A stretch of DNA of 60,178 bases, filler included, from Sphacelaria rigidula (GCA_964200075.2; 8 parts of 8 records of this genome joined end to end with filler, not necessarily neighbours in it); one strand, 5' to 3'. Positions 1-60,178 are shown, numbered from the whole stretch's first letter. Translations and numbers: made by a program. The notes: a model not told the origin generated them from the sequence alone.

Positions 1-57
1 TGATGCGCCCACATATCCCGAATGGGGTAGACTGGCGCCCAAAATAAATGGGACGAC

Positions 58-116
<59 letters not shown>

Positions 117-135
117 ACGCACACGCACACACACG
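1..135 (+). mobile_element. 3' tail of a tRNA-derived SINE ending in (CA)n
   Basis: GCGCCCACATAT...GGCGCCCAAAATAAATGGGACGACAA(CA)n matches the tail of the SINE copies at 7634-8000 (-) and 42078-42705 (+). Confidence 0.65.
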
Positions 136-175
136 CACCACCACCCGAACTGCATTTTGTACCTGCACCTAACAA

Positions 176-455
176 CCCGGTCGCCCCGGTGGCTCAGTTG
201 GTAACTTCGAAATCTTTTGACGGTTGGGTCGTGGGTACAATTCTCGGAGCGATCGGGGATTTTTTCTCACATCATGCCCGGCAGTGAAGAGCGACTATGT
301 CGTGGGTACACAGAATCCGACTTAACGGTCGACGAGGAAAAGGGACTGCTGAACCTCTCTTGCGATAAAAAATAATGGCGAGCACCGCAGAGGAAAGGTG
401 AAGTACTAAAAACAAATGGAAAAAAAAAGCTCCTGTGTTGACATTCCTCACACAC
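176..455 (+). mobile_element. tRNA-derived SINE (head and body)
   Basis: A-box-like TGGCTCAGTTGG and a degenerate B-box; body homologous to 7634-8000, 30141-30296 and 42078-42400. Confidence 0.7.
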
Positions 456-483
456 ACCTGAAAATAGAGTGAGTAAAACTTTT

Positions 484-960
484 CAGTATACCTGGGGTAT
501 TTTCCCGGGTATTCACCGTACCCGACAGTGGTGTGACTTCTGTAAGACTTTCATACCGGTACCTGATAGTTCTGTAATCTCTGTGATACTTTCATACCCT
601 TACCCGATAGTTCTGTGACTTCTGGAAGCCTCCCGTACCGTTGCCGGGGGGCACGGGTACGTTCTTGGTGGGATACCCGGTTGCGGGTACGGTTTTCCGT
701 GCAACCTCCATACCCTACCCGATAGTCCTGTGAGTTATGTACGGAATATTTACCCGTACCCGGAGCGCGGGTATGTTCTAGAAGAAATAGCCGATTGCCG
801 GTACGGTTTTTCTGTATGCCTTTCATACCGTACCCGCCAAGTTCTGTAAGTTCTGCAAGACTTTCCTACCGGTACCCGATATTTATGTGAGCTCTGCAAG
901 CCTCCCATACCCCTACCCGGGGTTAAGGTTTACCGTTGTGGATATACCCGATTGCAGGTA
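484..960 (+). mobile_element. Truncated copy of an ACCCG/CGGGT-rich hAT-like non-autonomous element
   Basis: Direct-repeat similarity over about 450 bp to 1478-1940; dense TACCCG/CGGGTA motifs. Confidence 0.6.
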
Positions 961-1446
961 CGATCACAGGTATATACCTCGGGAAGGTGTAGACAAAGGT
1001 TCCATCCAAGTACAATCTCATCATCTGAACGTGTACCTCCCATCGATCATCCCACACTACTCCTTCATTCAACACTGCACACAAACAAAATTCAATGTTG
1101 GAAAGTTCTTGAGTTTGAAATCTGTCGGATACGAGGAATTACCGAGTGGAAACATGAAACATGAGCAGCACTGCTGCAGACCGTCAGAAGGGATCACCCC
1201 CAGACTCGAGTGGTGGCTTGAGCGGGGGCGCTTCATCTGCGCCACCAGGGGATCAAGTAGCAAGACGCACGTCGTCGATGTCGATGGTTCAGTCGTGGTC
1301 ATCGAACCCCGTACACGTATACTACTGCGAGTGTTGATGTATTCTTTGTCTATCAACCCGTCAAGTCGTTCAGAGTTTCCGTGAACTGTCATCTGTTGTT
1401 CGCCACTGTTGTGACGTAGGTCCCACCACAGGGGTGATGATGATTC

Positions 1447-2022
1447 CCAGATCGTGTTCTGCAGGGTACGGTTTTCTGTATACCCGGGGTATTTTCCCGG
1501 GAATTTACCGTACCCGACAGTTGTGTGATTTCTGTAAGACTTTCACACTGGTACCCGACAGCTCTGTAATCTCTGTGATACTTTCATACCCTTACCCGAT
1601 AGTCCTGGGACTTCTGCAAGCCTCCCGTACAGGTGCCGGGGGGCACGGGTACGCTCTTGGTCGAATACCTGGTTGCGGGTACGGTTTTCCGTGCAACCTC
1701 CATACCCTACCCAATAGTTTCTTCGAGTTCTATACAGATTGTTTACCCGTATGTACCGGAGGGCGGGTATGCTCTTGAAGAAATAGCCGATTGTCGTTAC
1801 GGTTTTTCTTTAAGCCTCCCATACCGTACCCGTCAAGTTCTGTAAGTTCTGTAAGACTTTTCTACCAGTACCTGATATTTCTATAAGTTCCGTGGGGGAT
1901 ATCATACCCTACAGAACATACCCGTACCCTACATAACTCAATCTTAATTCTTTTTTCCTACCAGTACCTGATATTTCTATAAGTTTCGTGGGGGATATCA
2001 TACCCTACAGAACTCAATCTTG
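1447..2022 (+). mobile_element. hAT-like MITE with TIR core GTGTTCTG(C/T)AGGGTA
   Basis: TGTTCTGCAGGGTA at 1455-1468 pairs with TACCCTACAGAACA at 1905-1918; right end duplicated to 2022; same TIR as 23440-23682. Confidence 0.65.
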
Positions 2023-2769
2023 AAACTTCTGGTCTTCCCCCTCCCTAACCCTGCGGTTACATACGTGGATTTTCAGCAAAGCACGGAGCCACATTTTCGT
2101 GCAGACGCCAGACACGTCACTCCTCACCAGCCTCATCGGTCGTTCTTGAGGCCCGGTCCCAAAAGGGCCAACAAGGCAAACGCGGGTTTCTTGGGTAGTC
2201 GTTAGTCCCGAGAATAATACATGATAAAAACATTGACCACGAACCAAACAAGAAGTCATGTGGCTCACATGCTCACACCCCACATCGTCAATTCGGTACT
2301 GAAATCAAGATGACCTTATCACCGGAGACCTCAACTGCTCGAAACAAGGTGTTGACCACACGTTGGCTACAAAGCGCTGGCGCCACCCGTCTCGGTTATT
2401 CGTGGATAGCTGAGCACACTTTGTCGAAACGAACGCGATAGGCTTTGGTTGCCAGCCCGTTCGCTGCTATCCCTTTCCCGATATGATCAGCTGAGCTCCC
2501 GCTGCAAAACAACACAGTGCTAAACACGACCTTCATCCGGTGGTGTGAGAGCTCCAGATCCTAAAAGACTAAGCCTGCTGACTTGGGCGCCTGCAGATGG
2601 ACACCTAACTGTGACTGTCCGAGGGAAGAGAAGGTCGATTCAACAGATGGCCTCCTGGACGGTCGACGGGTAGTCACAAACTGCCTCTCCAACCCTGGGG
2701 TCGATGAAGTAAGATACATGAACGATGACAGACTATGAGTATGGGATGCTCTGAAAGCCTACATGAAAT

Positions 2770-3225
2770 CACCGCGTAAGCTAGGTAACTAGGCTACCGT
2801 TTTTTCTCTCCGCTTGCATTTTTTTTTGCGGTAACCATGATGGTTGTCGAGTTACATCATGTTGTGTGGAGTGGAAAACCTTAACCCTGCGCAAAGGGCA
2901 TTATCGCACTGCGTGATGTTTGAATAGTGAGACACCCATGAGGCAGTATGTAACCCGTGGCTGTCTCTAGAACAGCGATACCAAAAAATGAAGCAACTCA
3001 TTGGAGGCTGTCAACCATATGCAAGATAAGTAGTGCGCTAACGGACCGAGCAATTGTAGCAGCATGCAGGTTGCCCTCGTGTGACTCGCTGAACACACCA
3101 CGGTGCTTCGCGCCTGCGTGATTGCGAGCCTGGTCCGGCGAAAACCGGGCGTGCTCCGCCCCGGCTTTGTATGCATGCGAGGTCAAAGGTCGTATGACTA
3201 CAGCATGCAAGATCATGAGTACACC
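2770..3225. repeat. Dispersed repeat family A copy
   Basis: Homologous to 13015-13520, 23845-24135 and 36890-37455. Confidence 0.75.
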
Positions 3226-4239
3226 ACACTCCGACGATCGCCATCGAGGTTATATGTGCTGTCACTTCATGGGTACCGTGTCTGCTTCCTACAGTGGAGT
3301 GATTATACCTAACATGTACGTACGTGTTCCGTGCATGTTGTATTCATGTATGGATGATGTGCGGGGATCAGAGTCAGCTTGCTGTGCTGTGAACACCGAG
3401 TCCTCATGTTTTCGGCTGGTAGGCTGTGAAAAATACTACATCAAGGTATACGACGTACCCCTCCGGTTGTACTGTGCTTGTACACTGGATACCATCCCCT
3501 GGTGTCTGGGGCAGTACGGAAGTAACCTCGCCCCAAAAAGGTACTAGTACGCCATGCAAACACTGCCGACTCTCTACTCACGTCGTATAATTTGTCTATC
3601 CTAGAGTGCTGTGAATTGAGTCTGCGATTTGTGCCAACAGGACTGACTGTCCATGTGCCCTCATAAACCACTGAAAATCGCTACCATCAATTATGCCTAC
3701 TTTTAAGTGCCCAATCGCAGGATTAAACTATCATGAACGTTCCCGAGCAATAAGAACTGCCGTCGCGACGATACGGACCTCGCACTCAAACGATGAACTA
3801 TGTGGTTGTGAGCTTGCATCACCCTGCGGTACTGTACTGCCCTGCACGGCCTTGCAACCCCTTCTCCACAGCGCTGAGGTCTGTTCGTCTGATGAGGTAG
3901 CATCATGTTCACTGAAGAGTGATCGCCAGACACTGCTGTAAATCTGCGAGCACTCAACCCCGGTACTCTTCTCTCTCTTTCTCTCTTTCATATGTTCCCT
4001 CCCCATGATATACTCCCACCGCTCCTCAACGCGGCGGCACGGCCCTTCAGACCCCGGGAGCTCGGGCGGCGGGGTCGGCGTCTTCTGGGGGGGTGAGCTC
4101 GCCCTCGTTGTCTGACCGGCTTTACTGCCACAATCATAGTCCATAATTCATAGCTTGTTGCGCTTTTTGTGTTGGATATGGCTGTTGGTCAAGTGTCAAG
4201 TGACATATGACTCTAGGCCGGGGAAGTCAGGCGCATGCA

Positions 4240-4270
<31 letters not shown>

Positions 4271-4637
4271 TTTGTGTGTGTGGCAGATCTGTAAGTATTC
4301 GGTGCCAACATGCGCCACGTGAAGGCCCAATAAAAGCGGGTGCTTGGTTGTCGACGAGAGGAATGAACGAGGGTATTCATTTCTTGAAGGCTACAGCGTG
4401 TTGTGGAATCCAGCGTTTCTGGTGACGCGTCGACGAAATCTTCTTGTTCGTTCTTATTTTTTGTTTTCCCTCACGTCCTTTTTTCTTGAACGAGCGTTGC
4501 TGGAAGAAGAAGGGTCAGCATCGTCATGTTCGCCCCCCCCTCGCGATGCTTGCTTGGCTCTCGTCCTCCTACGATGCCTTGGTCGTTTTCTCGTGCCGTG
4601 CCTCTATTTCGTGCTGGGATATTTTGCCTCTTTGCAG

Positions 4638-4705
4638 GACGGCAGCAGCCCCAAGCGAATCTACGTGGGCTCCTTGCACTATGACCTGAAGGAGAACGAT
4701 CTTCA
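4638..4705 (+). CDS. PUF60: PUF60-like RRM splicing factor, exon (DGSSPKRIYVGSLHYDLKENDL)
   Basis: TTTGCAG acceptor, GTGAGT donor; RNP2 motif RIYVGSL; phase 2 joins the 5696 exon in frame. Confidence 0.8.
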
Positions 4706-5695
4706 GTGAGTGTGTACGAAGGGTCTTCATCAAAAAGTATGTTGGATTCAGCAGCGAAAAAAGAACCCGAAATACATGCGAGAATCAAGTGTGTAACTTT
4801 TTATCGTTCTCGCGATTTCTCTTTTCACATGTTGGTTTTTTTCTTACCTCTTTTCTCATGTTTCCCCCGCTATCGGGGTATATATATGTATATATTCACA
4901 TGTGTATATTTTTGCGGGTGTGGTTCCAGAGTTGGAGCGAACGACGGCTGTTGTGTGCAGTACTCTGATCTTGTCTCCGTGGATGTAGTGGTGTGACGCA
5001 CTCTTTTTTTTTGTATCAAGCGCACACGGACACCCAGTAGAGGTAACCGTAGTCGGGCTACAGAGATGGATATCTTGTGAAGAAGAGAATCGGATATTTT
5101 GTAGGGGCTTCACGGTTCCGTGCGCTTCCAGCGTGTTCGCAGAGCGCGGTTTCGTCGAAATCAGCGCCATGGGCACCGATTTGAGGTCGACCAATGCCAC
5201 ACTCTGCTGAGGGAACCCTCTGCATCTGCCTTGCCCGAGGGTTCTCGGTATCCATTGGGTTAGGGTTAGAGTTGGGGTTAGCGATAGTTGTAAAATGTGT
5301 CGAGCAGAGATCGAATGTAGCCCAACTCGGGATAATCCACCTCCGGAGACCCCACATGTAGTTTTTTTTTTTTTTGTCACTTTCATGGAGGCGGCAAGGC
5401 AGCAGTGGGTCGATTCATTGATTGTCGAGCACTGTAGTAATTTAGAAATCCCGTGACGGAATCGACTCAACCGCGCGAGCACGCTTCGATGACCCCCCTT
5501 GCAATAGCATGAGCCGAGGAAGGGATGAAAATGGGCTGGATGGATGGATGGATGGAGTCTCAGGATGACTCGTTCAATGAAGAAAGCCCTTGGTTCATAC
5601 ATGCCTTCCTAAACAATTAATCCAACCTTCAACAAGTTCGCCACAACAGGACATGCACCCTCCCTCCATCTGTGCCCCCCCCCCCCTCCCCCCAG

Positions 5696-5861
5696 ATCGG
5701 TCTTTTCTGCTTTTGGACCTGTGGAATCGGTGTGCATGTCTTTCGATCCGACCACTGGAGGGCACCGGGGCTTCTGCTTCGTGGACTACCAGACCGTGGA
5801 GAGCGCCGAGTATGCCCTGGCCAACCTCAACGGTTTCGAGCTGGCGGGTCGGCCGATCAAG
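5696..5861 (+). CDS. PUF60: PUF60-like RRM splicing factor, exon (SVFSAFGPVESVCMSFDPTTGGHRGFCFVDY...LNGFELAGRPIK)
   Basis: RNP1 motif RGFCFVDY; resembles PUF60 RRM1 (AFAPFGPIKSIDMSWD...HKGFAFVEY); AG/GT boundaries in phase. Confidence 0.85.
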
Positions 5862-7088
5862 GTTGATCTCTCTCTCTCTCTCTCTCTGAGCATCGTATAG
5901 AGTAATGAAGCACACACCGTCGATGTATTTCAGGAACGAAATGCACAACTTTCGTGTTTTTCGTTCGTGTGTGTGTGTGACTTGTTGTCGTACGGAAGTC
6001 TTGTAATTGGAGTCAGGAACCAACTAAAGAAATATTTTTGAAAAATGCTCGGCTTGTAAAATTGTTTTTTGTGAAGCACCGATAACGGATAAAATTTACT
6101 TCGTGAGCCCATCTGAAGAAAAAACGATGACGAAGACCATAGTCGGGTGTGTACGTTGCTTCTCTCAAACTCTTTTTTTTTTAACCCTTTTGGTACTGGC
6201 AATGGAAAAGTGCTGATTTGAGGTGCTGTTTTTTTATAAAACATGTGGTTTGATTGTTTGCAGCTCCCAATTTTTTGCTCCACGCGTATTTTTCAGACCC
6301 GCGACCTGGCGGTGAATCGCGTATATACTGTGTCGCACCTCAATCCTTCCACGTATGGTGAGGGGGTTTCTGTGTGCTCGGCCATACTACTTTGTTTCTG
6401 TGATGTGGCTTAGCACGCTTGCCAAGTGTTGGGCGGGCACAACCTCCGGACTGCAGCACAACAATACTCCCGTGGGGTGCGTCACCTATATAAATGTGTG
6501 CCGCAGTCCCACACGTGGCTTGATATATAGAAACTATTCAAGTGGTGCTGATTCTTGTTGTATGAAATTCAGAGGCCGCGTTGCTGTTCATTGCTGCGTG
6601 CAAAAAGTTGAACATACTTGACCCGTTGCGTCCCCTCATTCGATAAAACTAATCCGGCCGCACCGGGGCAACACTTTTGGTGCGAGCATGACGTATGTCG
6701 GTGGATTCTTCTGTGGCCTTCCGCCGTAAAAAAACGTTTTTGTTGGTATTTTTTTCCCCATATTTTCTTCTCTGTCAGGGGTCGAAATAATGAGGCGTCT
6801 CGACTGGGGACTGGAGGGGAGGGTTCCCGAAGGGTTAGCATCGATGTTTTGCGGTAGCATCATTGCATGTTTTATATATATATAATATTTTTTTACGGAA
6901 AGCGAAATTGTGAAGATTGTTTTTAGTGTTGTTGCGTGCAACATTTGATTCTTCAATCGGAGCGTGGGATACAGCGTTTCCAGTTTTGTGTTTCGTAGGC
7001 AGTAAAGCACTTGGTGGATAAAAAGAAGAAGTTGACCTCATGCCTTGCCTCCCCGCCCTTCCCTCATTTCCCGTCTCCAAATGACCAG

Positions 7089-7125
7089 GTGGGTCGGCCC
7101 CGGGGGGCAGGAGGGAGCATGTCAG
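7089..7125 (+). CDS. PUF60: PUF60-like exon (VGRPRGAGGSMS); gene truncated by contig end
   Basis: CCAG acceptor, GTAAG donor; completes the IK|VGRP motif found at the end of PUF60 RRM1. Confidence 0.75.
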
Positions 7126-7435
7126 GTAAGATGAGCATTTATCTCTACCAACAACAACGAAAAACGCCTCGGAGGGTGATCATTCCTTTTTTCATCAACC
7201 CTAAAAACAGGAGCAGGCGCTCTGGATTAGAGTAATCATGACAGGAACGTCTGGTCGAGAAGCGGTTTGTATCGTCACATTTCGATCGTTTGCTGCGTCG
7301 CGCGAAGAATCTATATTTTACTGTGCAACGGGCGCTGGTTCTCATTTTAATTTTTAATTTTAATTTTATGTCTCATTCCCTCTGCCCCCACCCACCCCCC
7401 CCCCCCCCGCCCCCCCCCCCCCACAACACCCCCAC

Positions 7436-7535
7436 NNNNNNNNNNNNNNNNNNNNNNNNNNNNNNNNNNNNNNNNNNNNTTAATTAATTAANNNNNNNNN
7501 NNNNNNNNNNNNNNNNNNNNNNNNNNNNNNNNNNN
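7436..7535. other. Artificial contig spacer
   Basis: N44-TTAATTAATTAA-N44; stop codons in all six frames. Confidence 0.98.
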
Positions 7536-7633
7536 GCTTTAGGACTAGTTATCTAGATAGCATACATATATACCAAATCTCAGGCGATAATGGGGTCTAC
7601 CGGGAAATGCCTCAAAAACACGACAACCCGCAC

Positions 7634-8000
7634 TGTGTGTGTGTGTGTGTTTTGTCGTCCCATTTATTATGGGCGCCAGTCCGCACCTTTCGGTATATGT
7701 GGGCGCACCAGCCGGGGTCACACAAGAGGGAGGTCAACACATGATTTTTTTTTTATTTTTTGTTCGTATGTAGTACCTCACCTTCCTTCTGCGGTGCTTG
7801 CCACTTTTTTTTATCGCGAGAGTTGTTCAGCAGTCCCTTTCCTTCGTCGACCGTTGAATCGAATTTTGTGTACCCACGATATGGTCGCTCTCCATTGATG
7901 GGCATGTGAGAAAAAATCCTAGATCGTTCCAGGAATTAAACCCCCCTACTCAACCGTCGGAGGGTTCCGAGGTTACCAACTGAGCCACCGGGGCGACCCG
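7634..8000 (-). mobile_element. tRNA-derived SINE, near full length, with (CA)n tail
   Basis: Reverse complement reads GGTCGCCCCGGTGGCTCAGTTGGTAACC...ATAAATGGGACGACAAAA(CA)n. Confidence 0.75.
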
Positions 8001-8009
8001 CTAACTGTA

Positions 8010-8680
8010 TCAGTGAATTTGAGCAGCAGCGGGGATGACTCTTTTTCCTGCCTGGGTCGCTGACAGACGAGAAACTGCTGCAACAGTTTGTCATCTCTCA
8101 GCCGTACCCGGGCTCGCATGTCATCGTGGGACGTGCGCATGACCTTGATTATCATCTGCAGCGGGACTCCAAAACGAGCGCGCCCTTCCCGCCAGACCAT
8201 GCGATTTACAGGGTTGCAAGCCTTCTGCAGTTTGTTGAAGCATTTGTTCAATGCGTTACTCCTCACCCGTCCCAACTTCTCCAGTCGGCATGCTACAAAC
8301 ACCACATAGGTGGTCGACTGTTAGCGTCGAAATTTACACCGTTCTTCAGGGCGACTTCTGGTATTCTACCAGTAAATACCAAGATTTTTTGGCCTCGATT
8401 TTGCAGCGACCTTTCCAGAGTGCTTCGTGAGGGAGATATATCCATAATGTCCACAGCCGGTCCTATCCTCCTTTCTTGTGTATAACACTCTGATAGTGGC
8501 GTCCTTCCACTCCGGTGGTACGTCGCCACACGTCCGAACAGCAACGGTGATGCCATGAAAGTGGTACGAGACTTCTAGAGGCTCTCTAACTAATCGAGTC
8601 TTGAGGAGTTCAGCCCGCAGCCTATCCGGTCCCATCGCTTGACCGTTGGCAATACAGCGCTGAGCACCTCTTTCGCTTTA
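8010..8680 (-). mobile_element. Degenerate RTE-clade LINE reverse transcriptase fragment
   Basis: MGPDRLRAELLK...GDVPPEWKDATIRVL...ISLTKHSGKV and FVACRLEKL...ARFGVP...HDDMRARV...SPLLL match early non-LTR RT motifs; frameshifted. Confidence 0.85.
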
Positions 8681-11600
8681 TCCAGGATTGGCGAGTCTCC
8701 GAGTGACATCGTTTTTCGCCGTGGTCGCGATGCTACATGGTATAAGGAAAATATGGTAAATGCATTTCACGGGATTGTGCAAGTATTGGGTTTCGTCGAT
8801 TTTACAAGGTATACGTTTCAATCTAAGGTTGTGAATCGGTACCCATAAACGACGTAATATATATATATATATCGGAGTTAGGCGAAGCAGATATATCGGA
8901 GGAACATCGGCGAGCACAGTGAGCGATCGCGCGAGGCCGAGGTAGTACGTTGTGCGAGACCTAATTGCCCCCTCCCTCCCCGGGCTGGTGAGGGGGTCTT
9001 GATAGATGCGCCGCCGGAGGCACGAAATGAGGGTGTTGTCGCCTCACTTCTCATCGAAATTGATCCGAACCACGCGATCAGGACTGGCGGGGTTCAGGTA
9101 CCTGGATACAGCAAAAACCTTTACCACATAATTTCTTTAGCATCGTCGAGATAGTCGTACGAGGAAAATCGGCGCGAGGGGGGGAATGGTTGCGTCTGTT
9201 GACAGTAGGGTACGAGCATGTACCTTCCGCGAAGAGCTAACCTCATCGCCGTGTGTTTTCAGTTTGTTCTGGTGGGCAGTTTACCTCTCTAGATAATCCA
9301 CACACCGCCTACTACGTTCATGTGCTTGATGAAATATCTGAAGACTAAATTCGATACAATACAGCACGCAAGAGCACTACAGGACTTCGTACTGTGAATG
9401 AACATCCATCAAGGGCCTACCAAGCACCAACACAAAACTCCATGCAGTCAGGTGGATACAGACTTCTCCTCAAATGCAGACTTCCCCCACTCCTTTACCA
9501 CGCCCCACATTCTGCGCAAATACTCGAGAAGTGTTCATAGGTGTGGTGTACAGCTGCAATGTGAACGCATCTGTGTGTCTGCGTGCTGTGTGATGATGCA
9601 AAACACGGGACTACCAGTAGACCCCTTGGCTCCCGTGTCATTTTGCCTTTCCACGCTGCATAACCCCCCCCCCCCCTCAGATAAAACGAACATGGTACAG
9701 CTCAAACCATCGGTTCGAGTTTTCGATGTTTGATACACATTATTTCGACCGATAGTATCAAAACGTATTGCTGCCAATACACAACCTGCCGTGTCGAGGC
9801 TGATGTCCTACTGCCGTCGTAAGGAAAGAAATGGAGAGAGCAACAATACGCCAGACCCATACTTCGCACCGGATCTGAGAAACAAGACGACAGGCCTCTG
9901 TGGCGGGGCATGCCTTCAGGTGTTGAGCCCGTGGGGAAAACAAGGCATCGGAAACATTTTGCAACCACCTCTGATCTGGGGGCCACATTGCTTGGACTCG
10001 AAGTGTCACTCGCCAGCTCTACCTGAGCGAGACGCAAACACCAAGGCGGCGCTTGGAAAAAATAATTATGCTCAAACTAAGAATATATTGAAAAAAATGA
10101 GGAAAGAGGAAGGAAGGAGCGGACAGTCGAAGGTTTTCAGGCAACTAAAACTGAGGCTCCCGAGACGAGTTCCGAGAATTCGATGAACCGGTACCCTAGC
10201 TCCACATCTGCGGAGGTGTGGGTGGCTACGTCCTTATGCTAATGCCATTTGTTTGGCATCGTATCCAAGCTTCGGTAGAAGATGAGCATATGCAATGTAC
10301 CATCGCAATACCCGCGCAGGTGGCCGAGTATATGTTCCATCGTGTGGAGTCAATTGCGGACGATTTTGCCCAGAATCCGATTTTGTACAGTGCACCTACC
10401 AGGTGTATCTACAATGATTTGAGTAACACGCGGTGCCAGTTGCCGATGATTATTGGCCGTTACATGCGGCGAGACGACAAATAGAACCAATGGTATCCAG
10501 GCCGCTGGAGACTTCACGGTCTAGCGCACGACGTTGTAGGCACAGCTCCTGGGGCAGACATTTCCATATGATATAAGCGCAGGACAACAAATGGAGATGT
10601 GATCGAATCTAGTGAAAACAGTACGTGCCGAGTGCCATTATCCATGAGCTCCGTACGCGGAGGCAGCGGGTAAACGGAGTGCGATTATCTGGTCGGCAGA
10701 TCACACATCATAGCCCGGGACGTGAGGTGCCAGGGATCAACCTCCAGAGATAACGACATTTATTCATTTCAAACCCTTCCTCCGAATGTTTACCGTTCCT
10801 CGTCTGTGTCACCTGCATGGCGTACGACCTTCTTGATCTCAGGAAGCGCGGGGTGCTATTCTTGTGCATGGGCCCCTTTAAAACGCCCGAATGAAGGATA
10901 TGGAGGTCGTGCAACAACGTTGAAAGAGCGGCGCTCAACTAATCCCTTTGCCCTCTGACAATGGCTTGCTTTCTCGTGGTATCTGTTTCTCTTGTCCTCT
11001 CCCATTTACGTCCGCTATCCTCCGCCACGACGCAGTGGTTCTGGGAGCACGATGGAGCGTAATGTGGCCTCGGCGACGGGCTGCCCCAACCACGTCAACT
11101 GGGAGATCAACCCCAACCCGGCACGGGTATGCAAAAGCGGACATTTGCCCTTGCTGTGATTGTTTCGCGCTATTGAAGATTTCATCTTGAGACACTTGAA
11201 TGCCGTGTGGCGGTCTACAGTTCTTGTTTTGTCAAATGTGTATGTTTCCCGTTTATTTTGAAAGTGATTTTCCTTCATCACCCGTTGCGTTTCGGAGAAT
11301 GCCAGTTGGCGTGTTTTCGACACCTCGTGGGCGTTTGTTGTCAAGATAACAGGAAAATGGCAAAATGTTTCGTCGCTGAAGTCGGGTCAATTCTCACCGT
11401 AGACTTCGAACTTTCAACTCAAGAGTTTAGAACAGGTTTGACACCCGCCATCAAGGTTCAGCTCTGAGATAAACCCTCAAAGTGAGCCTGAACGTGAAAT
11501 TGTGAACCTGAGTCTCAGCCCCGCAAGGTTCCGCTTGGTGTCCAACGTTCGTCCCGAGGGTTTACGTTAAATGCTTTTGGGAGAAATTGGCCGGGGCCTC

Positions 11601-13014
11601 TTTTCAACCCGTGCTTAGCTAACGTTGATCGTATGTTGTCTTTTCCGGGCACCGTAGCCCCCTAATCGTGGCAAGATGGCGTTATCGTCGTGGTTTGTCT
11701 CAAGTGCCATATCAGCCTATTCCACAGGCCGAGCATGTAACCGGACCATTACATCATGGGAAGAAGGAATGTGCCTACAGTACTTGCTGCTATTTCTCCT
11801 GATTTCACAAGGGTCTAATCCCCCCAGCGGAAATGGTGATTTGTGATATAGATGGAACGTGACCCAAGGTTCAACGCCTTCTTAACTATGATCAGTGTGC
11901 TGAAAGCTTGAGTAGGTACACAACGCACCAGGTGTCCGAGTAAAGCAAGCCGCAAATGCACACGTGCAGGTTTCCGTGATCGTTGGTCACAGTAGCAACA
12001 GCAAAAGGAGCTCAAAGGCTTGATATCTTTTTTAACTCTCACTGATTATCCCCGCGATGGCCCAGCACACTGTTCTCGCCAGTGGTAAACAGTAGGAGCA
12101 GATGGCCCGGCTCAAAGGATGGCTCAAGAGTGAGCAAGGATGCATGGGTACATGCGACGCAACCTATCTAAATTCGGCCCGAGAAGGCGTTTGCCTCCTC
12201 GGGGTCAGGGCATTTCAGCCTGCACACTAATCTTCCCTAGAGTACAGCCTGTACATCCAGTTTTCCCAGAACTTCGGAAGCATTCCCATGGCTGGATCGA
12301 ATGATCTGTGAGCCAACGTGCCCCAAAACTGTCTGGAGGAACAAATAACGCCTCTCTATCTTCCTTCCTCATGACAGATTGCAGTGTCGTCGTAGCGCAA
12401 CAGGCGCATTTAGTTATGAGGATCACCGATTGGCTGGGGTAATTATACGTTCGAGCGAAGTACGGGGCCATTTTTTGTGCCCCTAATTGTTTTCCAGGAT
12501 GTGTGCAACTATCCTCTACTGAAGAAGTGATGGTGCGATGCAGCCTGAGTGTGCAGACCAGCCAGTGGACATTCATTTGTCTTAGGGTAATAATGAGACA
12601 TGACCGTTGCGGTACGACGGGCGAAAACACAATAAAATGCGTTGCATGTCCCCCAATCCTCTCGTCGTCTCTTGTCCGATTTTGGAGTGTCCGGTCCACT
12701 AATATGCTGCCTGCAAAAAATACATTATTCGTCGCTTTTTCGGTCTACGTAAATATTAAGCTTCAAGCCGAAACGCACCTTACAAGGTGCGATTCCGACT
12801 TCGATTTGAACCTCCAATCATAGACTCGAGAACGGTCATCTTGTAGTTACACTATAGTTCAACTTGAGCTACGGGGGTTCGTCTGTACAAAGCCGGGGTT
12901 ACAGTGCGGGATGCGAAGCGAGACCAATCTCGTCTCTGACAGATCGTACGGTGTCATAACAGACGCAGGTACGGGGAAAAGTGCGACGGTTTAAGGATCC
13001 CGTTGCAGCAGAGG

Positions 13015-13520
13015 GAGCGCGGTCATGATGTTGCATGCCGTAGCCATAAAACCATTGACCTCGCAGCATCCCTACAGAGCCGGGAGGGAGCATGCCGTTT
13101 TTTTGCCGGACTACGCTCGTAATCAATCGCCAACCGCGAACCGCCGTCATGTATTCGGCGAGTTGCATGCGGGGGGACAGGCACTCTCCTAGGAGTTTTT
13201 GGCCCGAAGCGTACTGATTATCCCGCGTTTGGATGACAGCCTTGAATGAGTTGCTTCATTTTCCGGCATCGCCACTTCGTGAGACTGCCACGGGTTCCAC
13301 ACTGCCTCGTGGGTGTCTCACCATTTAGATATTACGTAGCACAACCATCCCTTTTGCGTGGAGTTCAGGTTCTCCCACCCCTCACAATATGATGTAGCTC
13401 GGCTTCTTTCATGGTTACCGCAAAAAAGTGCAATCGAGGAAAGAAACGGTGACATGTTTACCTACCTCACGCGGCGAGTGGCGTGTACTGCAGGGTCACT
13501 ACCAGGCGACGCCAACCCTT
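13015..13520. repeat. Dispersed repeat family A copy (opposite orientation to 2770-3225)
   Basis: CATGATGTTGCATGCCGTAG...GACCTCGCA...GAATGAGTTGCTTCATTTT shared with 36890-37455. Confidence 0.75.
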
Positions 13521-14301
13521 CAAAGGGAAAGTCACAGCAGAGGGGGGTTGGCGACGGTGCACCGGGTACAACAGTAATAGAACTAGTGACATATTTGGGG
13601 AAATGTGCAACCGCAACAGGCAATGCGGGCAGAAAGCACACGTAGCAGGACCGTATCACCCGTTCGTCAGAGGTTTTGGGCGCAATAACTGTAGCACACG
13701 AAGAATACTACCGGGGAGAGAGGCACGCTTCTCCTTCCCGACAATACAGTATCCGTTTCGACACTCACACGGAGTCCCAATGCAGAGCACCCCTTCATTG
13801 TGCAGGAGAGCGTGCCATCTGGGTTCGAGTGTATTGATTGAATGGTTGATTGTCGCACATGAAGTGATCTCCGAGGGACTCAACCCGTGTCACACGATTA
13901 ATGCAGACAAGGTAGACAAGGTAGACAAAACGGGGACGCTGGCTCAAGGGAAAACAAAGTAGGGCGGGAAAACCAAAACGAAGAACATACGGAAAAAAGT
14001 AAACTGAGAAACCAAAGACCAAAACACTGGCAAACAATAGCAGAAAAACAGGAACAAAAACAAGGACAGAAATAACAACAGACTACAAGCAGGGGGGGGA
14101 CAGGAGAGGAACGGAAAAGGACTAGGATAATATCGTGTAATTATAAGACAAAATAAGCAGTGCGGGAGAACAAAAATAAAAATAACCAGCCCCTGCAACG
14201 TCGGTCTTGGTGAAAAGAAGGCAGTTCGCAAAGAAGCACATGTACTCAAGCACAGAAGAAACCAAATAGGCCGTGAGAGGGAACTGCGGCTCAGCTATTC
14301 C

Positions 14302-14660
14302 CAGGGATTTTCACGTTACACGTTACACGTACGTTACACGTCACAAACGCACGTCACAAGGGTGTAACGTAACGTAACGTAACGTATGTTTTTCGAACAC
14401 GTCACAAATGTGACGTAACGTAGCGTACCGGTGAAAAAATGTGGTGTGACGTAACGTTCAATTTCTCAATACGTCACAAATGTGACGTGACTTGACGTAT
14501 TTTTTGTACGTCACCGTAACGTACTTTGAAACGTTTCCCGTAACGTGGAGCGTGCTTGATACGTTACGCGTCACAAAACACGTTACACGTCACAAAACAC
14601 GTTACACGTCACACTGTTGTACGTTTGTGACATCTGAATGAACGTCACGGCCGTCACACG
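14302..14660. repeat. CGTAA/CGTCA/TTACAC short-motif array, possibly a DNA transposon subterminal region
   Basis: Many ACGTTAC/ACGTCAC/GTAACGT units in both orientations, starting right after CAGGGATTTT. Confidence 0.6.
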
Positions 14661-14970
14661 CTCAACTTGTACCACAATTAGTCTGAGATTTGCATATGTG
14701 ATACTCGCATGATTTGATACATGGTCAAGAAGCGTGAGTGTCCACACGTCATCATAATACGCACACGATGTCAACGCAAGTTGAGCGCCACGGCAGCATG
14801 CACCGCCACACTACACCCAACAATAGTATGCATTACTTTGAGCTGCCGTGTACCGTTTTACTTATTGGTGTCACTTCAGTAGTATCAAAATATGGACTAA
14901 AGAGCGGATCATCTATGTTGCGGATGGAGATTTTTATTGAGGATGAGAACCCGGAGGATTAAAATCTTCG

Positions 14971-15070
14971 NNNNNNNNNNNNNNNNNNNNNNNNNNNNNN
15001 NNNNNNNNNNNNNNTTAATTAATTAANNNNNNNNNNNNNNNNNNNNNNNNNNNNNNNNNNNNNNNNNNNN
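14971..15070. other. Artificial contig spacer
   Basis: N44-TTAATTAATTAA-N44. Confidence 0.98.
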
Positions 15071-16570
15071 TCACTGATTGACCGCTTTTCACTCTCAATC
15101 GTATCATCTACTCTCAATCTCACGAAAACACTGTTAGGTGTCTATTGATCAGACAGAAAGCTCGTTCTTACTTGAATGATAGCTTGACGATTCACCTTCC
15201 TAGCTCTCAACCGTTTCCACCAGATGGCAAGCAGCGATTGAAGCAGATAAATGTCCCAGCTCAGTAGAGTGAATAGAGGTGCCAAGACGCGTAGTCCCAT
15301 GCCGAGCTTCCATCCACAGCCGAGGCGTTGCCGCTTCTCGGAGCAGGGGGGCATGAATCTGATCTGCCTACTAACCTATATCGAGGATGTGAAAACTCAC
15401 GGCGACTATTTTTCTCACGGAAAAATCCTTGACCTGCACAAACGACGTGATCTTCGGGTCTGGGAAGAGATGCTGCAACCGCCTCTCCACCTCATGACAG
15501 CACCGCTAGGGGAACTGGTAAATCGCGTCGCATGCAGCGCTTTTGTGAAGTAGAGTACAATGCACAAGATCTGGCACCCAATCGAGCGAATGTCACGAAC
15601 AATCGCGAAGTATGCGGGTGGAAACAGCGTGGTATCCAAAGTGCGTGCTTCGCTGAGGATTATTTGTGCGGACCATTCTCCACGCAATCGACACAACACT
15701 ACTACTATGTATGCGCGCGTGCTTCACAGAACCTTACTACAAAATGTTTTCTTTGCGATTGTGTCGACCCTTGTATACCAACGGCGGCGCAGGGCAAAAC
15801 AAGACCGTATAGCCTGGCCTGTAATAATCTTGAGCGTAAAATTTACAAATGTCACATTCAATCCCTCATCTCACGCCGATGTGCTGTGTGTGTGTCCACT
15901 GTACTATTTTTAGAAGGTAGGAGTTAGTTTTGGACTCCCATGGGGAAGAAGGTGAGGTGCGTTGCGTCAGGGAGATAGATGTACGATGGATGGTCATATT
16001 GTGGAATTGTTGTTGTTATTGTCTTCACATCAAAAACCGTTCCGATATCTGCGCGGTACATTCGTACTGGGCATCTGATGCGGACGCCTTCCGCGGCCAC
16101 CGGCTAGCTACCTATATATAGTAAGGTATGAGGAAATCAAACAGAACCGAGAAACAAGAGAGATTTAGATTAAAACTCACGAAACGCGATACAAGCCAAA
16201 CAGGGAAAAATAATAAAGAAGAAAGAGAATACATATGGCTAACCTCAGAAGATCCGGCGCCGCAGGTGACCATTCGGACTTCAGGGAGTGGCACCCGGCT
16301 TTCCAACTAGACGCGCGAGGCCAAGTAGAAACGAACATAGGGTCCGACTACGGGCGAGACTCAAGGCCCCAAATACCACCACCAACCAAAGAACGAAGAA
16401 TCGCAAAGTTCCATCTTTCGACCTCTCGAGGGACAGCCACACGTAATTGGTTGTTGAAATCTTGGGGTTTCGAATGTGATGTTTTTTTTCAATGTCCTCC
16501 TGTCATGTGACACTCACTGTATATGTAGATGTAGCCTTCTTGTTCGGTAGTACCGTAGAGTACGTAGCAA

Positions 16571-16825
16571 ACAATTTCTACGATAGCCCCCTCCCGAAAA
16601 AAGTGCCTGGTTTGGGGAGGCAAAATTTTCACGTAAATCCAAGTGGAAGAAGCCGGGCACAACGAGCAGCTGGAAATTCCCACGCTCGGGTTCGTTCACG
16701 CCAATGATGGTCGCCCGTATGAGGCGCTTCATGCAGCCTAAACTCAAACATCAGGCGCTGTATATATATTTTCTTCGTGACACTTTCGGGCTGGTTGGGG
16801 GGGGGAGCTATGGCAAAAAGTGTCG
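16571..16825. mobile_element. MITE family B copy
   Basis: Homologous to 25365-25611, with degenerate TIRs. Confidence 0.7.
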
Positions 16826-19800
16826 GCATTCATTCGTTGTGTTTTCAGAGGAGGAAGACGCAGGCATTCTCTTTGATAGGGGAACATTGTTTCCGTGTAT
16901 TAGTGGGGGTGGGGTACTCTTAAATTTTTGGTGCTGACGACTGGGTCGTAATTTGTGTGTGTATGTGTATATGACATGTGTGTGAGGAAGGCGTATCGCT
17001 AGAGTAGTCAGAGACCTACGGGTGAGACTGTCGTCCTGATGCCGAAGGAACTCCGAGGCTGGTGATGAGTTCCTCTTTTATATGTAGGCAAGAAGTTGGA
17101 TTAGACGACAAGTGGTCGCCTGGGGGCGACCAGTTCCTCGGGGGATGTTGGTCCGTCCTGATATCAGGCTCTTCCTGGCATTACCCCGAGTTGTCTAGTT
17201 TGGTTGACAATACAGGGTCCTCGGTAACCTGGTCTATCCGGACCGTTCCTACCTTGTACCTGCTTGCGCTGGTTCTTCATACATGTGTGGCATCAGCCTC
17301 TGATAAGTCACTGCAAAGCGGTATATTCTACATATGCACTGCCGGCTGGCTGCTCAACACAGAATCCGCTATTGAGAGCGGAAACTGTATTTTCATGTGG
17401 TGGAGGAGTGCGAGTGGGTATCGGGTGGAAGGGAAAGAAAAACTACTTTGTTGCGCACCTCCAACGTCACCACCCGCCCCTCTCTGCCAACTTTCCCCCG
17501 AGAACGGAAGGAGTTGTCCTGCCGGGTTCGGCATATTTATATATGTATATAATATATTTATGTACAATAGTGGACGAACCATTGTTCTCGGTTGCCTGGT
17601 GCTTCAAAATATGCCACCGCTAGAGCGCGAAATAAGTGCTGTAGTAGCTGTATCCTCTCGTGACGAGAACGTCACACGACAACCCTCAGTGAAAAGGACA
17701 TCTGCAGCGCGGAACCGCCACCATTCACGGCGCTCGCTGCAGCCTTTACCTTCAAAACTCGCAATAATGCACACTACCCCGTACAAAGATGCGTGCATCA
17801 TTCGATCAGGGTAGCTTCATACTCGCCACCCTAGCGGTGGGAAGCTTTTTGGCGACTCGGAAATAGCGGCAAGAAGCTATCGGCCAGGCAGCTACCAGCG
17901 TGGTCAGGAACCAAGAGGGAAGGGATCTATCTAAAAAAATAGCTGCCCCCTAGAACGCGTCAAGCAATGCCCTCTCGGTGACGATTCAGGCCGCCATCTC
18001 TACAGGAGCAAAACGCCACACACTATACCCATTGGCTTTGACAGGTAGATTCGAGGCCCCTGAAGACAGTCTCAAGTCGCGCGTGTGGAACTGGAGCCGA
18101 GCGGTATTCATTCAACGTTCTTCACCGACCGCCTGCGGCTTGCCCTCGAGGTTCTCATGTTTGTAGGCGTTTCCGTTTCTATTTTCATTTCGGATTTGGT
18201 TTTTGACTTTGATTCTTGTTTGGTGTTGGCATTTGGATGCACACAGAAAAATCGCATTCTTATCTTCGTTCCCACCCGGAGTCTGCTTTTCATAATGATT
18301 ATACCCCAGTGGTATCCGCTGGTAAATGTACTACAGTCAAGGAATATTCACCAAGGCACAGCCGGTTAATAAAAACATACCGTAAAGCGCAACAACAAAT
18401 ACAACAAGTAGGCAGATCCATACTATTACTCATGATCTACACACGGCATGAAACCCGATCGTGTCGAAATGATGAACGACCACGACCGCACGAACCTCAC
18501 GAACCGTGGCGCGATCTGCTGCTGCACATCATCTACCGAAACGTGCAACATGCAGGAAAAATCACAACCAACTACTTTACAGTCAACATTTGTGTTGACG
18601 CGAGTCCCCTATACACCGCTGTTGCTACAATGGAATAAAATCACCCACGGACCTTGATTAACGCCAGTGCACCACGTTGAGACGAAAAAACAATCCAACC
18701 GTTTCATGACGCTACAACGAACGCCACATACCCACCACCACCTCTTCTATCCACGCTGCTATGTTACACCTGAAGCTGCCCACGATGTGTGCCCATCATC
18801 TCTCACGCAACGACATACGCCACTGCCGAAAAACTAACCACACCACAACCACCACCTACAGCTTGCAACCTATCACCACATGTAAAATAAAAACACAAGA
18901 AAATATAAAAGAAACGAAGGCAAAAGAGTTCACGAGTTAATTCACCAAAAAGCACGGGACAACCAACCTCAAGCTTCCTCGATCGATCGAAAGAGTCCGA
19001 CAAGGACTGCACCCTTTTATGCACCCAAGCTACGAACGCCGGCTCGGCATACAATTACAGCAGATACATAGCTAGATAGATACTCTTCCTGAATAAAATC
19101 ACTGTCATGAGGACGGGAACATCTTCTGCACACTCCGTTCGTTCGTCCCTTTCGTGTCACAAACGACACTTACCTTAGCCGTCTCTGATCCGCTCACCAG
19201 GCACCCCGAGGTGAAACCCTACCCCGCTCCTCACCATTATTCGGAGATCGCAAAGGGCAAAGCAAAAGGCAGATGCAGAACGAGACCCCCCCCTCCCAAT
19301 ACCCATGCTTGCTTTATGGGATGCTGCTTTTACCCCAGAGCCGCCTCAGTAGACAGACCAGAGTTTGGATCACAATCTCCTCACCTCCCCCTCCCCTTCC
19401 TCTCGTCACCCCGCCACCATCAAGCAATAAAAAGCGTAAAATTGAACCGCAGTGTTGTTTGGGCAAAGCAGCCAACCCAAAACGCAACAGCACCGTACTG
19501 TACAACAAACCCAACCGAAGCGCAGATATACGGAGTGCTACAACCACCGCACAACACCCACCCATCGGTAAAACAAGGTACCGAGGTCGTATCTCCCCGA
19601 CCTAAGTTCAGCAATCACACCACCACCTCATCGCCGTACAGGCTAGGACTGCGTACGCGAAAAAAAAAAATCGGCCCCACTGCAACGCAATCCATTACAA
19701 CCCCCGACCACACCGCTTGCACCGCCGCTCCTGTATGTCCGCCCACTGACTTTCTAAACGTCCGCCTCTGCCAGCATTTCTTCCTCCCGAACCATTACGC

Positions 19801-20046
19801 GGTGGTCATAACTCTGCCCATCGCTGCACCAAATCACCATTACCATCCCCTTCGCCACCTCAACCAGAAGGAAGAACTTCCGTGGCCGCAAGTTCGACCA
19901 TTGGCTTCCACGCCCCCGCGGCGGTAACCGCGGCTACAACCGCCGACACCGCCACTTTATCCTACAGAAACAACGCGCGGAGGCGGGAGCTCCGTCCACC
20001 AGTGCAACAAATCATCACCATCACCACAAACGCTGCCGTCGCCATG

Positions 20047-20360
20047 TCACCAGTAGGAAGACTTCCCGCGGGTGTAAGTCCGACCACCGGCTTCCGGGCC
20101 CCCGCCACGAGCGCTGCCGCTGCCATATCCGCCTCGATTTCCAGCAGTAGCCGACGAGCGAGATGAACCGCTGCGGTTGCCGCCGCTGTACCTACCACCG
20201 CCGCCGCCAGCGTAGTGAGCACCGCCGTTGCTGGGAGGGGTCTCAATGCTGTACCGGCGTGTCCTGTCGTATTGCTGCTTGGAGTCCGGAGACGTGAGGA
20301 TACGGTACGCCTCGGAGACCAGGCGGAAGCTGTGCGCGGCACTCTCCTCCTTGTTCTTGT
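20047..20360 (-). CDS. J-domain (DnaJ/Hsp40) protein, last exon with Gly-rich tail
   Basis: ACACAG acceptor completes HP|D; DKNKEESAAHSFRLVSEAYRILTSPDSKQQYD gives J-domain helices III-IV; stop TGA at 20047. Confidence 0.85.
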
Positions 20361-21039
20361 CTGTGTTTTGGTTCAGTATTTCAACATCCGACGATTCGTG
20401 CAACAATGTGGAGGGGAACGAGGCCTCCGGTTACATGCCATCTGGGGGGAAACGACATATATCCATGTATGTAAATACCCCAAGTCGTCGTGAAAACATA
20501 CACTCACAGCTTGGTTTACGTGAGAACATGCTAGAAATCGACAGGTGTGGTTGCGATCAAATAAAGTTCGGCTAGTCACGCTCCACATCGATCAACACGC
20601 GCAGTAAGCATCAGAATGCGTACGATCAACGGTTTCTTGCCTACACGGAGGGGGGAAAGGGGGCGTGAAGGACTTGAGTCAACAGGAGGAGACAGTCCGA
20701 GTACAAGCTACTTCAACCCTAAGAACAGGATTCCAAAAGCTAGTAACTATAGCTCCCAAAGTCCCTTGGAGGAGAAAGCAGTGCGAAAAGATGATTCCTT
20801 GACCGACACCTGTGGGAGTTTGTCCCTTTTATGTGGTGGTTCCCACATTACTCCCTCCCTTCATGAGCCTCTTGGGGGTTTTGTAGGAGTAACCATTTAC
20901 GCCGGCTAGCGGTTAGAATTTCGCCTTTCAAGTCACATATTTTTCACGTGTGTTACGTCGTTCTACCAGGAATTACCGCAGGAGATTTTCCGTGAGCTTT
21001 GAACTCTGCTACAGAGGGTATCCACCATTTTTTTCAGCT

Positions 21040-21125
21040 CCCACTTTTTTAGTGGGATTGTGGATTCGAACCCGAGACCTTCTGTTCGTGAAGCGTACGA
21101 GCTATCTCATGATGTCGCCAGTGTG
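21040..21125 (-). mobile_element. tRNA-like (SINE head) relic
   Basis: B-box GGTTCGAATCC on the minus strand; A-box and cloverleaf degenerate. Confidence 0.4.
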
Positions 21126-21954
21126 AAAAAGTGATGCCTTGACCGACGCTGGTGGGAATATGCCCCTTCTACGGGGTGGTTCCCACCTATATAACGATCG
21201 CGTCTAGGAAGAGGGAGGGTACCGGGGAGGAGGGAGGGGGAGGAGGGGACAGAGAGATTGGTCAATACCATCACACATGGAAAGTACCACTCAGGACTTT
21301 TCGACAAATTATAATCCCCAAGAACACAACACACGCATGAACTGCTCCCGCTCTTTTTTCTCAAGCCTTTCGCAGCGGAATACTCTAACGGTCACCTCGG
21401 ATGCCACCTGGGGCACATATGTCAACGTTAGAAAATGCGTGATTCTAGTGTGAACCCCTGCCGGAGCACCTGTGTGCCAGCCAGCCCCATTATATGAGGC
21501 GACCTGACTCATGAGGAAACAAACCATCACCGAATGCTTTCCCCGTAGAATACACGAAACCGCAACAAAACCGTATCAACGAAAAAGAGTTTCATGACAA
21601 ACCACTCCATCTATCTTCGGTCAGTCGTTCCCAACGCCAGTTGTTCTGCTCCCCCGAGCGCAAAATAGGTACGAGTACAGTGCACTACAGACCCCATGAA
21701 GAAAAACACGTGAGGAAAAATACATACTTTTTTTGTCCAACGGCTCCAAGATTACATGAACCTGAATAGTTGAGGACGACACAACACACTTTCCTGTTTT
21801 GATCATTCGTCGGGTGGGGTGGTGTATGCGAATAGAATGGAGGTGCACAGTTATGAAGCACAGAGTCGAGATCACCGGCGTTGAAATTGAAGCGGGTGAT
21901 ATTGCTTGGAAGAGGCCTCGCGGCAAAAAGGTCGGAGGAGGTGAGGCAACGCAC

Positions 21955-22057
21955 CCGGATGATACTTGAGCGCCAGCTTGCGGTAAGCTTTCTTGATCGC
22001 CGCTTCTGATGCGTCCTTGTTCAGCCCAAGCCTGCGATAGTAACTATCGCTTGTGAT
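21955..22057 (-). CDS. J-domain (DnaJ/Hsp40) protein exon ITSDSYYRRLGLNKDASEAAIKKAYRKLALKYHP
   Basis: Canonical J-domain helices I-II; CAG acceptor, GTGCGT donor, phase 1; upstream exon(s) not identified. Confidence 0.9.
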
Positions 22058-22439
22058 CTGATCCCCGGAAAATAAAATAAAACAGCAAAACGGGATTGTA
22101 GCGGGGGGGGAAAAAGTACTGAGTAAATTGAGAGCAGGCCAGAGTTGTATTTTGTGACAAAAATGTGGCTCGCGTGCATGAACAAACGAACGACTAGGCG
22201 CAATTTCACATGGGCACTAACCCCGCACTAAAATGATGCAACTATTAAGCACAGATTTTGGCGAGACTTCCGAGTGTCATGGATTGAAAACAATGAAACA
22301 CGCAACGTCCAAAAAACGAACCGAACGGATGGCTCTCAGTCAGTATAAAGCGGTTAGAAATGAAAGAGAAGAAAAACGGCCATGGAGGATGCGGAATTGG
22401 CAATCCTGTTTGACTACCCACCGACAAGCACGATCAAGC

Positions 22440-22445
22440 ATCATT

Positions 22446-22505
<60 letters not shown>
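22440..22505. repeat. (ATC)n microsatellite at contig end
   Basis: Direct inspection. Confidence 0.95.
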
Positions 22506-22605
22506 NNNNNNNNNNNNNNNNNNNNNNNNNNNNNNNNNNNNNNNNNNNNTTAATTAATTAANNNNNNNNNNNNNNNNNNNNNNNNNNNNNNNNNNNNNNN
22601 NNNNN
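22506..22605. other. Artificial contig spacer
   Basis: N44-TTAATTAATTAA-N44. Confidence 0.98.
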
Positions 22606-23439
22606 GTGCTGGTTAAACTTGTCTCTTTTTTTTTTTTCTCTTTACCTGGTACACGTGAGGCCGATTTGTCTTGGGACGTCCCCCCCCCCCCCATTATTCA
22701 TGTTTCGAAAATCCCACCGGAACATTTGCCGTTTTGCCTGGGGTTTCATGCCCCTGGACCGTAGGTCACATCCCCACACTCCACAACTCCACAGACATCG
22801 ACATTGGAGTCAGCTCTCTCACATAACTTACCGACAAACCTAGTGGAGCAGCACATCAAATCTTGGGGGCATGGCATGGACTATGGCCGTCACGCTGCTG
22901 TCATTGCTGACGAAGATGAAGTTTTCACATTGCTTGTGCCCCGATGAGAATTAAAAAAAATATCCCGGCGGGGTACGTGGGTAAACAAGAAGTAGTTGAC
23001 TGAGTTTGTTTGATGAGTCTTGACGTGGCGCGGGAGTGCTGATAGGCATGACCCAATCCGCGAGACCAAAATGCAAGGTGTGTACCGAGGAGAGATGGGT
23101 TGATCCCTTGAGGTTATTACAGTAGATCATTGGACCACAGACTCTTCCCGAGGGAGGGGAGGGGTTCAAAGTGGGACAAATCAAAAACGAAAATGATGGA
23201 AGAAAACAAATCCGGGCGGGGTACTGCGATATCAAGAACTGGATCCCCGTCAGCAACTACAGCGGCACAACGTCCACGACACAAGGCATTCCCGAAGACT
23301 TGATGTGCTGCTCCACTGAGTGTCTCGGTACGTTATGCAACAAAGCTGCAAAGCTGACGCCAATCACCGCTCTGTGTGTGGTGTTATGGGTTTCGAGGAT
23401 ATGAGCTATGGCCCAACGGCATGAAAACTCGGAAAAATA

Positions 23440-23682
23440 CAAGGTTGTGTTCTGTAGGGTAATATCAGAATGTGGAGGATTTTTGGTTGGCATACTAAAC
23501 CATACCGAAATATGAAATGTATACCGAACATCCCGCTACGGTCCGGCGGGGTATCGAGCCTTGTTCCGAAGAGTCTGGTGGGGTTCGGAAGAGCATTTGC
23601 CGATGAAATGCCTCTCTTTTACTTGTGTAAATATCCTAATGGTGACAATTTCAGCCGGTATACCCTACAGAACACGACCTCG
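23440..23682. mobile_element. hAT-type MITE, 243 bp, 22-bp TIRs, 8-bp TSD GAAAAATA
   Basis: CAAGGTTGTGTTCTGTAGGGTA / TACCCTACAGAACACGACCTCG; GAAAAATA at 23432-23439 and 23683-23690. Confidence 0.85.
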
Positions 23683-23844
23683 GAAAAATATGAGCATATG
23701 CCGATGAGATTTTTTAAGAAAACATCCACCCGAGAAGAAAGATTCCGCGGCTCTACAAGCTTCGAGCTATCAGCCATTCATACGGACTCGCTTTGAAACA
23801 AATCTGTTACTCAACGCTAGTTCTCTTGATCCACGAGACATCCA

Positions 23845-24135
23845 TAAGGCAGTGTTTAAGCCGTGGCTGTCTCTGGAAGTGGCGATACCAGACGATGAAG
23901 CAACTCATTAGAGGCTGTCATCCATGTGCAAAATGTTTAGTACGCTTCGGGCCGAACAATCTTGGCAGGATGCAGGTCATCTTTCATGCGACTCGCCGAA
24001 CACATCACGGCTCTTCGCGCTTGGTGATTGCGAGCCTGGTTCAGCGAAACCCGGCGTGCTCCGTCTCGGCTCTGTAGGGATCCGAAATCAACGGCCTCAT
24101 GACCACGGCATGCAAGAGCATGATACGCCCCCCTC
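23845..24135. repeat. Dispersed repeat family A copy
   Basis: Homologous to 2930-3225. Confidence 0.75.
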
Positions 24136-24178
24136 CCCCTTCCCCTCGCCCCTTCCCCTCGCCCGTGGCGATGCTCAG

Positions 24179-24502
24179 GAGCTGGAGGCCCAACAGCTCA
24201 GAGCGGCACAACAGGCAGGTGCAGCAACAGAGTGCTCGAAGCCTAATCAAACCAGCCATGCCAGTAGTAGTAGTAGTAGTAGTAGTAGGAGTCCTAGTTG
24301 TAGTGGCAGTACTGCTGGTGGGCAGCCTGACCCTGTGCCCGCTGTGGGGGGCAAGGGATGGGGAGCAGGGCGGTCGTCTGGTGCGTTCGGCTCATCTTCG
24401 GCATTCGGGGCGATGAAGAGTGGCACTGCGAGTCGTAGTGGTAGTAGTAGCAGCGGTGGGACGAAGAAAAAGATCGTCATCAAGCTGAAAAAGAAGAGCT
24501 GA
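24179..24502 (+). CDS. Probable terminal exon of an unknown gene (Ser/Gly-rich, ends KKKIVIKLKKKS)
   Basis: Pyrimidine tract plus CTCAG acceptor; 108 codons to TGA; coding-like composition. Confidence 0.55.
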   Translation, partial: ELEAQQLRAAQQAGAATECSKPNQTSHASSSSSSSSRSPSCSGSTAGGQPDPVPAVGGKGWGAGRSSGAFGSSSAFGAMKSGTASRSGSSSSGGTKKKIVIKLKKKS

Positions 24503-25364
24503 TACCCTACAAACAGTACAGATTCCCCCCCCCACTTTCATTTTTTCCGTCGTGCTTCAAGAAGGGTGGGTAGTGAGGCACATGTATTTGTGTAGATGTC
24601 TTTATGCCTGTTCAAGTGGATTTCGTGATATTCATAGTAACTACTGTATTATGCTGTACTGTAAATTATACTGTAAAGGCCCCGCGGATCCGCACTGACT
24701 GAACAATGACGTCAGGGTGCTTTCGTGAGGGACGAGGTGTCGAGCTTCCACCCTGTATGGTGTGGTTGTGGCGTACTCACCGAGTAGGGGGGTGAGGCAG
24801 CGATGTACCGTGCGGGGCAATGGGTGTGGGCTCATACGCTGGAGCACGGGACAACCTGGCAATGATATATTCGAGTTTTTTCTAGTCACGAGGTTTCTGA
24901 GGCGGTTGTGGACATGCGCGCCAAAGCGCGTTTCTGCTGTATTTCAACTTTTTATTTTTATTTTATTTATTAATCTTTCCAGTCCGGGTGCTTGAGGTGT
25001 CCATGTGCGCGCCAAAACATGTTTCCAATGTATGTGTTTATTCGTGTCGTTCGTGTGGCGTTTGCTTCGGTTGTTTCGTAGGAAAGAGGAGTTTGGAGCA
25101 GCAGCAACAAAATTACCTGTGCGGGTAAGAAGATACATATATTTTCGGCGCGAAGTCGGGCTGGTTTTTGTTGTAAACCGCAAGGAGACTCGGCCAGGTA
25201 CCTCTCGCCACGGTTAAAGTTTGTTCAGCACAAGAGCGGTGCGGACCTTGAATTTTCTTTTATCGTGTTTCCTCACCAATCGCGTCTTGTCGGTATGTCG
25301 TCCAGCGGTCTGTTGACGAACGCGTTGCTACTCCAGACTTGGGATGGATGTGCCTCTCTCGAGT

Positions 25365-25611
25365 GACACTTTCTACGATAGCCCCCCCCCAAAAGTGCAT
25401 GGTTTTGGGAGGCAAAATCTTCACGTAAATCGAGATGGGAAAAGCCGAGCACAACGAGCAGCTGGGAATTCCCACGCTTGGGTTCGTTCTTGCCAATGTT
25501 GCCAATACGAGGCGCTTCATGCAACCTGAACCCAAACACAGGCGCTGTATGGCCATTTTTTTCGTGACACTTTTGGGCTGGTTTTGGGGGGCGGCTATCG
25601 TAGAAAGTATC
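25365..25611. mobile_element. MITE family B with 19-bp TIRs
   Basis: GACACTTTCTACGATAGCC / GGCTATCGTAGAAAGTATC (18/19 match); further copies at 16571 and 36675. Confidence 0.8.
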
Positions 25612-25804
25612 GAATGAGAAGGTGAAAGTCGTGACCAAGAAACCTTGTGGAACGGGGTATTGCTACTCTTCAAATACGAACGGTAAAAATATGAAATGTG
25701 AAAAAAGAAACGAGGGTGCTCGAATGTTCCCCCGGAAGTTTCTGGTTACGTGCAACCTTTCACGCCACGGCTGGCCTGCCCGCAGTAATGTACCAACTGA
25801 AACA

Positions 25805-26085
25805 ATTCCAATTTTCGAATTGGTTGTTGTCTGAGGCTATTCTAGATTCGGCATTAGATTTCTGTGACAGAAAACACTCGTTCTTTTCTGAATATATTTA
25901 CTCTTCAAAAAACAAGTAGAACTTTAAAACAAACAAGGAGAACTTTTCAAAAAACTGCTCAAAGCGTGACCCCATTATATGGAGTACAGGCTACTACACT
26001 CAACACAAGACAATTTTGCAGTGGTGTATGGAGTACAGAGTACTACACTCAACGCAACACAAGATAACACAGCAGTTCTGCAGCA
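25805..26085. repeat. Dispersed repeat shared (inverted) with 48210-48465
   Basis: TTCGGCATTAGATTTCTGTGACAGAAAACACTC and CCCCATTATATGGAGTACAGGCTACTACAC present in both. Confidence 0.75.
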
Positions 26086-26289
26086 TCACGAGATATCACG
26101 CGCCGTTCTAATCGAGTTTGCTAGGGCGGGAAACAAGTGACAAAGACACGGTAAAACAGCACGCGAACAGACCACGACTTCAAGGGGGGCGGCAATCACG
26201 CGCAAGGGGGTATTGGTACCGCGTTCCGCACGAGAAGGAGGAGAAGCAACAGCAGCAGTATCAGCAGCATCTTTCCTGCCCGTAGATGT

Positions 26290-26420
26290 ATACGCTGCTG
26301 AGGGTGGGTCCAAATCAACCGGTACTGATTTGTGCGTGTGTCAGCGCTGTCCAGCACGGTGGCTATCACTCGCAAGGGCGTGGGTGTTGTCGCACGGTCG
26401 ACACGCGGGCCGTCCACGAT

Positions 26421-26468
<48 letters not shown>

Positions 26469-26580
26469 CGGCGCCGGTTGGTTCAGACCAACCCCCATTC
26501 ACGTACATTTGCTGGCAATAAATATGATGCTGATACTGCTGCTGCTGCTTCTCGTGCGGACGGTCCACGGCACTTAGCAG
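26290..26580. repeat. Dispersed repeat containing (CAG)n/(CTG)n, homologous to 51685-51885
   Basis: ATCACTCGCAAG..GCGTGGGTGTTGTCGCACGGTCGA...ATCAAGAGCAGCAGC shared. Confidence 0.75.
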
Positions 26581-26949
26581 CCCCCCGCATACACACAAGA
26601 TCTAGGGGACCTAGTTTGATATTTTGCTGGCGTTGTGTCAGCGGCCCGAAAATCCCCCCTCCAGAGCGGAAAATACCTTATTTTTGTACATTTGGGTTAT
26701 TTGCGAGTCAGCATCACGCTCAAACGCGAAAACAAAACTTGGCGACGTAGCTTGGGTGTGTGGGAAGCGCGCGCAAGAAACTGCAGTCCAATCCCCCGCT
26801 TCGGTGTCGAGTTGTAAGCGTTGCGCGATCGGCACTTTTGGGTTGAGGATCAGTAGCGTCTTTCAAGGTCGCAGTTGGCAAATTCGAAAAAATCGGTGCG
26901 CATAGTTCTCTTCCTGCCGCAAGCAAGTTGTGTCGATATGCACTTTGGT

Positions 26950-27510
26950 TGCGTGCCCCCAGGCGCTGCTTTGTTCTATGCGGCTGTGCACAAAGGGCAA
27001 TTTCGCCTTTCAACGGCGAGTATCCTTTGAAGTGCTGAATTACAGAGGGGGAGTTGACAGAAGAAAGACAAAGCTGGCGACTGCTTCATGTCAGGGCTCC
27101 AGTGCAGAAGCCAAGGCATCGAGAGCGATTTTAGTACGAGTATGTGCGTTACATCTGCTGGCGACCGCGGTCATGTATTTAGTAACTATCTGTATATACT
27201 ACTATTAATAGTATCAGAATGAGATGCAAACTATGCGGTGTTTGACAAGCTTCGTTTCGGGCCGCGTGTTTTTTTTTCTAGCGGCGAGCAGTGTGTGACG
27301 GGTGGCATTTCATTTTGTGTCATGCCACCAGGTGCTGCTTCGTTCTGTACTGTTGTGCACAAAGGGCAAATTCACCTTTCAATGGCGAGTAGCCTTCATG
27401 TATTGAGTTGCAGAGAGCGAGGTCACACATGAACTTCGGATTTGTGTCTGAGGATTCCAGCGGAGAAGCCAAGGCGCGAAGAGTGATTTTCATTTCAGAC
27501 TGCGCATCAT
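26950..27510. repeat. Two diverged direct repeats of about 180 bp (near 26955 and 27325)
   Basis: GTGCACAAAGGGCAA.TTC.CCTTTCAA.GGCGAGTA present twice about 370 bp apart. Confidence 0.65.
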
Positions 27511-28259
27511 GTATGCCTAGGTCGGCAGAGCCACGATGTTTCAAGTGACTGCCTGTACATACTGAAAATAGGGAAAAAATGACGTTGAAGATGTTGATCT
27601 GGACAGAGAGAACCAGACGGTGCCCAAGCGGCTGATAAGATGGGATTCCTTCTACTCATGCAATGACCCTGACCCCATGGGGCCCATGAAAAATTCACTC
27701 TCCGATCCCGCAGTCATAGCTATGTGTAGGACATGCAGCGCGTAGACAATCCACACAGCGTGAACGTCTTGATCGTCAACATCGTCAGCATCGTTCTCAT
27801 AGTTTTCGGATGCGCGACGCTGCTGCTCATGATCTCCAAATTTCCGTACTTTCTCGTTCTAGCACCTTGTCAGGCACGCATTTCACTGCAGTTACGTTGG
27901 TGTGTAGCGGCCACAACACCTGCTGTTCGTGCTCTTGTCTTGTTGTATTTCCAATGACAGTAAACGTGGGGTGGTAGCTCGGGGGCGTGTGCTTCCCGGC
28001 TGGTACAGACAAAGGCAGGACACTCGCTAGTGCAACATGACTGATGAGACAAATATTTCAGGCACAAACACTGACACTCCATGCACGCACCATCCTTCCG
28101 ACCAAAAGCTTGTCCCACAGGATTATCACCGGGTGTATTTTAGCACCTTTGTTCAAAACGCGAAACAGGATGTGTCAGATGTCATACCCGAATTCGGCCC
28201 GATCTCGTCAGTGGTACTGTAACTCTGGATGATGCTTCTTTTACGGCCAAAATAGGTTT

Positions 28260-30040
28260 ACGTAGTAGAGCGCGTGCAAGCTGTCATTTGATAGCTCTTG
28301 CACTACCAGACTCTGGTTCACCTCAAACGTTCATCACCGCCAGCTGCTGGCAACAGATGATCAACGCGGGCGCGGCGGACGAGCATTGTCTGTCCACCGT
28401 GCACCCTCGTGTGTTTGGTGGCTTTGGTTCCTCCACATCTCTTACGGTCAATCAATCGGTGAGACTAAGTGTACAATTCTACCAGGATACTACTCCCACT
28501 GCTCGGTTGTCCGCATGGGCACTAATGGTGCCCGACGGTTCCATGTCTTTTGATGTTTTGTTGGGTCGAGATAGTTGGCTTCGTTTTTCCACACATACGT
28601 ATACGACGGACACACCTGTCCCGAACCGTCCAGTAACAGGCAAACTGTCTCTGGGTCACTTCGACACTGATTCGGGAGCTCATGCTTATGAGGATGATCC
28701 CACGAAAGCAGGTAATGCTTTCCGTGTGTACTATGTTGGTGAACCGGTAATCTCGCTTTCTTGTGAACCCCAACTAATACAAGTGAACCTGGTGAGACGC
28801 AAAGGATCGCCCGCCCTCACAGGGCATTATTCGGTCGAGTTGCTCAAACCTGACCAAGCACAGGTTGGTCCGTTTGAACAGACCGAAGTCTTTGTCCACG
28901 AATGTAGGCAGGCCATTTACCTCACGTCCTCGGCATGTTTCGATATAATCAACGGTGGGTTCTTTGGGTTATGCTCAAGCGCCTTTCATACGAACAGCCC
29001 TGTCAGATGTGTGTGTCCCTGCGAACAACAACTCGCCGACCGACCCCCCGAAATCCACGGGCCCCACTCCGCTACACACGTCTGACCCCATGGTGGTGAC
29101 AAATCCATCGGATGCGCCTGACCCCCAACCCCCAACTGCATTACTGGATAGAGTTTCTTCAGAACAACGCGCCAGTTTTCAAACGTTGTGGGATGACATT
29201 CCCCCTCACTTACGGCATATTGTTTTTGATCTATCTGGCGATGGTTGGACACCCACTGCAGTCGATAGAGTGAGATCCATCTTGATTAGATATTCTGAAC
29301 GGTTTTCTACTGCACCCTTGGATTTAGGTCGATGTACCACGACACCGTTCAAGATCAAGCTTCCTGATGGCACTCCTACTATCGCTATGCGTCCGTACGA
29401 ACCCCCTTTTAGCGGATAAGATCCACGTAATTCTCGATGGTTACTTATCTGCCGGTTTGATTCGGCACTCGACGTCTCCGGGGGCCTCGCCTCTCGTAGT
29501 CGTCCGTAAGAAGAATGGCAAAATCAGACTGACGGTCAATTATCAACGATTGAACGCTGTCACCAAAATCGCCCGGTTGCCACTTCCGCGGATTGATGAA
29601 ATAATTGACTCTCTTGGCGGGGGTAAAGTGTTTTTGAACTTTGACATGCAGTCCGGCTACCACCAGCTCGTGATGGATCCGAATTCCATTGAACTGACAG
29701 CGTTTTGCACGCCATCAGGTTTGTACGAGTGGTTGCTTACACCACAAGGTGCCGTCGGAGCTCCAGGTGCGTTTCAACGTGTAATGTTCCGTGTAACTGA
29801 TGGATTGCCCAAATGCCATCTGTACCTTGATGATGCGGTGTGCCACGACTCCACACCGGCCGAGCACGTCGAACAGTTGACATCATTCTTCAATCGGTTT
29901 GAAGAACACAACTTGAAACTCGCACCCTCCAAATCCCGCATTGGCGCCACGAAGATTGAGTTCTTGGGTCATTGCATCACCCCCGAAGGTCGTAGCCCAA
30001 ACCTCGACAAGGTCGCCGCACTCTCCGATATGCCCATGCC
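28260..30040 (+). mobile_element. Ty3/Gypsy LTR retrotransposon pol (aspartic protease plus RT), frameshifted and truncated by contig end
   Basis: Protease ALPDSGS...LLGRD; RT SPLVVVRKKNGKIRLTVNYQRLN, LPRIDE, FDMQSGYHQ, TAFCTPSGLYEW, YLDD, FLGH. Confidence 0.95.
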
Positions 30041-30140
30041 NNNNNNNNNNNNNNNNNNNNNNNNNNNNNNNNNNNNNNNNNNNNTTAATTAATTAANNNN
30101 NNNNNNNNNNNNNNNNNNNNNNNNNNNNNNNNNNNNNNNN
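30041..30140. other. Artificial contig spacer
   Basis: N44-TTAATTAATTAA-N44. Confidence 0.98.
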
Positions 30141-30296
30141 GGTCCCACAGGAGGAAGGTCAACACAGGAGTTGTTTCTTTTTTATTTGTTTTTAGTACCC
30201 CCCCTTCCTTCTGCGGTGCTTGCCTTTTTATTTTTTATCGCGAAAGGGGATCAGCCGTCCCGTTCCCTCGTTGACCGATAAGTCGAATTTTGTGTG
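30141..30296 (-). mobile_element. SINE fragment
   Basis: Homologous to 7715-7870. Confidence 0.7.
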
Positions 30297-31292
30297 GGAC
30301 TCTCGATTTCGTGTCAGAACTTCGTTTTTCATTTTACCGCTGTGGTAGTCCGGTTGTGATAGCGTTGCCTGCTATCATATATTGACTGACCTCACATGGG
30401 ACAAGAGGGTTCTTCGGTCTACATGTATGCTTCAGAGTGATGAGGAGACTGATCTAGAATGTGGTATAGGAACAAATGCTGAGCATCGAGTCAACCGGTC
30501 GGAAGCACATACCGATAAGCCACTCATCTTGCGTAATCGCGTGTTGGGAGTGGAAACACTTTAGTATCTAGGGAGTGTGAAGGGCCCGATATGACATTAT
30601 TCTTGACAAATGCTCTGAAGGGCTCTGTCTGCTGTTTATTCGACCAAAATATACGATTTCTCCTCTAACGCTCGACCCTCTAGGCACCAATCTCCTCTAA
30701 ATTGTGTGTAAAATCGAGTCACACAGTAGCATCAGTACCCTCGAAGCAAGCAGTTTTTCCACGAAACGATAGTGACCACGACATTGGAGACCTCTTATGT
30801 CACCTCTACATACATACACATTTGCCCGGATTGGATATACTAGAGTTCTCTGCCCGTATTGACGACATACATTTCTCTCCCCATAAGTTGCGCGATACTG
30901 ACCATGAAACACTAGCGATCCAACCTTTGACCAGGCTTAGTTTCTCGTGGGAGAGGGTCAAAAACCGGTATGACCCATGACATGTTCGACATGGCAACTT
31001 CGACCGGGGGGGGCAAGTTCGAGAAATGGCCAGATGCGGCAGTTTACTGAGAGACAGTACTCCGAAATCAGCTTCAATCACCCTCGCACTGTTCATTGCC
31101 CCACACTCGTTCAGCCTTTGGGGGGAAGGGGGAAGGGGGGGGGGGGGGGGGGAGAAGGACATAGAAGGGCCGGAAAGAAAAAGTACGCAGACAACAGTAA
31201 CAACAATAAGGTCCCTGACAGCNNNNNNNNNNCGAGATGGGCCCCTGGCGCGCGTCCTTACTCCCCACCGGCCCTCGGCCGCGGGTTGCGGG

Positions 31293-31341
<49 letters not shown>

Positions 31342-31836
31342 GGGGGTATACGATATGTACCGCGCAGACAGTAATATTCTAGTAAACAACGTCACGGACA
31401 TTATGTTCCTTGCAGTATACCCCGTTATGCAAGCGATATTCCATCGCACGCAGTGCAACTAGCACACCATGCTGCTCTCCCTACATTAGAGTGCCCCAAG
31501 AACGCCGTTCCGCAAGCACAGGCTATGACGAAACGAGCATTGCAAACACTTTCACGTGGCGAGAAAACTACAAGAATAGCCAGAAAACCTTGCCGGAACC
31601 ACTTGGCGGGCGGTAACATCCCCACAAGAATGTGCACCGCACATAAACGCATTCCCCTCGCGTGGTGCAGTACATGCCTACCGATGGACCGCTTTTCAGA
31701 TCCCCACGCTGAGCTGCGGAGACGATAGACGACGCAAGAAGCTACCGACACCACAGCTACGTGTCCACTTTCCCCCCCCCCCCCCCCCTCCCCAAGCAGA
31801 CGCTGGTCGCTATAAACAGCATGCCCATAAGGCGCC

Positions 31837-32181
31837 TCAGCCACCACGTCCCGGCAGAGATATGCCCTTGTCTTCACTCCACTGCTCAAAGAATGCCTTG
31901 GCTCTAGCTGCCGACACGGAATCCTTGGCCATGTAGTAGCTCATACCTCCGCCCTTTCTCGCACGATCCGCCGTGTTGCCCTTCTTGCCGTTGTCCCCTC
32001 CAGCGGCTTCGGCTGTTGCTGTCGCTTCGGGAGCGGTGGCGGCACCTGCGGCGACCAGTAAGGCTAGCGCTGCGTCGGCACTATCTTCGCCGGCCCATTG
32101 GAGACCCAGAACCGGTGCGGACGATGCTATGAGGGACATCTCTTTCGGCGAGCCGTCGAAAAATGATTTGCTCTGTGTCTG
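31837..32181 (-). CDS. RP2: RP2/XRP2-like protein, last exon (NDK-like C-terminal domain)
   Basis: APVLGLQWAGEDS...YYMAKDSVSAARAKAFF resembles RP2 GPVIALEFNGDG...FVSESKETA; TAGCAG acceptor. Confidence 0.8.
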   Translation of the reverse strand, partial: QTQSKSFFDGSPKEMSLIASSAPVLGLQWAGEDSADAALALLVAAGAATAPEATATAEAAGGDNGKKGNTADRARKGGGMSYYMAKDSVSAARAKAFFEQWSEDKGISLPGRGG

Positions 32182-32560
32182 CTAGAGATGGCGGGTTTGT
32201 TGTTCGTACGGAGGAGTGCGTTGTTTGGAAGTATAAAGTATGAGAGTCCAGGGAGGTGGAGGGGAAGGGGGAGGAGTACGCGGCCTAGTGTATCCTAGTA
32301 ATTTTTCATGGGGGTATCCCCTTCAGGTACCGGGGGCGGTACGTAGGACGGGGCATGTTGCGGGTTATTTGTGTGACATGGAACTACTACGCCTGTACGT
32401 CACCCGGAGGTATTTGTAGGTGATTAGCAAGCCGACATAACAAACCGCTAGTGCTCTACAGGAGGACAATATTTGTTTGTATAAGTGCCGACAGTCCAGT
32501 TGTAGATTTCGTCGAGTGTATCTGAACCATGACCACTCCACCAAGGCTACTTCAACTCAC

Positions 32561-32739
32561 CGGCTGAGGCCGGAAAAGCTTGGTCCTTAGTAGCCTGCTC
32601 CTGAACGCGGGAGTAGGGGGTGGCTGGCTACGAGGACTGCCCACGGCGGCTAGAAGTTTTCCCAAGACGGCGTCGATGTGCGCCGGCATGACCACCACGA
32701 AGCACGTTTGCTCGTCGGGTTTCAAATCTCGAATTCCGG
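32561..32739 (-). CDS. RP2: RP2/XRP2-like protein exon (AGIRDLKPDEQTCFVVVMP...)
   Basis: TAG acceptor, GTGAGT donor, phases consistent; DEQTCFVV resembles RP2 DESCLVV. Confidence 0.8.
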
Positions 32740-33236
32740 CTACTCGGACGTTGTTGGTAGTACATGGGTCAGTGAACAGTTGAGCGGTGGGGATGTATCA
32801 GGCATGTGACAGTGCCGTTGCTGCTGGTGACCGTGGCGATGGCGGTGGTGGATGATGACAATAGTCAAGGTAGGACGCGTCGATCTCGGCGAGATCTGTA
32901 TTTGGCATCGCTGTACGCGCTTCGTGGCGTGTTTTTAATCTCATTGATGACGTAAAGTTGTCTGCCATCGGTTTTCTGTGTATTAACACGGGTCGTGTGT
33001 GATATTGCCAGTCTTGTTTCTGAGCGCCAACATCTCCGGGCGTGAAGCGAGTGTCCTACACGTGGTGGCCCAGCTTTCTCTATGACGGGGGCACAACTTT
33101 TGGGTATAAATTGTAGCCGCAACATCGGAGCGGGGCATGTCACTAGCTCATGCAATGGTGAGAGGTGTGTTGCGAGCTAGCAATGATGCACCAGCGCTTG
33201 ACAAGCAAGCCCACCGAAGTGCAGGCTGTTTCTCAC

Positions 33237-33325
33237 CGGTAAGAGGAACCACGGCTCCATTAGTGTTCTCCGTGTACCCCACCCTCTGCCTCACCGCGTC
33301 AGGCAAACCACGACGGGTATAATCC
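33237..33325 (-). CDS. RP2: RP2/XRP2-like protein exon (RDYTRRGLP...GAVVPLT)
   Basis: AAG acceptor, GTGAGA donor; in phase with both neighbours. Confidence 0.7.
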
Positions 33326-33580
33326 CTTGTTTAGCCGGCAAGGCGGGAAAATAGAAAGCGAAAGGGTATTGAAGGACGAAGCTCTTAACATCGACTACAG
33401 GAAGAGCTGGTGCTTTTCATTTGTACAAGTCGACTTGCAGGGTGTGCTGAAGCAAATCTCTAACTTTGGCCTCACCCCAGCACGATACAACTTTCTGTGC
33501 CTGTCGACGTAAACGGGTTCCTGCCGCTCCAGACTACTCTACTCGCTACCACTGCTACAGCAGAAACTTCACTGGTTCAC

Positions 33581-33700
33581 CTATGATGCGAGTCTGGAGG
33601 AAGGCACGACCAGTCTCCATTCCCACCGGTGAAGTTGAAGATCTGACTCCAATTGTTGTTCCAAACCGAAATATGGGCAGCAGTGAACTGCCCGGCTAGA
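33581..33700 (-). CDS. RP2: RP2/XRP2-like protein exon (SLAGQFTAAHISVWNNNWSQIFNFT...)
   Basis: TBCC C-terminal NNWS.I..FT motif. Confidence 0.9.
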   Translation of the reverse strand, partial: SSRAVHCCPYFGLEQQLESDLQLHRWEWRLVVPSSRLAS

Positions 33701-34118
33701 CTGGGGATGGTTTCGCGGAAGTAGAGAGGATAGGACGGGTGGGAGCCGGGGTGGGGAAGGGGGGGGGGGAGAGTTGAGAACGATGAGTTCGAAACAAATG
33801 AATTTCGCACCGTCCGCAACCATGTCTGCGTATTGTGTACGACACACTAAGTTCACTCGCCCATGGTTAACGGTTAACACCCCAAGCGTGTGTAACGTTG
33901 GTCCTGTCTCACATTACCCACTCGACAAGAGCCAGAAACGTAGCCTGTGTGCGCAGGGCAATCGCATCACGTATGTGTGTGTCGACGCGATCAACCAATA
34001 TGTAACTCGACGCCTGTGTTACTACCATCGCGCAGAAGATTCTACCGCGCGTGAAACGCACGGAGTGGGCAGTGAACAGCTTGCATGTATTTGGCGAGAA
34101 GTCGAGTCATGTACATAC

Positions 34119-34283
34119 CTGAAGTAGTCAAGCGTGTAGCAAGCGAATCGAAGATTGCTGGAGGACTCGATTGCTGGCTGAGTCGCGCTGAACAAGAAAA
34201 ACGTGCAGCTAGTGCAATCCCGGGCGCGAAACTGTTGAGCAGCCACTACCACCGTGCAGTCCTTGCAGTCGCGGATGAACACA
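34119..34283 (-). CDS. RP2: RP2/XRP2-like protein exon (SVFIRDCKDC...QQFRARDC...ATQPAIESSSNLRFAC)
   Basis: TBCC domain with the catalytic QQFR arginine and TQP.IE motif. Confidence 0.95.
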
Positions 34284-34869
34284 CTTTGAAAAGGACGAGA
34301 ACAGAAAGGCGCGGGAGACGGTCGAGGGCAAGGGGGTAGTGGATAAATCCATACGGATCGTTGTCGCAGCTATGCTTGAGATACTGGGAAAAACACATTC
34401 TCTGGTCATGTGGGACAGGGGAAGCGCGGAATGAAGACGCCGTTATATCCGTAGGCAGCAAAATACGGGATATTGGGTCTCTTTCGTTGGGGGGGCGGTT
34501 CGTTCGAAACCTGCTTGCGTTGCTATTCGTGTGAAAGAAAATGTATGGATCCAACCCAGCAATTGATCATCATGCGTTGCGTTAGCTAACCTTTTTCTCT
34601 CGGATCACAGAGTGTACAACTCATCCCTTGACTTAAAATTCAGCCTGTACAACCGAGTGGCGGACAGCTCATTGGCGGCCGTGGGAAAAATGACACGTAT
34701 ACGCGTGGACAGGGGGGGGGGGGGGGGGGGGGGGGGCACTCATGATCTTGCGTGCCGTAGTCAGAAGACCATTGAGGGAGGGGAGGCGGCATGAAGCTCG
34801 TCTCGTGGAGTTGGTCACGGCGATAGTACTAACTCAGGATAAGCCGGGTACAGTTTTCATTGTTGGCAC

Positions 34870-35021
34870 CTTGATTCACACGGGCCCGCGAAGATCCTGC
34901 AGTCCGTGGAAAGATCAATCGTGAGTGCGGCTGTGTGGTCAAGAAGGTAAACGTCGCAGTCAGAGCACTCTTCGACTATGAACTGTTGCCCGCCAATACT
35001 TCCAGGTTCCCTTACCAACAC
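34870..35021 (-). CDS. RP2: RP2/XRP2-like protein exon (VLVREPGSIGGQQFIVEECSDCDVYLLDHTA...GPCES)
   Basis: PG.I.GQQF motif characteristic of the RP2 TBCC beta-helix. Confidence 0.95.
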
Positions 35022-35424
35022 CTGGGAGGACAAAACGACCAAAGGCAGCAGAACCGACGGCTAGTTGAGGCATAAAGCATTATGCGCGTTTTACTTTAGC
35101 TAAGACGAGAATGTCTCTGGGAGCACAGGACCGGACGAGAAAACACGCTCGAGAAAGCAGCTGCAACCTACGACTTACTTTGTCTTCGGATGTCTTTGCC
35201 AGCGCCAAACCTGACAAAAAGCGCGTCCCAGGCTCTGTATGCAAGTACTTTCTTCATACTGTCGTCATATGCACACCCGTCAGGCGTCGCGTTTTTCTTG
35301 TATGTTTCATCGATTGCCGGCACATTTATGCACATACATATTAGCACATATGTATTACATATATTTATCCAATCCCTTCACTTCCTGGGGACGACTCTGT
35401 GGTCTCCAGGGATCAACCCATCTC

Positions 35425-35532
35425 TTAGGCTTAGGCTTAGTCTTAGGATCAGTATTAAAATTAGGCTTAGGGTTAGGCTTAGGGTTAGGCTTAGGGTTAG
35501 GCTTAGGGTTAGGCTTAGGGTTAGGCTTAGGG
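35425..35532 (+). repeat. Interstitial telomere-like array (TTAGGCTTAGGG)6 with degenerate lead-in
   Basis: 35461-35532 is six perfect 12-mers; lies in an RP2 intron. Confidence 0.9.
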
Positions 35533-36222
35533 CAGAGTTAGCTCTCCCGCACCGTGTCGACTGTCGTCAAACGAACAATCTCCTTTCGATCCTCACGTCC
35601 TCACTCTTGTAGTCACGGAATCAGATTATTCGCAAAAAAGGTTCAACTCAACCCATTTAGCGCGAATCGAACTTTTTGATCACCGAGGCGCGGCGGCAAG
35701 GCACATGAAGCTCAACAAACGCTGTTTCAGATGAATCTTGCTCCCTCCCACCATGGCATTACGTCCCGTTCACCCTCCGAGGGCGCACACCTGCATCAAC
35801 TAAACTGCTACAAGAGGCAGCTGAGCTACTCTGAGCAGCGGTTCACACACACACACACCGCATGCTGCAAGTTTTTCAACGGTCGTGGAGGTAAGGGGTT
35901 TTTGTCCCTATTTTCAAAATAAGAGCGTTGCACAACCCAATTTCCTCATCTTGGTTGAACATGATGGTCGGTTGACCTTGCCACAGACTTTGAGTGAGCT
36001 CCGTCGACTATTATACCCATCCGAAGTAAACGATCTGTGCAAAAACGTGTGCAAACGATACGGTAGTACCACCGCACGGTGGCACAGGTTTGCCGGGTAA
36101 GTAAGCGGTGGTGGGGCGTTCCTGTAGTGCTGTCGTAACTCGCGGTACGGGTGTGTGCAGAAGCTTTAGCATACTAGTATTTCTCGTCGGCTACTCTTTA
36201 TTTTGGCGGGGTCCGTTGTCAC

Positions 36223-36332
36223 CTCTTTCTGTTTGCCGGAGATGATGAAATTTTTGGGGTTTAGCTTCACTTTCCCAACTTCCGCGCCGCTGTCCTTGTT
36301 GTCGCTGCTGCTGCTCTCCACAGCCTTCTCAG
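36223..36332 (-). CDS. RP2: RP2/XRP2-like protein exon (EKAVESSSSD...KLNPKNFIISGKQKE); first exon not found
   Basis: LNPKNFIISG resembles RP2 VDPKDYMFSG; CAG acceptor, GTGAC donor, phase 0 to the next exon. Confidence 0.85.
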
Positions 36333-36674
36333 CTGCCGTATTAACGAGGAAACGGTTTAGAAAAACACTAAGTCAGGCGTATGCATCGTGTTTCGGGGAG
36401 CTTGCCGTCTATTCTGGCGCGTACGCCACCTACTGAAGGTAGAAACCACGCCATTAGCAAAATTCGACCTTCAAAACGCTGTGTGTGCAACAAAGTGTAG
36501 CCCATCATGCTACTTGGGGAGCCTCGCTTTATTGTGGAATTTTCATCCGGGATGTGATATCCATCAGTGATATCATATCCATCTGGAACATCAAATCTTG
36601 GATATCCGTCCATCTGGGATTTTCAGCTGGGAGTCTATCTGGGATGTTCACATCCGTATCCCAGACTCATGCCG

Positions 36675-36885
36675 CGATAGCCCCCCCAGAAAAAGTGGCT
36701 GGCTTGAGGAGGCCAAATCTACACGGAGATTAAAATGACAAAAATCGAGCACTCCGAGCAGCTGGGAACTTCCACACTTAGGATCGTTTTTGTCAATGTC
36801 GCCCAAATGAGATGCTTCATGTAGTCTGAAATCAGCTATCATGCGCGGTACGATCATTTCCTTCGTAACAGTTTTGGGACTTGTT
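36675..36885. mobile_element. MITE family B copy
   Basis: Homologous to 25365-25611. Confidence 0.65.
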
Positions 36886-36889
36886 CGGG

Positions 36890-37525
36890 AGGATGTACTC
36901 ATGATCTTGCATGCCATAGTCATATGACCATTGACCTCGCATCCACACAAACCCGGGACTGAGCACGCCGGGTTTTCGCCGGACCAGGCTCGCAATCCAA
37001 CCACCAAGCGCAAAGCACCGTGGTGTGTTTGGCGAGCCGTGTGAAGGGTTAGCTGCATCCTGCTAAGAGTGTTCGGCCCGAAGCCTACTGATTATCTTGC
37101 GTTTGAATGACAGCCTAAATTGAGTTGCTTCATTTTCTAGTATCGCCACTTCCAGAGACAGCCACGGCTTAGACACTGCCTCATGGATGCCTCACCATTT
37201 CAACACCATGTAGTACGATTATCCTCTTTGCGCGGAGTTGAGGTTCTCCCATCCCGCACAATATGATCTAGTTTGACCGCCATCATGATTAACGCAAAAA
37301 AAACGCAAGCGTGAAAAAAAAACGGTAGCCTGGTTGCCTAGCTTACGCAGTGAGTGGCGTGCTTCACAGTATCATCGCCAACCGACACCAACCCCATAGG
37401 GGGTCCGTCCCTACAAAGCCGGGACAGAGCACGCCGGGTTCTCGTCGGACCGGGCGAGAAATTAGTCGGGGGGGGGGGGCGTACTCATTTGTTGCTTGCC
37501 TTTGTCATTTGACCATTGACCACGC
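36890..37525. repeat. Dispersed repeat family A copy plus a second terminal fragment
   Basis: Homologous to 13015-13520; internal motif CCGGGAC.GAGCACGCCGGGTT near both 36950 and 37420. Confidence 0.75.
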
Positions 37526-37575
37526 ATCCCTTTCGAGACGGAGCATCGGGGCCGGGGGGGGGGGGGGTACCCATC

Positions 37576-37675
37576 NNNNNNNNNNNNNNNNNNNNNNNNN
37601 NNNNNNNNNNNNNNNNNNNTTAATTAATTAANNNNNNNNNNNNNNNNNNNNNNNNNNNNNNNNNNNNNNNNNNNN
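37576..37675. other. Artificial contig spacer
   Basis: N44-TTAATTAATTAA-N44. Confidence 0.98.
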
Positions 37676-37802
37676 GTGAGGGGGGACTCGTTGGAGGCCA
37701 CGGTCTCCACTTCAACCCCATATTTTGTATGAACCCCATTTTCTAGAATCCATTGTTTAATGTTGAAGGGGAGACCGTGGCCTCCAACGAGTCCCCCCTC
37801 AC
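37676..37802. repeat. Hairpin: 41-bp inverted arms (40/41 match) around a 45-bp loop
   Basis: 37676-37716 is the reverse complement of 37762-37802 with one mismatch. Confidence 0.9.
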
Positions 37803-40800
37803 TCGCACTTTTTGCAGGATTGCAGCCGGATAGTGCAACCTGTAAGTACTTGGCAGCATGGACTGGGGTCCTAAACCCTGCCCGACCACGCAAAATACGC
37901 AAAGCAGGAATAATGACGCGAACATGCAGAAAGTTTTAGCAGAACAAACTTGTTAGATGATGTGACGGAACGGGCGCTTCTGAATTGGAAGACAATACCG
38001 CAAGGATATTGTCGTGACGAACTAGCAATAGCATACTCCGCAACAAAATGTTGGCATTTTGTTTTGTTGAAATAGAAAAAGAGACAACAAAAGCAGTCAA
38101 TGCCCACACCTGCTTTCTCCTTCATACGGTCATCGGTAGGTCGTAGTTCGGTAGCGATAAAGTTTACCTTGGCCTGCACAAAACACACGGCGGGGAGTGC
38201 CATAGATCGGTGACACATAGAGAACATTCCTTTCGTTATGTGAAAAAATGGCAGTTCTCCCCATCATTTGTTTCATCACCAGACCATTCGTCATTGACAT
38301 ACGCTTGCTCTCCCCCCCCCCACCCCCCAAAGAAAAAACTGTGTTCACCGGAAAACGCATACCAGATTAACCACGGGACGCACCGGAGTCAGAAGAAAGC
38401 GGGAATATGCGGCGCTATTGGAGGAGCTTCGCGCTTTGATCTGTCTTCTGTCTCGTGCGTTTTCGACATCAGTGCACAGAAAACGACTGCGGTCGTCAAA
38501 ATATTCGAAATACATGCACCTAGTGGTGAAATATAGTTTTTTCCCTCAAAATATGAAGCGGGTTCTAATTTGCTATCTATTTAGTTTCTCGGAAACCGCT
38601 GAACGTTTTGATGTCCGATGGTATAAAACACAGGCGGGACGTACATCTTCTCAAACTCTCGAAAACGGGCGGTGTGGTCGCGAACGAAAAAAGTAATCAG
38701 GCGGGGCCAGTGCTTAAAGTAAATAGGCTACAGCGGATTTTAACCTCGCCGAATTGGAATAGTAGTGCCACCTCTCCTGGACAGTCGACTCCTTGGGTTT
38801 AACACTCGGCCACATCGTCGACCAACTGCTCAACAGAAACGCCGGGCAAACGGGGGAGAGTCTCCGCTCCACTCCGGTCCCTCGCGCTGTAGCCACAACT
38901 TTGCGGAGGAACTGTGCTTGTTCATGTACATTGCGCCCGCCGATTACCCCGCATACCGTCTCGCCCCCGCCACTACTACCCGTTGAGTCATCACCAGTTT
39001 TCTGCGACACGTTGAGGCTCGCCACCCTGACCATGCACTCCATCAGAAGCACAGCCACTTCATACAAGCTGAGGAAGTATAGTCCGTTTTCATGCAAATG
39101 TCTCTGGCTGTCGACCACGGTGTCGCGAACTGCAGTGGCCCACCCACCTGGGGACGTTTTGGCCGCAACGTCGAGGAGATTTCCGAAGTCCAAACTGTGC
39201 TGGAGTGGGGCCAACGGGCTCGCGAGACGAAAGAGACCGTACACATCAGCCACGGCGTTTCCCTCTACGTCGGCTTGGTCGAATCGTAGGTTCGGAAGAC
39301 GCTATGGAGTTGGTGCGGATGCTCATGTCGGCAAGAGCGGGAATCGAAACTTTGCGCAGTTCAACTCGAATCATTCGCACGCCTTCCGACCCTGTGGTTG
39401 CGCCCCCAGTATCCGTGTTACAGTCTTGAGGTTGTGCGTCGACTCAGGGAAGGGCCCCGCCGTTGTCGAGGAGATACGAACAGCCCTTTTGTATTATCGG
39501 TCGTACCATACATGGTATGTCGGTGATGAGTACAACGAACAGGTGGCACCTAACATTGAACAGAAGGAACAACAATAATAGTCATGATGGCGCATTCCAC
39601 GAGTTAGGTCACGTTGACAATATAAGTGGCAGGCCATAAATTTGTTGGAGTCGCAGGCGTTACCAAAACCCCTGCCTTGTTTGCCTGCTCGTGAAGCAAT
39701 GTTTACCCATTTTCTGCGATTGCACGAGATGAAACGAAACGCGACTCACCAGAAAGTGCGTCAACATTTCCACGACATCTCTCGCGCCCTCTGCCCTCCC
39801 AAGAAGCATGTGTGCGATCTGGTCCTCGTTTGGCGTGTAAAGCCATTCCACACCCGATGTCGCAGCAGATCCACGCCCCAAGAAATGTTTCGAACACTCC
39901 TCGTTGCCTCCGGTACGTGAGATGAAATGTGCCCGGAGTTGCTTAAACAGTTCCACGAGCATTACCTTGGTTGTGTACCTGCAAACAAGTACGACAGGGC
40001 CGTGACTTTCGCTTTGCGACAATGACGGGTTCAATTAGAAAGATCGAAACACCGCCAACAAACACTTCAGTCGGACCAAGATAGTCACGTTAAAGCCTTT
40101 ACTCGCAAAGGAGTATTCAAGTCAACACACCCTTTGCGCCCGCCCCCTCCCCCATCAACAAATAGACATCATAGCATCCACCGCCGAGTAAAACCACCAA
40201 AACAACACTTGTATCCATGCAGTGCAAAAATATTCAGGCGATCCCGAATCTATATTTGAAGTGCAACGTTTAACACGATGGTTCCGGGGTTGTCGGGGAA
40301 AGTATCCAAATAACTCGTCATGACCATTCATGAAGTGGACGAGGCAAATGACTGCTTACGGTGAGTGGTAGATATCTCACTCAAAGCATAAACTCACGAT
40401 CTCAATCCAGTCTTGTCCCTGAAGCATCGCATGTACAGATCGTCCAGGTCGTCCTTGGTCATCTCGTCGAGGACCTGAATTCCATTCCCGGACTCACCCA
40501 AGTAGTTCACGAGGACCTGTCCGTCGCCGCTCTCTACCGAGCCAGCCTGCGGGGTAGCCCCCCGAGCACCCAAGCGAAATATAGTTGGCTTCCGGTTGCA
40601 AGGGCAAAAGTTGACCGTCGTCTTTGTGACGAACTGATACCGACGGACGAATACCATACCGCTCATCATACTCAACTTGAGCTACTGCGCGCCGAGATCC
40701 ATGTCGATGACCATCTCTTGTCGCGCCTGCAACAGCAGGTCTACCGAATTATTGTCCGTCGCCAACTTGTTGCACCCGTCGCGGGTTTGCAGTCGGGGAT

Positions 40801-42077
40801 AATAGCCATCCGTGAAACTGAAATAACCGCAAGGGTGATTAGTCATGGGCTCGAAGGCGAAGTAGCAGTCCTTCAACTGTTGCGAAAGGCCGCCGCTGCT
40901 GATTCTGCCCGTCGGCAGGCGGAAACGAAAAATAGACGTAAAAGAAGGTATCACAAGAGTGTATGGCATGATTCAGGATGCGAGCAGCGAAAACATGGCA
41001 CCCCCTCCCCCAACAACGCCAGTGGTCGCAGTTATCCTATACCCGCGGGTTCCTGCAACATAATCCAGAACGGTTGTACGGCTGGAATAACGTTCATAAC
41101 ATACTCATACACTGCAACTGCTGTGAGTTGATACCTCCGCGTGAGCGCTTTGTGTTCGTCCGCTCAGTCGCCGTCGTTCGTGCACTCCAGCTTGAATTCC
41201 TCAAAGATCGACGAGAAGGACGTGCCCAACCTGTAGCGGTTCCTCGAGCGCACCAGGAGACGAATGTCCACCAACAGCTTGTTATTATTGTTCAGCATGC
41301 CCGTCGTTCTCCAGCCATCGCTCGCCCATGGTCGTGCCCAGCAACTTGTGCACTGCTTCATCTCAACGTTGACGCGGTGGATATCCGTCCCGATCCTCTC
41401 CTGTGTAGGGCGGATGAAGCGAGAGGACACGAGAAGGCAAGCCAAACGCGAACATCACGAAACAGACACATTGACTCCCATCGCCGATGATCCAGTCGAA
41501 TATTGCACTGTGCTACTAGTGAACAGCACGGTGACGCGGAAAAAAAGACCGCGCATGATGCCTCACCTGTGTAATCGCTAGTGCGATTTCGTCGGCCAGC
41601 GGCTGGAAAGGCTGCCGGCATCGTGCGCATATTTTCTCGAAGACTGTGAAACGATCAAGGAGCAAAGCTCCACCACGCGGCAGGTGCGGAAACGGATCCA
41701 TCGGGAACACGTAGTCCGCGGCAATCTTCATGAGCTGGGATATTTCCTCTGGAACTGCTGAGGATCATTCTCAAACGGCTTGCGAGCGGAGTCGAAGCTG
41801 GCGTCGTTTCGACGCTCCACATCCGTGCTTGGTACACTCGATTCCTCTTCATCGCTCGTGGTGCTTCCGGATCCGGACCCCAAAACCACTAGGCCGACGA
41901 TATGAGTGTGCACACACACCATTTCTCCCTTCTGCGCCTCGAAGCACGGCCCTCCGCCACACCCCTATGCACAACGGACGGTTACAAACTTTGGCGAGTG
42001 AAGGGAACGAAAGCACCAAAATATCAGGCTGCCAAGTACGCAAACACGAACAAACACCGTCTGTTTCCGCACGTAAT

Positions 42078-42705
42078 CGGTCGCCCCGGTGACTCGGTTG
42101 GTATCCTCGAAACCTTTTGACAGTTGGGTTGTGGGTTCAAATCTCGAAACGGTCTGTACTTTTTTTCTCACACAATGCCCGACAATAGTACAGGGGAGAG
42201 CGACTATGCCGTGGATACACAAATTTGGACTTAATGGTCGACAGCGGAGAGGAATCGCTGAGCCCCTCTCGCGAAAACAAAATCAAGCACCACAGAATGA
42301 AGGTGGTGAACTAAAAAAACAAACGAACGAAGAAAAACCCGGTGTTGGCCGTCCTCCTTTGTGACCCCGGCTGGTGCGCCCACACACACCGAAAGGTGTA
42401 TACCGGGGTGATGCTACGGTAGGGGTGCACTTTTTGCGCGAAGTCGTGTCTGGTTCAGGGGCTCCTGACGATTCTAGATGCACAAGAACTTGGGTCAGGG
42501 CACTCCCGTTTGCAAATTCATTAGGGATATCCCTTGCACATTGGAATAGTAATCCTAGCGTACTCACACATGTTTCATAGGTCGTGTTTTGGATGACATA
42601 AAGGGCTCCTAATAGTTTTAAACTCGGATAATATTTGTGCACCCCCCTGCCGTAGCATCGGTCACCGGCGTCCAGAATAAATGGGACAACACAACAACAC
42701 AACAC
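42078..42705 (+). mobile_element. tRNA-derived SINE interrupted by a MITE, inside a KDZ gene intron
   Basis: Head GGTCGCCCCGGTGACTCGGTTGG, B-box GGTTCAAATC; tail resumes at about 42664 (AATAAATGGGACAACAC). Confidence 0.75.
42410..42659. mobile_element. MITE with TIR GATGCTACGGTAGGGGTGCAC
   Basis: Inverted ends; second copy at 53731-53988. Confidence 0.8.
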
Positions 42706-43349
42706 ATGATCGTTCACATCACCTTACAGAGTAGTTGTGGGCGATCCTTCCTCCTCCTTTTTCGGGCTGCTTTATCCACGCCACTTTCGCCGTCGTATAA
42801 CACATGCGCCCACCCCCCAGGATAAGACCAATTATTGTTTACCCACACTACACAGTACCCCGTGCCGTTCAACCTCGCCACCATGGCAACCCCGACAGCA
42901 CCAGCGTCACGGTACATGTTCATGACTCTGTCAACGGAATCCTGCCCTAGCGCTCCTGCGTCCATCGCTGAAGATGCCGTCGCCAGAATATCGTATGCGG
43001 CAAAGCGGACTGAGGTGGAATGTTTGGCCTGTATGCGTTGGGCGGCGACACTGTGCTGACAAAACAGCACCGCACTGTCCATTCCCTGCTCCTCTGCAGA
43101 GGCTACGACGGGCATTATTCTGTAAAAAATCAAAGAGCGACAGGGGGTGAGTGCTTGTGGGCAAACTTGTTTTGGCGGTACAGATTCGCCGGAAAATTGC
43201 GCTGGACTTGCCAATTGAATACCCGGTCAGCAATTCGCGAGAACACAATACTCACCCTTTGCATATATCCCGCGTGCACATAGCATGCCCCCCGTTCATC
43301 ACAACAAGCACGCGGCCGCCGCCCGTGGCTCCGCATACGAAATACACAC

Positions 43350-44890
43350 ATTTGCGCTCCGCAGCTCCTCGCGTGTTGGAGGAAGAAGGAAGGAAGTCCA
43401 CGACATATTTTTCGGGCGAATCTCTTGTGCGAATCTCTGCACCGTCAATGCTTGGTGATGCGCGGCGTCACTCGCCCTCTTTCTCCTTCTTTGGCATTGC
43501 TTTCCCTCGCGGTAGCACCCCTGATACCCGCAGGCCCATCGCACTTGGTCAGGGCACGTTTCACACATCCACTGCAGCCCTTGCCTTTTTTGCCCTTCCC
43601 CGCACATACAGCATATTTTCATCAACCGCAGACGAGTGCTGTCAGCTTCCCCGTAGCCCGCACAGCCGCCATCGACGATATCACCCCCCCCCCCGTCCCC
43701 TAACCCGCCCCCGTTCCCGCCCCTGTTTCCGCCGCCGCTCTCCCTCCGGGTATTCTCTTCTTCGCGATCCCTCGGTCGTTGACAATACTGGCACGAATCC
43801 GTACGGTTGAAAGAAAACCAGTTCGGGTACTGGCACACTGCGCAGAACCACGCGGGGCTGCCGTCACCGCCAGTATCACCCTTGTGCCCGGTCCCTCCAC
43901 CGCTGCTGCCGTTGCGCCCATCCCGTCTACCGTTCTCGGCCATATCCTCAAACGAGGGAAAGTTAGCGCCGCCGGTGCCGGCGCCAGCATCAGCGCCGGC
44001 ATTCCAGTCCCCGACCACCCTACCGTCGTTGCCGTTGCACCCACCCCCTCTACCGTCCTCGCCCATAATCTCGGTCCAGACGCCCCCGGTGGCGCCAGCG
44101 CCGACATTCCAGTCCCCGACCACCCTGCCGCCGGTGCCGCTGCACTCACCCTCTCTACCGCTCTCGCCCATAATCTCGGTCCAGACGCCCCTGGTGGCGC
44201 CAGCGCCGGCGCCAGCTCCAGCGCCAGTGCCGACAAATTAGTCCCCGACCACCCTGCCGCCGGTACCGTTGCACTCGCCCCCTCTATCATCTTCGCCCAT
44301 AATCTCGGTTCAGTCGCCCCCAATGCCGCCGGCGCCGGTGCTAGCGCCAAAGCCGACATTCCTGTCCCCGACCACCCTGCCGCCGGTGCCGTTGTACCCG
44401 CCCGCTCTGCCGTCCTCGCCCGTGATCTCGATCCAGTCGCCCCCGGCGCCGCCAGGCCGGCATTCCAGTCACTGACCACCCTACTGCCGCTGCCATTGCA
44501 TCCGCCCCCCCTATCGTCCTCGCCCATACCCTCGATCCACCGGAAGCCGGCACCGGCACCTCCATTCCAGTCTTCGATTCCCCTACTGCTGCTGCCATCG
44601 CAGCTGCTCCCTCCACTGCCGTCGCCCATACCCCGGGTCCAGCGGCCGCCTGTGCCGCCGGCGCCGGTGCCGACGTTCCACTTCCCGATCCCCCTACAGC
44701 CACTGCCATTGCACCCGCCCCCTGCACCGCTCTCGCCAAAACCACCCGTCCAGCGCAAGCTGTCGCCGCCCCCATCCTCATCACAATTCGCTTCTTCAGA
44801 CACCCTGGAATGCTTGCACACAAAACACGTTTGAGGGTTGACCAATGTCGAGGTCAGCACCTTGCAACTTCCGCACAACCATGAGTCTTC
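43350..44890 (-). pseudogene. Disrupted ORF: RanBP2-type ZnF, Gly/Trp tandem repeats, RanBP2-type ZnF, Cys cluster; probable N-terminus of the KDZ gene
   Basis: WLCGSCKVLTSTLVNPQTCFVC and WFCAVCQYPNWFSFNRTDSCQYC; repeats such as GGVWTEIMGEDGRGGGCNGNDGRVVGDWNAG; frameshift and stop inside the array. Confidence 0.6.
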
Positions 44891-45110
44891 GCCGCCGCCT
44901 GCCCCTTCGCCTTCGTTGGTCGCCTTCGTTGGTCAATGGTCATACGACTAAGGCAAGCAACAAATGAGTACGCCCCCTTCGCCGCCGTTTCTACCGCAAC
45001 CGCTTCTGCTACCACTTCCGACGAAAACACCGGCTGATCGACTCGCACTCCCTCCACCCCCCCCCCCTCCCCCCCCCCCCCCTCCGCACACCCTCCGAGA
45101 TGGGCCTCAC

Positions 45111-45210
45111 NNNNNNNNNNNNNNNNNNNNNNNNNNNNNNNNNNNNNNNNNNNNTTAATTAATTAANNNNNNNNNNNNNNNNNNNNNNNNNNNNNNNNNN
45201 NNNNNNNNNN
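45111..45210. other. Artificial contig spacer
   Basis: N44-TTAATTAATTAA-N44. Confidence 0.98.
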
Positions 45211-45951
45211 GACACACTTATGAGCCTCTTTTTTCATGCAACCAAATATCCCCCCCCCTATCGTAGGATGACTCAGAAACTATTTGATCAGAGAGATTCA
45301 CTCAATCGAATAGATGTTTTGTTTCTGGCCTTCTTTTGCGGGCTGTTTGGGTTATGGGTATGGGTGGTAGGCTCCTTGCACTCTGTGAACACGGGTTCGA
45401 GAGATCGAGCTAATGTGGCGGATATACTAATTAGAAAATAATAATGATAACAGCCTGAATTCGTTTTTGAGGTTCAACATTTAATTGAGGTTCAACGGAC
45501 GATCGGAATTTCATTTACGTTGTTCAAAAGGCTCGTGATTCGCAACCGGTTTCGACCATGTGCCCCTAACTCAGAAGTTTCTGCACGGCAGTGAAAGCAT
45601 GCTGGTGAGCAGTCCAACAGAAAAGCCACCGCCATTCATTGTGTGGCATCTTTTGAGCAACCCCTCCCTGCGTCTAAGCGCTACGGAACACGTGACAAAG
45701 CATGCTGAAAACATACTTTTTGGGACTAGTCGTAGAGTTTTCGAGCGCCTCTTGTGGAGTATCTGAGAGAGACTTCATACTGTTGCGCCGGCGACGACCG
45801 CCGTCAGCGAAACGATCCAATGCAGCGGCAGACGCCAACGATATTTGAAACGCAGCATCATTCAGCAGTCTGCTGATATATACCATCACCAGAGTACAGC
45901 ATCACTACAGTACAGTGGTCAGTTGGATCAAATGGGTGCCCCACAATCAAG

Positions 45952-47250
45952 CTGCAGACACACACAACGGGGGTGAGGGTTAGTCCCACGCCTGGGGTTG
46001 TTTCGCCACTAGTGCCCATGCGACGCGCTTCATCCAGTCTGAACCAGCTATCACGCCTCGTATGGTCACCTCAGCCGTGGCTGTGTTGAGAACCGGTTTC
46101 GCGGTGGGGCTGATGAACAATACTACTGTAGTGCAACGCGCTTGAAAATCCGAGCCGGTTTGTTTTAATTTAGAATCCGCGGTAGCTGTAAACATGGGAT
46201 CTTACAAATTGAGGATGGATCTTTCATTGGGGATGAGGAGCCCGGAGAATAAATATCTTCGTATCCACACCAAATCTTCGAAATATGGTTCCATTTTTTC
46301 ACCTACAGATAGCTATTGACAACTGCTACACGCCAAAAAAAATTGGATTACGATCACCGAAATGTTGGGGTCCTATGTGAAATACCAATTTCGGAACCAC
46401 TTTGGCGTCCATTTGGACACCCGAAATTCCCCAATATTGATTTTTCATCTAGGACCCTAACATCTAGGTAACCGACATCCAAATGTTCATGTCATGTAGC
46501 AGTTGTCAATCGCAACCAGTAGGTGAAGAAATGGAACCATATTTAGAAGATTTGGTGATTTTAATTCTCCGGGTTTCTCATTCCCCAAAAAGGATCCATT
46601 CCCAATTTGTAAGATCCCGTGTTTATAGCTTGAATATCCCTCCTGACGATCCCAAACGGGATCTGATGCAGCGACGAAAAGTGCTTGCACCCTCCCCCTC
46701 AGATGAGATTCGTGACAACCTCATCGTTAGGATTAGACCCCAGGGGAAGCCCGGCAATAACGGGTTGTTTTCTTGGAAAGCAGTCGTTCATTGTAACGGG
46801 GGTGTAAAGTGTTCAAGCAAGGAAATTTCGATTTTCAACAGGGAAAGATGTACTACGATACCCCTAAAGACTATTCTACATGTTTCGTGCCGAGCGATGT
46901 TCACCAAATACCCCCACAGTTGTCATACATCCCATCTGAGGGGGTAGGTGCCAGCGCTTTTCGTCGCTGCATCAGATCCCGTTTGGGACCGTCAGGAGGG
47001 ATATTCAAGCTACAGCTGCTGCGGATTCTAAATTAAAAAGAAACCGCTCGGATTTCGCAAGCGCGTTGCACTACAGTAGTATTGTTCAACAGCCCCACCG
47101 CGAAACCAGTTCTCAACACAGCCACGGTGGAGGTGGCCATACGAGGCGTGATAGCTGGTTCAGACTGGATGACGCGTCTCGCATGGGCACTACTGGCGAA
47201 ACAATCCCAGGTGTGGGACTAACCCTCACCCCCGTTGTGTGTGTCTGCAG
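45952..47250. mobile_element. Foldback-type element with inverted arms of about 380 bp
   Basis: 45952-46330 pairs with 46495-46625 plus 47011-47250. Confidence 0.8.
46626..47012. mobile_element. MITE with TIRs of about 85 bp, inserted at a TA in the foldback right arm
   Basis: TAGCTTGAATATCCCTCCTGACG... / ...CGTCAGGAGGGATATTCAAGCTA. Confidence 0.8.
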
Positions 47251-47301
47251 TGTCTGCAGTGTCTGCAGCGTCTGCAGGGGCGTACTTATCTGTTTGTTGC
47301 A

Positions 47302-48147
47302 AACACTGAGGGCCCGTTCGAAATCAGCCGAAGAACTAAAACATGCGACATGTCTTGTCTCACTGTACTGCAGCACAAACACATTCACATCCGCTCTCAT
47401 GTGCTGTAGCTATCACTGTTCTGGGGTATGTTTGGACCTTGCGAAGACGGTTTGGTCTCCGCTGAGATTGCTTGATGTGCTGTATTGTTGTGTACGTCTC
47501 TCTGTAACTAAGCTGTAACATATAGTATCAGTCAGGACGCAGTGCTGTCTACACACTTGACTGTTAAAATATTTAAATGTTATGGTACCCGGACCCATCA
47601 CTTGCGCGATACCGAACACTGCTGGGTAAAGGCACACAACCAGCACCAGTACACACCACTCGACCGGCTGGGCCAGATCCCATGCTCCAATGAAAGGAGC
47701 GACGCACAGCACTGTGCGGATATACTGCACCGCCAGGGTACTGCTTGCACCCGTCAGCATGGCGGCTGCTGCCGTTGGCATCGCCAGCGCTCGCGGCCAC
47801 GGCAAGACACGTCACAGGACCCATACATGCGGATAATTTTGTAGTAAAAAAAATATTTGCGCGAAGGGCGATTATGTCCGAGCGTTCAAGATCAGCACCC
47901 TGCGAACACTGAGGGCCCGTTCGAAATCAGCCGAAGAACTAAAACATGCGACATGTCTTGTCTCACTGTACTGCAGCACAAACACACTCACTTCTGCTCT
48001 CATGTGCTGTAGCTATCACTGTTCTGGGGTGTGTTTAGACCTTGCGAAGACGGTTTGGTCTCCGCTGAGATTGCTTGATGTGCTGTATTGTTGTGTACGT
48101 CTCCCTGTAACTAAGCTGTAACATGTAGTATCTGTCAGGACGCTGTG
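47302..48147. repeat. Two near-identical direct repeats of about 243 bp (47302-47544 and 47905-48147)
   Basis: AACACTGAGGGCCCGTTCGAAATCAGCCG...GTCAGGACGC in both; offset 603 bp. Confidence 0.9.
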
Positions 48148-48669
48148 ATTTTGCAACAAGAGAAGCTGATGCGTACTGTATACAGTCCATCTTCAGGTTT
48201 AAAAACTAGAAAACACTGCAGAACTGCCGTGTTGTCTTGTGTTCAGGGTAGTTCTCTGTTCTCCATATACCACTGCAGAATTGTCTTGTTTTTTGTGTAG
48301 TAGCCTGTACTCCATATAATGGGGTCATGGTTTGAGCAGTTTTTTAAAAAGCTATCGTTGTTTTTTCAAAAGTATTCCGAGAAAACGAGAGTGTTTTCTG
48401 TCACAGAAATCTAATGCCGAATCTGGAATAGACTGAAACAACAACCAACTTGAAAATTGGAAATGAAACAATATCCGCGATCAATATTTAGTGACTTACG
48501 AGCTTGACCCATCTTCGGGGGTCCTGCGGAAGTGCAACCTCAGGTTCTAGCTTTTCGGTATTTTCGGTGGACCGACTCGATCCCGACCATATAAGTGAAG
48601 ACTCAGAAAGGACTATTTTTGTTTAAATTCCACCTATTCACTGCGCTAAAGCCGGAAAACTTATGTTTC

Positions 48670-49080
48670 TTGGACCATTCACGGCCAATAACACCCTCCT
48701 GATAAAAGGGGTCTTTACTCCGTATCGCCCCCACGACACCAACTTGGGCATTGTGATTTGAGCACAGTCTGCTTATTTTGCCAAAAGTATCGATGGCAGC
48801 ACTTTCGGGTGCTCATGGAAAATGTTATGCGAAGAAAAAACCAAAGGAAGCCCTCCACAGAAATTTCTAGACTGACGTCTGTGCAGTAGAGGAGGGAAAC
48901 ACGATCTCGATCGTTATTGTGAATAAGTGTGCACGTATTCATTTATCCAAATATTTACTGTTTCGTTGCGGAAGAGCCGGAGAATTGTTTTCATTGGACC
49001 GAAAACGGTCAATAACACCCTCCTGATAAACGGGGTATCTAGTCCGTATCGCCCCAAAAACACCAACTTGGGCACTGCAG
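48670..49080. repeat. Two direct repeats of about 85 bp
   Basis: CAATAACACCCTCCTGATAAA...CCGTATCGCCCC...CACCAACTTGGGCA near 48685 and 49010. Confidence 0.75.
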
Positions 49081-49654
49081 TTCGAGCGCGGCCTATGTTT
49101 CCGCCCTGATCTACGAGCTGGGCCAGCCTAAAGACGGATTTAAGCTCTAAAAGCAATTTCTCATCGACACAGACAAGTTGGGCCGTGATCCGCGTATCGT
49201 ATTAATCGTCTAATCAAGGGAAAGGTGCCCATCTGCTCAAACATTTGGGCCCATATTTTCTCGTTGATATTGAACCCCATGTCTAGTAATTTCTTTACCT
49301 AAGGGAGATAGCGCCAATACTAAACTCTCGATGAAACTCCCGATCGATGCATTCAGCGGAGGACGACGAATCTTGGTGTGGAGAATCACAAAAGAGTGCC
49401 GAATGAAAAAAAAATGGACCTTCCATTTTTTTTTCGTAGAGGTTAGGGCGTTCTCGTGAAATGTGGTCTTTAGCACAGTAGAACGCCCTAAAACAGTGGA
49501 AACAATTGAAAAAAATCAACCTGATCCACTTTATTTTGCTGATTATGCCCTAGCCACGCCTCACACAAAGTCTCAATACACAAACATCAAACGTGGGCCG
49601 GTAAACGGCCTGCAAAATACTGTTCCGAATTTCTCCTGACTCTGTCACTAGAAC

Positions 49655-49919
49655 GGCCCATTATACGGCCAATACTTGGAGTTGGACCCTGAAACTTGGT
49701 ATGGCCAATGAGCAGGGCATGATAAAAAAAATATTGGCGTACAAAAGAGGTTTTTCTCATGAGTTAAGAGCAATAATCAGTTTTCAGTATCGGTAAAATC
49801 ACCCTGACTCATGAAAAAAAAAACCTTATATACGCCAGTAAGACGTTTTTGTTATGCCCTACTCATTGTCCATACCAAATTTCAGGGTCCAGCTCCAAGT
49901 ATTTGCTGTATAATGGACC
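49655..49919. mobile_element. Hairpin MITE with imperfect inverted arms of about 110 bp
   Basis: AATACTTGGAG.TGGACCCTGAAA.TTGGTATGG pairs with CCATACCAAATTTCAGGGTCCAGCTCCAAGTATT. Confidence 0.75.
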
Positions 49920-50048
49920 TGCAATCTGCAGAATCGCTTCTCGGCTGCCCCAGCTCGTAGCACGTTCAAGTAGGAGTGAAGAATAGTACTCGAGAAAAAC
50001 TCAAAAGCTACAACAACCATGAATTCTGAAAACTTCTGATGCTGACTA

Positions 50049-50400
50049 CTATATCTTATCCCCGTCCTGTTTCGCCGTCTCTGGCCACCATCTATCTCCT
50101 AGTATAGTAATCGTTTTCTCCCAACTGTCCAATGCATCAAATGGTTTATTGCCACCTTCGTTCACGTCCCGCATCTCCCCCTCTAGCACGTCCCGTTCCT
50201 CCTTATATAGTTCATATTCTGCCACTATATGACTTCTGCTCTCTATGCCCTTGCCACAGAGGCAGTTCTGTCCATCTACTTCCTCCTCCTTTCGACTACT
50301 GGTATATCTCTTCCTTCTTTCTGGCAGGTCCAGGCCCCCCACCCGAAATCGCAATTCATATGGATTGCCCTGTGTCCAGGGTGCTTCCAATTTCAATTCA
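50049..50400 (-). mobile_element. Non-LTR retrotransposon ORF2 C-terminal fragment (degenerate CCHC knuckle)
   Basis: LRFRVGGLDLPERRKRY...CLCGKGIESRSHIVAEYELYKEER...ILGDRWW. Confidence 0.7.
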
Positions 50401-52644
50401 TTTCGGTGTTTGGAACGTTGCCGTCTCGGATTTCGACGGTAAACCTGGAGTGGTCTCGGCTGGGCCCTCTACTCTAAAATGAAGGTGTGCTCGTAAGTTA
50501 TTTTGTACTTAAACGTGGCGTTTATCCCCTTACGGTAGGTAGTGGAGGGACTGGTGGACTCGTTCCAGTACCAAAACGCCCAGGTACCATCATGTAAATG
50601 CTTTGTTTTGTGTCTCGTTCGAATCACGTGTTGCATGAAAAACTACCTGTACTGCAGTATGGTTGCGTCCTCGCATTCCGTGCCAAAAACTACGGTCCCC
50701 GCGCCTCGTACACAGTACAGTTCATGATAACCAGAGCATGTCGGTGGCGTCTATTTCACGCATATCCGTTTTGATCTGGTACGGTATACTAGTTCGTACA
50801 GCACGGAGCATGCGGCAGTACTAGATCGAAAAACTGGTACACCACATTTCCAAGTGCAACAACGATGGACTCGCTGGCATTTCTCCTGCGTGCTTTCGAA
50901 TAAAGCGTCATGAAACATGAGGAGCAATACCGTGACAAGCTGCCACAGGAGAGTACAACGCTGTAGTGCACAAGCGCGCTAGCACGGTGTTGGCAACACG
51001 GAAACGCTAGCGCGCGTGCTGCTCGAAAATAACGCGCTCCGCCCGTGTAATTTAATTCAGTGCGTTTTATTGAATTTCAATGCAGAGGTTACCCTACGGG
51101 TATGGAGTCGATACTACTGTGTACCAACCGCCGTCGAAAGTGTGAGGACGTGAAGAGGAGATGGCTTGATCCCTTGAGACCACGGACTCGCCCCGAGGAA
51201 GGGAGGGGTTCAAAGTGCGACAAATAAATAAGGTCGTGGGCCCGTGTGATCGAGTCCAAAAATGTGGGAGCGCGAGGTGATAGTGATAGATAGTGATTGT
51301 GACGGTTGGGGATCTTTATTCTTCTTTCATGATTTCGATTGGTTGTGATTTGATGCCACATTCTCACCTCCCCCCAAAGTCACTCTCACGAAAAAAACCT
51401 TCTGGGAATTAATTTTCGTGAGAGCGGGTGGACATTTGGGTGAGAATGCGAAGAGCAACGTCACATGGTTGCAAGGCGTGGGCTGTTGGGCTCTTCATGG
51501 GACAGACGGTTGGCTTCCCGTCACTAGCAGCATTAGCCACGCTGGCTTCAATCCCATCACCAGCAGTGGCCACGTGTGGGGGACACACTCCACGTGCACA
51601 GCTCCCACAGAGAGATGCGCACAGCTACATATTTCATCACTTCGCCGAGTGAGCAAGCATAAACCCATCGGCGGGTAAGACGTACTAGCGCTGTCCAACA
51701 CGGTGGCGATCACTCGCAAGGTGCGTGGGTGTTGTCGCACGGTCGAAACACGGACCGTCTACAATCAAGAGCAGCAGCAGTAGCAGCAATAGCAGCATCG
51801 GTAGCGGCTGATTCAGACCCACCCCCAGCCGTACACAGTTACTGGCAATAAAGATGCTGCTGCTGCTGCTGCTTCTCGTGCGGGAGGCGGTCCGCGTTTC
51901 GACGTGCGACAATATCCATGCACCTGTCGCGTTATTGCCCCCTCCTATATAAAATCGACTCTGATCTGTTCGCGAGTTGTTACCCCCATATAGTAGCATT
52001 TTCAATACGAGTACAAATCTCTTGTTCCCCCCTGTATTGGACGTTGACTTCATTCCCATCACCAGCGGCAGCCAGCAGTTGCTTTCGAATTTTGTCACAT
52101 TTATGCACTCCCGCCCCCACCCCAGCTTGTGGGGGGTGGGTAGGGAAAACCTCATGAATCACCCGTTCAAAAACGGTGTGACTCCTCACGTATCCGACCG
52201 TTGGCTACCATCTGGAGATTGCGCTGAGCGCAGTCGCACCAGCCTCATATCAAGGCAAATCTCCCCACCAACCTGCGTGTGCACCTATTTTGTGGTGTAC
52301 ACACACCGCTAGCCACCGTCCTGCCGACAAAAACCCCACCGACGTGTATCACACAAGGAAAAAATACACGCATCCCACACTCTACCCCACTGGAACACCG
52401 GCGACAACGTGTGCCGGCAAACGAAGGGGTACCATGTTTCTGTCGACCCACGGCCTGCTCCGGTCTCGCCATGCGTATAGCGCTGGGACCGCGCCTGCGA
52501 CTAAGAATCGGATGAATTCCCTCACGATCGCGTGCTCACGATCCCCTCCGTGTCCGCTTCACAGAGTAAAGGAAAACGGACAGTCCACCGCAGGGGGTAG
52601 GCCTTAGTCATCAGATATCACACGCCTGCTGGACCCTGCCATCG

Positions 52645-52744
52645 NNNNNNNNNNNNNNNNNNNNNNNNNNNNNNNNNNNNNNNNNNNNTTAATTAATTAA
52701 NNNNNNNNNNNNNNNNNNNNNNNNNNNNNNNNNNNNNNNNNNNN
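52645..52744. other. Artificial contig spacer
   Basis: N44-TTAATTAATTAA-N44. Confidence 0.98.
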
Positions 52745-53730
52745 CCACTTAAAGCGAATGATCAAAGCCACTCTCAATCGTATCATCTACTCTCAATCTC
52801 ACGAAAACACTGTTAGTAGTAGTAGGGAAGAATAGTACTCCAGAAAACTAAAAAAATGGAACAACTACGAATTCTGAAAACTTCGATGCTGACTACTATA
52901 CACAAAAATTATTGATCGACATGGCATGGGTTTGGGTGGTGGGTGCATGGTGGCGCCGAGGGTGAGAAAATAGCCGTCCCCGGGCGGTGGTTCCTACCGA
53001 GACCTGGGGGTTGTATCCACTACTTGAGCATAATATAGCGTGCGAATGGCAATACGTTCGAGTTATATACATCATTTTGTTTTTGGTATATTTGAGATAA
53101 AGAGCAAATAAGAAAAGCAGAACAAAAAATTCCTGACCCGGGGATTTAATGCACCCATATCCCCTCCCCCCCCCCCCCCTGTCACACGGCCGGCAGTATC
53201 TGTCATTTTGAGGTGTTAAACGCGAATAAATGGCGATGCACCTCTTTACCTAAACACACGACGAGCGCATCGATGGAGCATGGAATTTGGATCGCTGAAA
53301 TTCTCCGAAGTTGTTTCTTCGCGTAGGACCTCAACATTTCGGGTATGGAATTCCCAAATTTGTAGGGCGTGTAGCAGTTGTCGATAATAGCTACCAGTAG
53401 GTAGCTCTAAAGGAAAGGAATCATATTTCGAATATTTGGTGTGAATACGAAGATTCTAATCCTCCTCGTTCTCATCCTCAATGAAAAGCTCCATCCTCCA
53501 CTTCGATGATCGGCTGTTTCATCAAGTATTTTTGATCTTCGACCCCTCGTTTCTCACCACTCGGGGATGAAAAAATAGCTATATCCCTTCTCCACGTAGG
53601 ATGAGAGTGTCATCTACCGTTTTGCCTACTTACACGGGTATCTTACAGAATACAAATTAAATGACGATGCCGCTCAACACGCGGGAGAGATCGGTTCCGA
53701 CCACATTTTCGTGAGATTGAGAGCAAAGCA

Positions 53731-53988
53731 ATGCTACGGTAGGGGTGCACTTTTTTCGCGAAATTATGTCTAGTCCAAGAGCTCCAAGAGCTCCTAACGA
53801 TTCTAGATGCACAAAACTATGGGTCAGGGTATTCCCGTTTGCAAATTTATTCGGGATATCCCCAGCACATTGGAGTAGTAATCCTGGCGTACTTTCACAT
53901 ATTTTCAAATATCGTGTTTTGCATGAGATAAAGGGCTCCTAACAATTCTAACCCCTCAGAAAATATTTGTGCACCCCTACCGTAGCAT
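53731..53988. mobile_element. MITE, second copy of the 42410-42659 family
   Basis: ATGCTACGGTAGGGGTGCAC / GTGCACCCCTACCGTAGCAT perfect 20-bp TIR. Confidence 0.85.
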
Positions 53989-56794
53989 CACTCAGCACAG
54001 CGTTGATCAAGAGTGGGTTTTATCACTCGCTTCAACTTGACCAATTTTCCGTTCTCTCTGTGTGTTTTTTTTCACCTGTAACACTGGCGTGTGCTTACAG
54101 CTACACGTCGATATCCTACTCAGGGATATCAAGGACTTCAGTGGCAAGCTACTACTTACTACATACAGATGGCGTATCGGGCTTTGTGGAGGGACATTTC
54201 GGAAATTAGACTATTGATTCATTATTTGACCGCTTCTCACTCTCAATCGTACCCTATATTATTCTCAATCGCACGAACGCATTGTTTTACGCGTATTCAT
54301 CCCACCGTGCTGCTTGATGACCCGCCCCCCTTCTCCTCATCCCCTTTCTCGGGTACAATATCAACGGATTCCCTCCCGGAGCAGTTTCCGCGGGAAGGGG
54401 ATCGAAGTTATCGAGCGTGTCAGCCATTTGCGGCCGGACAGCAGGAACCTGCACACGTGACAGGTATAATAGATAGAAAAAGCCTATTATAGAAACCCAC
54501 CCTAAACTAACTAGTACTCGTACGAGTAATACCTCTTGTTTTTCTTCGCGGGGCTACAGACACCCTGAGGAAAATGTTTTTACGACTCCTCGCGACCGAC
54601 TCGCTGTCAGCGCCTCTTAAATACACGAATAGCGATGCCCCTGCACGCGCAAGTGGTGATTAGAATGTGTACAGTATATATATGCTACGTACATTCAGAT
54701 TTGAGATAACCCCAGCCCCCTCCCCGACGATGAAATGAGCATGTCATCTCCCAAACGCCTTTCCCCGGGGGGTGTCATTCGACGACTAAGCCGTTTGGGG
54801 TTGGACTATACGGTGCTTCAAAACTTATGATGAAACGTGTCATCAACGTATGAGCGCCCTCATCATGTACCAGGTACCAGGATAGTCAGGGGCACCACCG
54901 TGGGTTTACGATAGGCCAAAACGGCGGATACCACCCCCGGGGACGGCTACTTTCCTACCCTGGGAAAACGATAGTTTAATCTCTTGTGAGACTTCAGCTA
55001 TGCCTTGGTGTTTCTCCAAAGAGTTATGTGCCATGCCCTGGCCATGCACTAACTTTTCGAGTTTTGTCTGAGGTCTTGAATATATTGAAACGGCCGAATC
55101 GCAAGAGAGGTAACATTAGCCCGCAACTTGGTCTGCGTTAAAAATGAATTAGTCACGGCCCACCCGTCGGTCCGAGATCCAGAGTGTTGGAACTTTATTT
55201 GGCGTGTGCGATACCGGACTTCACCCGACGCAGCCGCAAGTTTTTCCTACCCCCACTTCTTCGATGGCCTTGTAGATACAATTTCGGAGTTACATTTCTG
55301 TTAACTTATCATGACATGCACATTGTGTTCAACGCCTTGAACTTGTGATGTTGGATGTGAGATGGCCATTTTCCACTGAAAAAATGGTTGGTTGGTGTCG
55401 CGAAAGGCGCGTCAGATTCAGCGTTTCCACTGAATTCCAGTCGAAACACGTTCCTCTCTCTCGATTGAAGTCAGAAGTGGGCCCGCGGAACTGGTTGGTA
55501 AATAACATTGTGTTGAGATTGTTCCTTCTAAAACATGGTGACGCGAGATTGATGCCCCGAGTTTAAGGCGACCACTCGATGTGTTCACTTTTTTTTCACA
55601 AGTTTGCCGTCCGGTTCGACCGTCGGTCACGTGAAAATTCCGCCTGATATCAGGTCATCTTCCAATTGAACACGATACTGTTTCAACAAATACATCCACC
55701 TTGGCGGTCGAAGAGTTAAGGCCTTTCCCACCCAGGTTGCTCATTGGACGGGCATTGGGAGGATCACTGCACGGTTACGCCTTCGCAACGCGAGAAGATG
55801 CGGTTACCACGTGAACTACGCCGAGGATAGTGGTTCTTCCTGCATGAGCCATGGCCAGCAGCGATCACCAACTAATCACTGTTACACTTGAAAAAAGAAA
55901 CAGGTAGATTCGCGATAATCGCATCGATAACAACAGCACATACATGTGGTCGTGCATGTGCATGCATCGAGGTTTGATAATCAGACTTCATGCGCGAAAG
56001 TAACACACTCACGTTCACCTGCCCCCTCAACCGTGGCCAAAAACGGTTGCTTCACGCCCAGTTGGCGAAACTTTATCGAAAAAAAACACTTCCATGCACA
56101 GTGGACGAAACTTCGTAACCGCCCATGTCCGCCTACATATAAGCATACCCGAAAAAACAAATGATAGCTGTGGACCGATACTGCACCGAGCAGGCGTCCC
56201 GCGTAGATCATAACTCCACGATAAGGGGCTGCTCAGCTACTCTTCGCCCATATCTTCGCCGTAAGCGACACGCAGAAAGCTTAACCGTCTTTTCGACCTC
56301 GGAAAAGTGGACTCCAGTTCTAGAGTCAGCGTATCGAACCTACACTCTTCAGTTGGCACTCGGTGTGCTCAACTCTAGATCCTGACCCTTTCTAAAATAA
56401 AGCATGTATATTTCCGGCTCGATTTACAGGAAACGTGTGTGCGGTCTACCGTATTCGAACGCGTGTCTTCCCTCACTTTTCTAGTCCAACACATTGCTTC
56501 GTTCGTGTCTCGACCTGACCTGCTGCAACAATATACCGCTTGACTTACACCCTTTTCCATGCGCTTACACGACATGACCCCTACCACAACACTCACTAAA
56601 CACTTTACAGCTTATTCGACAATACTATGCTGCGGATACCCTTGCCATACCCTTGGCAACGGCTTAGCACCATACGATCGGCGCCATACGATCGGAGCGT
56701 GAAACAACACAAACGAGAGGAAATTGCTTGACGCCCCGGGTCTCAAATCGCTTGTTCGCTGTTCGACAAAAACCGATGTATCACCCCTCCCTCT

Positions 56795-56833
<39 letters not shown>

Positions 56834-57502
56834 ACCCCCCCCCCCCCACCCAACACCAAAAAAACACCAAAANNNNNNNNNNTTGGCCCCCCGGGTCCCC
56901 AATCGCCTGTTCGCTGGTTCAAAAAAACCCGTTTTTCCCCCCCCCCCCCCTCCCCCCCCCCCCCCCCCCTCTTCAACCTCTTTCTGAACACAACGCTGCA
57001 AGCTAACAAGGTCACAGTTGCTTACCAAGACACTCTCCATACATAACCACGGTGCCGCGATGGCACCGCTATCCTGAAAAAACAGTTAATTCCATCAGGA
57101 TGGTTTTTACAATCTCGAAAACAAGCACACCGGGCAAACACCGACCATCCCACCCCTCGGCATGCACAACTGTCTGTATCGGGCACTCCTCATCCCTCTC
57201 TCCGTCATATTTCTCCTATCCACGATCCGATGCTTGGTTCTTGCGTTGAATCCACGAGAACTGACTCATCAACCATGACCATGGAATTACTGCGTGGCCA
57301 AAAAACAACACGCACTTCTCAGGAGCGCGCCAGTAAACAAACACACAGCAACAACGCGAACCCACCCGTAACACCAAAGTAGAGCTACGTCGAGGTCAAC
57401 ACGTGGGTGCCAAACCCCGCCGATAAGCCAGAAGGCTAAACGACCTTGACGTAATACATGAGCGTGAACGAAACACAAGCAAAAACTAGCGCAAAAGTTA
57501 AC

Positions 57503-57700
57503 TCAGCATGATCCTTCCTTACCGGCCGCCCCCGGGGACGGCCCGTTGAGCCCCCAGTCGTAGTCAAAGTGCGACACCTTCAGCTTATCCTGGTTCTTTC
57601 CGACATGCTCGCGCACGTCCTCGGGCATGTAGGGCATCAAGGCGTCGAGAACGGAAGCGTGCCCGGCCTTCGTGAAGTCGTCCGCGAACCACTGGAACAC
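57503..57700 (-). CDS. DUF547-domain protein, last exon (VFQWFADDF...FDYDWGLNG)
   Basis: LSK|.F.W...DF and YDW.LN motifs of DUF547; CAG acceptor; 66 codons including the stop. Confidence 0.85.
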   Translation of the reverse strand: MFQWFADDFTKAGHASVLDALMPYMPEDVREHVGKNQDKLKVSHFDYDWGLNGPSPGAAGKEGSC

Positions 57701-58489
57701 CTGCGTGTTGTTTCGTTTTGTGTATGTGTGTGCCCGCGCGCGCGTGTTTTGGTGCGTATTAGGCTGCAGGAGGTTTTGAGAGGGGATGGGGCTTTCGGTT
57801 TGGTGTATGCGAAGTGTGTACACGAGGGTGTGCTTAGAAGGATACTTGGTATGGGTGCGGTCACGTATATGTGCCCACACACGTGAATCTCCAGCACTTT
57901 TGACACACGAGTCCCAGCGTTCCTAAGAGTTTGCTATTTTTGATTCCTGGGCGACGGAAATGTGAACAGGAGTTTGTCGGCAATGATGAACCGCAATGCG
58001 TCACTGTGTAGAGCTGAGATCAGACGCCGAACACCGAACGCACAGAGCAGCATGACTGTCCATATTATCATTCGTATTGATATTGACGCCTCACAACTTT
58101 CGCTCCGGTCGAACATACGGACAGGCAACATTGAGAAACTCTCCTAGTCAAACAAAATGCAAGGGCCTTCCCTCTGTAAAAATACCGGCTGTCTCGGCCA
58201 GCAGTTTGACAGTAGAGCCTCATGAATCCCTTGGCCGCCAACATCGTCATGTTCCATGAGTCGAACTTGCATTGGTCACGCGCTGGAGTGCAATTGACTT
58301 TCCAACCCTCGATGGTCTATTTTTTGTATGGGATCAGCGGTTGACAATTCGGTTTATCTCGGAGAAGCATGGAAGACACCAAGGGCGATTGAACGTGCAT
58401 ATAACCACACGCACGGGTACAACATTACACGATGCACTCCGCGCATTAGTGATGCCAGTATATTTGAACTGTGCTCAACAGTGCATTCC

Positions 58490-58527
<38 letters not shown>

Positions 58528-59848
58528 GGGGGGGGGGAGGTAGGCTGTCGTAATAGCTCGCCCTCGGAACTCGAGACAAATCTTTAGTCACGTGCGATCA
58601 ACCGACCTCTCTCGCGGTACCCTTCTTTCATCTTAATTTCCGAGCAGTGGATGATGATGATTCCCGCACCACATCGACTCTCAAAACAAACAGTTTTCCA
58701 TTTTTGTCGGATTTTCGAACGTCGGTACTGAGAGGAAGTACGATCACTATCGGGATTCGAGCCCAAAAAATCAACCTAGACTAGCATTGCCTGAAATGGT
58801 TGGACCACAGAGAAACAGCTATAATCCGCTTCAACGCTCGACTCAACATTTGGATACTCATGAAGGGTGACTCGTTCTGTCGCACGACCACATGCGTACC
58901 GCTAATCATCACGGTCACGAGTCTTCAAGGGTCGGACGAATTAATGATTCGTTCGGAAATTACTTGATTCTAGTGTGATTGATTCGTACGGTACGAATCA
59001 ATCCTTGCGCTTTGTTTTCAGCATTGCAACCCAGGTACGCGAAGCCCAGGTACGTGGAATGGCGAGAGGGTTGCGTGAAGACCTGTTTGACCAGCGGTCG
59101 ACATTTGTCTCTCGATTAATTAGGCCTAGAAATCGTGGATTTGTAGGGTTGGGGACTGGACCAGTATCTACTGATAATATTTCTGTACTGGCAGTTTTCC
59201 TGTACTGCGCCAGAGGCTGCCAGTACAGCCAGTACATACCCACCTTACGTACGTCCTATATTATGGCTACTAAACCACATGGAAACCCACCAAAACAGCG
59301 ACGCATGAAAGGCAGGAGAGGAGAGAGGTTGAGAACAGGGCACACACACACTAGAGGGGGACCACAAAATCGATGGACCAATATGTCACTAGCAGCTGCA
59401 ACCCGCCAGCTTCAGACCCGAGCCCGGGGCCTCAGATCCCTGAACCCACCGCGGCCTCCAGCGAATCAGGATTGTAGAAGTTCTTCTCTGGGTACACTGA
59501 CAACTATTTGAAGGAGAAAAGTTCTCACACCCGGGCAGGCATCATCGAAGTGGCCCAAAATCACCCCAGAAAGATCTTCTAGTGAAGCAAAATCGCGTAA
59601 AAATACGCCTCCGGCGGGACCCCCTCACCAGCCGGCGGGGGGCGGTGGTCGCGGCTTCACCGCGACACCAATGTACTGGTAGGACCCAGTAAAGTGGCTG
59701 CTCTCCGCAGCCACTTTACCTGGTACTGCCGCGTAGCGCCAGTCCCCAACCCTATGGATTTGGTGATTCGAACCGCCAATGATTCGTCCGAACCATGAAC
59801 GTAAATAAACGTGGTAGCTAAAAAGTGGAGCCTGACCTTTACACGTAC

Positions 59849-60040
59849 CTTGGATAGCGTGATGACACCTGCCGCCTTGTCCAACATCAACCCTTTTTTC
59901 TCATTGCTGAGGAAATGGCGCATATTAGCAGCCATATCTTCATCGATGGTTTCAGGCCTGTACACCTTAAGAGCCACATCTGGGCAACTGGCGGATGCGC
60001 ACACAATGCACGCGTGCAGCAGGGGGTCTGCAGGGTATCC
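59849..60040 (-). CDS. DUF547-domain protein exon (DPLLHACIVCASASCP...ITLSK)
   Basis: DP.IH.AL.CAS.SCP motif; TTTGCAG acceptor, GTACGT donor, phase 0. Confidence 0.88.
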
Positions 60041-60178
60041 CTGCAAATACAAAACGGACACAGAAAATATCAAGGCGCAAGCGCGCGCGGGGGGGGGGGG
60101 GGGGGGGGGGGGGAAAAAAAGGGGAACGATTCTTGTTTTTTGGAGAACCGCAAAAAATGAAAAAAACAAGATAAAGGG

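Follow-up and report, generated by a model that had tools for sequence, protein, structure and literature searches.

The question raised by this locus is whether a row of short open reading frames, on the minus strand, conceals a spliced transposase gene of the KDZ/Zisupton class. The window, meaning the whole 60,178-nucleotide stretch of DNA analysed, is made of eight unlinked pieces of about 7.4 kb each. The gene was read from one such 7.4-kb piece. A prior sequence-only reading had proposed six exons with GT/AG boundaries, spliced in consistent phase, with an end at 38714. The motifs that it quoted are present in the sequence, AG precedes all six proposed exons, and GT follows all five internal ones. 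GC3 of the exons is 0.50-0.80, versus a GC content of 0.455-0.53 for the introns. The features are collected in Table 1.

Table 1. Exons, proposed first intron, and lesions of the minus-strand gene (window coordinates)
Feature	Position	Strand	Description
Putative upstream exon E1	42723..43119	-	132 codons, open; AG before, GT after; gene membership unproven
Proposed intron 1	41965..42722	-	758 nt; nested high-copy repeats at 42078-42659
Exon E2	41567..41964	-	Cys/His knuckle, acidic Ser-rich linker, frame break, then CARC start of cysteine cluster
Exon E3	41135..41400	-	Core of CxC4 cysteine cluster; Pfam PF18717 match
Exon E4	40398..40904	-	168 codons; no known family; 3' end carries proposed first helix of SAP-like pair
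Exon E5	39750..39978	-	76 codons, open; ends in phase 0; spliced contigs X7 record 11, X8 record 15, X9 records 22 and 23
Exon E6	38745..39549	-	Module conserved across family; carries lesions 4-8; donor GAG/GT at 38745
Candidate exon E7	38110..38173	-	64 nt; CAG before, GT after
Lesion 1	E2, between 41764 and 41728		Frame break
Lesion 2	E3, 41164-41166		In-frame TGA
Lesion 3	E4, 40682-40684		In-frame TAG
Lesion 4	E6		Out-of-phase acceptor; transcripts 4 nt shorter
Lesion 5	E6, 39444-39446		TGA
Lesion 6	E6, near 39275		+1 nt shift
Lesion 7	E6, near 38885		-7 nt shift
Lesion 8	E6, 38799-38801		Stop

Contigs of a transcribed paralog support introns 2-5

Evidence for splicing comes from contigs of three runs, X7-X9, for which the label 'RNA?' is a guess, none of the runs bearing the stretch being recorded as RNA. 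These contigs are about 92% identical to the window and hence derive from a paralog. They contain joints at 41399/41566, around 40906/41135, at 39976/40396 (or 39978/40401), and at 39534/39747. The 3' part of E2 is covered by X9 record 24, which spans 41566-41720 and is joined to E3. Likewise, E3 occurs in contig records 17 and 24, and E4 is joined to both E3 and E5 in contig records 11, 17, and 23. Cover in X7-X9 is confined to exons; intron bins have values of 0.07-0.14, and the single-copy flanks are at 0 in X7 and X8. These data support introns 2-5 and chain E2b, E3, E4, E5, and E6 in one transcript, in the paralog. Four introns are thus bridged by contigs of three runs, all of them GT..AG, and two further introns are predicted. 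One claim of the earlier reading, that a gene with introns is hidden here and cannot be recognised from any one ORF, is therefore borne out. Inspection of the bare sequence is thus able to uncover a gene of many exons, here probably that of a mobile element, which ORF-based annotation misses.

Splice phase is not consistent throughout. As drawn, the E5/E6 junction is out of phase: with E5 closing in phase 0, an acceptor at the AG of 39551-39550 gives one base too many. Transcripts have 11 nt at this junction where the earlier model needs 15. Nor does E6 end at 38714: it has a donor at 38745, which is followed by the candidate 64-nt exon E7. Contigs break off at 38744, beyond which they have a further 27 and 89 letters that were not placed, and there is small depth in X7 and X8 over the E7 region (bin 37924-38171). 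E7 resembles the post-splice continuation of P0029, a gene model of the kelp Undaria, and the read-through ORF P0011. The last 48 codons of E6 lie in a different frame from the long E6 ORF. Hence the tail of that ORF, aligned to the family with MAFFT, was dropped, as tblastn with P0011 places the true tail in the other frame. The C-terminal 200 residues of P0029 were rejected as a guide to 3' exons because they enter a dispersed hairpin repeat. On its 3' side, the gene continues beyond the visible stretch. It probably has at least seven exons, and is multi-exonic, as Zisupton transposase genes are. According to the available text of PMC9297572, Zisupton elements are multi-exonic and present in algae, with an example in Pristionchus pacificus.

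The window copy is a pseudogene in a small family

With eight lesions, in E2, E3, E4, and E6, the window copy is a pseudogene that is unable to make the protein. Logically, the gene could be intact in the organism and the breaks could be errors of the assembly behind the window. Half of the lesions are length changes of the sort that long-read assemblies make (the E2 break, the extra 4 nt at the E6 acceptor, the +1 nt shift near 39275, and the -7 nt shift near 38885). In addition, within the gene, window-identical contigs of the DNA run are listed only for 41348-41669 and 38453-38715. However, four lesions are in-frame stops, that is, substitutions, and one is a 7-nt gap. Moreover, the independent transcribed paralog is also broken: it lacks 1 nt at 39084, a short way upstream of the L[FY]E motif that the family conserves. 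We consider assembly error very improbable. An intact copy was not seen.

Copy number was judged from depth in run X1 (DNA). Between 37924 and 42100, outside high-copy repeats, bins are mostly at 113-259, compared with 50-63 for window-identical contigs. The exception is bin 38420-38667, at 62.7. This depth is two to four times that of single-copy DNA, so that no more than 2-4 copies are suggested at an identity of 90% or above. The introns are multi-copy too (161 and 145 for introns 3 and 4), so the copies are DNA duplicates and not retrocopies. The duplicated unit takes in introns and a downstream non-coding stretch. A second copy of the gene was not found in the other seven window pieces.

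Repeats of a different kind are nested in intron 1. One of them is a 250-bp element whose inverted ends, of 16 nt each, lie at 42410-42425 and 42644-42659. The nested repeats are marked by blastn matches to other window pieces, very high depth, and joints skipping 262-284 nt. Inverted repeats found in the window are internal or part of other repeats. Zisupton ends are described, in the available parts of PMC12730594 and PMC11343200, as terminal inverted repeats flanked by 8-bp target-site duplications. Such ends were not seen within the visible 7.4-kb piece.

The protein carries a CxC4 cluster

The cysteine cluster noted by the sequence-only reading corresponds to a Pfam family. The E3 ORF, 41164-41454 on the minus strand, matches CxC4 (PF18717) with 32.8 bits against a curated cut-off of 26.9 (E = 7.3e-8). 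Residues 23-87 of the ORF align with positions 41-105 of the 130 in the profile. Note that the matched stretch has just three cysteines, so the score is not due to cysteine content. We conclude, from this profile match, that the gene is predicted to encode a true CxC4 cluster. Since the spliced contigs link E2b through E6, the CxC4 cluster and the E6 module are in one transcript. The spliced model, E2b-E7, hence links the cluster to a conserved, unannotated module. A SAP-like helix pair, seen by eye, is split by intron 4 and neither half matches SAP (PF02037) at E<=10. Pfam returned no family for E5, an HMG box was absent from all Pfam scans of exon fragments, and searches of protein sequences by words, for which E5 and the CxC4 ORF served as queries, gave no match. 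Upstream of the gene, Gly-rich ORFs at 43299-44932 had been taken, by eye, for RanBP2-type fingers; Pfam reported nothing above noise for them.

The status of E1 is a separate matter. A CxxC-x14-CxH pattern, found by regular expression, spans the join between E1 and E2 and resembles a SWIM finger. CxC is typical of SWIM, versus CxxC at this join, only the first cysteine is supplied by E1, and Pfam does not report SWIM in either half when the halves are scanned separately. E1 matches no Pfam family at E<=10. Its DNA depth in X1, 67.4, is about that of single-copy DNA, compared with 113-259 in the bins of E2-E6. In addition, no spliced contig gets to E1, the furthest ending at 41720. It is quite possible, though we stop short of favouring it, that E1 is not an exon of the CxC4 gene. 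It would then belong to an upstream single-copy gene, or to none, the true 5' exons would be elsewhere or lost, and the SWIM-like finger would be a coincidence of one cysteine. Against this, E1 is a 132-codon open exon inside a 170-amino-acid ORF, with AG before, GT after, and a phase-0 end that fits E2. Furthermore, E2 opens at an acceptor without a start codon, which requires some upstream exon, and there is a trace depth of 0.46 over E1 in X9. E1 may be part of the gene. Either answer concerns E1 alone and is compatible with our preferred explanation of the locus, set out below.

The KDZ transposase domain was not detected

The claim that the gene encodes a KDZ transposase is one that our searches did not bear out. 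The KDZ domain, PF18758, was not found at E<=10 in E1, E2a, E2b, E4a, E4b, or E5, nor at E<=1 in the 12 ORFs of the first Pfam scan. The 28 distinct E6 relatives that were scanned, at thresholds of E<=1, 0.1, or 10, did not have it either (3 scanned at E<=1, 23 at E<=0.1, and 3 at E<=1, with 4 rescanned at E<=10; P0003 enters the total a single time). The control was a set of 15 fungal ORFs picked out with a KDZ motif: all 15 matched PF18758 with 73.6-213.9 bits, and half-domains alone gave more than 100 bits.

Our own KDZ profile was built from 14 of those 15 fungal ORFs; this reference set is Kyakuja-like only, and the window exons are short and decayed. Run unfiltered on 1589 ORF pieces of the window, the profile scored 7.6 bits at best, in another window piece, and no exon frame rose above 0 bits. 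No match to the spliced read-through was reported, versus matches to 111 of 200 shuffles, with a maximum of 4.0 bits. In hhalign comparisons with fungal KDZ, probabilities did not exceed 0.6% and P values were 0.088-0.77. The top pairing, which is non-significant, places ILLITDVMC on the fungal ITISYDIAC, which we take to be the second-aspartate motif of KDZ. Finally, tblastn of window exons and E6 relatives against 120 fungal KDZ loci found nothing better than E = 0.047.

E6 encodes a rare, conserved module

E6 has relatives of its own. Its family shares the motifs ITD-x-C, LLENGGALPR, VSIPAL, NVY, QRxxDF, L[FY]E, and PxLPxF. The ITD-x-C aspartate is present in all seven sequences that reach that site, and there is hardly any variation at the glutamate of L[FY]E. 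A profile search of 1.84 billion (1.84e9) representatives retrieved 25 single-ORF relatives. Relatives at 25-67% identity share the module, with introns at matching positions; the ORFs begin at the ITD motif and end right after YAEV. At E<=0.001, the same search returned no long transposase and no HMGXB3-sized protein, and nothing above 450 amino acids except one 3544-amino-acid protein matched in 34 short stretches. One named gene model was found: it comes from Undaria and shares a 90%-identity cluster with one of the relatives. The gene's probable brown-algal affinity rests on this cluster mate. Runs containing the stretch are labelled alga or algae metagenome, and the algal setting proposed earlier agrees with both observations. 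The family is rare and almost unannotated, as expected of repeat-masked elements.

Searches elsewhere were negative. Pattern matches to the E6 family in JGI metagenome contigs (131) and in IMG/VR (6) yielded no confirmed member, and the profile had no match among PDB sequences at E<=10. An AF2 model of the relative P0016, made with 19 sequences, has a pLDDT of 72.6 and is confident at residues 100-257 only, as a helical bundle. Foldseek of this model against the PDB gave no match at E<=0.001. In the ESM Atlas, P0016 scored 0.89 or less, on helical-repeat clusters, and E5 was without a usable match.

A Zisupton-like element gene is the probable explanation

We think it probable that the window holds a dead copy of the gene of a Zisupton-like (KDZ-class) element. 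The gene would belong to a small algal family of repeats that are copied at the DNA level. Its protein would begin with zinc-chelating modules, namely the CxC4 cluster confirmed by Pfam and perhaps also a knuckle of SWIM type. Next would come some 500 residues that no library recognises, closing in the E6 module that is conserved in other assemblies and in one Undaria gene model. Most likely, the gene is the transposase gene of a cut-and-paste transposon of this class. For transposons of this class, DNA binding is attributed to the cysteine clusters, and a D..D..E core does the cutting and joining. E4-E6 would then be a very divergent KDZ catalytic region, and the element would be mobile. The undetected KDZ core, the helical-bundle model that has no PDB match, and a depth of just 2-4 copies count against this explanation. 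The CxC4 match above cut-off favours the explanation because the Pfam title of PF18717 ties the family to KDZ transposases. The eight lesions, and the unrelated repeats nested in intron 1, favour it too, since both features recur in the giant KDZ elements of Ectocarpus. As described in the available text of PMC12477816, these form eight families with 6403 copies and 1.8% of the genome, their transposase gene is often pseudogenised, and unrelated repeats are nested inside.

A second explanation, which we consider unlikely, is that this is a family of host genes which arose from a Zisupton-type element and have since lost the ability to transpose. The product would be a domesticated CxC4 protein and the window copy a duplicated pseudogene. 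The comparison is with vertebrate HMGXB3, a protein that carries CxC4 and for which the sequence-only reading proposed motif parallels; CxC4 with no KDZ core to be recognised would be compatible with a Zisupton-derived protein of this kind. CxC4 is indeed present with the KDZ core undetectable, copy number is low, and three runs show a paralog that is transcribed with its introns correctly removed. Both module and intron positions are kept in relatives at 25-67% identity, and one is annotated as an ordinary Undaria gene model. However, the tail of that model enters a dispersed repeat and is unreliable. Frame breaks interrupt the window copy and also the paralog that is transcribed, and the duplicated unit includes introns and a downstream non-coding stretch. 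Furthermore, there is no third-position excess, with 4, 4, and 2 differences at codon positions 1, 2, and 3 (10 differences listed, at 39288-39375, which are only part of all).

Cutting across these readings, a new protein family could be represented by E4-E6 (about 500 residues, ITD-x-C ... LLENGGALPR ... L[FY]E), as a protein body joined to CxC4 that has not been described before. It would be either a deep Zisupton-like branch, with a core that has drifted past PF18758, or the equivalent in algae of those animal host proteins that derive from Zisupton. We regard this as a tentative and rather doubtful proposal. If true, the spliced transcripts would be the first tie of the E4-E6 body to CxC4.

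Comparison with known elements

The closest systems are presumably those of the Zisupton clade, including the fish Zisupton of Bohne et al. 2012. In the canonical Zisupton layout, KDZ is combined with CxC4 and SWIM, according to the available part of PMC11343200. As far as the accessible text describes KDZx1 of Cryptococcus deneoformans (PMC11343200) and the Pristionchus pacificus element (PMC9297572), the window gene shares with this clade an N-terminal CxC4 in a long protein, many exons, and a kind of element reported from algae. It also shares membership of a multi-copy family with dead copies and, putatively, a SWIM-like knuckle. Unlike in the clade as described there, the class-defining and best-conserved PF18758 domain is undetectable in the window gene, and its E6 module matches nothing in the libraries searched.

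Compared by description, in the portion of PMC12477816 available, the Ectocarpus elements have in common with this locus an algal host, nested unrelated repeats, a pseudogenised transposase gene, and transcription of some copies. In contrast, there are thousands of copies of 10-30 kb there, and 2-4 close copies, in a 7.4-kb piece, here. That such a gene is easily missed in an alga was an overstated claim of novelty. Judged from the available text, multi-exon algal Zisupton elements (PMC9297572) and giant Ectocarpus KDZ elements (PMC12477816) are in print. Novelty is thus low, this type of element having already been described in algae, and knowledge of the mechanism of KDZ/Zisupton elements is left unchanged by our result. 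Nevertheless, the spliced model could aid curation of algal KDZ and Zisupton libraries.

Fungal Kyakuja-type KDZ elements, represented by metagenome loci L001-L120, differ in carrying CxC2/CxC1 clusters where CxC4 is found here. There is no profile similarity and no tblastn match at E<0.04. What the two have in common is a D-[IV]-x-C motif, for which the hhalign pairing is no better than noise, and the succession of cysteine cluster, spacer, and protein body, as in the L002 ORF with CxC2 and KDZ.

A spliced gene at the locus

A multi-exon gene is present on the minus strand at this locus, and contigs from public sequencing runs are the decisive evidence. The sequence-only reading had proposed a gene hidden in short open reading frames (ORFs) joined by splicing, with six exons, E1 to E6 (see table), and this was largely right. 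AG precedes all six proposed exons and GT follows each of the five internal ones, with donor sites GTGATG, GTGAGG, GTATCA, GTGAGT, and GTGAGT. Exon GC3 (0.50-0.80) is higher than intron GC (0.455-0.53). Note that the window comprises eight pieces of 7434-7435 bases, with spacers N44-TTAATTAATTAA-N44 between them, and that neighbouring pieces are not necessarily adjacent in the genome. The gene lies entirely inside piece 37676-45110 and our view is limited to those 7.4 kb.

Four public runs contain the stretch as DNA. Three small runs (X7-X9), bearing the same species label, are presumed to be RNA, which is a guess. When contigs from X7-X9 were placed on the piece, cover was confined to exons; depth was 0.07-0.14 in intron bins and, in X7 and X8, 0 across the single-copy flanks (43132-44867). 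Joints in these contigs correspond exactly to proposed introns, and overlapping contigs link E2b (part of E2), E3, E4, E5, and E6 in one transcript. Four of the proposed introns are bridged in this way. The contigs diverge from the window by about 7-8% (e.g. 46 of 581 letters). Hence, their source is a paralog and not the window locus. In the DNA run X1, introns (145 and 161) are as deep as exons, which shows that the genomic form carries the introns.

Features of the gene and its setting
Feature	Position	Strand	Remarks
E1	42723-43119	minus	proposed exon
E2	41567-41964	minus	proposed exon
E3	41135-41400	minus	proposed exon
E4	40398-40904	minus	proposed exon
E5	39750-39978	minus	proposed exon
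E6	from 39549	minus	proposed exon
Candidate exon 7	38173-38110	minus	64 nt, CAG before, GT after
Intron skipped	41399|41566	minus	X9 record 24
Intron skipped	about 40906|41135	minus	X8 record 17
Intron skipped	39976|40396 and 39978|40401	minus	X9 record 23, X7 record 11
Intron skipped	39534|39747	minus	X7 record 11, X8 record 15, X9 record 22
Lesion 1	between 41764 and 41728	minus	frame break in E2
Lesion 2	41164-41166	minus	TGA
Lesion 3	40682-40684	minus	TAG
Lesion 4	E5/E6 join	minus	out-of-phase
Lesion 5	39444-39446	minus	TGA; relatives have arginine of LPR here
Lesion 6	near 39275	minus	one base extra
Lesion 7	near 38885	minus	seven bases missing
Lesion 8	38799-38801	minus	stop
Spacers	7436-7535, 14971-15070, 22506-22605, 30041-30140, 37576-37675, 45111-45210, 52645-52744

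Revision of the exon model

Several details of the proposed structure need correction. First, the exons were said to splice in consistent phase, and the E5/E6 join is out of frame. E5 ends in phase 0 at 39750, while the AG at 39551-39550 puts the start of E6 one base off the family frame. In transcripts, 11 letters stand at this join, four fewer than the 15 required by the earlier model, and the family frame is restored. Hence, the window copy either carries four additional bases or has lost an acceptor. Second, E6 had been run to a stop at 38714. Contigs align as far as 38744, beyond which 27 and 89 letters are left unplaced. The sequence there is GAG|GTTAAA, and P0029, a gene model of the kelp Undaria pinnatifida, is spliced at the equivalent position. 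All family ORFs terminate just past a YAEV motif, reading through such a donor. The long ORF and the final 48 codons of E6 do not share a frame. The peptide encoded by candidate exon 7 is that found past the splice in P0029, and also in P0011, a read-through ORF. Note that about 150 nt separate E6 and exon 7 in P0011, compared to about 570 nt in the window, and that bin 38420-38667, downstream of E6, has only single-copy depth (62.7) amid a multi-copy stretch. Hence, an extra insertion seems to be present in intron 6 of the window copy.

Membership of E1 is doubtful. Spliced contigs reach no further than 41720 and none extends to E1. In X1, depth is 67.4 in the E1 bin, near the 50-63 of window-identical contigs, compared to 113-259 in the E2-E6 bins. 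The boundary of the repeated unit seems to fall in intron 1, among unrelated high-copy repeats (42078-42659). We consider it a real possibility, short of probable, that the gene does not include E1. The E1|E2 join reads CxxC-x14-CxH, of which the first cysteine alone comes from E1. When the two halves were scanned separately, neither half of this proposed SWIM pattern matched SWIM in Pfam, and neither half of the proposed SAP pair matched SAP. The sequence-only reading also proposed motif parallels with HMGXB3.

The intron 1 repeats are two dispersed sequences with copies, at 73-82% identity, in pieces 1-7435, 7536-14970, and 52745-60178. The second, at 42410-42659, bears inverted ends of 16 nt and is missing from many contigs of DNA and probable RNA runs, where joints skip 262-284 nt. 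Hence, it is a small inverted-repeat element inside another repeat.

A CxC4 domain joined to a conserved module

The proposed cysteine cluster was borne out. Among 12 ORF fragments, the sole significant Pfam match was that of the E3 ORF to CxC4 (PF18717; 32.8 bits, cut-off 26.9, E 7.3e-8), titled 'cysteine cluster associated with KDZ transposases'. Word search found three single-ORF relatives of E6. An exhaustive search of 1.84 billion representatives with an E6 profile gave 25 at E<=0.001, 14 at 1e-10, and 5 at 1e-30. All but one of the 25 are of 450 aa or less; the exception is a 3544-aa protein matching in 34 short stretches. By tblastn, relatives are 25-67% identical to the window. Common motifs are ILLITD-x-C, LLENGGALPR, [RK]V[SD]IP[AS]L, NVY, QRxxDF, L[FY]EVV, and PxLPxF. 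One of ten clusters examined has a named member, the Undaria gene model. Two relatives of E6, P0005 and P0006, have C-terminal ends that look like translated sequencing-adapter sequence at contig ends, and their last residues should not be taken as protein.

Search for the KDZ transposase domain

The Pfam KDZ domain (PF18758) had no match at E<=10 in E1, E2a, E2b, E4a, E4b (the latter four being parts of E2 and E4), or E5, and none among 28 distinct relatives of E6 (scanned at E up to 0.1, 1, or 10); relative P0025 gave scattered matches only, none an accepted stretch. As a reference, metagenome contigs were searched with a short KDZ motif, yielding 120 loci. All 15 scanned ORFs around the motif match PF18758 (73.6-213.9 bits), one matching CxC2 too, and half-domains by themselves exceed 100 bits. 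Hence, the model is strong where the domain is present. A profile built from 14 near-complete domains was run unfiltered on 1589 ORF pieces of the window. The best score, 7.6 bits, was in another piece, and every exon frame scored below 0 bits. For the spliced read-through of E3-E6, this profile reported nothing, while 111 of 200 shuffles were reported (maximum 4.0 bits). Using hhalign, the E6 family and single exons aligned to the KDZ alignment with probability <=0.6%; the top pairing sets ILLITDVMC against ITISYDIAC, a suggestive match that is not significant (P 0.33). For an E6 relative, an AF2 model (pLDDT 72.6) has a confident helical bundle at residues 100-257, nothing else, and no PDB match. 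The proposed transposase domain was thus not found by Pfam, KDZ profile, or hhalign, with a reference set that is Kyakuja-like and fungal, and window exons that are short and decayed.

Decay and identity of the gene

The window copy carries eight lesions (see table). Since four are substitutions to stop codons, not all can be attributed to assembly error. In all three runs, the transcribed paralog lacks one nucleotide at 39084, immediately ahead of the conserved L[FY]E motif; here the window, unlike the paralog, retains the family frame. Hence, both copies are broken, and no intact one was seen.

Published accounts give the canonical Zisupton layout as KDZ, CxC4, and SWIM (PMC11343200), and describe multi-exonic elements in fish, fungi, and algae (PMC9297572) that create 8-bp target duplications (PMC12730594). 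For the brown alga Ectocarpus, one account reports eight KDZ families with 6403 copies, 1.8% of the genome, up to 30 kb long, with nested insertions and an often pseudogenised transposase gene (PMC12477816). Our literature searches on HMGXB3/transposase and on KDZ or CxC4 found nothing about this algal family; the consensus library of PMC12477816 may already include it. The KDZ-element interpretation was half right. The CxC4 match is in keeping with a Zisupton-like element, as is a gene that has many exons, several copies, and signs of decay, but tests for the defining transposase domain were negative. Hence, we file the gene as one that works like, and probably is, that of a KDZ-class element. 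The main rival, a host gene family derived from Zisupton, appears rather improbable. Novelty is low: this is a new member of an already known kind. The sole new point is that spliced transcripts join CxC4 to a conserved, unannotated module common to other assemblies and one Undaria gene model.

Other features of the piece

The region 43299-44932 (minus strand) includes a GC-rich tandem array (43991-44630; periods 104-129, 73-91% matches) with several open frames on each strand. On the minus strand it encodes Gly/Ala-rich repeats, set between two CxxC...CxxC knuckles that by eye look like RanBP2-type fingers; Pfam has nothing significant here. The region has single-copy depth, with only traces of X9 cover. 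The last bases of the piece (44868-45110) look like very high-copy simple or satellite sequence, with C-rich loose ends and a DNA-run depth of 2.3 million. At the other end, a hairpin repeat (37676-37802; 41-nt arms, 98% complementary, 45-nt loop) is covered very deeply in the DNA run (145166 for its bin). Translated, 37759-37905 matches residues 357-405 of P0029 at 47%. Hence, the hairpin repeat is common to a kelp and annotated there as coding.
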